A stretch of 64,000 bases of DNA, taken from Tubulanus polymorphus. Lineage: Eukaryota > Animalia > Nemertea. The position numbers and the translations under genes are program-made. The stretch is taken from positions 30,538,150-30,602,149 of the forward strand of contig NC_134026.1 in the NCBI RefSeq assembly GCF_964204645.1. The letters are read 5' to 3'. Every line of letters starts with the position of its first letter. Position 1 is the stretch's first letter. Positions 1-64,000 of this stretch are shown here, one piece after another. The notes beneath the pieces were generated by a model. The model had not been told where the DNA came from. It was given only the letters and a program-made list of their open reading frames with translations, and made no database searches.

Positions 1-54
1 ATGATAAATATTGATAAAACGAAATGATTAATTAATTGATGTATCTATTTGTAG

Positions 55-3000
55 GATGTCCTGATTATTTGTACGGATTGAATTGTGAGAAGGAATGTAA
101 TTGTCACAATCCTAGCGAAGTATGTTATAAACTATCAGGACGTTGTTTAACTGAAGGTTGTGCTGCTGGATATACAGATGACTGCACCACCGGTGAATAT
201 ATCTCTAGACATTCTAATCACGGTCCAGTTACTTAGTTTAACATTGGTTCAAATGAGTTGAGAGTTAAAATCAGTTCATTTGACTATTGAATCAAATCTT
301 TATTAGAACTGAGTCCTGAGTATCTTAGAACTGAGTCCTGGTTTTAACTTGCAACTGTTGGAGTTCTGTGACCCAGTTCTGTGACCCAGTTCTACAGTTG
401 AGGATTAAAATGATTTCATTAGCCTCATCAAAGAATGAACTAATTGCGACTAGAGCCAAACTAGGAACTGAGTTCTGGGGTTCAGTTTCACGACAAAGTT
501 TAATCTGTTAATGGTTAAATTTGAATAATTGTTGTCATCATTGAAAACATGAAGCAACTGATAAAAATTAAACCAAAAATTTTGGCCGTGAAACTGGATG
601 CTTTTCTTTATTAGCTTCGTCAAATCCTAATTCGAGAAAGATCAATAAAACAGTCGCTTAATTTCATCTGCTGCTGAAGATGAATGAATGATTGATGTAT
701 AACTACTGTCTCATGAGTCGTCGATACGTTATAATTACATTAATTCACTATATTAATTATTGATTACGTAATACGCAAGTGTATTACGTGTATTACGTGT
801 AATTACTATAGATATAGATAATTCATAGTAATAATATTCAACACTCAGTTCGTTCTATTGTATAATGGCAGTATACGTGATACTGATATATTTGACCTGT
901 TTCATGTCTATTAATTATAATGTTGACTTGTTTTATGAATAGATTGCTCTAACGGAAGATTCGGGGTCAACTGTCAATTCTACTGTCACTGTACGAATAA
1001 TGAAATCTGTAACAAAGTCACCGGTGAATGTCATAGTGGTTGCGCTGATGGATGGTCGGGACCTGGATGTCAAATTGGTAATAATTGATTAATGAACTAT
1101 GGAATGTTGCTGTTATTCTGTAATTACGATTAATTCGACGTAGACCCTCAATTAACTCGTTAAGCTCCTAGTGATATAGATCTGATTCTGGTGACTATTG
1201 CCAAGAACTTTACCATCGCTTCTACCCCACATAGAATATCAGATTCAATGTCAGTCCTGACCTGGTTTGCTCTATTGACCATCTTCGAAATAAATTTTGA
1301 AAAAATAAAGGAACCAGTTCAACAGTTGCCTGATTTAAGATTTAACTCTTATGTACTTATTCAACTCTGGAGTCAAATTTAACCTAGATCTGTGGAACTG
1401 GGTCCTGAACTATGAACGTAACTATTTCCTACTCAATCCACAAATCGGCAAAGCTTTTAAACCCTTATAATGCACCAAATATGATTTTCTGGAGCAGGAC
1501 CCCCTACTGTAGTGTTGAGCCTCTAGTGATCGCTTGATTGAGGATGGTCTATTGTCCAGGTATCATTTTGTCTAGTAAAAACTGAGTCGTAAGATGAAAA
1601 TTGAAACATTGCTTTCAGGTAATGTAGCTGTACATAAGATAGCCGAGCAGAGCAGTCAATATGAAGTATATAATACACCTGAGAAAGCAGTAGATGGTGA
1701 AGCTATGTTCTCACATGTTCATAATTGTACTCATACCGGCAAAGATCGTGCGCCCTGGTGGAAAGTCGACTTAGATTCTAAACATGTGATTTATTCGGTG
1801 AAAATCTATAACAGAATTTGTCCTGGTTGTGGTAAGTGCTGAAGTCATTTTACAGTCAATCTCTGTTACAGTTGAGATGATCATTATGTTGATGACTAAA
1901 ACATTGCAAATACAAATTGGAAATAAGAAATTTAAGACCCCGAGTAATGTAACGACTTATCTGATGATCTAACCGTCGAATTTCAACTGTAATTCTTCTT
2001 CTAAATATCTTTTTCTTGAAACTTTCTAGAGGACAGATTGCGTAATTTCACAGTTACAGTCGGTAAAATTCCGTGGGTTCCCGATCCTAAAGATAAACTG
2101 TGCGCTCTACAGAAAGATGCGGTCGCTGATGGTGGAGTCATCGATTTAACGTGTAAGAAACCATTAATCGGACGATACGTGAAAATACAAATCAACGAAA
2201 GATTGGATTATTTAGCTCTGTGCGAAGTGCAAGTTCAAGGATATCCGTTTATCAGTAAGTTTGAATCAGGCAAACAAGAATTCTGAGAAGAATTCCTCTC
2301 TCGCTTGTAACCAGAGTAACCGAGAGGCTGTGAATTTCCTCTCGTACTTGACATTGTTTATTTAGTGGTAGTTTTTGAGTGAATGCGTACAATGTTTTTT
2401 CAGCTTGTTACACACCACAGTACGGACCGAACTGTAACTTAGATTGTCACTGCTCAAACTCGAGTGAAGTTTGCGATGTTATCACCGGTCATTGTAAATC
2501 TGGTTGCAGTGAAAGATTCACTGGTGTTAATTGTGAAATCGGTAAGTTCTGCTCCCGCAGTTTTTTTCATCTCCATAAATCATTGCTATCAGCAATTGTG
2601 CTGTCAATAGAAAGCAAGTGTAGCTAATAATTTGTATGTGAAACATTCTTTTTAAAATTTGTGTTTATAAATAGATCTTTCCGATAAGTTGTTCAAGACT
2701 CGGTTCAACAATTCTCTCGGTTAACATTCAACTCAAAGGGTTTAGACATTGGAACTCAACTAACTAATCCCTAGTCAAACTTACTGAACTGGATCCTGAA
2801 CTGTGGAACTGAATCCTGAATTGTGGAACTGAATCCTGAACTGCGGAACTGGATCCTGAACTGTGGAACTGGATCCTGTTGAGTGGAACTGTGGAACTGT
2901 GGAACTGTGGAACTGTGGAACTGAATCCTGTTCTTGATGATGAATTAATGTTGTATTTTATTTTCAGAATTGCCGACACTGCGAGATGCTCCGCATCTTA

Positions 3001-6000
3001 GCAACCGAACAGACTCTTCTCTAACGATCAACTGGCCGGCATGGACCGAAGAGACCGGTGGTGGTCAGGGTCCGGTTACTGCTTACATCGTTGAATATAA
3101 GGCTGAATTACCCGAGGATGATATTTGGCACGAGAGTCAGATAATTCCAGAATTCGGATTGAAAACGGTGACAGCTCGCGTCACTGATCTCGCCGTCGAT
3201 AGCAGATATTATTTCCGTATCCGATTACAGCGTAAAGAAGGTCGCGATGGAGAAGCTAAAATCGGCGCCTCCGGACCGATGGGAGGACCGTTCCGAACTA
3301 AGTGTACAGCGCCATCTATTGGACCAAAGATTACCGATATACGTACAGCACCTTTAGGTTTATCGTTGTGGCCATCGCGAGCATCGGTGACTCTTTCCTG
3401 GCAGGTGAGTTAATGCAAATACAGTAAAACCCTCAGGTTTACAGCACTTGCCCATTACGCAACGTACTGGGGTGAAATCTTTGAAAACATTCAAATTATC
3501 TCTAGTACTTTTGGGGTATTAATAAATCAGCAGTGAAAGGGTTAATTACTGGGTTAATTTAAAATTTGGGAAATTATTTACTTGCGTGACCACTAAGTGG
3601 CGTGATACCGATAAACCAAAGCTTAACTGCCAGTAACAGATATATATTTGTAAATTACAGGCCGTTCCTTTGAATTCTATGAACTGCCTCGATATGAAAG
3701 GATATAAAGTTTATTACGTACAGCAAGGAGAATGGAAGTCTATAAAGAATCTATTCTCACAACCACCGGCAACTGTCAGCAACCTTTACGCTCATAGTCT
3801 TTATAAAATGAAAGTCGCTGTGTTGAATTCAGATGATATGGAAACATCAGGATCTCCTGTTAGTATACTGACTGCTGATGGACGTAAGTGACGTGAATTC
3901 CGCTGTAACGATCGCCTGTACAACTGAGTTCTGATATTATATTCATTTATTGAAATTACTAATTATGAAAAAGAGATTTAAGACGAAGAATTTGTCGCTT
4001 CAGGTCCGGGAAGAGTTCGAGATGTTGAAGTGAATCACGGACCGAATTTAATCAGTATATCGTGGTTACCTCCGGCTTCGAATGAAAGTTTCGGCGACAT
4101 TGAACAATATCAAATCAAACATCGACTGGAGAAGATATTAGCGTGTGATTACGAGACGACGGATACGGCTATCTCAATCAGAACTCATCAGTTAAACTCA
4201 ATCATTAAAAACCTGAAACCGTATCGGAAATACCAGATCATCATCACGGCTGAGACTAGCGCTGGACAGGGGCTAGAAACTGTTCAACAAGTCATAACTA
4301 CTCCTTCAGGTAAAACTAACAGTTTGTAACTATTCCATCAGGTAACACTACCAGTTTGTAACTACTCTATCAGGTAACACTACCAGTTTGTAACTACTCT
4401 ATCAGGTAAAACTAACAGTTTGTAACTATTCCATCAGGTAACACTACCAGTTTGTGACTACTCTATCAGGTAACACTACCAGTTTGTAACTACTCTATCA
4501 GGTAACACTACCAGTTTGTAACTACTCTATCAGGTAAAACTACCAGTTTGTAACTCATGGTTCCTACAGTACCAGGAACAAACTTTTGGGTAAAAATGAA
4601 ATGATGTAACTGTGGGAACCATGGTAACAACGATCAGATTATTGTAGGTGTATATAGATTAATGAGTCCGTTTTCTTGTCCGACAATTAGGTCGCCTTCG
4701 TGGTCAAATATTAGTACGTTCGGATGATCTAAAGTTTTCTTATCTTCGAGAATAGAAATGGCCTGATCTTTATCCATTCCCTTCGCCGTCAGAGGAATGC
4801 GTAGTATTCTAAACGGACTCCAGGCGGCGCTGATTACGCTGCGGTTATCGTCGATGCAGATACCTCTCGACGGAATCTGAACGGAATCGGTCGATTCGTT
4901 CTTGAATAATTCCACGTTCGCGGCGTTCTCTTTCCGCAGAATGAAGTCGTTATCGTTGTGTTTGGTGCTCGCGAATAAATCTCCGTGTTCGTTTGCGGTG
5001 AGATATCGGATCCAATGATCCGGTAACATCGATATAGTGCGTTCATAATTTAGAATGAAGTTCCATTTACTTCCACGTTTGCCGTCCTCTTCGACCGAAG
5101 CGTTTATTCTGTAACAGTTCACGTTCCCGCTGTACGCGAAACCTACGAATAACCGATCGTTATTCTCTATAAACAGCGCGCACGGTTCCTCGTCGAGGGA
5201 GATCACTCGTACCTCGTTTCCCTCGATCGTATAAACGTAGAGCGCGCACGCCGTGTGATCGCTGACGATCACTAACTCATCGTCGTAGACAATCACTCGA
5301 CGCGGATCGCTCATTTTAAACTCACCCGTCCCCTTGATGATCGTGCGCACGTGGAATTTCTTGTTCCACATTTTATCGCATACAAGAACGTGTTTATTAT
5401 GAAAGTCGAGGATTAGAATTCCGTCGCTGTAAAGAGCTATATCTGTTATAACCGGCGTTCCGACTTCTTTATAATTCACAATCTCAGTAGTCGATACGTA
5501 GACGACTCTCATGTTGAGTTTATCGGTCGAATCGCGCGGAGTTTTCCTCTGATTCTCGACGGCGATCGCCGCTTTCATCGTATCGGTCTCATACGATCCG
5601 ACCGGATACGTATCGGTCACGTGTATCCGGTCTAAACGTCCGACGATATTCTTACCGAGGATATCCTTACCGTGTAGAAACGTATTGAGCAGCGGGTTCT
5701 TCGTGAACCGTACTCTCAACTGTTTCAGACGTCTATAATCGGGACTTCGTTCGCCGGGTTTCTGACCGAACCAGCTCGAGTTCTCGGTCGTAAACGAATA
5801 CAACGCCAACAGACGATTCAAAATCTTTTCGTCTTGACAAAGTTTGAACAAATCTCCGCAATTATTCGCCTTCTGAATATCCACTAGTAACCGTTCCAGG
5901 TCTATTTTACTCAATTCTTCGAATAATTCTTTCAGATAATCGAGTTTCTCCAGTAGAATATTTCGGCTGTTTTCGATCAGTGATTTAAGTTGTTCCGCGC

Positions 6001-9000
6001 GATCGTTCACTTGATTTTTGACGTTTTCGAATTCCTGTAAATGGTCGGCGGTGAATTTCTCGAGAATCAGATAATCGTCGGAAGATTTCGTCATTATATC
6101 CGTATTTTTCAGTTCCTTGTTGTGTAGCGTGAGTTTAATTCGATCTAATGATTCGGTAAGTTCTACGACCCGGTGCCCCTGATGAGCGTAAAGATGACAG
6201 CGTTGACAGATCGGTATTCGACAGTTTTCTTCGCGACAAAACAGAGTCAACTCTAAATCATGGATGTGACATTTCGGCGGTTCGACTTTCAAGAATAAAG
6301 CGCGGTATTCCTCGATAGTGAAAATGCGATGCTCGATAAACTCGGCGCCTTGCGTGTGGATATCCAGACATCGCGGACACATAAATATCTTACAGTCCAT
6401 GCACCAAAAATCAGCTACATCTTCGTCATCGATACGCGAAGCGGGACTAGCTCTGGCAGTAGAGGATACAGCGGAGGATCGAGGTGATCGAGATGCCTCA
6501 CTCAGTTGTCGCGTTAGATCGCTAACCGGACTAGAACTATCGAGGATTCGCTGTAGTATCGGATCCAGTTCAGAATCAGCCGTTCCCGGACGTTTCGATT
6601 TCTTCGTCGGTTTTTTAATCGGTTTGTTAACCTGTTTATCGGAATGAATCGCGGGTGTTTGATGTTTTGATCTGTCGGTCGAAGGAGTAATCGGTTTACT
6701 CACGGTTGACGTAGTTTTCGGACCGAGTTCTCGACTAACAGTCGATGTAGTTTTCGGACCTAGTTCCGTTTTGGGTCTGTTTTCATATTCGTGCCACTTG
6801 CGGTGGTATTTTGCCTGGCAGATATAATCGGGTTCTATGAGTGATTGTAGTATATTCAACCCTTCGAACACGTCTGTCAGTTCCTGTAACTCGCTGTGCG
6901 GCACGTAGAAACTCTGATCACATTTCGGACATCTCAGTTTCGACGCTCGTTTCTCCTGGTGACCTTCACCCGGTTTATTAACGATCGCTTCCTGTTTAGG
7001 TTGAATCTGCAGCAGACATTTGATACAGATCACGTGATTACACGGCATGTGTTTACCGTCGGGAGGTGAAAGAATGTCTTTACACACGACGCATTGCGAC
7101 AACTTCTTGATGACTTTGTTTAGATTATTGGTCGTTGCCTCTGAATCGACGATTGTTTTCTCTTTCACCGGTGACGACGGAGTTTTAGTCGTAATTGTTG
7201 AAGTTGTTTTTGGTCCGTTCGGTCGATAGTTTGAATCTGGTGTTGCAGCTGTAATTATTGAGTTCCTCGTCGTGATTCTCGTGGATCTACGCGATGATAC
7301 CCGTTCAGCAGCCTCGGCCTGTTCGATCAGATCAGCTGTAGCTATTCGTGGATTTGTAGATGTTCTGCTCGCGGTTCTACTCACCGTACTCGTTGGTAAA
7401 CTCATCGTTGATGATTGACGTCGTCTAGTTTGATTTGACTGTCTGGTCGACGACCTGCGACTTCCAGCAACGCTTCCCTCTCCTCCATTAGACATGTTTA
7501 AAGATATCCAGTTCGCTCGCTGCTCCTCACTTTACACCTGTTCTTTCACTTATGATATTTATTTAAAAGTTTGAAGTAAATAATTGAAAGCACTTTGACA
7601 TTCACGTTACGTTCATTCAAATAGACTATTAGCTATTGAGTTTCTCTTTCTAAACAGCTTAATCAATCAAAAAGGCTGAGCCGATGAAATGATCGTGATC
7701 TCTTTAGAAATTACACTTTTGATTTTGACAAATTTGATCATCGATGGTTCATTTAGAAATAGGCATAAAGAGGGAGTATTTTAGGTTCTAAGATGTTGCT
7801 ATAGATCAAATCAATGTTGTCCGAACTAAAGAAAATAAATTCGAAGTAACAATGAATTACAGCTATATTGGCCTTATTTAACCCATCAAGAGATACATAT
7901 TGTGAGTAACTGTTATAAATTGGTCTATAAGTCACATATAAGAATAACTACCGGTCCGCACTATAGATATCTGTCACTGTGTCTATGAATAGTGAAGAAA
8001 ACCTAATGTATACCATAAATATATCTCCAGGTGTTTTTAAAAGAGCATTTCTCGCATAAAACAAGTTTCCATTCATATCTCTTAGCGTGAACCTGTTCTC
8101 GATAGTACTGACTTCTAATTGACTTTTTGCTGAACGCTTATTACTTTTCATTTCCATTGTCTCGTTCATTCAGTAAATTGCGCTCGAGTCTTCATAACTG
8201 ATATCAGTCCTCGTTAGCAGTTTACAATACTGAAACATATGTGAAAAAATTATCTGAAAAAATCATAAAGAATGAGGAATTAAATTGTTTTATAACAGCC
8301 CGGGGTAGTTATGATAAACCCAACCCTTTAACAGTACTCAAGGGGAAATAGCATTTTCATATCAAAGAAAGTTCACGCAATAAAAAACAACTTCAAAAAA
8401 ATTTTAATTACTAATCATTTATGTTAATTAACACGAGAACAGGTATTAACTGATTTTATTAGAAATTGCTAGATTTTGCTACTAGTGCATAGAAGAGCCT
8501 CATCGGGTAAATGAGTACAGTTTGGGGAAACGATAGTATTTATAGGGAGAGGCATTCTAAACTGATTTACCCGATGCTGGTACTCTATGCACTGATAGCT
8601 GAAGCTGGTGATCTGACCAACATAGAACCTGTTCTCATGTTTTCTGATTTGAAACCAGTTTTACATTGTCTCCTCTTCATCTGTACGATATTAATTCGTT
8701 ATTATTTATTTCAGTACCTACTGGAGTTCCGATTCAACCGATCGTTAATCGTGTAACTGAAACAAGCGCTCACGTTCAATGGGTTGAGTTTGCGTGTGAG
8801 AATCGTAACGGACCAGGTTTACTGTATCACTACGAGTATACCAGTCAACACGACTATAGAACTATCGAACTTAGAACACGATCGACTTCAATTGAATTAG
8901 AGGATCTCATTCCGTTCACTAATTATTCGTTACGCTATAGATTTGAAACTGACGTCGGATATGGAAAATTCTCCGCGGAGACAATGTTTTCAACAATAGA

Positions 9001-12000
9001 AGCAGGTATCGAATTTTCACTAATTGAACGTAGAATTATACAATATACCGCAATCAAGAAGAAATAAAGAGTCTGGGGCCGGTTGCTCAAAAGTTGGCTA
9101 GAGTTAACCAGTGGATAGTTGACTATAGTGACAGTTGAAATTTCATTGTTGCTATGGTATTTATCCACCGGTCATCTTTAACCAACTTTTGAGCGACTGG
9201 CCCCTGAAATGTTTCCTTCAGTTAATATAGTTTATTAAACATTTCAACTATATCCTAATAGTCATCGACAGGAATACATCATAACAAAATTATGAGATAT
9301 CTTATTGTGAGGGTTTCTAGTTTTGTATATAGGGCTTAAGAGAGTAGTTAATTATTACAATGTGATACAAACTACTAGGGGTAATAAAAAAAGGAAATTT
9401 CACATCTTATTGTTTGAATTGTTTCTTTGTTCTAGATCTGTATCTCATAATTTTCAAAAAACACTAATATTCCAGAAGATGACTATTATTATATAGTCAA
9501 AACGTTGGGATAAAATACTCGTTCAGGGAAGCATTTCGAACTCAATTTTCTTTCTGAGTGTGAGATTTTATATTGTCATCACAACACAGACACAGAGTGT
9601 GTTTCATCAATTGTTATTAACATAGGAGGAAAGGGACTGTTGATTTTTGAAGTGAAAAAACCGCAATCATAAGAAAATCTAGAAATGTTGTGCGCATGAT
9701 AATTGATAGATCTATGTAACTGTTTTTCCTCTGATTGTGAGATTCTTTCACTCGTAAAATACTGCAATCAAAAAGTGTCAATTTGATTTATTCGAATCTA
9801 TTCAAATTTACGGCGGCTTCATTTAAATTGACTAATTTCACATGGAATACTTTCATTTGATTTATTTGAGATCACAGACGGAAATTAGAGTAAATTGCAC
9901 CGGGTAATTTCATTCCAGCGCCTCCGGCTCCGATCGCGTATCTAGCATCTGTAGATTATAATTCACTGACTGTTGCTTGGAGTGCTCCGTTTCCTCCTAA
10001 TGGAATACTAACGTCGTATACAGTACTGTGCTGGGAGGAGAATCTCGGGAAAGCAGCGGCGATGAAAAAAATCATCCTGAATCCGGCGATGACTAGAATA
10101 GTATTCGATCATCTACTGACTGCTACTGACTATCTGTGTGTGGTACGTGTTCACGGTTCCATCGTGTACCGTATTTCAATAACGTCTGAAATAAGAACTT
10201 TAGAAACGAATTTGAATTATAGGTACAAGCTACTACAAGAGCCGGTGCTGGTCCATTCAGTGGTTTAATTAAAGCTAATACCGTTGAATCAGGTCAGTGT
10301 TACACTAACTCTTCGACTCAGCTGCAACTTAATCATAATGGTCTCAAGAAGTTGAGTTAGATTGGCTATAAAACCAAATTAAGTGTAGACAGCTCTTAAA
10401 TCTCAGCCTTAACTGTGAAACTGGTTCTTGTATTTAATCATGAATGATCGTACTGAAGAAGATAAGATTATTTGCAGTGCCGGACGCACCAGCTGAAATT
10501 ATACTAGCTGAACGTACTACATCATCTTTAACCATTACCTGGAAGGATCCTAAGATGATGAATGGACAACTTAACAGATTTAAGGTAAGCTTACCTGATG
10601 GGTATTGCGAGGCCAGGTCTCACACACAGTCATGACTCAATAAGTCTTGGTCTTAAGTTGTTAGATTATAGAAGCAAAACTAGTCTAAAATCTAAGCGTT
10701 GATTGCAACAACATTGTCCTTGATGTTTCAGTTATATATTACTCATGGAATAAGAACCTACTTTTAAATATTTGTCTTCATTAAAGGTGACTTGCACTCC
10801 GCAACAGACGTACGATTTAGACGCTCGAATGAACCCGTCGAAGTACGTCAGATCACAAGTTGTAATGTCTGATATTCATCATCATCAGTTCTCTAATTTA
10901 CTATCGGGAACGTCGTATGAATGTCGAGTTGAAGCTAGAACGAGGAAAGGTTACGGTCCTCCTAAATCTATTGTTGCGTTCACACGACCTGCGAGTAAGT
11001 TTTACCCTTCTCTCGTAAGTTTTACCCGTCTCTCGTATATACGCTTTGCTTACCGGTATATCGGAATAGGGGTCTTTAGCACAAGATGCACAAATCTATT
11101 GAAATAGGCAGGACGCAGTTCCACAGTTCTGGATCCAGCCTCATGGTTTTCGACCCAGCCTCGTGGTTTTGGACGCAGACTCATGGTTCTGGACCCAGTC
11201 TCATGGTTCTGGACTCAGTCTCATGGTTTTGGATGCAGACTCATGTTCTGGACCCAGTCTCATGGTTCTGGACCCAGTCTCATGGTTCTGGACCCAGTTT
11301 CATGGTTCCGGACCCAGTCTCATGTTCTGGACCCAGTCTCATGGTTCTGGACCCAGTTTCATGGTTCCGGACCCAGTCTCATGTTCTGGACCCAGTTTCA
11401 TGGTTCTGAACCCAGTCTCATGGTTCTGGACCCAGTCTCATGGTTCTGGACTCAGTCTCATGGTTTTGGATGCAGACTCATGGTTCTGGACCCAGTCTCA
11501 TGTTCTGGACCCAGTCTCATGGTTCTGGACCCAGTTTCATGGTTCCGGACCCAGTCTCATGTTCTGGACCCAGTTTCATGGTTCTGAACCCAGTCTCATG
11601 GTTCTGGACCCAGTCTCATGGTTCTGGACTCAGTCTCATGGTTTTGGATGCAGACTCATGGTTCTGGACCCAGTCTCATGGTTCTGGACCCAGTTTCATG
11701 GTTCTGGACCCAGTCTCATGGTTCTGGACCCAGTTTCATGGTTCTGGACCCAGTCTCATGTTCTGGACCCAGTCTCATGGTTCTGGACCAAGTCAAAGGT
11801 TCTGAGTTAAGATTTAACTGATGAGATAACTCATTGAAACTGAACTAATTTCAACTCAGGGCCCAGTTGCACAGTCGTGACTTAAGTCTAAAAGTGGTCA
11901 TCTTCAGACTGGTCTTAGGTCGTTAGATTGGCTATAGAACTAAGTTGGTCTTAGACTGGTCTTAAGTCTAAGCCATGACTATGCAACTGGACCTAGAAGT

Positions 12001-15000
12001 TAACTCTAAATGCACCACGGTGGATCAGAATCCTGAGTTTAGAGTTTACCCTAACCCACACAACTGTGAAACTGGATCCTGAGTTCAGAGTTAACTGTAA
12101 ATCACACAACTGTGGAACTGGATCCTGAGTTACTAGTATCAAGTTTTGACTCGTGAGTTAAGATGAGCTCATGTCCACATAGAACTGTTAGAACTGGGTG
12201 CTGTGTTAACGTGTGACTGAAGGTGACTGTGTTAGATTACAGTATAAAGTGTCTTTATAGTTAGTCTTAATGGTAGAGGAAATAGTTTCTTTTCGATCTT
12301 TCTTTCTTCATTATTTTGTGTGTTTCTGTGGGACTTTTCAGAACCCGATGTCAATATTGCACCGTCTATAGATTTCACACAAAGCACAGATACAACATTA
12401 ACATTGAAATTATCTCCTGTTCAATTGTCTACTGGTCCAGTAAGGTAAGTATCGAAACCTACACAGTTTATAGCTGAAATATAGATAGTAAAACATGTGT
12501 AAGTGGAATCAGTGAAGGATAAACGCTTAAATCTAAGAACATGTTGGGTCCGGTTTATTTCCGCTCATTTTCAAATAAATTTCTGTCCCAAACTTGGATC
12601 TTTAAGTCAGAAACCTGCCTAAATCATACAAATAATTGAAGTTAATACCATTAGCTGCTAATCAGAGGAATGCTATGATATCTCACTAGTTGTTGATACA
12701 TGTAACACACTGATCTTAGGACTATTAGTTAAGATATATACTTGTACATAGGCTTCCCCCTTTCCTAGTTGTTATCTAAGATAGCCGTTACATAAAAAAT
12801 TGAGCCATTTCTTTTATGAAGCCCCAGTTTTCATTCAAAAATTGAAAATCCAACAAGTCGTCCAAATTGGAGAAAATCTTCCAGTCCACAAACATCTGAC
12901 TTACACATGGTTTACTGCAGTATGAATTTTAACTGATTGTATTTGTGTTATTTTAGCGCGTATCAGATCGGTATCATCAAATCTACGTCTGCCGCTGGTT
13001 CGCGTTCTCGACGTTCCGTTAATCGCCTCGACGACAGTACTATCGATAAACTAACCAATTACAACGCGGCTCAACGCGAAGGTTTAGGATATTACATCGC
13101 GGCTGAATTGTATGATTTACCGCCGCAGTTCGTACTCGGTGATAATAAAACGTATAACGGATATTACAACGCACCTCTCGATACCGGGGCTGAGATCGAT
13201 GTTTTATTCGGTGTTATCAGTACAGTGAATGGTGAATCACAGGCTACCTACGTCAGCTACGGTCAACCAGTTAAAGGTTCAGTATTTCAGTATTCTATTG
13301 TTCAAATAGCTAAGTTTCGGGTCAGATTTTACCTGCTCCAGACACTGATGCCAAATGGGTTTATGCCTGGTTGACACGTGACAAATTATTCTCTGTGAAC
13401 AAACATGTGACAGCGCTCTCTAACTAGGCATGAGCCAAATCTGACTCTGGTCTGATCCGTGACAGATTGACCTGTTTATTGATCATGGAAATTTTTTTTC
13501 GCATTTGAGTAAAACGATGATATTTTTCATGTACAGTGCAGCGCTATGTGAAAGGCAGTGAATCAAAAGGATCTAATATGGCCACATATATAGGAATAGT
13601 ATTCGGTGTGCTGATTGTATTATCCATTATAATAGTGGTGGCGCTCTTCTTATTACGGTAAGCAGATGAGACATTTGACATCCATATCCTACTGCAATAG
13701 ACTCCGCTCAAGTCAGATCTGCTCAATTCAGAGATAACTGTTTAGATATTTGTTTTCACTCTAAATTTGTTCGCTTGACTCTACATATGAATTATATGCC
13801 ATCAAATATTGCTCTTAAGTCAAAACTTGAGCAAAGTCTACTGTGTTTTGCTTCAAATAAATGTAAGCACAAGGAGTGTTTAAAAGTAGTAGTATCTGTT
13901 TTGGTACTCTGGTCTCTTTAGACCTTGACCCGTTGAATGTTAACATTTGCAGCTTTTGGTTTGTTTTTGGTAATGATAGTGTTTTTCTATGTTAACAGAA
14001 TGAAGCGTCAGAAAATGAAGAAAGAATTAGAAAAAGATGATTTAAAGAAACCGCCGACGATGGATGAACTTTGTATGTCTAAATCTAACAACAGAATCAG
14101 CACTATAAGCACATGTAAGTGATCGAAGGAATCACGAATCGGAGTGATCCGAACAGTCAGTTCAGAACTGTCGTATTTCTATTCTAGATTCGTTCAGTAA
14201 TAATTTCGCGGCTGCCGTACCGTTGATGAAAACTGAACGCGAAGATGAAGATGAAATGACTGAACAAGATATCGAAACTAAACTGGATTCGCCGATTCCA
14301 CAAGAGGAGTTATACGTGAATATAGACGTCGGAATCCCCAGTCATACAGTTACACCTGACTCATTACTGGATTATATCAGAGAACGTAAAGCTGATAGAA
14401 ATGCAGGATTCTACGCAGAGTATAGGGTATGTATACATATATGGATATATAGTGACCAGTGTGTGACATATATATCCTTTCGATAATTACTGGTTTACAA
14501 ATGAGCAAACGTGTTGTTTTTGTTTAAACTGTAGGAATTTCCTGATAATTTTATTGCCGCCCATGACGTCGCAATGTTACACGAAAATAGGAATAAAAAC
14601 AGATTCAGAAATATCGTGGCATGTGAGTATTTGATTGATTGATTGATTGATGATTTTAGTTGAATATAAATCGAGTAAATCTAGTTGAATTGATTGTGTG
14701 TTTATTTCAGATGATCACAGTCGAGTTGTATTAGAATTAACGGATGCAGATCCTTATTCACATTATATTAATGCTAATTATATCATCGTAAGTTTCAATC
14801 TGTCTACAGTAGATTGTGTTTACTCCGGAGGAGTCAGTTGCCTCGGATTATTGTGTGCCTTGGAATCCGAGGCAAGCGTAGTCTACTGTATTCTGTAAAA
14901 CAAACAAGTTTCCAATCATATGCAAATCACTGATACAAATTTTATCTTTTTAGGGTTTTGAGAAACCGAAAGCATATATCGCCGCACAAGGTTTGTACGA

Positions 15001-18000
15001 GCTCGTCTTGCTAAAGTGTTAATTACGCGTGTAATGGTTTTATCTTACGTAAGATGATTGAATTATTGTTGCAGGTCCCAGTAAAAATACAATACCCGAT
15101 ATGTGGAGAATGATTTGGCAAGAAGATGCTTCTAAAATCATCATGCTTACAAACCTGGTAGAACTTGCAAAGGTAAAGAGATTTACGGTTAAAGATGTCT
15201 TGAAACCTCATCTATTCATTCGTACTTTAAAACAATTTAGAGTTCACCATAATCAAACTCATGAAAATGTCACAACTGTTTTTGAAATGAAAATCAGTTT
15301 TGAAAATGGCTTGTAATATTTGCATCATGATGAATCTAAAAGTTTCTTTTGATTGTGGGTTTTTGTTTGATACGCATATCGATAGTTTGTTACTTGTTTA
15401 TTGAAACCGATATAAGTTTGATGTTGATCGTAGGTTAAGTGTGAACAGTACTGGCCTGATGAAGGGATGGAGGTATATGGTGATATCACTGTTGAAATTC
15501 TAGAAATTGAAAGAATACCGTACATGGTGACGCGAAAATTCCGGTTATCCAAGGTAGAGACGAAGATCTAGAAGTTTAATGAATCTTTGTATTGAACTAT
15601 TCTAGTTAATGAATATATTATGAATAAATTCATTTATAGGGTGACAAACAAAAAACGATAAAACATTTCCATTTCATCGGTTGGCCCGACCACGGGGTTC
15701 CTTTATTTCCATCGACTATGCTCTGCTTTAGAAACAAAGTGAATTCATATAAAGGCAAAGGTAGTGGACCAATTATTATCCACTGTAGGTAAGTAGATAA
15801 ATATATCTTGAGCAAGTTCAACAGTTGTTTATAGTAAAGATTTGACTGTAGATTTAAACAAGAGATGTCAACTCAATCAATCACTTAACTGTATCTGTAC
15901 ATCTGTCAAACTTAACAGACTACTGGATCCTGATCTGTGGAACAGGATCTTGATCTGTGGAACTGGATCCTAATCTATGGAACTAGATCCTGATCTGTGG
16001 ATGACTTGGTCCTGATCCGTGAAGCTGGATCCTGATCCTATATTTTGCATAGTTTATGATTTCTTATTGCATGTATTTATTGTAATATGTTTATAATTTG
16101 CAGCGCTGGAGTAGGACGAACAGGAACATATATAGGAATAGACTATCTGTTACAGCAGTGCGCTAAAGAGGATCAAATGGATGTTTATAACTGTGTTCAT
16201 TTAATGAGATCGCAGAGAGTCAAAATGGTTCAAACTTTGGTACGATTTGTCTCTTTGGATAGAAGATTCTAATCGGGGCCCTGTTGCATGTCTCTTAGAT
16301 TTTAAGACTGGTCTGAAGTTGTTAGATTGGCTATTGGACTAAATTGGTCCTAGATTAATCATAAACCTAAGCCATGAAGGTGCTCTGATTCTATCATTTC
16401 AAGATTCATCTGAAATTGAATTCATGTAATATTTGAATATTTCTAGGATCAGTATATATTTATCCATGATGCGTTGTTGGAAGCGTTGAAAGTTGGACAG
16501 ACAACATTCCCGTGTCAAGTATTTAAAGAGAAATACAGTAAAATGAACACTCTTAACCGGAAAACAAACACAACGAAATTGATGGAACAATTTGAGGTAA
16601 ATAATCAGCAACAAAATCTGTTTTTTTTTTAGCTTGTGTTTTTGGGGTCGATTCAGGGTCTGAAGGCCAATTTTTGAGGTGCAAATTTTCATTTAGGAAA
16701 GGTCATTCTGGCAGTACTGCTCTTTCTCGACAGAATTGTGCCTCTATTACTGGAGTCTCATGAGGTTCATGGACTCACTCGGCCCTGGTTTTAACTCGGT
16801 ACATGTATTTGTATATTTTAGTTATTGACGGCTTTTGACATTCATCCTGACCCAGATCGATGTCGTGGAGCTTTACATCATGAAAACAGAAATAAAAATA
16901 GATGCATAGATATTTTACCAGGTCAGTTACGGATCCATTCTGCACTGATTATTCCAAAAATGGAATCGAAGTGATCTCAATTCAGACTGAAAATTTGACA
17001 CTGTCCAACTTGAGAGTGATGTCTGATTTGGATAGTAATTTGTAAATGATTTTGAGACAGTTTCCTCGGGTATTTTTGGAGTTAAACGGTGTTATCTCCC
17101 AAGTCTAGCGACGTCTACCAATGATCTTCTTGTATTTTCGTTTTTACAGAAGAGAAAAATCGACCGTTGCTTTCAACTCCCGTCCAAGGCAGAAATTCAT
17201 ACATAAACGCTGTATTTGTGAAGGTTAGTAGTTCACATTAGAAAAGAATTCATCGATTCAATGAAAAACCGACAAAAAATGATAAGATATTTTTTGGTGA
17301 TGTTTTACAGGGTTATTCCAAGTGGGATCAGTTTCTCGTTACTCAAACTCCGATGGCGACGACTGGCGTCGATTTCTGGCGTATGATGTTCGATTATCAT
17401 TCAAATACAATTGTTATGATGCAACAATTACAAAAAGACGACGAGGTAAAACCATGGAAACATTAACTTTCACTGCGCGTACGGTAATCTATCTCAACTG
17501 TATATATGATAACTGTTTGATTTCGATTGTAGACATGCGCTAAATATTGGCCGTCTTGTGATGGGAATTATGAATTCGGACCACTGGTAGTTGAGGCCGG
17601 CGATACGAATACAGACTTTCCTAACATTACCATCAGAGATTTCCGTATCACGAATCGGAACAAGCTGAAAGATGGACCTCGGTTGATTAGACAGTTCCAG
17701 TTGAACGTATGGCATAACGGCGACCCAGTTCCACAATCTGAAGCTACTATTCTTACTCTTATTGATATGGTTGATAGATGGTTACAACAAACTGGTGCTG
17801 GACCTGTTACTGTTCATTGCATGTAAATATCACCACGCGCATATAGTATACAGTAATCTCTGCTTGCCTCGGAGCTTGATAAATTGTCAGTGCCAGTTGG
17901 AGCGATGATTGGGTGTGGTCATTTGAATTGGAGTAGGAAAATTCTAAACATTCTAAACAGGCTTTGATAGTATTTATTCCGGTTTAGAGACAGCAATTGC

Positions 18001-18697
18001 AGATTACAAACTCTACAGGCTGCTTCTATCAGGAATAGGTAGAGCATATTCTGGTTTATCTGAACAGAAGAGAATTCCGGGACCGGTAGAAAAATTCAAA
18101 ACTTTCCTTATTATCCAAGGCAATCAGCTGCGTGGCAAGCGCGGTCAACTTTTAAAACACAAAACTGATATGAATTATTCTGAAATGATGTCTGATGTAT
18201 TTATAGGAATGGTGCATATTGCGGAGGACTGTTTTGTGCTGCTGTTGCTGCACTCGATAAAGTGAAATTAGATCACGAAGTTGATATATTCCAAACAACT
18301 CGACTCGTTCGAATATCTCGTCCACAACTCGTCAGTAATTTTGTAAGTCATCGTTTTAACAGTTCATTCCAACGTACATCCAAAATCATCTATTGAATTC
18401 TAGGCTGGATCAGCCGGCTTCCATAGTTAAAAAGAAACATCCTGTGCCAGCAAAATTTCCAAACCCCTTATTTCTTTTGATTTTTGTTGAATCCTTCCCT
18501 AAATCAAAGTCTGACCTTGGACACCCCCTTTTATCTGCCTTAGGAACTAGATGATATGTTACTGAGTTGACTACAGTCACATTAGGCCTGTGTTAACAGT
18601 ATTGTTTGTTTGTGTATTTCAGGAACAGTACAAATTCATTCATGATGTTGTGATCGAGTACCTGAATAACTTCGACACCTACTCGAATTTTAAATAA
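55..18697 (+). CDS. Receptor-type protein tyrosine phosphatase (R2-like, tandem PTP domains), about 33 exons in the window, 5' end lies upstream of it
   Basis: GT-AG exons encode EGF-like repeats (55-191, 943-1077, 2404-2541), an F5/8C/fucolectin domain (1619-1830, 2030-2254: CTHT..PWWKVDL..YVKI..LALCEVQV), six or more FN3 repeats (2968-12444), an RSRR site (about 13000) and a TM helix (about 13590-13650). D1 has KNRFRNI, DDHSRVVL, YINANY, AAQGP, WRMIWQE, KCEQYWP, WPDHGVP, HCSAGVGRTG and MVQT. D2 has KNRCIDI, FWRMMFD and HCMNGAYCG. The last exon 18623-18697 ends ...DTYSNFK*. Confidence 0.93.
2785..2930. repeat. Short tandem repeat of AACTGTGGAACTGGATCCTG (MITE-terminus-like motif)
   Basis: Repeated 20-bp and 8-bp (GAACTGTG) units. 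The same motif recurs at about 12063, 12110, 15925-16035 and 33364. Confidence 0.8.
4307..4555 (+). repeat. 32-bp minisatellite spanning an exon/intron junction (8 copies of CAG|GTAA)
   Basis: CAGGTAA starts at 4307, 4339, 4371, 4403, 4435, 4467, 4499 and 4531. Unit CAGGTAACACTACCAGTTTGTAACTACTCTAT. Confidence 0.9.
4634..7495 (-). CDS. Intronless TRIM/RBCC protein (RING, two B-boxes, coiled coil, C-terminal NHL-like beta-propeller), nested in RPTP intron 4310-8714
   Basis: 953-aa ORF. RING CVVC..CNHVICIKC..CPKC; B-box1 CMDCKIFMCPRCLDIH..H; B-box2 CHIH..FCREENCRIPICQRCHLYAHQGH; then a helical region and propeller-like repeats (ITDIAL..ILILD, PRRV..VIVSD, RGICID, HPNVLIFD). Confidence 0.9.
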   Translation of the reverse strand: MSNGGEGSVAGSRRSSTRQSNQTRRRQSSTMSLPTSTVSRTASRTSTNPRIATADLIEQAEAAERVSSRRSTRITTRNSIITAATPDSNYRPNGPKTTSTITTKTPSSPVKEKTIVDSEATTNNLNKVIKKLSQCVVCKDILSPPDGKHMPCNHVICIKCLLQIQPKQEAIVNKPGEGHQEKRASKLRCPKCDQSFYVPHSELQELTDVFEGLNILQSLIEPDYICQAKYHRKWHEYENRPKTELGPKTTSTVSRELGPKTTSTVSKPITPSTDRSKHQTPAIHSDKQVNKPIKKPTKKSKRPGTADSELDPILQRILDSSSPVSDLTRQLSEASRSPRSSAVSSTARASPASRIDDEDVADFWCMDCKIFMCPRCLDIHTQGAEFIEHRIFTIEEYRALFLKVEPPKCHIHDLELTLFCREENCRIPICQRCHLYAHQGHRVVELTESLDRIKLTLHNKELKNTDIMTKSSDDYLILEKFTADHLQEFENVKNQVNDRAEQLKSLIENSRNILLEKLDYLKELFEELSKIDLERLLVDIQKANNCGDLFKLCQDEKILNRLLALYSFTTENSSWFGQKPGERSPDYRRLKQLRVRFTKNPLLNTFLHGKDILGKNIVGRLDRIHVTDTYPVGSYETDTMKAAIAVENQRKTPRDSTDKLNMRVVYVSTTEIVNYKEVGTPVITDIALYSDGILILDFHNKHVLVCDKMWNKKFHVRTIIKGTGEFKMSDPRRVIVYDDELVIVSDHTACALYVYTIEGNEVRVISLDEEPCALFIENNDRLFVGFAYSGNVNCYRINASVEEDGKRGSKWNFILNYERTISMLPDHWIRYLTANEHGDLFASTKHNDNDFILRKENAANVELFKNESTDSVQIPSRGICIDDNRSVISAAWSPFRILRIPLTAKGMDKDQAISILEDKKTLDHPNVLIFDHEGDLIVGQENGLINLYTPTII
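9075..9203. mobile_element. MITE with TIR GGGCCRGTYGCTCAAAAGTTGG and 3-bp TSD CTG (PIF/Harbinger-like)
   Basis: ctg|gggccggttgctcaaaagttgg ... ccaacttttgagcgactggccc|ctg. A related internal fragment lies at about 63305-63400. Confidence 0.75.
11110..11800. repeat. 19-20-bp minisatellite (GGTTCTGGACCCAGTCTCAT)n in an RPTP intron
   Basis: More than 30 near-identical units with a higher-order variant pattern. It explains the repetitive ORFs at 11086-11821. Confidence 0.95.
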
Positions 18698-20422
18698 GTC
18701 TCCGACAGATTAATAGGAAGAAATATTACTTGATTCGACTTAATTTTCATCGAATATGAATAAATGTTTCAAAGGATGAATAAATAGATGTAACTTTGTA
18801 CTCGGAATCTCTTCATGTAAAAACAAAACATTATTTTGTACAGATTTGTAAAATTTGTTATATTTCGATTCGTTTTGTAATTTGTGGCCACTTGCTACGG
18901 TGAGTTTTCTTGATAATTTACCACATCTGAAATATGAAGTATTGATAAGTGTATTGTATATGTATTACTGAAATGATGAACGTTTGGCGAACTCTATATT
19001 TTTTGTCTAAGCTGAAAAAGAAACGTCGTGATGATAGTATTGTCTTTATGTGCCTTCAGTAAAACTGTTCAGTAGAGTGTGTATGTATGGGATATATATC
19101 ACTAGTATGAATCGTACTGTTGTAAATATGTAGATTCTGACAATCAAACTCTATTGTAAATACTAGTGTTAGATTCTTAGTTATTCAATCGTAGAAATTC
19201 GCACAGATAACTATAACCTCGCGATCACACGACCGTTTTAAACGCGTAGATTCGACCCGGGGCAATCGTTCACACTGTTGGTTATTGGGTCTGCGCCTGT
19301 TTGGCCAAATTTGTCCCAGCCACTCACCTCACTTGCCACAACATCATTTTCATAGCATTTTAACAACGAGTGAGTGAGTTACGTGTGAACGCATTCTCTA
19401 ATTAGACTCGGGTCTGATCCAGGCCAATTTGACATCGGCCAAATTGTGACCATGGCTATAGACAGCAACAGTGCTAGTTATTTTGCTAGTCTGATAATAT
19501 TCAATGCTGCTGAGAATCTGTAATTGTTTTCAAGGTTTCTGTTTTGAGTTCAGCTCGATGAAATGAAAGGCAGCAGAAAAAATAAACACTCCTGGCCTGA
19601 AATTATTGAGCGACATCTTTTTTTACGGCTTGTTATTTTGACAAAAATATTCTCTATTTTGCTTTAGATTTTTTTAGATTCTAGCATTATAATATATATA
19701 TACATATATTGAATAATTTTGTTTGGATGCGATTTATTTAAAAATGTAAATAGATTGGTTTCTGAATGGATTCAATGTGTTTCAGTGTACAATGCTGAAT
19801 TCAAGCTATATGTGATGCCATATTTTTCAGTGATAAATTCTTGTAACCGCTGCACACACAACATGTTCTTGAGTTAGTAACAACTTTTGAAAATTGTTAA
19901 TTAATTTCAGATTAGGTAAATCACTAGTTGATGTCCAGTTTATATAAATCATCAACCTTTCTACTAAAGTTGTTGTAAGAGATAGAATTAATAAGGCATT
20001 GATATGAATCTCATTAATTTGTGATGAGATGGTTCCTTCAGACATCTAGCTATTGATGTACTATGCAATACTATAGGAGCAGCTTGCCCCTCCCTGAGTC
20101 TCCACTGCTTTGTTGTAATTGTATCATATTTTGTTTAGGTGCGGAAGATTTGAAATGTCTCGTAATTGGTGCTTATTTTAGTTGATTAGATTAATCTATG
20201 TGTATACTGCCAGCATTTTCAATGAAATTGTTCATAATAAATTGTAATAAAAATATGTTTTACAAAAACTAGTTGGTTCCTTGTTTTTACTGAAATACAA
20301 AATACCTTTCTATAAATGGAATCGTTATAACCATAACGGCTTCCACTATTGATCTGAATTACTAGACTGGTTTTGCAGTACTATACACGTAGTACTATAA
20401 ATCAGCACCGGTACTGTAAATA

Positions 20423-21769
20423 ATGGCTTCGTCAAACCCTCTAAAGATATTAGTATTTTACGGTGGTTACAGACCTCAGAGACATGGTATTAAATTAGCT
20501 AGGTTTATAGTGAATCATCTAAAGCAAAGGAAACATAATGTGACATTATTTGGTAAGTGTCGTCGCTGTTTTTCTGACTCTATTCGAGCAGGTTCCTGGG
20601 ATTCTGTCACACCCGTCGTTGCCAGGCAGTATTATATACTGTGGCGTTGTGCCTGATGGGGTTTGCCTTCAAACATGTCTGACTGTAGGATACCCCTTGT
20701 ATTTATACCTCAACTTGTCGCATCGTGTTGTTAGTTATAATATATATACCAGTTACATGTAACTTCATGACAATATATATATATTTCACGTTGATAAGCC
20801 TACAGCGTTTAATTCAAGCCGAACCCCAAAATATTGAAACGACTGTTTGACAAATAAGTTGTAAAACTGTATCGGGAATATTTGTAGATGCGATGGAAAT
20901 GCCATTCAACCTCCTGGCGAAACCTATACATTTTTATAAAGAAGGAGAAGTCGTACCAGATTGGATGATCTCTGCTAATAATCAAATAAAGGAAAGCGAT
21001 GCTTTAGTGATGGTTTGTGGTGAATATAACTGGTGTCCACAACCAGGATTACTCAATATGATCGACCATTTCTTTAATAGTTATAGATACAAGGTTTCAG
21101 CAATTGCGTCTTACTCAGCAGGTAATACGTAAACTACATATAGAAATGTACGTGGAGTGTCGTAAGTTAAATTGCTAGATGCGAAAAAGGTATTACTGTA
21201 TAATAAGTTAACTTGATTTTATAAGAAATAAGAGCTTTTACTATAGTGCATAGAAGCTTCCGAGCTCATTTATCAAATTATGCTAGATACTAGTATCGAA
21301 AGCTCGTGATTTCTAATAAAATCAGTTAAACCTACGTACCGGTATATAGTATGCCTGTTTTTACGTCTATTAATTAGACACTAGTTTAACGGCTCCTCTA
21401 CAACTCGTCAAGTTAAATCGCCTTATTTTAGATGTTACGTGTATGCATATGGCGAGCTATTACGATTTTCAAAAGGCAGATTAGAGTAAGCTTTAATCAT
21501 TAATATTTAAATATGAATTTCCAGGAGGATTTAGCGGTATTCGCGCGAGCTGCGCGGTACGAGAAAAACTATCGTGTTTAGAAACAATCATATCTCCGCA
21601 ACAATTCTGCGTACCGCAAATAATCCAAGCATTCGACGACGAAGCAAATCCAACCGGTGACCGGAAGGAAAGACTTCAAACTGGTATCGATAGATTCATA
21701 CGAGAATTAGAATGGGTGGCACACGCGATCAAAGATCGAAAAGATTCAGTCGGAATTCCTAACAAGTAA
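20423..21769 (+). CDS. NAD(P)H-dependent FMN/quinone reductase (flavodoxin-like FMN_red family), 3 exons
   Basis: Exons about 20423-20551, 20888-21121 and 21526-21769. Motifs KILVFYGGYRPQRHG, IKESDALVMVCGEYNWCPQPGLLNMIDH, YKVSAIASYSAGGFSGIRA and FIRELEWVAHA. TATAAA at about 20396 and AATAAA at 21958. Confidence 0.88.
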
Positions 21770-21975
21770 TCTCCATACAGAAGTAGATTGACGTTTCTTT
21801 TTTCCAAGAAACAAATGAAAATGTTGAGATTCTCCGAGAATGAACTATGTTGTACAAACACCAGTCATTAGACTCCTCTGTAACGATTGAGTTTCATCGT
21901 GTTCTGTTTTGCCACGGATTGAATTCGAATTTTTTTGCGGTCGCTTTGTAAAAGTCAAATAAAACATGTTACTCT

Positions 21976-23240
21976 TTATGTTTGTTTTATGCGTCTTTGT
22001 TCACATACGTAGTTTCTCAAAGATGTGCAATGATCGATCATCCATTTTCTGTCATTAGTTTTGGTAGAATACATGACGCATCGTGGAGTATTTGACGAAG
22101 GTGCTTGTCCGCCCATCCAGGGCGCTGTGTACCCAACCACTGATTTATCGCTAACGAACTTTGCTCGACCCAGTCTTTCTCTGACACCAATAAATATTTC
22201 TGAAATTTCAAAGAGAGAGAGAAGCATGTTCGTTTGTTTGCGAGATATAGTGTATATACGTGCAGAATCCAGAACTCCTGGAAAATGCCAGAAAAAAACA
22301 ATCTACGACATAGAAATGATGACGTCTCTTTCCATGAGTGAGATATTAGTGACCAGTGGTTTTACACCTTGTCGTATCCATAACAATCAGTTTTTGTTGT
22401 TCTGATAATTTCCACGAGTAAATCTTCTACCATATACGCAAGAATTTAGATTAAATATCATTTAAATTTCTATAACACGAATTTATACAGCCCATGGATG
22501 CATAATCTAGTTTATACTTCAATGGTCTACCCGAAGGGTTTTACTACCGTGTGTGGCCTGCGTATCCAGATTCAGATACTTCACGAGTTGTTCGTTTTCA
22601 GTGAGTGTCCGAGGTTCAGCCAGACGTGTTACCATCGCATCAGAAGAGTTAGAATCGCAATCATTTCGAGCATTCTTAAAACTGTTTGATTCGATTACAA
22701 CACGATAACAAACTTCCATATCTGTCTGAAGTTTACCGTAACCCGGTAAACAACTTAGAGCAACAGGATCTACCGTACTGACTGGTGACGTCACATTGTC
22801 CGTCGACCTTGGCAAAGATGACGAATTATCCGCTAAAGAGAATGAATGGAATAAAAAGTATGTTCAGAGAAAATTCAAGTCAAGAAAGAAAATGAATGAA
22901 TGATTTTCTTACTTTTAGTCTCGATTACTTTAATAAATGTTTTAACGTCGTCAGTTGATGAAGAATCCACGAATTGAATTGACCCCGCTATAATCAGCAC
23001 ACACTTAACATCGGTGTATAAAAACCCGTGACAAATATAATCACCAGATGTCTCCAAGCATTCTTTACTGCAACCGATGAGATTCTGCGCCGTATCACTA
23101 ACATCCCGTGTCGTTAATAGACTGATGTTTACTGCCGAGGATGAATATCGGAAACGAGCTTGTCTCATTAAAAACCCGTCTCCAAATACAACAGAATAAT
23201 TACCCAACAACACTATCAAAACGATACGTACCAAACCCAT
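21976..23240 (-). CDS. Secreted PAN/apple-like plus C-type lectin-like protein, copy 1 (3 exons)
   Basis: Signal peptide MGLVRIVLIVLLG; PAN-like CSKEC..CHGFLY..C; CTLD CLPGY..CY..SFKNARNDC..LAEP..ENEQL..FIG..W..C..W..C..YVCE. Exons 23240-22913, 22832-22548 and 22199-21976 have phase-consistent GT-AG junctions. Confidence 0.85.
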
Positions 23241-23619
23241 GTTACTGACGATACTGAATCTACTCAAACTCCTGAATCTCTGATCGTTTTTATTCATACA
23301 ATAGCGACCTCCATTAGTATCAAATCTTACGTCGATCAATTAAACCTGAAAGATCTGTTTAATGGATCCAATGTTCGCTGATAGAACACGATATTTCTAT
23401 TGTATTTTAATCGGCATTTCTAAAACATTTTAAACTAAGTTCTATCGAGGACTATTATTCTCCATTCACCAACGGAAACACGGTGTTTTTTACAACTAGG
23501 GCTGCTTAAGAATCATTTCATATCTATTGTGAAGGTTTTACGTAAAATTGTAAATTGAAATCACAATGGAAACTTCTTTTCTAAATATGAACCACGATTG
23601 GGAGATAAGGGGTGTCATT

Positions 23620-23797
23620 GTTCTTCCGAGAAAGTGGCGTGTAAAAGGGGCGCCCGATCAGCAAAATCAAAAACAAAGATGAGACGCACTCCGGGATTAG
23701 TTTTTATTCATCATTCTGCTGGACCGAGTTGTTCCAATCAGCAATCATGTAAAAGAGTCGTTAAAGGCATCCAGGATTACCACATGAATGTGAGAGG
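23620..23797 (+). pseudogene. Orphan PGRP exon-2 fragment
   Basis: [46 protein letters not shown] aligns with exon 2 of the PGRP at 27427 and keeps the same donor position. The conserved W of WGAR is lost, and no exon 3 or 4 follows before the next duplicated unit. Confidence 0.75.
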
Positions 23798-24042
23798 TAG
23801 GAGTTTAGTTAGTTCTTAAACTAATTCAACCTACTCTAAACTAATCTAAGGCTAATAGTGGAACCTCGTTGCAACGAAAGTCATGCGAGACCGGAAGATC
23901 TGTTCAATAGTGTGAAATGATTGAAATTCCGTTGGTAAAAATCGATAAATTGTTATAATCGAAGAAACGAGGTTCCGCTATTCAATTTTTTTGTATTGCA
24001 AATAGGAAATTTAAGTTCAACATTCGTTTCGAAAAAAGATGG

Positions 24043-24625
24043 CCAGATTGGCTAATAATCAAATAAAGGAAAGCGATGCTTTAGTGATGGTTTGTGGTGA
24101 ATATAACTGGTGTCCACAACCAGGATTACTCAATATGATCGACCATTTCTTTAATAGTTATAGATACAAGGTTTCAGCGATTGCGTCTTACTCAGCAGGT
24201 AATACGTAAACTACATATAGAAATGTACGTGGAGTGTCGTAAGTTAAATTGTTAGATGTGAAAAAGGTATTACTGTATAATAAGTTAACTTAATTTTATA
24301 AGAATTAAGAGCTTTTACTATAGTGCATAGAAGCTTCCGAGCTCATTTATCAAATTAATTCTATTAGATTCTGCTCAAATATATGAAATTACCCTACATA
24401 TATCGGTTATTCTACATATATATTCCTTTTTCGGGTTAATTAATTTGACACCAGGTTAACAACGGCTCCCGATCCTCCACAACTCTTCAAGTTAAATCGT
24501 CTTATCACGTCTATGGCGAATTTAATGTTTAAATACTAATTTCCAGGAGGATTTAGCGGTATTCGCGCGAGCAGTGCGTTACGCGAAACACTATCGTGTA
24601 ACTGTTTAAACATTCTGCGTACCGA
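24043..24625 (+). pseudogene. Truncated duplicate of the FMN reductase gene
   Basis: 24052-24355 is near-identical to 20974-21280 (exon-2 3' part plus intron). Exon 1 is absent. The exon-3 start (ttccaggaggatttagcggtattcgcgcg) is present, followed by deletions. Confidence 0.85.
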
Positions 24626-24805
24626 TTTCAGTTTCCAAGAAGCAAATAAAAAAGTTGACATTCTCTATGATAAACTATGATGTACAAACATCAGTCATTA
24701 GACATCTAATCATTTTTAAAGATTGAGTTTCGTGTTGTTCTGATTTGCTACGGATCTCCATTCAACTTGCGTGGTCGCTTTGTACGTAAAAATAAATAAA
24801 CCTTG

Positions 24806-26163
24806 TTACTCGTTACGGTACGTTTGTCTTATGCGTCTTTGTTCACATACGTAGTTTCTCGAAGATGTGCAATGATCGATCATCCATTTTCTACCATCAA
24901 TTTTGGTAGAATACATGACGCATTGTGCAGTATTTGTTGAAGGTATTTGTCCACCTTTCCAGGGTGCCTTGTACCGGTATCCAACGTCCGATTCATCGCT
25001 AAAAAACCTAACCACCTGATTACGCGGTATTCTGACACCAAAAAACGCTTCTGAAATTTAGGAGAGAGAAAATGTTAAAGGTTTCGCGAAATGATAATTC
25101 TTTTTAGTATGCCGAAGAAAATTGGTAACTACCGTGTGTGGCCTGCGTATTCAGATTCAGATACTTCACGAGTTGTTCGTTTTCAGCGAGTGTCCGAGGT
25201 TCAGCCAGACGTGTTACCAACCGGTTATCAGCTGTAGAATCGGATTCGCAATCATTGTTAGCATCCCTATAGCTTTTAGGTTGAATTACAACACGGTAAC
25301 AAACTGCAGCCCCGGTCTGAAATTTACCGTAACCCAGTAAACAAGTTAGCGAACGATCTACCGTTCTCGCTGGTGACGTCACAGCGTCCATCGTTCTCAC
25401 TGGTGACGTCGTAGTATGCGCCGTTCTCACTGGTGACGTCACAGCGTCCATTGTTCTCACTGGTGACGTCATAGTATGCGCCGTTCTCACTGGTGACGTC
25501 ATAGTATGCGCCGTTCTCACTGGTGACGTCACAGCGTCAATCGTTCTCACCGGTGACGTCATAGTATGCGCCGTTCTCACTGGTGACGTCACAGCGTCCA
25601 TTGTTCTCACTGGTGACGTCATAGTATGCGCCGTTCTCACTGGTGACGTCACAGTGTCCATCGTTCTCACCGGTGTCGTCATAGTATGCGCCGTTCTCGC
25701 TGGTGTCGTCACGTCCGTCAACCTTGCAGATGGAGTAGTGGTACTTTTCACTGAAGAAAAAGAATCAATGAAATGAAAATCATGTTCAGAGAAAAATTCA
25801 AGTCAAGAAAGAAAATGAATGAATGATTTCCTTACTTTTAGTCTCGATTACTTTAATAAATGTTTTAACGTCGTCAGTTGATGAAGAATCCACGAATTGA
25901 ATTGACCCCGCTATAATCAGCACACACTCAACATCGGTGTATAAAAACCCGTGACAAATATAATCACCAGATGTCTCCAAGCATTCTTTACTGCAACCGA
26001 TGAGATTCTGTGCCGTATCACTAACATCCCGTGTCGTTAATAGACTGATGTTTACTGCGGAGGATGAATATCGGAAACGAGCTTGTCTCATTAAAAACCC
26101 GTCTCCAAATACAACAGAATAATTACCCAACAACAATATCAAAACGATACGTACCAAACCCAT
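24806..26163 (-). CDS. Secreted PAN plus mucin-like stalk plus C-type lectin-like protein, copy 2 (3 exons)
   Basis: Exon 1 (26163 to about 25835) is nearly identical to copy 1. Exon 2 (about 25750-25133) holds Thr-rich repeats and the CTLD start. Exon 3 (about 25050-24806) ends YVCEQRRIRQTYRNE*. Confidence 0.85.
25360..25715 (-). repeat. Coding 30-bp tandem repeat (TSPVRTAHTM / TSPVRTMDAV), about 11 units
   Basis: Two alternating 30-bp variants around CGTTCTCACTGGTGACGTCA, in frame in the 215-aa ORF. Confidence 0.92.
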
Positions 26164-27316
26164 GTTACTGACGATACTGAATCTACTCAAACTCCTGAAT
26201 CTCTGATCGTTTTTATTCATTTAATATTAGTATCAAATCTTACGTCGATACCTGAGAGATCTGTTTAATGGAGTATTTCCGCTTAGTTCCCGATTCATAC
26301 GATATTTCTATTGTACTGTTATCGGTAATTCTAAAACCTTTTAAACTAGGTTCTATCAAGGACTATTATTCCCCATTTTTAGCTGACGAAAACGGAAGCA
26401 CGGTATTTAATCCAACTTGGAGCTGCTCAGACTCAGAAAAAAACACTTCACCTTGCATTGAGAGATTTTCAGTACCCCGAAATTACACATTTATTAGAAG
26501 TACTATTTTTAAACGTTAGCTTTCGCTACTTTCAAGGTGTTACATATAGCAATGAACACGCCATTTTCTCATTAATCACAGTAAATATTTGGAAAGCATA
26601 AATTAATCCAATAAATTACTGTTTATGTCCGATTTTAGTGGAGAAACTTGTCATATATTGTTTTTAGTTAATACTAAAACCTTTGGAAACAGATTTTGTT
26701 TACGTTTAGATTCGCGTAAAATTGTGTTTTGTTAATTTCAATTCGCATCGAAACAAATGTTGTTATTGCTGGTCGCAAGTTTGATTAATGAACTACTTTC
26801 ACCATTTATGGTGGTTTTATGAGTATTTTAAGAGCTTTGTCTTTATAAGAAGCGTTCTTTCTAACGAGAGAGTGACAACTTGATAACCAAACTAGGTAAG
26901 TACATGCATATACCAATCGCCGTGTTGAAAGTGCGATTTGAGTAAATGTAACTTACTATTTCATTCTGTCTGATAGTTGTACGACCAGGGATATATAAAT
27001 GAAATAATCAAAATTTACATTTCAATTTTGTGTTGATGATACTTTCAATGGAACACTTGGAAAGTGATCAAAAGAAATCAGATACGGTTGACGCAATCAT
27101 TTATCCCATAATTCGGCTCGGGCTTGGTCCGACGTCTTTTGGTCGGGCCAAACAGGCTCGGGCCCATTCCGTTGTTCCGGGCAAAAATAAGCACGGGCCA
27201 AAAAATGCTCGTGTGATCGCGGCTTATACTGTCTGTCTATGTGCTATCATCATTTTCCTTATGTTTCATTAGAGTTTTATAGACCTGTGACCAAGTGAAT
27301 GTCAAACGAAGTGAAA

Positions 27317-28331
27317 ATGCGCGTCAAAACATCCCTCCTCATTATATTCACTGGTAAGTTTAATTGACCGCATTTTAATACGCTTCATGTAGTAATCAGA
27401 AACTAACATCATGAAATCTATTTCAGTTATTCGGGTGTCTGAAGAATGTAACTGTCCTACGGTGATATCGCGAAGTGCATGGGGCGCCCGATCACCAAAA
27501 GCTGTGACAAAGATAAGATACACTCCACGATTCGCTTTTATTCATCATTCTGATGGATCGAGTTGTACAAGCGTTTACAGGTGTAAAAGAGTCGTCAAAG
27601 GCATCCAGAATTACCACATAAACAGCAAAGGTAAGAGTTCCCTTCCACTCGCAGAAATGTCTAAGTCACCTGATATTCACTCGCGTTATTTCATTCTTCG
27701 TGTCGCAATTTGGAAATTTATTTATGTCTATGTAGTAAACTTTCGGTAGAAAGTCGAAAGATTTGTAAAACAACAAAGGGATATAATACGGGTAGGGGAT
27801 ACATAGCGAAATCGTAATATTTTGGAAAATAAACGCTAACATTCAGTGAAGCTGATTAGATTCTTCTGTGGTTTTATTAGTTCGGTATCCTCTGTTCGGG
27901 TGTTTCAATGGTATCTATACTATCGACTACTATAGGCTGGAGTGATATTGGATATAATTTTCTGATTGGTGGAGATGGCAATGTTTATGAAGGTCGTGGT
28001 TGGGGTGTGGTCGGCGCGCACGTTCGTGGTTACAATAGTCGATCTATTGGAATTTGTTTTCTCGGAAATTTCATGTCTACAAGTCCGACATCAAGGGCTA
28101 TCGATGCCGCTAAAGCATTATTGGAGGTAAGGACCATTCTTCGCAATTCTGAAATCAAACGTTGCGGTCCGTATGCTGTAAAATTCAAGTTAATTTCTCC
28201 ATTTTCAGTGTGCAGTTGAAAAAGGAAAATTGAAAGAAAATTATCGGTTATATGGTCACAGAGATGCTGGTTCTACTAGCTGCCCTGGGGACACACTTTA
28301 TAAACTGATCAAACAGTGGCCACACTACTAG
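27317..28331 (+). CDS. Short secreted peptidoglycan recognition protein, amidase type (PGRP-SC/PGLYRP-like), 4 exons
   Basis: Exons 27317-27353, 27427-27630, 27936-28126 and 28209-28331. Motifs [46 protein letters not shown] and GHRD..TSCPG give the full H/Y/H/C Zn-amidase set. AATAAA at about 28496. Confidence 0.95.
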
Positions 28332-29482
28332 AAAATATGACGAGAAAAAAAACGACATCGACTACCAACCGCGCGTCATTATTATAAGTTATCTTGTAAA
28401 TTTCTGAGACTCAATGTGTAATCCCAATGCGATGTAGGATATTTCCCTGAAATAGAGGGCAACACAATGAGTTTAGTTGCTGCTTTTGCTTTATCAATAA
28501 ATAGTTCTTAGATTACTCAAATTTTTTGTTCAGTTGTTCGAATTCAGAGTGCTGTGATGGCAAGCAACATTGATCGTGCTGGCACCGTATGGCGGTACCC
28601 TACCAAAATCTCCACGAACCAACTCAAAAATGTCAGCCGGCGCGCTTATGATCGACTGACCGTGACCCCTTCAAAAGCAGGATTCACATCGGTTGTTTAG
28701 TCAAGGTTAGAATTGTTTCTACGTCATCTCTCATGTGCAGGTTAATATTACATTAGTTCACAGAAATGCCACTAGGGGACCGTACAGTGCTGCCACCAAG
28801 TTTAGGGCGCAATTTTGACGGTCATCCAAACAATATGGCGGCATTTTCAATAGCTATGGTTATATAATACTAGGCTTGGTCCAAAATCGGAGAGGTTCCA
28901 CATCTCTACACTGAACTGTTTGAGGAATTATTTTGAGGAATTATGAGACAAATAACAAATATTTATCGTAAATCACATTTTATTTCAAATAAAACATTTC
29001 TACAAAACATTTCTTATAATGCGTAACAATTTACTTTGTTTCGTCTTTTTTCTTAACAATATTTATAGTAAATATCTGTGAATGTATCAACACGTAATTT
29101 TCACTATTTCTAGAATTATCACAAATATTCAGGAGACAGAACTTTGATAATGACTCATTTTCAACTACGACAATTTTCTTTTATTCAAATATTTGATCAT
29201 AGCTTGTTCCATATAAATGCTCATTTCTTTATGTACAGCGTTCATAGTTCGTTGTCTTAATCAGTTTTACGAAGAAAACAAAAACTGATTCACTGCTAAT
29301 GTCGGTAACAATCCACAGCGTGGAACCAAAACCTCTTCAGATTCAGACATTCACTATTGCAGTGTAGTCGATCACTTTTTGAAAGTGTGCAGATAAAATA
29401 TCTAAATTTTAATCAATCTGTTATACCAATACCTACTGAAGATGCAGAATCATGAACTGGTACAATATGGTCCAATACACTG

Positions 29483-29733
29483 CAGGGTCCGATCTAATTG
29501 CCTTGTCTGATTGCCCGGGACAAGTATATTTTCATTAGGGCAAGTAGGTTATCATTAGCGCTAGTGCAATTTTACATCACAAAGCTTTTTTCCTAGTTGA
29601 TACAACGGATGGATGATAGTGCCACCAATTGGACTGCCTGTGTAGGGCAAGTAGCTTTTTAAGGGGAGCAAGCAAAATTTTAGATATGCTTGCCCAACGG
29701 GCAAGTGGCTTTCATTCCTTAGATCGGACCCTG
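29483..29733. mobile_element. MITE with TIR CAGGGTCCGATCTAA, 5-bp TSD CACTG and internal GGGCAAGT repeats (hAT-like)
   Basis: cactg|cagggtccgatctaa ... ttagatcggaccctg|cactg, with several gggcaagt/ttgccc subterminal motifs. Confidence 0.8.
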
Positions 29734-29744
29734 CACTGCCGAAG

Positions 29745-29843
29745 CGCAGGCCTACACTGATGTGCACCTGCTGAGGTGCAGGCCTACACTAATGTGCACC
29801 TGCTGAGGTGCAGGCTTACACTGAAGTTCACCTGCTGAGGTGC
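29745..29843. repeat. About 32-bp tandem repeat, 3 copies (GCAGGCCTACACTGATGTGCACCTGCTGAGGT)
   Basis: Three adjacent copies next to the MITE, downstream of the CABLES stop. Confidence 0.85.
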
Positions 29844-30014
29844 CATTGGCAATGTTATTATTTCAATTATAGGTCCATAACTGACTAGAAACTTAATAGA
29901 ACTTAAGTTGTAATTATTAAGAATTCTTCTTATATTAAAGAATCAATTCTAACTTGGTAAATAACAGAATTATGAAGTGCATTGAAAGCAGTCTATATAA
30001 AACAGTTGTATGTA

Positions 30015-33000
30015 TCACGATTGATAAACAAGTCTCTGATAATGTGGTTGAATCTCTTGGTCTGAAGAATGAAGAGAGAATTCAAGCGCGACTAAAACTG
30101 CCATTTCAAACGCCAGAAATTCTTTACGATGAAGTCGGAATGTTGATTCAATTTCCTACAAACAATGACATCCATTATAGTATGATTGATTAAGTAAAAA
30201 GCGTGGAATCATTAGGGATCATTCATTTATTACGTACGCAAGAAATTTGACAAAATAAACTTGTCAAGACTTTCTCAGAACTTTGTGAAACTGGGTACAG
30301 AACTGAAGAATTAGGCTCAGAACTGTGGTACTGATTTCAGATGAATACTGGTAGTTTATTTACCTCTATAAGTTCAGTGAGTTGAGGCTTTTTGATATCG
30401 TTCAACTTAGCACTTAACAATAAACTGGCACCAGCACAAAGTCTTCTATTCTGTTTATTGACCAAACCCTGAAATAATTACACAGTTGTAGTAAAGAAAG
30501 TGATAAAACATTCTATAAATTAAAATATTTACCTTAATAATCAACTTTTCAAAATACACATATGAATTTGCAACGGTCCATAAATCCATATTGAGCTGAA
30601 AACAGGAAATTTTAGATTGTGTTTAATATAAGTTGCTACATCTATGAAAACAAAGCAGCTGTGATGATAATGATGATGATGATGACGATGTACGGTACCT
30701 TCACGTAAGCTATCTTCTTCAATTCCCTCTTTAAACTTCGTAGTTTACTCAAAGTGAGGTCAATCTGCGGAAATTTTTCCTTGAATTTCTCGTTTAGATC
30801 CATCTTTAAATCGGATGGTTTTGCATAATCAATAACAGACGTCTAAAATAAAACAGCAAACACACAACATACATTTAAACATGTTCTATAAATATTCTGT
30901 GTTCAGAATCACCCGGTAGCGTTGGGACTGCTGTAAATATTTCACTGAGTTGAGAATCAGGGAACTCGGTAGCGTTTGGACTGCTGTAGATATTTCTGAG
31001 TTAAGAATCAGGGATTAGAGTGGACCAGTACCGAGCAAGGAGTCAACTGTATTTAGAGGTTCATGGGTTAAACAATGATTTAATAGTTTACCATGTATGA
31101 CGGGAATGTCATAAGCGTTCTATGTTTTCCAGCACTGAGTTCGGGATCATCGAGTAAACAGGGATCATATCGTAATTCTCCAGTCGTCAAATCATATCCT
31201 ACAAATATCAACAATCTCGAATTATTCGCTATTTCGATGTTATTTGAAAATATCGACTTGGACAAAATGAAATGACATTCACAGATGCAAAGAATATTAG
31301 TAAGAAATCCAGACATAACGAAAATAGTTAATTAAGAAAGAATGAAAATTGAATTGAAAGTAAGTAAAACTCATCGTCTCAATGAATAATGAAATAAGAT
31401 ATAAATTACAGGATCCAGTTCTATAGTTCCATAGGTTTATTTCATTCTGGGATAAAACATTGAAAATGAACTAATTTTGAGTCAGATTCGCTGAGAACTG
31501 TTTGAACTGGGTCCTGTATAAACAACGAATCCCGAGGTCGAACATTTTACGTTTATTCTTTTGTTTCTGTCATTTTGAAAGTTTAGATAAAAGTAGTATA
31601 AAACCACTTGGTTCAGAATGTAAGTGTAATGCTAGACCAGTGGTTCCTACGCTCAGATAACAAGGAAAAATTATCAATAAAGAATAAACAAATTTTTGGT
31701 GGAAAAATAAATACAATAGACTCCGCTTGCCGCAGATATCATGGGATAAATAAATTCAATCTGAGGGACAAGCGAATTCCTGATGAATTGGACACGTCAC
31801 GTGATAATCTGAGGCAGGTGACTCTGAGGTAAACAGAGTTCAGGGCACGTAGACATCTGAGGTAAACAGAGTTCAGGGCACGTGATAATCTGAGGTAAAC
31901 AGAGTCTGGGGCACGTGATAATCTGAGGTAAACAGAATCTGGGGCACGTGATAATCTGAGACAGGTGACTCTGAGGTAAACAGAGTTCGGGGCACGTGAT
32001 AATCTGAGGTAAACAGAATCTGGGGCACGTGATAATCTGAGGCAGGTGACTCTGAGGTAAACAGAGTTCGGGGCACGTGATAATCTGAGGTAAACAGAGT
32101 TAAGGGCACGTGATAATCTGAGGCAGGTGACTCTGAGGTAAACAGAGTTCGGGGCACGTGATAATCTGAGGTAAACAGAGTTCAGGGCACGTGATAATCT
32201 GAGGCAGGCGACTCTGAGGTAAACAGAGTTCGGGGCACGTGATAATCTGAGGTAAACAGAGTTCAGGGCACGTGATTATCTGAGGCAGGTGACTCTGAGG
32301 TAAACAGAGTCTGGGGCACGTGATAATCTGAGGTAAACAGAGTCTGGGGCACGTGATAATCTGAGGCAGGTGACTCTGAGGTAAACGAAGTCTACTGCAT
32401 GTACAATGAACACAATATCAAGTGTGAGCAATGAATCAACCAGTTTTTCTACTCTCAAATTACTTTCAACTAAATGAAAAATTTCAAATGAAAAACTGTT
32501 CATCGTAACTCAAGCTCTTCACACCATTCGTACCTGTATCTTTAACAATGTTAAAAGTGGGCGGTGATTGAAGGGCCTTGAGACTAGTATCATGCGATCT
32601 GCTACGCAACAGCGGTACATGCATAACTGTAGTAGTGATGGGTGCAGCGACCAGAAACACAAACCAAAACAATATCATAAACCACCGACGATTTGTAAAT
32701 GGTTAAATGTTGTTAGATTTGAGTGAATATCTGTCCTCCCTCGACAGCAGTTCAAAAACTGGGCAAACTCGTCGCAAGCCCGAATAGACCGCACTGGGTC
32801 TACGCGGTCACGACAAGGGAGGGAGGACAGTGAAATTACATGCTAAAGAATCATCTTCACTTTTACTCACTAGTCATTACTATTCTAATAAGTGCTAAAT
32901 CTATGTTTAACTGTGGAGCGAAACATGCATTGAAAACAGACACGTAGAATTCAACATACCTGCGTTAGATTCAATATTAGTCACATTGGACGCTTCAATG

Positions 33001-35856
33001 CTGACTTGCCTTCTGTGTTTACCACTCGTAGCTGGTACCAGGTACTGGCTATAAGATATATCCTGTAGAAATATAGAAATTCAAACGATATTAAACTGCA
33101 CCAATATCTTCCAAAAATAGATTTTTGGTTGGTCTACCAACAAACCACAACTTTCTCAAAATATTTGAATATGAATTCCTTTTATCACTAGAATCAAATT
33201 CAGGGTGACCACTTTTCCTCGACTTGGTATCTCCTTGACTATTCCCTGATCAAATATCCCTGATCAAATTTCCCTGAATTTTAGCTATTTCCTAAATTCC
33301 CTGAAATTTTCAAAGACAAGAAATTTCCCCAATTTCCAGGTAAGTGGCCACACTAGAATTCTGAACTGTGAAACTGGATCAAGGAGGAATTTCAAGAGCT
33401 ACGTTTAGAAGTTTGAAGCTTAAAGGGGCCATTCATAAAATACAGACACATTCATGAGAAAGAGATCGAAACTGGCCACAAAACTGTGCAATTGTACTTT
33501 CTGAATGAACCCCAAAGTCTAAGCAGAAGCAGAAGCAATCTAAAATAGATTTAAAATCAGATATCAATTTAATCATTTTCATTGCCTTACGATGAAAAGA
33601 AAAATGTAGCAAAAACTTTCCCTAAATAAAATAGCTCGCGTAAAACAAAGCATTCAGCTGCAAAGTGAACACGATATTAAAATGAAAGCTAGAATTAGTT
33701 GCGCCAAGAAGAAGATATGACTTATAAACATATATTAGTTTCAACTATCTTAGAATAAAGTTTTTTTTCTGCTCGTACCTTCGAGGTTGTTCGAATTGGA
33801 TTCAAACCTTTAGCATTAGATGAATGATTATGGAACTTTCTATGGAACAGACTGGGACTGAATTGACCACTATTGGGTCTACTAGAACGCTAAAATAGAA
33901 CATCGCCACAACAAATATAAACAGTCTCTTTAAAGCTGCTTCTTCATATTAACTATTGTGTCAATAAAAACAGTCTTTTCATAAAGAGTTTTTTAGTCCG
34001 AGGGTCGTAAAACATGCGGTTATTTCTTACGTGACATTCCATACAAACAGAAGTGAATATCTCACCTTGCCTTCTTCAACTTTATCATACGCTTCAAACC
34101 CCAGATGAAATAATGCCTCGTAGCTCGTGGAATAACCACCCGACTTTCTACGATACCGAACTGGATCAACTTCTTGCACTTGACTAGAATATAAACATTT
34201 CACAATAAGTATTTACCATTGATTATATCCAGTAAACGATCATTCTTTATCTTTTTTTAAATATCTAAATCATACCTTAATTGCTGTTTATTGTCTTTAG
34301 TGTAAGGAAGGACTGATAAAATCACCATCGGAGCTTTACAAACTTTATCAAGTAACACCAACCTAAAAAAAGGATAGTAGAAATCATAGTCAAAATCTCA
34401 TGAGTCATCATAAAATAATAAGTCATCATATCGAATGGAAGTCATCTATATTTTTGAGTCCCAATTTGTATTTGCAAATCAATGTACAATCTATAGTCCT
34501 CAACATAATGATCGTCCAAATGACTAAAGCAGTGAGTTTAACGTTTAGGTACAAATAGTGGCAATAATGTTTATTTTTAGCAGTTACCGTTTTCTGTGAA
34601 GGTGTTTCGATTCTCTGCGTAGATTCCCGGATATTTTATAAATAGCGCCAGGCGTAAATTCACCGGAATCTGTCGAAACTGAACTCGAGCGATGACGTTT
34701 TCTATCAACTGTTAATTAACAAATAAACTCGTTACAAATTTAGCTTTAACGAATATGAAGCATTTTTTACCAAGCGTTAAGTTGCGCCATCTGGTGTCTA
34801 CCGCCAGTACCTCATTCTGATTACTTACTCGTTTCAATAACAGAATTCGGACTGTCTTGAACATGATGAAATATCTTTCTTCTCATTGATACTTTATTTT
34901 CTTTTTCCACCGATGAAGCTCTAGAAAATTAAAATTAACAACGCCATCAGGGTCCAGTTTCACGAAAAAGTTTAAGCCTAAAACGGTTAAGTTTGAATTG
35001 TTGTCCTCATTGAAAACATGAAGTAACCAATGGTAATTACACCAAAAATTTGAGTTAAACTTTTTTGTGAAAGTGGGCCCAGGAGACGGGGGGGGGGGGG
35101 GGGGGGGTCGATGATCAAGAGGGGGCCTCACTGTCTGGATACCTCCAAGGCTTAGAGGTTTAATTAGATTCTAATAACATAAAGTGCAACAGTTTGTTAC
35201 CCGATCATTGGTGGTAAGATTTTTAATGAGATGGATGGGCTTGACATAAAAATATTTGATAGTGAAACTAAACCATACCCACAGACACTACTCTACTGCC
35301 CGTACCCGAGAATAGGGAGGGGCTGATCGAAAACTGCTTACCTCGAATAAGAAGCTGGTTTATTCTCTACAATTGTTTTTTTAAACGATGAAGTAGATTC
35401 AAATGGCACAATATTTACAGCAGCAGCAGCAGGAGTTGTAGGAGCACAGTTCGATAGAGCAGCAGTAGGAGCAGCATCATCCGATGGCAGCTCCTCCTGA
35501 ACCTCAGTGGTTCGACTTAAACCACCCTCCTCATTCAGTGTTTCACTCGAATTCGATTGGGAAACTCGTTTTTGAACGGGTATTATAGTATTCTCAGACT
35601 CGACGATAGTGAATCCGGAAAGTGGTGAATCCGCCGCCGGTGCAGATTCCGCTGATTCTTTGATCGGTTCATTTTCAGTGATCGAATTTTCTAATTTCCT
35701 CGAATTTGATTCGTCGAATTTCACGCTCAAACCTGCTTTAGTTAATGCTCCGTATTTTGTATCGTTGTGAGTTCCATCAAGTGATATATTAGTGAGGAAA
35801 TTGAATGCGGCAGTCCGCCTAAACGATCGACGTTTCCGCAGTGAAGCGGCCGCCAT
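30015..35856 (-). CDS. CABLES: CDK5 and ABL1 enzyme substrate (Cables), about 12 exons
   Basis: N-terminal [16 protein letters not shown]; [26 protein letters not shown]; [39 protein letters not shown]; YVYFEKLI; [21 protein letters not shown]; last exon [38 protein letters not shown]. Confidence 0.93.
31795..32385. repeat. Intronic minisatellite with 33- and 48-bp units (GGCACGTGATAATCTGAGGTAAACAGAGTT...)
   Basis: About 15 units, some with an extra 15-bp CAGGTGACTCTGAGG. Nearly all carry CACGTG. Confidence 0.93.
34951..35079. mobile_element. MITE with TIR GGNCCASTTTCACRAAAAAGTTTAA and TSD CAG
   Basis: cag|ggtccagtttcacgaaaaagtttaa ... ttaaacttttttgtgaaagtgggcc|cag. Confidence 0.75.
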
Positions 35857-36299
35857 TTTGTATCGTCGCTTACCAGGTGAAAGCTCGGTGGCAGCACCGT
35901 ACGGTAAATTAGCGGAATTTCTGCGAACTGATACCTTGCGGCCTACGTTCCAAAGTGAGTGCAAAAACCCGCTATTAAGAATGGAACTTAGGATAAAGTT
36001 TATCCTTGAGCTAGAACTGTATTCAACGGTTCGACTATATTCTTGTAATCGTCAGGAATACTAGTGATGGAATTATGTGGTAGACCTATATATAAGCCCT
36101 ATAGTTCACAGCAAACTACGCAAACTAAGGGGTAATTAAGATTAGTTACAAAATAAACAAATTGAACCAAAGCAAACTAAGGGGCACTTAGATCGATACA
36201 ATCGGGATATAAGTTGAATGAGTGGCAATTAGTGCGTGGAATATAACAAAGGAAATAAATAAATTCTCGATTTTAGATTTCTTTTAATTTGTAAAGATG

Positions 36300-36730
36300 C
36301 ATTCAGAGTAGTCCTGATGCTGAATGTACTGTATATAAGGAAGATGTACAGGGGTGTCCCGGGTTCGAAACCAGTAATTACTGATGCTGACTCAGATGCT
36401 GAATAAGGGATGTACAGGGGTGTCCTGCGTTCGAAGGCAGTAATTACTGACACTGATTCAGAGTGGTCCTGATGCTGAATAGAGGATGTGCAGAGGTGTC
36501 CTGGGTTCGAACCCTACTGATACTGGTTCAGAGTGGTCCTGATGCTGAATAGAGGATGTACAGGGGTGTCCTGCGTTCGAAGGCAGTAATTGCTGATACT
36601 GATTCAGAGTGGTCCTGACGTTAAATACAAGATACGAGGGTCCCGGGTACGAACTCAGTAATTACTGATACTGATTCAGAGTGGTCCTGATGCTGAATAG
36701 ACAATGTACAGGGTGTCCGGGTTCGAATCA
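36300..36730 (+). repeat. Tandem repeat of about 70-76 bp (about 6 units) with tRNA-like A and B boxes
   Basis: Units TCAGAGTGGTCCTGATGCTGAATAGAGGATGTACAGGGGTGTCCTGGGTTCGAANCC. GTTCGA recurs at about 36363, 36429, 36505, 36575 and 36721. Confidence 0.75.
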
Positions 36731-36762
36731 TGAAATAGACGTGCTGCCACACGACACCGTCA

Positions 36763-36904
36763 GGTGCTGCCGCAATGCTCAACATTAGCGGATTTTTCAC
36801 ACACTAATGTGAATCGACTCTGGCAATCTAGGAGAGTCTATTGCCAGAGTCAGTTTGTGTTAGTTTATGCAAAATCCGCTAATGTCGATCATAGCGGCAG
36901 CACC
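36763..36904. repeat. Long imperfect palindrome (hairpin or MITE)
   Basis: ggtgctgccgcaatg..acattagcggattttt..gactctggcaat pairs with attgccagagtc..aaaatccgctaatgt..catagcggcagcacc. Confidence 0.8.
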
Positions 36905-37631
36905 GTACAGCATAATTTACTGACACTAAATCAGTGGCCTGATGCTAAATGACGGTACCGCGGATTTCGAGCAGTTCCATCGAGACGCCGACAATGAATA
37001 TGTCTGAGTTTCAGTAATGATGTTCATGACAGGAAACATCACTAACTAATCATTCATTCTGTGATAAACAACAGCAACAGTAGTTTCTCTCTCTCTGTTT
37101 AGTGATCGGCTTATATTTCAACGGACCACTCGATGGAGTTAGGGGGCGGGGTTTTTATCTTTTCACAACAAAGGAAAGAAGACACTAGTGGATGAAGGGG
37201 CAAAATTATGTATGCAAATTGCAGGGACTTAACAAGTTTTTTTGTGGTGAGGGAAACCGTTATTGAGATTGATGCGGTTTTTAGAATTTTCAATTGTCTA
37301 CATTATAAAAATTGAGATAGGTTCAATACATTGGTAACTTTTTCTCGGCGTGCTCTGGTCCAATAAATGAGGTTCGATTTTTAGTCATATATTGTCGTAC
37401 GTTTGCGCATCGACTCGCTGCCTTTGATTCTGCCATCTTCAAACAATGCAATATCGTTGTATAAAAAGCGTTAACACAATTTGAGAAATTCCAAGATCAT
37501 TTAATTAGGAATAATAGTAAAACACAAAATGTCTGTTACAAATGTTTTATTTTCAATTGTAAGTAATACGCAATACACAAGATGATGTTAATATAGAAAT
37601 GAAATGAGGATTTATAGAAATTGAAATGCCA

Positions 37632-39318
37632 CTATTTGCTGCGGGGGGTGAGGGGTGAGGGAGGTGCAGCCGACTTGTCATGTCGCCGCCGAGCCGTTTT
37701 TCCGCATTCACCTATCACATTCTGATACGATTTCCGCCCGATTTCGTTCCACGTTTCTCGTTGGATTTTACTGTTACTAATTCTGGCATATTCGTTTAAA
37801 ACGAATTCGCACACGTCCTTGGACAGCTCTTTGTCGAGAATTTTCAATTTCGACGCCTGCACAGCGATCGTGTTCGCTTTGATCTGTCCGGCTAAAATTC
37901 CCGTTATATAAACATCTTCTATTTCCATGTAAGGAATTGCGGCTGAAACTCGCACAAGATCGGGCAGTAGGTCCGCGGTGAATAAATACACCGGGCTATA
38001 ACAATAAGACGGGAATGTTTGTCCCGGGTAATCATACTGTGACACGTACCAGATACTATCGATATGTCTATTAGGCGGTGAACCGGCTGCTTTCTGGAGA
38101 CAAACAAACGACCGCGAATAGTTTTTAGATTTGATTTCCCGTAACGTATTTTTAACGTTCACCATTACGTTCGTATCGTCGACTTTCATTACGAGTTTCA
38201 CGTCCGTACAAAATTTCCGTAACCAACCGAACGCCGCAATCATCGTCAACGATCGATTCCGAAAATTGTCGATTGTTTCCGACACGACGATATCGCCGTG
38301 TTTGTGACCCTCAGTTGTGAGTATCTTAAGCCAGTCGGAATCTCGACCTCCCATCATAAAAATCAGTTTGACCCGAGCTGGTAAATGTTTTCGATTACCC
38401 CATGTTTCTCGTATTAAAGTCCTAGCCGCCTGGTTCTCGGGACTAGTTAGGACCACTACGATGCTATCGATGCCCGGTGCGCATATTTCTGTTGAAATCA
38501 GCGCGAACCTGGTTTTAGGAGGATAATTCAAGTTGTACAATAAATATTGTTTGATATCATAATGTTTAACAACGACGCCTTCGTATGTCGGTATCTTGTC
38601 CGAAACGGTTATCACATCGTTCGCATTTTCTGTTGGCTCATCGATGAAATCGTTGTGTTTTCTACGTTGTGGTAAAGATATCAATGTCAGATGCAACAAA
38701 CAACCGCAAATGAATGCCAATAACATCAATCCAGGGAATGGAATATCCAAACTGCGTCTTCTAATTCTAAAATGAAAATGGGAAGACAAAAGTCAAATTT
38801 TATTTAATTCTGAGTTGTATAATTCAATAGGATCTGAACGATAAACACACTCACACGTGGTGAACAGATTATAAGATAAGGCTAAACAAAATGATACCTT
38901 GTTTCTCCGCAGCGGCCGGGTCATTTTTGTAAAATATGATAAAATTTGTAAGCAGTTCATTTCTACAGCGGCCGGGTCTGTTATGGTAAAATTGATCACG
39001 ATTTAAAAAAAAGTAATGTATAGGGTACATAGGCGGCCGGCCGGGTCAACATCTAAGCTCAGCAGAGCGGAGAAACAAGGTATCAATTTTTTTTAGCCTA
39101 AAAACCCACTATTTACAAATTAAAAGAATTCTAAAATCGGACGATGATCTCTAGGGTGAGATCGAAACGTCGTGTTCTTATATTTTAGATTGTTTCAATA
39201 AATACATTCTCGATTTTAGAATTCTTTTACTTTGTAAATAATGGGTTTTTATCTTATTGAATGTGATGTATGTTTGTACTTACGCTCGTCGAAACCGTTC
39301 GAGAAATATCCGAATCAT
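37632..39318 (-). CDS. Beta-1,3-galactosyltransferase-like (GT31) type II membrane protein, 2 coding exons
   Basis: Exon 1 39318-39284 (MIRIFLERFRR, then GC|GTAAGT) joins in phase to the acceptor at 38766. TM LMLLAFICGCLLHLTLI. GT31 motifs R..IRETWG, E...HGDI, DNFRN.S, MKVDD, WYVS..YP..FPSYC and EDVYITG. Confidence 0.9.
38880..39098. mobile_element. PIF/Harbinger (Tourist-like) MITE, TIR GGCTAAAnAAAATGATACCTTGTTTCTCCGC, TSD TAA
   Basis: taa|ggctaaacaaaatgataccttgtttctccgc ... gcggagaaacaaggtatcaattttttttagcc|taa. A near-identical inverted copy is at 58562-58780. Confidence 0.9.
39101..39250. repeat. Palindrome with about 40-bp arms enclosing a hammerhead-like core
   Basis: aaaacccactatttacaaattaaaagaattctaaaatcg pairs with cgattttagaattcttttactttgtaaataatgggtttt. 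Centre: cggacga-tgatctc-tagggt-gagatc-gaaac-gtc. Confidence 0.65.
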
Positions 39319-41414
39319 TTTAGCTGACACTACTGTTCCGTTCCTACCTGTTGACAACGCCTGCTTGCTATACTAAACAGCATATAAGCGTGACATTTTT
39401 TCGTGAATGACAGAACCCGTTTATGATTTTAAAATAGCTCGATCTTTACGCCGATATGGGACGAATGTCCTCTTATGTATGCGCGTGTACTGCGCGTTAG
39501 TATTACCATAGTAACTTCTGGTACAACATGGCCGGCGCTCTCTCGCGCTATGAATAATGGGTTATAGTTTATCACAACTAGATGTATATATTGTAATCAT
39601 CACGACGATTAATAATGCAGATCATTGATTGTCATAGAATGCGTCACAGCGAGCTCCAGAATTGATGGCGATGTTCACTGTCATTTTCTAACCTATTGCG
39701 AGCAGTTAGAGATGAAATTAGATTTTAATGTTATTCTTTTTAAAGATATATTTCAATTTAACTGTATTTGATTATAATCGTAACCTTGATATAGGTATCT
39801 TCATGTTACCTTCAAAGGGTTTGGACATTCATATCCAGTCTACATTGACATATACAAGGCATACGAATATGAAAAAAAGTTTTATTACACTTTAGACGCC
39901 GTAAAAGCCGTTACAATAATGTTTACATACATTAATACCTAAGGAGTTCTAATATTTAAGGGGGTCTCTGGGTGAGTCGATGTGCTGGTTTGCAATAGTG
40001 TATTTGGTTGTGTATTCACTTATTGAGTTGTCTAACAATCGTTTCTATTCATGAGTTCAAGCTAGATCGAGTTTTGAAACGAATGATATGGCCACCGTCG
40101 GGAAGTGAATTTCTGAACACAGTCGTTAGGATGACATTTAAAAGAATCACTTGAGACAACCGTGTAACTGGAGCAGAAACTCAGATCGTATAAACAGAAA
40201 ATCATTTTCAATGATGCAATTCCCAGACTTATTGACAGATATGCTCCCTCTCTCGCGCGCTCTCAGTTGAAATCCGATACGACACCGGGTCTAAAACTAT
40301 CGAATTTCACTAAAAAAAAGTCTCAACTGGTAACGTCAGATCAATGGTGAATCAGCAAAGACTGACAACAACAATTCTTAACGGATGTTAAAAATTCTGT
40401 AATGAAACGTCGATGTCCTGTACTGACTTCATCTCTGATTAATGACTAGCTGACTTTCGCGGACTTGCATCCGAGTGGTCCGGACTAATGAAGACTACAG
40501 GTTAGAGCAAAAAGCGCCGAAATCCAATCTGTAAGCAGTGACTCGGCATTCAGTTTCAATAGCCGTGGCTCAATCGTGACAATGATCCTAAGATCCAAAA
40601 GTGGTCTTCAATTTTACTTGGTCTGAAGTTGAAGACAAGATGATCTTAAACCTAAAGCCTTAACCGTGTTGCTGCTGGCCGAGGGTTCATTCATCAAGTC
40701 AGTGACACCTGGTCCCTTTTAAAAATAATGTGTCAGTTGTAAATGAAGACAATAGTACCAATGTTCCCCATCTATTCATTTCGATGAATCATCACCGCAG
40801 GTTTTTATATATTTGATAAGTTTAACTTTAAATAAAATGATACATATTTTGAGGTTGATTCAGTAACTCCACCCAGCTGTCTCTTGACAATCAATAATCA
40901 GTATCTATGGATACTTTAGCCCGGAGCGGAGCGATATTTGGGCGTGATTTCCTCTATCGAACAGTTTGAACCCTTGTTTGTATCATCCGTTTCCAAAACA
41001 TCGATTTCCACAAACAAAAACCTCTGTCGACAAATACACAAGTACCGGTATATATGTATATGCATGTCATAAAACAGAATAGAATTGACGAAAACAAATC
41101 TCGCAAAAATATGAACAGTTGAAACTAATGTACAAAATGCAAAAATGCAGATGTTGACATGTCAGAAGAGGACTTTAATTATAAGAGATTTACAAGAAAT
41201 GGGCTAGGTCCAAGTTGGTCGATGTTAATCTATTGAGTTGTTGTTCATCTGCGTCACATTGGACGTCAAATGGCCACCATTGTGACGGTGACGCGTTGAT
41301 ATGTCACGTGGTGACTGTATTAAGACATTGTCCGAAACAAATCAACCGAATGAGCCGTTCCGTGTCAGTCTGACGTCACGGTAACTATAAGCTGTGAAGT
41401 CAGAGTTATCACCT

Positions 41415-41600
41415 AGACCCGTGGCCGAATGGGTTTGATCGCCTCCCATACCAGGTGTCCGAGTTCGAATCTCGAGCCAGCACGCACGGACAATGTCATT
41501 TATGGTGAACTGTCTTCTTGGTTTTCTTGAAAAAAAATTGTGTTGGTATTAATTAACCATGAATACAATAGCTGAGTACCAAGCGCCGTGGGGTTCACAC
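41415..41600 (+). mobile_element. Probable tRNA-derived SINE
   Basis: A-box-like TGGCCGAATGG (about 41422) and B-box GAGTTCGAATCTC (41461), with no intact cloverleaf. The 3' boundary is uncertain. Confidence 0.5.
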
Positions 41601-42925
41601 TGAATTGTCTTTTTGTCATAGAACTAACTATAACTATCGGTTATAGTTCTATGTTTTTATATAGTTATTTCTGATATTTTTTCACCATTGCTGAAACGAT
41701 CGATTACCAAAAAGTTTTAAGTATGTCTTCACTTCAAAAGCCATGACATTGTTTGTAACAAGGAGGGTTTCTAAATCATAGTTGAGTACGATCTAAATGA
41801 ATGGCCAAACCCGGTAACAAAAAGCCAGGGAAATTCAGACTTCATTTATTAGGTAAAATTATAATTATGAAATACTCCGCCTGGTCTCATTCGGAATCTT
41901 GACTGGAAAGAAGCCGATTCTATCGAAAATATTTCATAAAAATAACCGTTTGAAAATTCTCTGATAAAACTTGACAAAACGAACAACAACGGTTTTTTAG
42001 TATTGAACGATCGAATATTATTCTGTCAAGAAGGTTTTGATGTACATGTAATAATCAGCATCATTACAATCATGTGAAATAATTCTTTTTAGATATATAT
42101 AGATTCACTACGAATAACCGTATCGAAACAGTAGCAAATATAAATCAACTATTTTCACTGTTTTTGAATTATTTCGATTTCGTATTTCTAACACACTAGT
42201 GTCTCTAAAACTCTAATAGCACCGCCAGATATTTAAAAATCATAATTTTTTTATTATTGAATTTTGTATAAGCAGTAGTTCATATAATGATCCGTTGAAT
42301 TTAAGCCGATTCTTTACAAATATATATAACTGATGATATATCAGTAGCAGTCTCACAACATAAACACATGCGTATAAATATATATATTATTTCACAACTA
42401 TAAAATCTGCAGAGCTGTCAAATTAAAATTCATAGATCAAAATAATATTCTCTTTAAGCAAACATTACACTAATACTTATCGAATACTTCACATCAGGTT
42501 CTTCAGTTCTCTTGTATAAATATGTTCTTCCTAAAGTGAAATCCCACACTTTGAAGACCAGAAATGAAAAGTATATTGCGACCACAGAGTTTCACCTGAC
42601 GATGGAAAGAGCTGAAACGTCGCGGTTTCAATGAACTTTTATTAAATCAATTTTTCAATATTTTCCTCTTTAAAAATGTGAGAAAAGTCGCTCATCTTTC
42701 AAGGATTACAGTGTGTTTCAAAATAACAATCCCTCAACCCGATGATTTAATGAATTGGATTGTTATCCTTCAATAAGATACTGAAAAATAAGTATTTTCT
42801 GTCGCATTTCACACTGATTTCTGTTTAAATCAAACTAACATACATTATACATAGGAAGCAGTTGATTTGGTTGGAATCAGGTTTCGGTCTTCAAAACGAA
42901 TTTCACATCACAAAAACAGCTACAT

Positions 42926-43138
42926 TTATAAAACATTGCATCCACCTTTATCTTTGAAAGGGTTGTCATTTTGTTTTGCGAATCCATAAATGAGTACATC
43001 GTTTTCTTGATGTTGTTCGCAAAACTTCTTAATTTCCTCGATACATTCTGAAACAGGCATTCGCCTTACGCTAGCCTCCACTTTCAGTTGTTCGACGGCC
43101 TTACGATGCTGTTGAAGGTTCTCCTGGAATTTATTCAT
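42926..43138 (-). CDS. Heterotrimeric G-protein gamma subunit A (Ggamma1/gpc-1-like), 70 aa, CaaX CNVL
   Basis: MNKFQENLQQHRKAVEQLKVEASVRRMPVSECIEEIKKFCEQHQENDVLIYGFAKQNDNPFKDKGGCNVL has the GGL-domain pattern. The acceptor TTTCTAG lies 1 nt before the ATG. Confidence 0.93.
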   Translation of the reverse strand: MNKFQENLQQHRKAVEQLKVEASVRRMPVSECIEEIKKFCEQHQENDVLIYGFAKQNDNPFKDKGGCNVL

Positions 43139-46100
43139 TCTAGAAATAAAACAAGAAGAAACATTAAAGTTTATTGACGACTGGAAAAAGTAACACATAT
43201 AAATTGCTCCATGTTGTCGACGAGGGATGATATGATATTGATAACATGATTTTCTAGTTATAATGATTAAGTTATTTTGAATTAAGATATATCGACAATT
43301 GAATTTGACCGGCAACCAGTCTAGCCGCTCTATGACATCGACATCGACTCGCACAGTACCCCTTGAATAACGGAGAATAGTTCTATATCTAAAAACATTT
43401 TTTCAACGGTTTTTACGGTGTCAAAAAAATCAAGCTCCATTTTGTCAATTGTAGCGTGTTGTTGTAACTCGGATGCTGATCATCTCGTGAAGTTCATTTC
43501 GTTCAGATAGTTCAGTTCGTGCACCCTAAGGCAGGGCCGCCTCGATATTAAAACTCAACTGCTCTCTCCAGAAGAAATATTTTTCGTAGACCGACACGTT
43601 GTTGGCATGGAAACAGTGAAGCTAAAGTGAGGACTGGGAGCTCAGAAGAGATCGCTTAAGAATCAGTTTATCAAGTGATGTCGCAGATCAGGTTCAACCA
43701 GCCCTAGAAAACTTGTTTTCACACTGTTTTTACGATGCATCACTAACAAATGGTTCTTACGAAATAGTCTAAAGGCAGGGTGAAATTTAATGAAAGTTCA
43801 AAAGGGTATGGGAACGCTTGGGTGCATGTTGATCTCAGAATTTTGGTTTATGCAGGTAGCGCACAAACCTGGCGGGGGGGGGGGGTGCTAAGCTAAAACC
43901 CCTAAAAACAAGTTGTGTTTAGATTATCGAGTTCATGAGTAAATCGAATTGTTAAAGGTCGTTCTGGTGACCTTGCAGAAAAAAGGCCCGTTATACAAAA
44001 ATCCTCCGTACCATGATAATGATATTTAAACTAAAAAGGAAATTTCAAGACTCTCAAATTTCTAAAAAAATCATTTGATCGTGATTTTAAAAGCTTTTAC
44101 GGCTGTGTAGACTATATACATATCAATTTATTTGAGCAAATTCAAAGGCACCGTAAATAACTTTTGACAATACAATATTTGAAAACATGTTCATACACCA
44201 TAGAATACACCATAGAATATACCCAGCGTTATAAAGACAAATAAATCGGGCTGTTTGTGCTGTGAACTGCTATTTGTCAGTGATGGTACATTTTTTAATC
44301 TAGGGAACCTCATCCACGTAGAATGAGCGACGACTTGTAAAGATATAGACCGCCAAACTCTAGTGTTATTACGTGATGCAGTTAGCTGTTGTCGTATACT
44401 GCTCAATATAACTGGGTTATCTAATATCGACTCAGTTCCAGCATCGATACAGTCATCACAAAAATGTAAAGCTGACAATCGTCCAATTAGTTTGATACTA
44501 GAAAATAATATCGAAAATCCCGCAACTAATGACGAAAAATTAAGTCCGAAATGTTTCCTAATTCAATGTTTTGACCATAACAGCTATTTTCAGGAATACT
44601 GTATTCCTGAAAGATGAATTCATACTAACTCTAGAAATAGCTACATCGACATTGGACTAATTTAACCAAGATCTCTTTCATGTTCTATGGTTTCTTCATG
44701 ACGTTCGTTAACAACAGCGCACCTCGATGCATTTTCCATAATTCCACGCAATCTCTGCGGGGTAAATGGTTAGGATATCGCTCCAGAACTGCCTCCAGTC
44801 CAACCTCCAACCGCAACCATCAATTAGACTCTGACTGAAATGAGTGTTTGTTACCAATGGCAATAAAATTGCTTATTTTGCTGTGATAAGAGGATGTTAT
44901 GTGCGACGACAAGTCATTAACAAAACACCTCCAGGGTCTACTTTATACTTCACAAATTTTAATATCAATCCTAAACGTACACTCGGCAGAAAGATGAGAT
45001 CTGAACGCTGCGGTTTCATCATCAACAAACCGTCGTTTTATATTACGTAGTTGAAATTTCGATCAATCTGTTTCAAGAAAAGGAAAACATAGAAAAACCG
45101 CGTATTCTAAAACTGCGTGTTCTAAAACCGCGTGACCGAAAAAATCAAAATGGAATACAAATAAAAACACGACAAACACGATAAGGGATCCTGGGACAGG
45201 TCGATTTGCTTTCAAATAATTTAAAAAGAAATAAAGAACAATATTCATGTTCAGGTGTTTTCTTATGGAGAGGTCTGAAATGATATCGGGAACTCTAGAC
45301 AACGTTTTCAGCAATTGATTCTTATATTTCATTCCACCAAACTTCGTTTATCGGAGTTAGTCGACTATAGTCCACGGGATTGAGCACGGTCGCTGTAGTT
45401 CGGACCTGTTTCCAACATGACCGACACTGTGAAATGCGTTACGACCGAACTATAGTGCGTTCGGTTATTAGCTCTGGCCACTAGTCGACTAAACTGCGAT
45501 AAGCGAGGTTCGCCCGTCAATAGTCTCCCTTCTAGAGAAATGAAAAACACATGACGCCATAATCATCGTTATACAACAATCTTTATTGCTACTCATTTTC
45601 CGTGTTTTATGCGATTACAAACAAATCATCGAAAATAATCTTAAACAAAACCTCGAATCAAATCTAAATGTATCTAAAATTATATCCCAATCATTAGATA
45701 ATCACAATTATCCAAAAAATAAGTATTTGGTTTTTTTTTTTCTAGCGACCAAGCCCTTAAAACTAAACAGGCTTTATAGACTATATCTGATTATTGATAA
45801 TGTCTTAGTTTCAAGGAGGCGATCGATTTTTTCGTTTCCGAAAACAAAGCAGAATGTTGTATAAATGTTATTTTTCAGTACAAAATATGACCTTTACCGA
45901 ATTGCAATCCCTCAATCTATACTCGAACAAATTGGTGTTTATCTCATGATGATAATTTAAGCACTGATCCCCTGAAACAAACTCGAAATATCACAATTTC
46001 AGCTTGAAATTATTAGTAAAATCTGCAAATTACAAATCAATAACTTTGAATATGTTTTACAGTAAATTATTTTCTATGTTGTGCCTGGATATTAAGTTTT

Positions 46101-46233
46101 GATTTCTCCACGCAGAGATTATCAATCACAAATATTTCACGAGCCAAATTTATTTTCACAGAATGATTTTTCAGTAAGTATAATATATATATATATATAC
46201 ATATAAGAATAAACTAAAAATCACGAAGAAATT

Positions 46234-46503
46234 AGGTACCGGCGTCACACACCAGATGGCGCGATAACACACTAAGTTTATTTAACGTAGTGAAAATTAG
46301 TTTATTTTCGATGAGATTTGAACTTGACTTTTAGGCTTCATAATCCGAACATTATCGAACGAATCACGAATGGAATTATGATTTACTTTATCACTCGGTG
46401 TATGGTATAGATTTCCCTGAAAAAGAGAAATGGAGAAAAAACTGACTAGCTTATAACGACACCTAGCGGATCATCGCATGCCACAGTAACGGTGCCGGTA
46501 CCT
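46234..46503. repeat. Inverted-repeat-bounded element (AGGTACCGGC termini) with two convergent CTCF-like motifs
   Basis: aggtaccggc at 46234 and gccggtacct ending about 46503. CACCAGATGGCGC at 46250-46262 and GACACCTAGCGG at 46458-46469. Confidence 0.5.
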
Positions 46504-48249
46504 TATCACTGTTTTACCCTAGTCTAAATATTGATAAAAATTATTATGATAATACTTTACTGTAATAATAATAATAATAATAATAATAATAGTTATAATA
46601 ATACTTATGATAAACGTGTTGATAATGATTAATTAATTAATTATATACATGAATTAATAACTAAGTTAAAAGAAAACGTTGTACATTAAGTTAGATTATG
46701 TACGTATCTTTCTCTCTCTCCCACTATCTCTCTCTCTCTCTTCTTAGAAATACAACTAGAACTACAAAACACATAAAACTAGTTTCAAAGACACTTTAAT
46801 AAGGATTTTCTGCAGCTTGTTTTAATGCGACCTTTCATTTTAACGGTTGAGCTTTACATTTGAATTTTTAAATAATCCACGCAATTCATCTTTCTATCTT
46901 TTAGAGGAATGAACATAACTCATTAATCTGATGAAACCACTAGATTCGCACGGGATTCCGAAAGTGAATTTTAAGCAAACGGTGCATTTTACGAAATATG
47001 TTTTTTTTAAACGATGGAATAAAGCGCTTTCAATAAGATTTTGATTCATGTAGATTCCTCAGCAATAGAAAAAAAAAACGAAAAAAGAGTTTTCTAAACA
47101 TAATCACGCAAAGCAACGATAACGTCACTTAAATAAGGGGTTCCCAGAAAATAAATTCTGGGAAGATTCTGTACACGATTAAAAACCTTACTTCATCATA
47201 ACTATATCGAGGAAGTGCCACTAGAAAATTATCAACATGTTGCATCTAAATTCCTAGATTTTGAACATTCTCTAAAATGGCAAATGCAAATAGTTAAGAT
47301 AGAAGCAAATATATTCTATGAAGATATGAATGAAATAGAGAATAACTTATAATTAAAAACATCAAACATTAAAAACATCAATTAAAACATGAATGGGTCG
47401 ACAATTGTTTTTTTTTTGGTTTGTTTTCTTATTGAGAGGGAAATAAGTGCTGGTTATGCAAATAAATGTGTATGAATTAACGACAACTAATAAATAATAA
47501 ATCACATAATTAAAGAAGTTTAGAGTGTATTGCTCGCTGAGATATATTCATAACTAGATCACGTGACCACCGCCAGAAGTCACGTGCCAGATTTGATCTG
47601 CCATGGTTCAACCAAATCCGGAAGGTGACATCGCGGATTTCAAAACCATCAATTTCTGACTAATTTGTACTGACCAAAACAATTATATATGAATGATTAA
47701 ATAATAACAGTAATATTCAACTGATTATATATAACATCTATGTTAAAACACCATATATGGAAATTAAAACGCTAATAAAACGTTTACCATTTTAAAGAAA
47801 ATTCAAAAATGTCAGAATAAGACGCATTCGTAAAATGATTTAATAGTTGGAACTTCACCACACACTAACAGGTGAATCAAAGTTTTATCGTTAATAGAAT
47901 CTAACAGTTCCGTAAACGCGTGGATCTTAATTTGACTCTAGGCGGTTAAAACAATTCGGAGCAAATAACATGGAACTTGGGTCTGAAGATCAGGTCGGTT
48001 ATTCTTTTAAAGAGCTCAACCGTAAAAATTTTAAGGTCTACACAAAAAATGCCGATATTTTTAAACAACATTATAACCTAGAGAACTACTGTAATAATGG
48101 AGTACAGAATGAAATGTGTAAATTAAAATTCCTGTGGCAAAAAAAACCTATTTTAAAAATTACTTGTGACGGTGGGATGTGACTGACGAGATTCAGTCGA
48201 GAATCTCGCGAGATATCTACGTTACGTGCAACAAGGGCTACGTTTGATT

Positions 48250-48950
48250 GTGGCAATCGAGGTTTCCGCTTGTGGCAAGTGAGGATCCACCAGGTTCGCT
48301 AGTGTACATTCGGACAACGATGCCAGATTCGATTAGAATGTATCCGTAATTTTTCTATACATAAACCCTTAAGATCGCACCGAGTTTATCAAGAGCAATC
48401 ATTCACATGATATTCTATGTTGGCGGCTGAAAAATTAGCTAATTGAAATTAACGAGATTTTGATCAAGTTGTCCAATAGATGCGTACGCCACCTAGCGGG
48501 ATATCGCGGTGCAGCGCCGGTTCCTCACTGAATAATAATTTTGACAATTCGTCTGAACCGCTGACGTACTTTGAAATGTGATAGCGCAACAGTTATTGTC
48601 GCGGAGAGACTGCAACAAATCAAAATGCATAGAGATGAAGTGATCGATCACTCAATGAGTAAAGAATCATTGAAAAACTAGCCAATAAGCTACCGGAAAC
48701 GCAACTGCGGCAAGCGGAATTGCGCCAGGTTCGCTAGTGTACAACGACGTCAACGCTGGATTTTTTCTAGTCAAATATCATGTAGGAAATTTTTACCACA
48801 TCGATATGAACTGTAAAGATAACCAGAGTTTATCGAGACGCGTGATTCGCCTTTGAGATCAAAGTTCATCGTGAAAATAAACTAATTTTGTTCGGGTACG
48901 TCTGATATCTTAGTGGTGCCATCTGACGGGTTGATGGTATGCCGGTATTC
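48250..48950. repeat. Two tandem copies of an approximately 250-bp dispersed repeat (third copy at about 56238-56490), each ending in a CTCF-like motif
   Basis: ccaggttcgctagtgtaca is shared at about 48290 and 48725. gtggcaagtgaggat and ttccgcttgtgg are shared with 56238-56280. Terminal motifs CGCCACCTAGCGG 48487, GTGCCATCTGACGG 48916 and CGCCATCTAGCGG 56447. Confidence 0.65.
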
Positions 48951-49448
48951 AGATTTTTCAGAGCATCTGTGGTGTCATGTGAGCTGTGTGTCAAAAGCGG
49001 TTTAATTATTCCGATAAAGTACCACCGTCGTAGTTAAATCCCTGTTTGGAAATTCATGGTTGTCGTCGGTCGGCGTGGTGCTGGTGGTGGTTGCCGAGCG
49101 GATTTCCGCCTTAGGTTTTCAGGTTTTGTCGCTTTCTAAGCACAATTCGACTGTTCAGTTCAGTAGATAAGAGACGAATCTGTGACTGATCTGATCGCAG
49201 ACGGGGGGCTAGAACGCTGTATAGTGGTGGTGGTGGTGGTGGTATTAAACTGGTGAATCGACATCGAGCTGCACCAGACAATACCAATTGAAACAGCTAC
49301 CATCATCTTAGATTATAAATCCAGAAACTTGAAAATAAAATAACTTGTGTAAAGTGAAAATACTGTCTATTGTATATACGATGAGTTTATAGTGAGTCTT
49401 GTGTGTATAAAATGTGTCCAATGTTTTCTCACAGCGAATCGATCCATT

Positions 49449-49652
49449 TCACAATATATCACATCCCGACTTTTCCTGGAACGGGTTATTTTTCTTGTTC
49501 GGAATTCCGTTTACGAGGCAATCGTTCGGCAAGTTTTCGTCGATGAATTTCATCATGTCGGCCACGCATTCGGACACGTTTTTACGCGGAACCGATGCTT
49601 CCAACTGTAACTGTTCGAGGATTTTCTGTTGTCCCGCCACTGCACTCGACAT
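49449..49652 (-). CDS. G-protein gamma subunit B, 67 aa, CaaX CDIL
   Basis: MSSAVAGQQKILEQLQLEASVPRKNVSECVADMMKFIDENLPNDCLVNGIPNKKNNPFQEKSGCDIL. The acceptor TTACAG lies 9 nt before the ATG. Confidence 0.93.
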   Translation of the reverse strand: MSSAVAGQQKILEQLQLEASVPRKNVSECVADMMKFIDENLPNDCLVNGIPNKKNNPFQEKSGCDIL

Positions 49653-52600
49653 CTTCGCTGCCTGTAATGATAAACAACTAGAACTTAAGTCAACTTTGTC
49701 AGCGACGCTTTTAGTTTGTGTATGTATATATGAGCGAGTGAACGACCTTATTCCATTCATTCTTTACTATAGCACCTCCATTGACTACGAGGGTCTTTTA
49801 AAGTAAAAGTCAAATATGAAAACAGGTCGTTGTATTATTCGGATGTATTATCACTGACAACCCGTGAATTGAAATGAAAATTTATACGTTCAAATTCAAC
49901 TATCGTAAGTTTTGGTTAAATCATGGACTCTAACACAATTCGTAGAACGGTTAAACACAGCTATTTGAATGACGTGAAATGAAATTCGAATTGATGTAAA
50001 TCATGGTAAAGGGTGTGGCCTTTTATACTACATTAAACCGCATTGAAGCTGCCTCGAAAAATTTCTGAAAAACTCATCACCCCCTTCCTCCTATCTCTCA
50101 TCCTCTTCCTGACTATATGGACCGCTTAAATACAAATCACCAAAAAGAAACTAACAGTCGTGTTACTGAAAAATTCACAGTCCGTTTACTGACTGTCCCT
50201 CCATATCCTTCCCTCCCCTTGACTGTGGATATTGAAATAAATAGGAAACTAAACTGCAGCCCTGTTACTGACACTTATTGACTATCCCCTGCTGTTCTAC
50301 TATCCCTCCTTCCCCTTGCTTGTGGATTTTGTAAATACAAATCATGAAAATACAGTCGTGTTACTGACTCAGAGTTGTAGTAAATCTACACAACATTTTT
50401 CTGTCCCTTGTCAAACTGCGTACATATGACAGAATATGAACTGACAGTATATCAGATTCTATCAGATTCTATCGATATATGATATGGAAAAATGATCACA
50501 GTTTATGCATTGATATTTGCGACCAGTTTTTATATAGCAGTCAGTCGCAGTTTCATAAATCAAGCTTATTTTCGACGTTTCGTCTGATTATATATAACAA
50601 GCACGTATTGGATTGTGTCGTTTCGCGGTATATTCCCTAACGGTTTATGTTTAGCCAATAACTCGAGATTCTGTCGCCAATATTCCTCTCTACTCAAATC
50701 CCATTATGGATGATCATCCTGGGTCGGCTTACACGAAGCCGAATATAGACCATGTCGGAGAAGATGGCCGCCTCCCTGTGACATCATTAAATTGACTTGA
50801 TCTTAAAGTACTTTCACACCCAAACAGTTAGAAGTCAATTCCGTGATGTCAAAGGGGGATTTTTCTCTGATTTTCTTTTCAATTCGAGAGTTTTACTCTA
50901 AGACGCGTAATAGGCGTTCACACTTTAAACTGACAACTTTTGAACAGGGTCCAGGGTAGCTATTCTTCTAAAACGGAAGATTTCCTGAAATCTGAAATAT
51001 CTCGATCAACTTTATCAATACCTTCCGAGTCACGAAAAAAGGTGAATTGAATGCGTTTCAATCCGATGCCACACCCTAGCACTAGATATACCTACATACA
51101 CAACCTATCGGCAGTTTAGGGCGACCTAGCCATAAAGTAAAATTCCTCTACGTAAAAAACCCACACCCGAAAATCACTCATTAAAACAATACCGTTTAAT
51201 TATAGAATCATAGATATTTTCATAGATAACATTTTGAGTTTTGTGATTATCTGCTCATTACATCCTCTCTCCGATCAATGGTACACACTTATTGATTAAA
51301 CAGTGAGAGACGCCCTTTTCATACAAACCTATCGAAATACTGCGGTTACATTATTTATAATTGCCCAATCGGTTTCACTATTTGTGTACGCGCTTAAAAA
51401 ATACATGTCACAGCGACTCAAACACATGGATGAAATATTCTACACAGGTTATGATTTATTTCCACGTTACGACTTGATCCTAATCGTCATCTTCAGGAAT
51501 TTTAGTGTCATAATCAAGCAATAAGATGTGATACAAATAAGGGTTAATAATGATACATGAAAAACGTTTTCCTGAAGATGACAGGATAAAGTCAATATGT
51601 CGAATAAATGTGTGTCTATTTACCGTTTGTTTGATGTAACAATTATCCAAATAATTGTCTACGAAAGAGCTCGAATAAGGTTAACACGGCTCCTCGACAA
51701 CTCGGCAAAGAAAGGTTAAGAAAGATTATGATGGATAGAAAAAGTCAAAATACAACTTCGTACGCATAATCAACAGCAATTCAATTAATATGAATTCTGG
51801 TTTTAATGTATATGTATTTTTTTTCGAGAGATAAGTGACGTCAAATGTCAAATAGCTGGCGCGTTGTAATTGATGAATAATCGTATATAATCAACGTATC
51901 ATTTACAGATTGAAATATACGAGGGATTGGTTTATAAGATAGATAATTTGAATACTGCCAACGGCGTATAAATGTATATACGAGGTCTTTATGTATACCA
52001 CACCCAATTTGATATTACCGCACTGTTACCCAGCGTAGTGCCGTCGTACGCCTAGTTTTCACTGGTAAAAATGTGCACGTTTAAAAATTCAACCAGGGGC
52101 TCGTGATATTCTAAGTAGTAGAAACAATAACCCGCATAATCATTATATAAAATCCAGTAATTAAGAATGAGATATAAATTCCGAAATGTTTCCTCTTAAG
52201 TTGTGTGGTATAGTTTATTCGAGTCCATCTTCAGGAAATCAAGTCGAAACATGAAATAAAGTCTAGGAAACATTTCGGACTCTATCTTTCTTTCTTAACG
52301 CAGAATTTTTTATATCATCTTAAAAAATTATAATAATGATTTGTAATTATGAATTATGATAATGACTCATTAAATAATGAGTAAGCCCTTGGTTAAAGAT
52401 AATTACCGGTCTATAAAACTGACCCTTGTTTCGGGTTAGATACTTCAGAGCATTTTAGCCTATACAACACGCGTGATCAGTCTAAAATCCCGACTTCTCT
52501 TCAAGAACTAGAGTAACTGGACGCTCCTGACCCCTGTTCATCAAAATATTAGATCTATTGCGCATAGCTTTTCAATTCAGTAACTATTACGTGACTCGAA

Positions 52601-53877
52601 CTTCGAATATCTTCTACTAAATTTGAGTTTTGATTCAGATGCAAATGAACTGTAATCAATCATTCCGTACTGAGAGGATGGACTTACACTTTGCAACGGC
52701 ATCCAATGCCGTGGAATTAATTTATCAAAACCGTCTTTTCTTTAAAAAGTAGTAAATACACGTCTCATCAATTTCAAAATGGATCCAACATTCTCTAGTA
52801 ACTGTTGAATGATTAATGATTAGACGGATTCTACTATCTAATCCCACACTGAAGATCAGCGTTAATCAAAGATTAGTTAGATCTATTAAAACATAAACGA
52901 CTGACTGTGAAAGCATGAGATATTTCTAGATGAGAATTTCACTGATTAAACTTGAAGCAATGTCCTACGCTCGAAGGACCCTAAATATTGAGAATTAACA
53001 GCGAAACATCCGTTTGTTACACTTACAGGTGAAACGCTTCTAACCATCTTCAGAGAGATTTACTTGAAACGGAATGGATTTCAAATAAATCTCTGAAGAT
53101 GGTTAGAACTACCCTAACCGAGTGTCACTGATTTATAGTTGTTAATTGTCAACATTATGGGTATATTATTAATAGACTACGAAATGTATACATCTGATTG
53201 CGAAGAATAACGTCTCTCAATGTTTATATATATAAAGTTAGTTAATTTAGTTTATTATGTATATATATATATACTGCTAGGTTGAAAGCAAAATTTTCTT
53301 AAATTAAATGACGGATATTCCTCAAATAGAGCTGAAATCCATCAGGGCTTCCCTCCTCGGTGTGAACAATTTTTGAAGAAATAAACCCGAAAAGTTGCAC
53401 TTCAAAGAGGTTTAATGTCACAGGTTTTAACGATTTCTGTCTTGCCAAAAATGGACAACCTCAAAGTAAATACAGGGGTTCGAACCCCAGAAATCCCCCC
53501 CCCATTTTATTATCTGGAATCATTCGGAAAAATAGATAAATGAATACATACCCGACCAATTCGGTGCTGTGAGACTGACTCTCTGCTATCCTCACACGGC
53601 AGTTACTGCGAGTCTACAGCCACACCCGGCATCGTGTGGTTCCATTCGATACAATAATCAGCTGCCACACAATCGATTCCTATGAGACAAATTAGCGACA
53701 TACTCGCGCGCTCTCTCTCCATCTACAGAGTTTAAACTCGCCGCTTGCTTGAGAGCTGCATCTCTATCACCTCATGTTCAGTATCGATATCGCTGTATCG
53801 GTCACATGGAATCCGGGAATATGGATTCCAAAACTCGAAGGAGTAGAAGGCATTCAGTACCTACTGGACCCCGGACT

Positions 53878-53972
53878 GGATCCAGTGCCGCAGTTGTCAG
53901 TTACAAAAATCACCTCATTTTCATCGAGTTAACTTTGAGTCAAACCTTAACTCACAACTGTAGAACTGGAAT
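53878..53972. mobile_element. About 100-bp MITE (GGATCCAGTTCCACAGTT-type termini), inverted copy at 56802-56903
   Basis: The internal aaaatcacctcattttcatcgagttaa..gagtcaaa matches the reverse complement of 56830-56872. Decayed relatives occur at about 220-310, 380-480 and 31410-31515. Confidence 0.7.
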
Positions 53973-54291
53973 GCAAGTGAAGATTTGTAAAAGGGTCCGA
54001 CGCGTATTGGTACCGAGATCCTATGACAACCTCAGTCTTTAAGTGTCCAGGGAGATGCGACTGAAAGTCGAACGGGTTGAGAATTCGTCATACACTCGTT
54101 TCCACGGGAGTTTGATCGGGTAACGTGAAAGAAAGTTGGGAAGAATATTTGGGGCGGTAGATTCAGAAATGATTAGAAATGATTAGGCCTATCTCTTAGC
54201 GAACAGAAATGAAGAATAGCACGATAAATAACGATCATTGATTTTTAAAGAGATATTTTACAAAGTGATCATTATCGCATTAACGATCATA

Positions 54292-54650
<359 letters not shown>

Positions 54651-55888
54651 CTATGTTTTTGTTGCATCCAACGAAGTCATCAATTTGTCATCACAAACAA
54701 AATCAGCCGCCCGACTGGCGTCACCACGAGTTTATATATCACCCACGAGGATTAGAAAGTTGTCACATAACCGAAGTCGCCTCTTTTTTAAGTATATGTG
54801 TATTTGCAATTGAATTTGCTAAGTGTAAGTCCTCATTTGGATAAGTCCTGGCAGTGTGGCTGTCTCCACAGTGACCTACGTCGCTCTACGATCCAAGTGT
54901 AACCATCATCAGACACTAAGGTTCTTGGCGAAGTTAAGTCATGGTCAAGAACCAAAACATATTATTTTCAAAACGATTTTGTCTCATGATATATCATATA
55001 CTTAGTTTTATTCTCAAAAACTTTTAAATATTTCTTCACCAGTTTCTAGATATACAATGTAGCAGTTTTGATATGTTAATGCAGAATGCGCCAAGGAGAA
55101 CATACAAATACATTGTCGGGTTTAATAAAAAGCCCCAGTGCACAAATAACTCAATTTCTAGGTTACATGTTCAAACGGTAAAACATTGAAAATAAGAAAC
55201 TTTTTTCAAACCACAAGATAATGAAATAAATCAAATGATAGAAACAACGGAACTAAACTGCTACACAACTGAATTAAGCTGAATATAGAAATTAAAATAC
55301 AATGAACTGGACCGATTACAAAAAAACTGAACCGATTACAAATTGAAGCATGGTGAAACCGAGAATGCGGAAAATATCAAGCGAATTCATATGGCAACGA
55401 TCTGACGTAATTTTGGCCGTTTTCTATGATATTTTACTTCATTTATGACGGTCAGTATGACGCGTGTCACATCATTAACAAAATTTAAAAAGAATTCCCG
55501 AGAAACCAGGATATCTAAACTAAGACGTATGACTTAGATTGTGGGATTTAACTATTCTATACTCTCAGCATTATAGGCTATCACCATTTTATTGAAAAAA
55601 AAACACCCGAACCTTCGCTAAAAATACTATATTCATCGTGGAATATATTTAAAAATGTATCACCAGCAGTAATTATGTATGTATATAGTTAAATATCGAA
55701 TATCTAATACATGAAAATATGGTCGGTTTCTTTATTTCACAAATACGAACAATTCTGTTTACTTTGAGCAGGATTTCTATATAAATGTTTGTATATATTG
55801 TAAGGATGGAAGCCACAGATAGTATGAGTAAAAGCGACAATATTCTATCATATATAAATGTATTAACCGAAGGTTGTTCGTCATTTTA

Positions 55889-56104
55889 TTACAAGATGTC
55901 ACAGGATATTTTCTTCGCTTTGAACGGGTTATCATTGACTGGGAAAATCAACGGATCGTTCTGTAAACCTTCCTGGCAAAACTTCACCATTTGAGCGATC
56001 GTTTTAGACATCGGTTCACGCTGAATTTTACAATACTGCACTAATTCGCTTCGATCGTCTTGGTATTTCTGGATTAATTCAGATGTTCTACCTTGATAAG
56101 ACAT
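55889..56104 (-). CDS. G-protein gamma subunit C (divergent), 71 aa, CaaX CDIL
   Basis: MSYQGRTSELIQKYQDDRSELVQYCKIQREPMSKTIAQMVKFCQEGLQNDPLIFPVNDNPFKAKKISCDIL has the R..S, DPL, NPF and CaaX motifs. The acceptor CTTAG lies 15 nt before the ATG. Confidence 0.9.
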   Translation of the reverse strand: MSYQGRTSELIQKYQDDRSELVQYCKIQREPMSKTIAQMVKFCQEGLQNDPLIFPVNDNPFKAKKISCDIL

Positions 56105-57259
56105 GGCGTTCTTTCTTTCCTAAGCGAACGATAGAAAACAATTTACTACGATTTGTTTCTGATAGACACTAATAATTCGTGAAAGATATGTTGAAATGTA
56201 GACGGATGAACCCCAGACGGCGATGTTTATGAGGACTGTGGCAAGTGAGGATTCCGCTTGTGGTAAGCGAGGATCCACCGGGTGTCGGCGCCGATATCAA
56301 TTGAAATCTATCCAAAATCGTTCTCGAATTCCGTGAATGATAAATAAAACACGCGATCAAAGCGATTAGTGTTTATGCCTCGTATTTCTGATGAGGGGGC
56401 TAAAAATCTCGTAAGATGAACTAAATTCTGAACGAATTGATGCGCTCGCCATCTAGCGGAAAAGCCGGTGGACACGGGATCCTCGTAGATACACTAGATG
56501 AATCCAGTTACAGTGATTAACTTTGACACAGTATTTCATCATTGCATGTGACGATATATTTTATGAAACAGCCTAAACTACGTGGCGTCAATAAACTCGT
56601 TGCTTTCTATATAGTTTTCACTTGATTTTGAGAGTAATTTCGCTTTCAGAAAACAATAGGGGATCATCCTACATTTAAATACATGTATTCAGTCTCAGAA
56701 GGGGAAGATGTCGATTCTGTTGTTTTGCGGTGCATATACGTGAAGATTTAAGATAGAGGAGAGATAGCGACTCGAGGCCGTAAAGGGTTTATCTTTATCA
56801 GGGATCCAGTTTCCACAGTTATGAGTTAAGATTTGACTCAAGAATTAACTCGATGAAAATGAGGTGATTTTAATTCTAACTCACAGCCGTGCAATCCGGG
56901 TCCTGGAGATTATTCAAGCGTTTGATATTGTATCACCGCAGTAGGAAAGGGTAAAGCACGTATTAGTGGTGTATATAAATTACTTACCGTATTTGACGGA
57001 TGGTGCATTGAGGTGAAATAGTGAGTACCACAACCGTTGGAAAAATACCGTTACCACAAAATGATAGCTTCAGTTCGCAAATAAAAGTAGATATGATTAT
57101 GTAATAATGGATCGCAATGCAGGGTCGTCAATGATTAGATGACGCGTCGTACAGTGTCCTGATTCCTGACGAAACCACGAATATTATACATATAATTGTG
57201 TGAATTCCTGCAGTAATCTGTGGAGTAGTCTGCGCTGCCTCATCAGTAGCAGTAGTCTG

Positions 57260-57518
57260 CAGTCCTGAACCAGACAATTCTTTATAGTATGCTGATAAAA
57301 TACCTGTCTCGGGTGTAAGTCCTGGTCTGAACACTGCCTCCTAGCTCGACAGCAGGTATCAATACGCAGCCCTGAACCGGACGATTCTTTATAGTATGCT
57401 GATAAAATACCTGTCTCGGGTGTAAGTCCTGGTCTGAACACTGCCTCCCAGCTCGACAGCAGGTATCAATACACAGCCCTGAACCAGGCGATTCTTTAAA
57501 GGGTGCTGATAAAATATC
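57260..57518. repeat. Tandem duplication of about 107 bp (2.3 copies)
   Basis: cctgaacc..attctttatagtatgctgataaaatacctgtctcgggtgtaagtcctggtctgaacactgcctcc.agctcgacagcaggtatcaatac recurs at about 57264, 57371 and 57478. Confidence 0.9.
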
Positions 57519-58159
57519 TAATGCGACATGTGAAGTGTGGGCGATAAAAAATTGAGGGTAATGTAACTAATGACCGAATGGATGCAGGGTCCAAGGCTGA
57601 GGGTCAAGGCTGAGGCAGCAATTCGAACTAGAAAAACAATCCATCAACAGAGAATCAAACAACAATCTTTATACATAAATCAAATGATAAAACAAGAATG
57701 GAAAACTAACCATACAGAAAAGAAATCTTTATTTCATAGTAAAAAGTTTCAATATTATCAATTTAAAGCCTGTAGTTTGGAATGTGAAAACTGGATGAGA
57801 TTCAGCATCAAAATTAAAGCTACTTTAATGAAACATGTTTTCAGTGACGACTTCCCCGGAACATAAATATCTTCATGAAACTGAATCATTGCACAAAATA
57901 AATAGATTATAAATACATATGTATGTTTGTATAGTGTAGAACTGTGACTGGATGGAACAAACAGTAGACAGCGTACTCGTCTCAGAGCTCACCGTACCAT
58001 AAATACCCTCCGAGGTACAACACGTAAATTCCGGGACAGTCAAAGCAAGGATGGGTCGTTATTACAATGAATCCGAAAACGAAAATGTGTAATTGATTAT
58101 CCAGGGTCGACACAGTCTACTGTAGTTAGAGTACAAACATAAACATGGTTTTTTTTTAC

Positions 58160-58372
58160 TTATAAAATTTCACATGATTTCTTTTCTTTGAACGGGTTTT
58201 CTTTAACCGGTATGATTAACGCATCTTCGTCGAAATGATCGTAACAGAATTTCATCATTTGTTCGATACTGACAGAAACACGTGTTCGTTGTAGTTTACT
58301 GTGTTCTATCAACTCCGACCGATAATCGACCATCTTCTGAACGAATTCGGGACCGCTTCCTTGAGACGCCAT
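58160..58372 (-). CDS. G-protein gamma subunit D (divergent), 70 aa, CaaX CEIL
   Basis: MASQGSGPEFVQKMVDYRSELIEHSKLQRTRVSVSIEQMMKFCYDHFDEDALIIPVKENPFKEKKSCEIL. The acceptor TTATAG directly abuts the ATG. Confidence 0.9.
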   Translation of the reverse strand: MASQGSGPEFVQKMVDYRSELIEHSKLQRTRVSVSIEQMMKFCYDHFDEDALIIPVKENPFKEKKSCEIL

Positions 58373-58561
58373 CTATAATAACAAATAACACGATGAATCA
58401 ATTCATAACGAGTAGAGTTGTAGTAATTAAATAATGATAGATGTGCAGTTGTAAGAGTTAGTTATAAACAAACTCGCGTAAGTCGTTGTCTTTCAGTTCT
58501 TATTTCTTTTTCCAATTCAATGTACATTTAAAGTCATCATTTGGATAAGTTATCCATATAA

Positions 58562-58780
58562 GGCTAAAAAAAATTGATACCTTGTTTCTCCGCTCTGCTG
58601 AGCTTAAATGTTGACCCGGCCGGCCGCCTATCTACCCATACATTACTTTTTTAAAAATCGTGATCAATTTTACCATAACAGACCCGGCCGCTATAGAAAT
58701 GAACTGTTTATGAATTTTATCATATTTTACAAAAATGACCCGGCCGCTGCGGAGAAACAAGGTATCATTTTTGTTTAGCC
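58562..58780. mobile_element. PIF/Harbinger MITE, second (inverted) copy, TSD TAA
   Basis: taa|ggctaaaaaaaattgataccttg ... caaggtatcatttttgtttagcc|taa, the reverse complement of 38880-39098. Confidence 0.9.
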
Positions 58781-61700
58781 TAATAGTCATTCCAACTATG
58801 ACACCGTTTAAGCGAGTTTCACTGATATTGAATATTTATCAAAAAATAAGTTTGTTAAGAGTCAACTATAAAACTAACATAAGATAAGAATTAAATCTAA
58901 GAGAAACTGATATCCGTCCTAATGCATGATTATAATCTCAGCGTTAACATGAAGGCCTGTGTTATATATTAAACGATGAATTTGGATGTTATTACGTGCT
59001 TACCTTTTTCAGAGTAAGAGCTATAAACTGCTGGTTTCAGAGTAACAACTACGCCCGGTTTGGTTAGTGTTAGCAGGGAATTCATCCCCAGCACATCCCA
59101 GCGAACTATTACTATATATACATGTTTGTAGTACGGTTTACACCACATGTACAAGTCATTAAAAGATATGTTTTTCTGATTATTAGCAATAGAGAAGGAA
59201 GATGTGAAGGTTAGGTTTAATAGGGTTGAATAGGGAATGATAGGGATCCTTAACCACAAACATGCATTAGGAAGGTAATAGATAATTGACAGTTAATCGT
59301 CAGTTTTGAGATATCTTTCCAATCATGAGGAAGTGAAGTGTTTATCATGTTGTAATTATTCTATAATACTAAAAAAAAAGTGCATTGATTTCAAAATAAT
59401 AAAATCTAACTAAAACACGAGCAAAACAACAGAACAACAAGACACATAGGGCCAGCGCTTCAACCATATAGGCCTACACGACATTTTATTATGAAAGACC
59501 CCGATCCAGACCAGTTAACTAGGATCCATTCAACATCGGGCAGGCACAAATGATCTGCATTCAGCTGTCGGATCAACAGTATTTGGGGATAAAATAGTGT
59601 CACAGAAATATTCAAAACTAATTTTATTAATTTGATTGAGTTGTTAAAACTGACCATCTATATACATAAATAAGACTTACTTTAATGAAGTAACCTTGAT
59701 TTATAAATGAAGATCTTGTTCAAATAATTGCAGTCTGTGAAATCTGAAAGATGTAGAAATATATGATTTCATCAACTCATCACTGTTGTTGTATCAGTTC
59801 AGAAAACTCCCAACAATTCTAGACTAAATGTTAGTTTTTTATGACAGATCTAGTGAGGTATTGTTGATGCGGAATGAGCGCCGCACAGGGTATAACTTTC
59901 AGGTAACACGCTGAGCTTTTCTGACAGGAAGGACCTGTTGTTTGGAGCTCAAACCCATCAACTGTTGTCATTGAGTGATGAGAGAAGGCACTCGACCACT
60001 TTGGCTCCCGTGATGGGCCCAATCACCATCCGGCAAACACCACCTTTTTCTCTTCTTACTTTATCATTACTACTAATAAATGTAATGCTATAAACATAGT
60101 TAATAACCTTGACTTTACTCTACTGTAAAATTTCAATGTAATTTGAAATGTTATATTTTACGAAGGCTATAAAACATTGCTATGTAGACAAAACACTTGT
60201 ACAGGAAGTAAAATGGTAAACACGACATAGCCTTTGCCTATACCATATAGGCTAATAAGGTACTGCCTCCACTTGACCTTCTCATCTTCCTATCAACATG
60301 TGACTCTGAAAACCTAGCTCTATATTACAATTAAAACCTGCTGCCTGGTTAAAGCCTACCTTAATCTAATTAACGTTTAGGAAAATGAGTCTACGCCTTG
60401 TTTGCTTGCCGATTGAAATAAAATGGTGGCGAATGATCGTGGTTGGGGTGGCTCCAGCCTCCACACAACGCGATGTGAGAAAAATTCTTGGCTACCGAAT
60501 GAGTTGTCGCAATACAGAATTCATGAAACCGGATCGGTATAGAACCAGCGCACCACTCGCCTCCTATCATGTCACAGATTTAAATCAGATATACTAGATA
60601 TACCAAATGTCATTGCAAAGTCAGGCGGGGTTTTCAACCAACCCGTACTTGTAGTTGTGTATACGCCGACATTTGACGATGTAACGAAACCAGTTCTAAT
60701 ATTTTTCGGAGCATTCCTATAATTGTATTGCATTATTGCATCATCACGTTGTTGTAATCTTCATTGCATAACTATTATCAAACTATCCCGGGTTATCCTT
60801 GGAGTAATTATCTTCTAAAGGGTATAATTACTGCGACGTAGAGTGAGAGATTACAGTATCCACTGAGATATATTTCCTGTTCTGCTCGGGAATGAGGACA
60901 ATTACACAACCAGGCACTCGTGGTGTCCGGGTTCTGGGTTCAGGCGGCTGAGGAACTTGGAAGTCACTATTCAGTTCACGGTATTTTCTACTAAGAAGAA
61001 ATTGAAAATTAGGTCCTACGCTTTCAATTGCGAGGAACTTAAAAATAGAGAAAATTAAGGGCGGATTTGGGATGGGAGAGCCCATTGTGCCAAGACTGAA
61101 ATCCATCAAATGGTTTTTCTGAGTGTGGGAGTGCAGAGACGTACAAATTCATCAACTTTTTGGGTCCCGTTTATTGGTGCATTTTCAGTGCTGGAGTGCG
61201 CCTAATACATATATTGTCATATTGGACAATAAAGTGTCATTTTGGGATATGACAAGTTCTTCAAAGGTAGCCCCATGGATCTACGCCTGACGTATTACGT
61301 TCAACATGTATAATTAACACGTTTAAGTGCGATTCGTGCTAATTACCGGTTCGAATTATCAATTTACAAACCGACATTTTCCTGGGTGAAACTGTTATCA
61401 CCTCTAATTATAAGTAGAGATTGGTTTAATATGTTCCCATGACTACAAATTCCATTTTCAAAACATTACAAGAAAATAGTTCGGAGGCATGGAAACGTAT
61501 CAAACAGAATGGAGGATCTATTTTCTCTATTTTAAACTGAAGTTTGTAAATTGGATTTAATAAAGCGACTGCACTGATCATTTTATTCGCCAAAAACTGA
61601 ACGAAATATTTAAGAAAAACTATTTGCAAGAATTAAAAAATGTGAGGTGAAATCTCGAGTATTGCGGGTGGGTCACAAAAGGTTCATATTCTGACAAAGG

Positions 61701-63627
61701 TTACGACGTCCTTGGAATTTGTGTTCATACTTGCACGTACGCATCCTTACCCCGCAGCAGGAAAGCGTTACCGAGGTTACCCAACTATTTATATTGACAA
61801 ACATCTCTCGCTGGCGTTAATGAAACCGGTGGTCGACTAGGACACTGGTGGTGATGAACCCATCAAATCGGGCATCATCAGAAATATCAACTCATCACGC
61901 TAATGCGTATTCTTTATCATTCACCTTGAGCGTATCACGGCTCAGCCCCGGCCGTAGTTTCACACATTTACGTCTCAACGGTAAAATACATGTAGGCTTA
62001 CTCCAGAATAAAGTTTATCCATTCCTACACACTGAAACGATGTTTCTAAACATTATATGAGTCACTTATCTCTGATTAAACTTGAGTGAAAGAAGACCTT
62101 TTCTAGTGGTCATTCAATAATGTTTATAACGGAATGAAATGGGATGTTACCGTTTGACGCCTTTTTAGGATTCTCAAAATTGTCACCGAGTCTTTGCATC
62201 CAACGTCCAATTGAAAGACATTAGTATAGATTGTCCAGTTAATTCACTATTAATTAACACAGCGGAACCTCGTTATAACTAACGATCCACAGAATACGTA
62301 GAATTTTGTCCAAATAAAACGATCTCAACGAGCTATTATTGTTATACTGGTTATAACGAATTTTCAGGTCCCGTGAAGTTCGTTTGTGTTAAGTGAGGTT
62401 CCAGTGTAGAAAGTCGAACTCGGTCCGAACGAAATCCGATTCAATTTATAAGAATTAACGAGAATATAACATTAAAAAGAAATTTATTATTCGCGAGTAT
62501 CAACAAACATAATAAACGATTTTTACATTATAAAGTCTAGAGAAAACCAGTTTTATTACTTCAGTCTAAAACCGGATAACGCGAGAGAGGCATTTCCTGG
62601 AATCTGTTCGCGTATAGAATTAGGGTGGGAGGTCTGGTGATCGCTCGCTCGCTCGCTCGCTCGCTCGGCATACATCCAATGTGTCACCAGAACCGTCCTT
62701 TATTTTTGATTAATAATCCAATGAAACAAATAAACAAAATAATTTTACGAAGAAACGTTCGATACTATAGTAGTGTTAATCAACTCGTTCGAAATCACGT
62801 ATCTATTACGTCAGTGTCACTGTGACGTCACAGATCGCTAATGATGTTTACTACACGAGAATCCAACCAGTCGCGATAGAAATGTCACCTTTGCCGCTTC
62901 CTATTAGTACACAGCGATAAACACTATGTTTACGATGAGAGATAACCTTCACGTAGCGATATTTCCTCCCGAAAATTCCATCGAAAAACAACAGTTCCAA
63001 CGAGCTTCCGACGTACGTCCAACGACTGTCGGTGTCAGTAGTTGTAAGTTCTGGGTTCTAGGAACCACTAAAATGTGTTGATGTTCTGTTTATCTGCGGA
63101 AAACAAACTCGGCTGTTTATCGTTTCCGTTTCGTAGTAATCTCTCACATCACACACACCAGAGAGCCGACTTGTAAATATATATGTAAAATGCGTATCTG
63201 GCGTTTGACAACTGTAACAGGAAAATTAAATCATGTTTAATTAACATCCTTATAAACAATCATTATTTTTATCGATATTAGAAATGATTATATGTGTTCA
63301 GGCTCGAGTTGCTCAAAGTTAAGCTGATTAAATTACTGATAAATGACAATTAAAACATCATTGCTACCACTTTGTAAATCCGACATTGAACAACCGATGC
63401 CTGGAGGTTTAACTTCAACTGATGCTTACCCTTTATAAAGACTGTACAAGGCGCATAGTATTATGAATATATTTTAAGTCGAGACCCGAATTTATTTAGC
63501 CATCCATCGGCTCATCTCTGTCTGACTCCAGTACTGTATCTCTGGAGTTACCAGTCGTCAAGATGACGGGTCATCAAACCATCTTCTCATAGATTAAATG
63601 CCATAAAAAATCTAGAAATATCTGTTC

Positions 63628-63938
63628 AGACGGTTAATGGGATCATTGGATGCGGATCATCGCAGCATACTTGTTTATAGTAATGCATTACATCCTCATC
63701 AGCATCACTCGTTGCATTCGGGAACTGTAAAACAGAAATATAAACGAAACATTAATTTACAGGATTTAGAGATGTGGATTCGAACCCGATGGTATTGAGA
63801 CTCGGTCGTGGTACTTACGCGAACAGTGATGCAGCTAAAATCTTCAGTTGATAAAGCACGACCTGCGGCGATGTCGTTGTCATTAACTGCTGCTTTTTTG
63901 TCGCCGAGAAGTTTCACCAACTTTTCCGTGCGATCAAC
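63628..63938 (-). CDS. Probable internal or terminal exons of an unidentified gene continuing beyond the window
   Basis: TTTTGCAG|GTTGAT.. (VDRTEKLVKLLGDKKAAVNDNDIAAGRALSTEDFSCITVR)|GTAAGT at about 63818, then TTTTACAG|TTCCCG.. (FPNATSDADEDVMHYYKQ..). The frame is assumed and the family was not recognised. Confidence 0.45.
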
Positions 63939-64000
63939 CTGCAAAACACGCCAGTTATATTCTATATCAATAAATCGCCTGAAGGCAAATGGTATATCGG

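What the first reader, a model, noticed from the sequence alone, without database searches (positions are those of the whole stretch)
42926..58372. Tandem array of four divergent, single-coding-exon G-protein gamma genes
Seen: four same-strand ORFs of 67-71 aa within about 15.5 kb, each with the G-gamma pattern (R-x-x-V/M-S, D-x-L, NPF, CaaX ending in L). They fall into two pairs. A/B share EQLxxEASVxR..VSEC..ND.L..G and resemble Drosophila Ggamma1. C/D share QG..E..QK..D.RSEL..K.QR and D.LI.PV. Known: Drosophila and C. elegans each have only two G-gamma genes, and vertebrate GNG genes have an intron inside the CDS, which all four here lack. Inference: an old local expansion giving this invertebrate extra beta-gamma combinations, with C/D possibly an undescribed subfamily. 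ORFs this small are easily missed by annotation.
Basis: partly seen in the sequence, partly recalled or inferred. Interest (0 to 1): 0.85.

Follow-up and report, generated by a model that had tools for sequence, protein, structure and literature searches.

The report
One exon selects among G-gamma subunits
In this invertebrate one short non-coding exon is joined to at least three different exons that each encode a whole G-protein gamma subunit, so a single gene likely chooses by splicing between an ordinary gamma subunit and members of an apparently unnamed class also found in other worms and molluscs.

Summary
The four G-gamma reading frames are real (all pass Pfam PF00631, all end in CaaX-L), but they are not four independent genes. 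Each start codon sits 0-15 nt behind a splice acceptor, and contigs of one run (X3, RNA-like) join one 63-nt non-coding exon (59681-59743) to D, C and A through GT-AG introns of 1.3, 3.6 and 16.5 kb; no such joint was seen for B, which stays open. So 3 of 4 are whole-protein alternative last exons of one transcription unit, the layout known from zebrafish Ugt5a. A is the conserved spiralian 'gamma-1-like' protein (69% identical to Capitella's). C and D belong to a distinct short-linker G-gamma class with relatives in Paralvinella, Crassostrea and Macrostomum; in Paralvinella the A-type and C/D-type proteins share one scaffold, so the linkage is likely old. A, C and D are absent from a 15-billion-protein collection. 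No paper on such a G-gamma locus was found, and this scan had not reported one on other DNA. Limits: one RNA-like run, contigs only, no G-beta binding test. Verdict: new variant of known kinds; interest 0.6.

The parts
60360..60704 (-). Upstream non-coding exon (holds four short upstream ORFs that all end inside it); may not be the only first exon
   Evidence: X3 contig 60360-60704 and GT-AG joint 60360 to 59743; upstream ATGs
59681..59743 (-). Shared 63-nt non-coding exon; no ATG, in-frame stops before every G-gamma start; donor AAA|gtaagt
   Evidence: joints to D and C, loose end at A equal to its last 29 nt
58160..58372 (-). Exon D: whole short-linker G-gamma CDS, 70 aa, CaaX CEIL; acceptor directly at the ATG; 3' UTR contig reaches 57956
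   Evidence: (intron 1308 nt)
55889..56119 (-). Exon C: 15 nt leader plus whole short-linker G-gamma CDS (56104-55889), 71 aa, CaaX CDIL; 3' UTR cover ends between 55202 and 55045, ATTAAA at 55126
   Evidence: (intron 3561 nt)
49449..49661 (-). Exon B: acceptor-like site at 49661 plus whole G-gamma CDS (49652-49449), 67 aa, CaaX CDIL; splice partner not shown
   Evidence: unbroken X3 contig 48849-49729 without a joint
42926..43139 (-). Exon A: 1 nt leader plus whole conserved 'gamma-1-like' CDS (43138-42926), 70 aa, CaaX CNVL; 3' UTR runs past 42500
   Evidence: (intron 16541 nt)
62679..63938 (-). 3' end of the upstream neighbour, likely GADD45 (exons 63819-63938, 63430-63724, 62679-63211); context, not part of the G-gamma unit
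   Evidence: joints; collinear weak matches to the last two exons of the GADD45 gene beside the A-type gene in L001

Best explanation
A shared non-coding exon is spliced to three alternative last exons (D, C, A), each holding a complete G-gamma coding sequence and its own 3' UTR, and B is likely a fourth, rarer choice. Choice of acceptor, likely coupled to use of that exon's poly(A) site, would decide which gamma subunit a transcript makes. A is the ordinary spiralian gamma-1-like subunit; C and D are a duplicated pair of an old short-linker class. All four are predicted to be geranylgeranylated and to pair with G-beta, and their different tails and first helices would tune membrane affinity and partner choice. 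The layout likely arose by duplication of a one-exon CDS with its acceptor behind a single promoter. Shown: ORFs, family, acceptors, three joints, class of C/D. Inferred: RNA nature of run X3, B's use of the shared exon, mutual exclusion per transcript, prenylation, G-beta binding, cell-type choice.
For: Joints with GT-AG ends from donor 59681 to 58372 (D) and 56119 (C) in X3 and in none of X1, X2, X4; X1 covers the stretch flat at about 40-50x like DNA. The contig carrying exon A begins with the last 29 nt of the shared exon. The shared exon has no ATG and stops every upstream frame. Relatives of A also have an unbroken CDS (8 of 9 loci whole, 1 cut by the contig end) and 5 of 9 loci, about three independent cases, have an acceptor 1-8 nt before the ATG, so the duplicable unit is old. 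The best 19 of 150 hits of a C+D profile all have the 6-residue linker between D-x-L/F and NPF, 29 of 150 in all; named ones are from Paralvinella, Crassostrea and Macrostomum. A profile of 18 such proteins matches solved G-gamma-2 at 73 bits over almost its whole length. Precedent for the layout: zebrafish Ugt5a1-5a4 (PMC2819257, section 6 read).
Against: All splicing evidence comes from assembled contigs of one run of one sample whose library type is not on record. No joint to B was seen: its contig runs unbroken 68 nt past the acceptor, and B's acceptor is unremarkable (120 of 805 AG sites are YAG with as many pyrimidines; D's scores the same). The exon-1 joint is much shallower (355) than the joints below it (948, 749, 129) and 41 joints were not shown, so other starts may exist. 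No poly(A) tails were seen, and D's contig ends at 57956 with no canonical signal near it. The short-linker group has 90/92 support, below the starred level, was collected with a C+D profile, and the tree has no GNG13 row. C and D carry Arg where 16 of 16 relatives have Val/Ile/Leu in the first helix, which may weaken ordinary G-beta pairing.
Confidence: 0.8

Rival explanations
1. A, C and D share the exon, but B is a separate gene with its own promoter nested in the long intron (or B uses both routes).
For: X3 cover of B starts at about 49729, only 68 nt above the acceptor, with none at 49953-50200 and no joint. B alone is on record as an NCBI/UniRef protein. Ugt5a5 and some fly shared-promoter genes keep own first exons.
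Against: B has an acceptor-like site 9 nt before its ATG like the other three, every A pre-mRNA must pass it, and contigs drop rare forms (tool text).
Confidence: 0.4
2. Four independent genes; the joints to C and A are minor read-through from D's promoter.
For: Only one run was examined, and 41 joints and 590 loose ends were not shown.
Against: The main contig of A itself begins with the shared-exon tail and no other leader appeared among the 4 loose ends; the joint to C is as deep as C's exon contig (948 against 737).
Confidence: 0.08
3. C and D are no longer ordinary G-gamma subunits: they bind a different beta-propeller partner or act as poor or competing partners.
For: Pfam scores are low (35 bits) and cover only residues 21-71; the Glu of the EQLxxE motif is His/Gln/Asn/Tyr in the whole class, and C/D put Arg at a hydrophobic helix position.
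Against: Both helices are predicted (residues 3-25 and 32-45, pLDDT about 80); Arg, Ser, Asp-x-Leu, NPF and CaaX are kept; the class profile matches G-gamma-2 strongly.
Confidence: 0.15
4. The common leader is added in trans (spliced leader or trans-splicing between transcripts).
For: Contigs cannot tell cis from trans splicing.
Against: The leader lies in cis, 1.3-16.5 kb upstream on the same strand, with a canonical donor and its own upstream intron; no Rfam family matched 41000-64000.
Confidence: 0.03

Closest known systems
Zebrafish Ugt5a1-5a4 and Ugt5b1-5b4 clusters (PMC2819257; abstract, passages and section 6 read)
   Same: A common 5' non-coding exon is spliced to several mutually exclusive exons, each holding a whole ORF; origin by duplication of the coding exon.
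   Different: Those are close enzyme paralogues in fish; here the choices are signalling subunits only 34-51% identical and of two old classes.
Drosophila genes that share a promoter and 5' non-coding exons (130 genes; PMC4528330, passages read)
   Same: Shared non-coding exons with separate coding sequences; some members also have their own promoter, as B may.
   Different: The term Ggamma does not occur in that paper's main text; its supplementary list was not read.
Protostome GNG-cluster G-gamma ('gamma-1-like'; Capitella R7UFK4, Babylonia XP_076462287.1)
   Same: A is 48/70 identical to the Capitella and 41/70 to the Babylonia protein, with the same unbroken CDS and acceptor in related loci.
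   Different: The published picture, seen only as cited in bioRxiv 2023.09.14.557824 section 14, is one GNG-cluster orthologue plus one GNG13 in protostomes; here there are four GNG-like exons in two classes.
GNAO mutually exclusive last exon pairs (PMC5896119, passages read)
   Same: A G-protein subunit gene diversified by duplicated last exons.
   Different: GNAO swaps only the C-terminal part; here the whole protein is swapped.
Mammalian G-gamma isoforms with different pre-CaaX tails (PMC8351738 abstract and introduction; PMC10590752 passages)
   Same: Tails differ as in mammals: A ends K-D-K-G-G-C, close to low-affinity G-gamma-9, while C has a longer basic tail with Ile.
   Different: Mammals use 12 separate genes; the effect of the tails here is a prediction by analogy.

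Membership tests
G-protein gamma subunit (Pfam PF00631) | Profile score above the curated cut-off | tested here: met
   60.7, 56.8, 35.6, 34.9 bits against 27.1, 4 of 4
G-protein gamma subunit (Pfam PF00631) | D-x-L and NPF motifs, C-terminal CaaX | tested here: met
   invariant in 4 of 4; X = Leu predicts geranylgeranyl (PMC10590752 figure legend)
G-protein gamma subunit (Pfam PF00631) | Stand-alone protein of about 70 aa, not a GGL domain fused to a larger protein | tested here: met
   spliced upstream exons are non-coding with in-frame stops; for B the upstream exon is not known
G-protein gamma subunit (Pfam PF00631) | Two helices and an extended tail | tested here: inconclusive
   AlphaFold2 of C gives helices 3-25 and 32-45/46; fold searches cannot single out G-gamma among plain helices
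G-protein gamma subunit (Pfam PF00631) | Dimer with G-beta; prenylation in vivo | not tested
Protostome GNG-cluster 'gamma-1-like' group | Groups with named annelid and mollusc orthologues (exon A) | tested here: met
   69-80% identity to ten relatives; inside a 99/89 group with Capitella, Paralvinella 539g01021 and gastropods
Protostome GNG-cluster 'gamma-1-like' group | Groups with the same orthologues (exon B) | tested here: inconclusive
   inside the same 99/89 group but on a long branch, at most 48% identical; no close homologue
Protostome GNG-cluster 'gamma-1-like' group | Long linker (8-9 residues) and Glu of EQLxxE (exons C, D) | tested here: not met
   6-residue linker and Tyr/His
GNG13 class | NPW motif (recalled hallmark) and closeness to G-gamma-13 | tested here: inconclusive
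   all four have NPF; 0 of 150 hits have NPW; class profile scores 58 bits on G-gamma-13 against 73 on G-gamma-2; no GNG13 row in the tree
Ugt5a-type shared non-coding exon cluster | Whole ORF in one exon behind an acceptor | tested here: met
   4 of 4
Ugt5a-type shared non-coding exon cluster | One common non-coding exon spliced to each coding exon | tested here: met
   3 of 4 (A, C, D); B not shown
Ugt5a-type shared non-coding exon cluster | Separate polyadenylation and a single promoter | tested here: inconclusive
   separate 3' UTR contigs and hexamers; contigs show neither starts nor tails

The most novel reading that the evidence does not exclude
Spiralians keep an ancient 'gamma-selector' locus beside GADD45, in which one promoter and a cell-type-specific choice of last exon switch G-protein signalling between the ordinary gamma subunit and a third, so far unnamed class of animal G-gamma, in annelids, molluscs and flatworms alike.
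Probability: 0.3. Interest if true: 0.78.

Novelty: new variant of a known kind. Interest (0 to 1): 0.6.

Why it matters
G-gamma identity tunes G-beta-gamma signalling in mammals, and protostomes are described as having about two gamma subunits. This locus shows more, in two old classes, chosen by splicing from one unit instead of by separate promoters. It explains why gene catalogues miss them (70-codon exons that share a leader), points to an overlooked G-gamma class in worms and molluscs used as neurobiology models, and gives a compact system in which isoform choice can be read from ordinary RNA-seq junctions.

Tried and rejected
No whole genome was held, so other G-gamma or G-beta genes of this animal could not be counted. 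No RNA holder was listed on record. Word-based homologue searches found nothing for C and only B itself for a B+D alignment; only the HMMER search reached the C/D relatives. Prokaryote genome scans gave no C/D relative and one chance hit in a bacterial gene for the A type (L010). None of the 9 metagenome loci holds a second G-gamma exon, but they have only 0.1-2.7 kb upstream, where the extra exons would lie. A docking-site/selector RNA pairing model for exon choice was no better than shuffles (6, 11 and 6 of 12 shuffles as good). The flanks of the four exons keep no clear DNA similarity (1 of 12 comparisons at 7 of 200 shuffles, the rest weaker). Fold searches were uninformative. No Rfam match. 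A PDB search with one exon of the upstream gene gave no GADD45 hit; that name rests. Parts of the introns without X3 cover were not used as evidence. One tree run failed on a naming error and is not used. Paper searches for a G-gamma cluster or shared-exon locus and for GADD45-GNG linkage found no paper describing either, judged from listings; Krishnan et al. 2015 is not held.
Full report
Observation. All pass the Pfam G-gamma cut-off and match solved G-gamma chains where tested (A, C, D); the ESM Atlas also puts C and D with G-gamma clusters at 0.90-0.91. They are 4 of 58 ATG ORFs of 60-80 aa in the window and the only ones ending C-x-x-L. No fifth copy lies in the window. Identities are 34-42% between pairs except C/D at 51%. 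Synonymous sites are saturated (pS 0.72-1.0) while pN is 0.29-0.47 (protein-guided alignment lowers pN somewhat), and the flanks share no clear DNA similarity: old copies under purifying selection.

Each ATG follows a pyrimidine-rich tract and AG at 1, 9, 15 and 0 nt. Four runs hold the region, none on record as RNA. Laid on 54800-64000, X1 is flat at about 40-50x outside repeats and unspliced, like DNA; X3 shows GT-AG joints and exon-shaped cover, so I take it as RNA (inference). In X3 one donor, 59681, joins to D (intron 1308 nt, contig depth 749) and to C (3561 nt, 948), and an upstream exon 60360-60704 joins to 59743 (355); none of these joints is in X1, X2 or X4 (41 further joints were not shown). 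Laid on 42500-50200, the X3 contig that carries A begins with 29 letters that are exactly the end of that same exon (checked), an intron of 16541 nt. The shared exon is 63 nt, has no ATG and stops each upstream frame. Depths are per contig and do not rank the isoforms. B is covered by an unbroken contig (48849-49729, depth 15.8) with no joint at 49661; contigs drop rare forms, so this neither shows nor excludes splicing to B. RNA-like cover at 45.6-48.4 kb, ending near an AATAAA at 45587, could be a long B 3' UTR (inference; the contigs have no strand). All of this is one run of one sample.

What the proteins are. A has nine homologues at 71-80%; named cluster members are Capitella, and for related loci Paralvinella, Batillaria, Pomacea, Babylonia ('gamma-1-like') and Nucella. 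A is 48/70 identical to Capitella and 39-41/70 to gastropods, so the animal is likely an annelid or a close spiralian. Related loci show the same unbroken CDS (8 of 9 whole) and, in 5 of 9, an acceptor 1-8 nt before the ATG (L002, L004 and L009 are near-copies). A C+D profile against 1.84 billion representatives gave 217 hits, 8 at E up to 1e-10. The best 19 of the 150 listed, and 29 in all, have six residues between D-x-L/F and NPF instead of eight or nine. In a 59-row tree (14 fragments and near-duplicates of 58 non-vertebrate-like hits left out, 3 of 91 vertebrate-like hits kept) 26 of 27 short-linker rows plus two others form one side of a 90/92 branch that holds C and D (99/97 as a pair); A and B fall in a 99/89 group with the gamma-1-like proteins. 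Named short-linker members are Paralvinella KAK2147727.1, Crassostrea XP_078317941.1 (automatic name 'gamma-12-like') and Macrostomum PAA72924.1 (4 of 10 clusters looked up carried a name, two labels informative beyond 'hypothetical'). The class is true G-gamma, nearer G-gamma-2 (73 bits) than G-gamma-13 (58 bits) by profile, but no GNG13 row was in the tree and the rows were chosen by a C+D profile. Exact look-up found only B of the four in a 15-billion-protein collection.

Age of the locus. The window's upstream neighbour matches, exon by exon and in order, the last two exons of a gene beside the A-type gene in L001 (E 0.036 and 0.012), and another exon of that gene matches GADD45 (E 5e-8). 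GADD45-GNG linkage in vertebrates is recalled, and two searches found no paper for it.

How it likely works. One promoter region between the upstream gene and 60704 would make a pre-mRNA in which the shared donor picks D, C, B or A; use of that exon's poly(A) site would end the transcript, so each mRNA makes one subunit. Making A needs three upstream exons to be skipped. A pairing-based selector was not found, so ordinary splice and poly(A) regulation is the default guess. Leu-ending CaaX boxes predict geranylgeranylation (PMC10590752, passages). In mammals the five or six residues before the CaaX set membrane affinity (PMC8351738, abstract and introduction); A's tail resembles low-affinity G-gamma-9 and C's is longer and more basic, so the isoforms would differ in membrane behaviour (prediction). 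The changed first helix of C/D may alter G-beta preference. Because the ancestral gene already had its whole CDS in a last exon, copying that exon with its acceptor gives a new isoform under the old promoter, the route proposed for Ugt5.

Comparison and novelty. The layout is known: zebrafish Ugt5a1-5a4 (PMC2819257, section 6 read) and 130 fly genes with shared promoters (PMC4528330, passages). The family is known. I found no paper on a G-gamma locus built this way or on the short-linker class in seven searches judged from their listings; the library lacks most subscription journals, Krishnan et al. 2015 was seen only as cited (bioRxiv 2023.09.14.557824, section 14 and passages), and that preprint's supplementary tree, not seen, sampled Crassostrea and may contain the class. 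PMC3971589 and PMC4982115 (passages) added only context. Six look-ups in this scan's earlier findings returned no G-gamma locus.

Verdict. New variant of a known kind; confidence 0.8 in the main reading; interest 0.6.

Noticed in passing
window 62679-63938 (-); L001 2150-4799 (-): GADD45-like gene next to the G-gamma locus in both the window (upstream, same strand) and L001 (downstream, tail to tail); the vertebrate GNG12/GADD45A and GNG7/GADD45B pairs are recalled, not checked.
   Followed up: partly
window 30455-36051 (-): Multi-exon gene that looks like Cables (name recalled from motifs; Pfam gave no match).
   Followed up: partly
window 37632-38792 (-): Single-exon galactosyltransferase (PF01762, 130 bits) between Cables and exon A.
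   Followed up: partly
window 2949-14486 (+) and 4634-7531 (-): Fibronectin-III repeat receptor gene, likely a receptor tyrosine phosphatase, with a 965-codon single-exon RING/B-box (TRIM-like) gene nested on the other strand.
   Followed up: partly
window 20974-27639 (-) and 27396-28219 (+): A duplicated small secreted-looking gene without a Pfam match (79-89% DNA identity, one copy with a Thr-rich repeat) and a peptidoglycan-recognition/amidase gene.
   Followed up: no
window 58557-58785 and 38876-39099: Short inverted-repeat element of very high copy number (summed depth about 170,000 in X1) sitting 190 nt above D's acceptor; a second copy lies at the galactosyltransferase gene.
   Followed up: no
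window 45600-48400: RNA-like cover of depth 9-39 inside the long intron, and loose ends at 43325, 45371 and 46931 whose letters are not in the window: long B 3' UTR, another transcript or allelic insertions.
   Followed up: partly
window 57956: D's contig ends here with no canonical poly(A) hexamer close upstream (nearest are downstream at 57829 and 57733).
   Followed up: no
L005, L007, L008 (first 150 nt before the ATG): Near-identical gastropod-type genes whose leaders diverge at an AG 44 nt before the ATG, as if alternative 5' exons or an unspliced form were present.
   Followed up: partly
proteins P0044, P0047, P0051, P0053: These short-linker proteins run on past the CaaX with Trp, while the RefSeq oyster protein stops there: likely TGA read as Trp by a microbial gene caller.
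   Followed up: no
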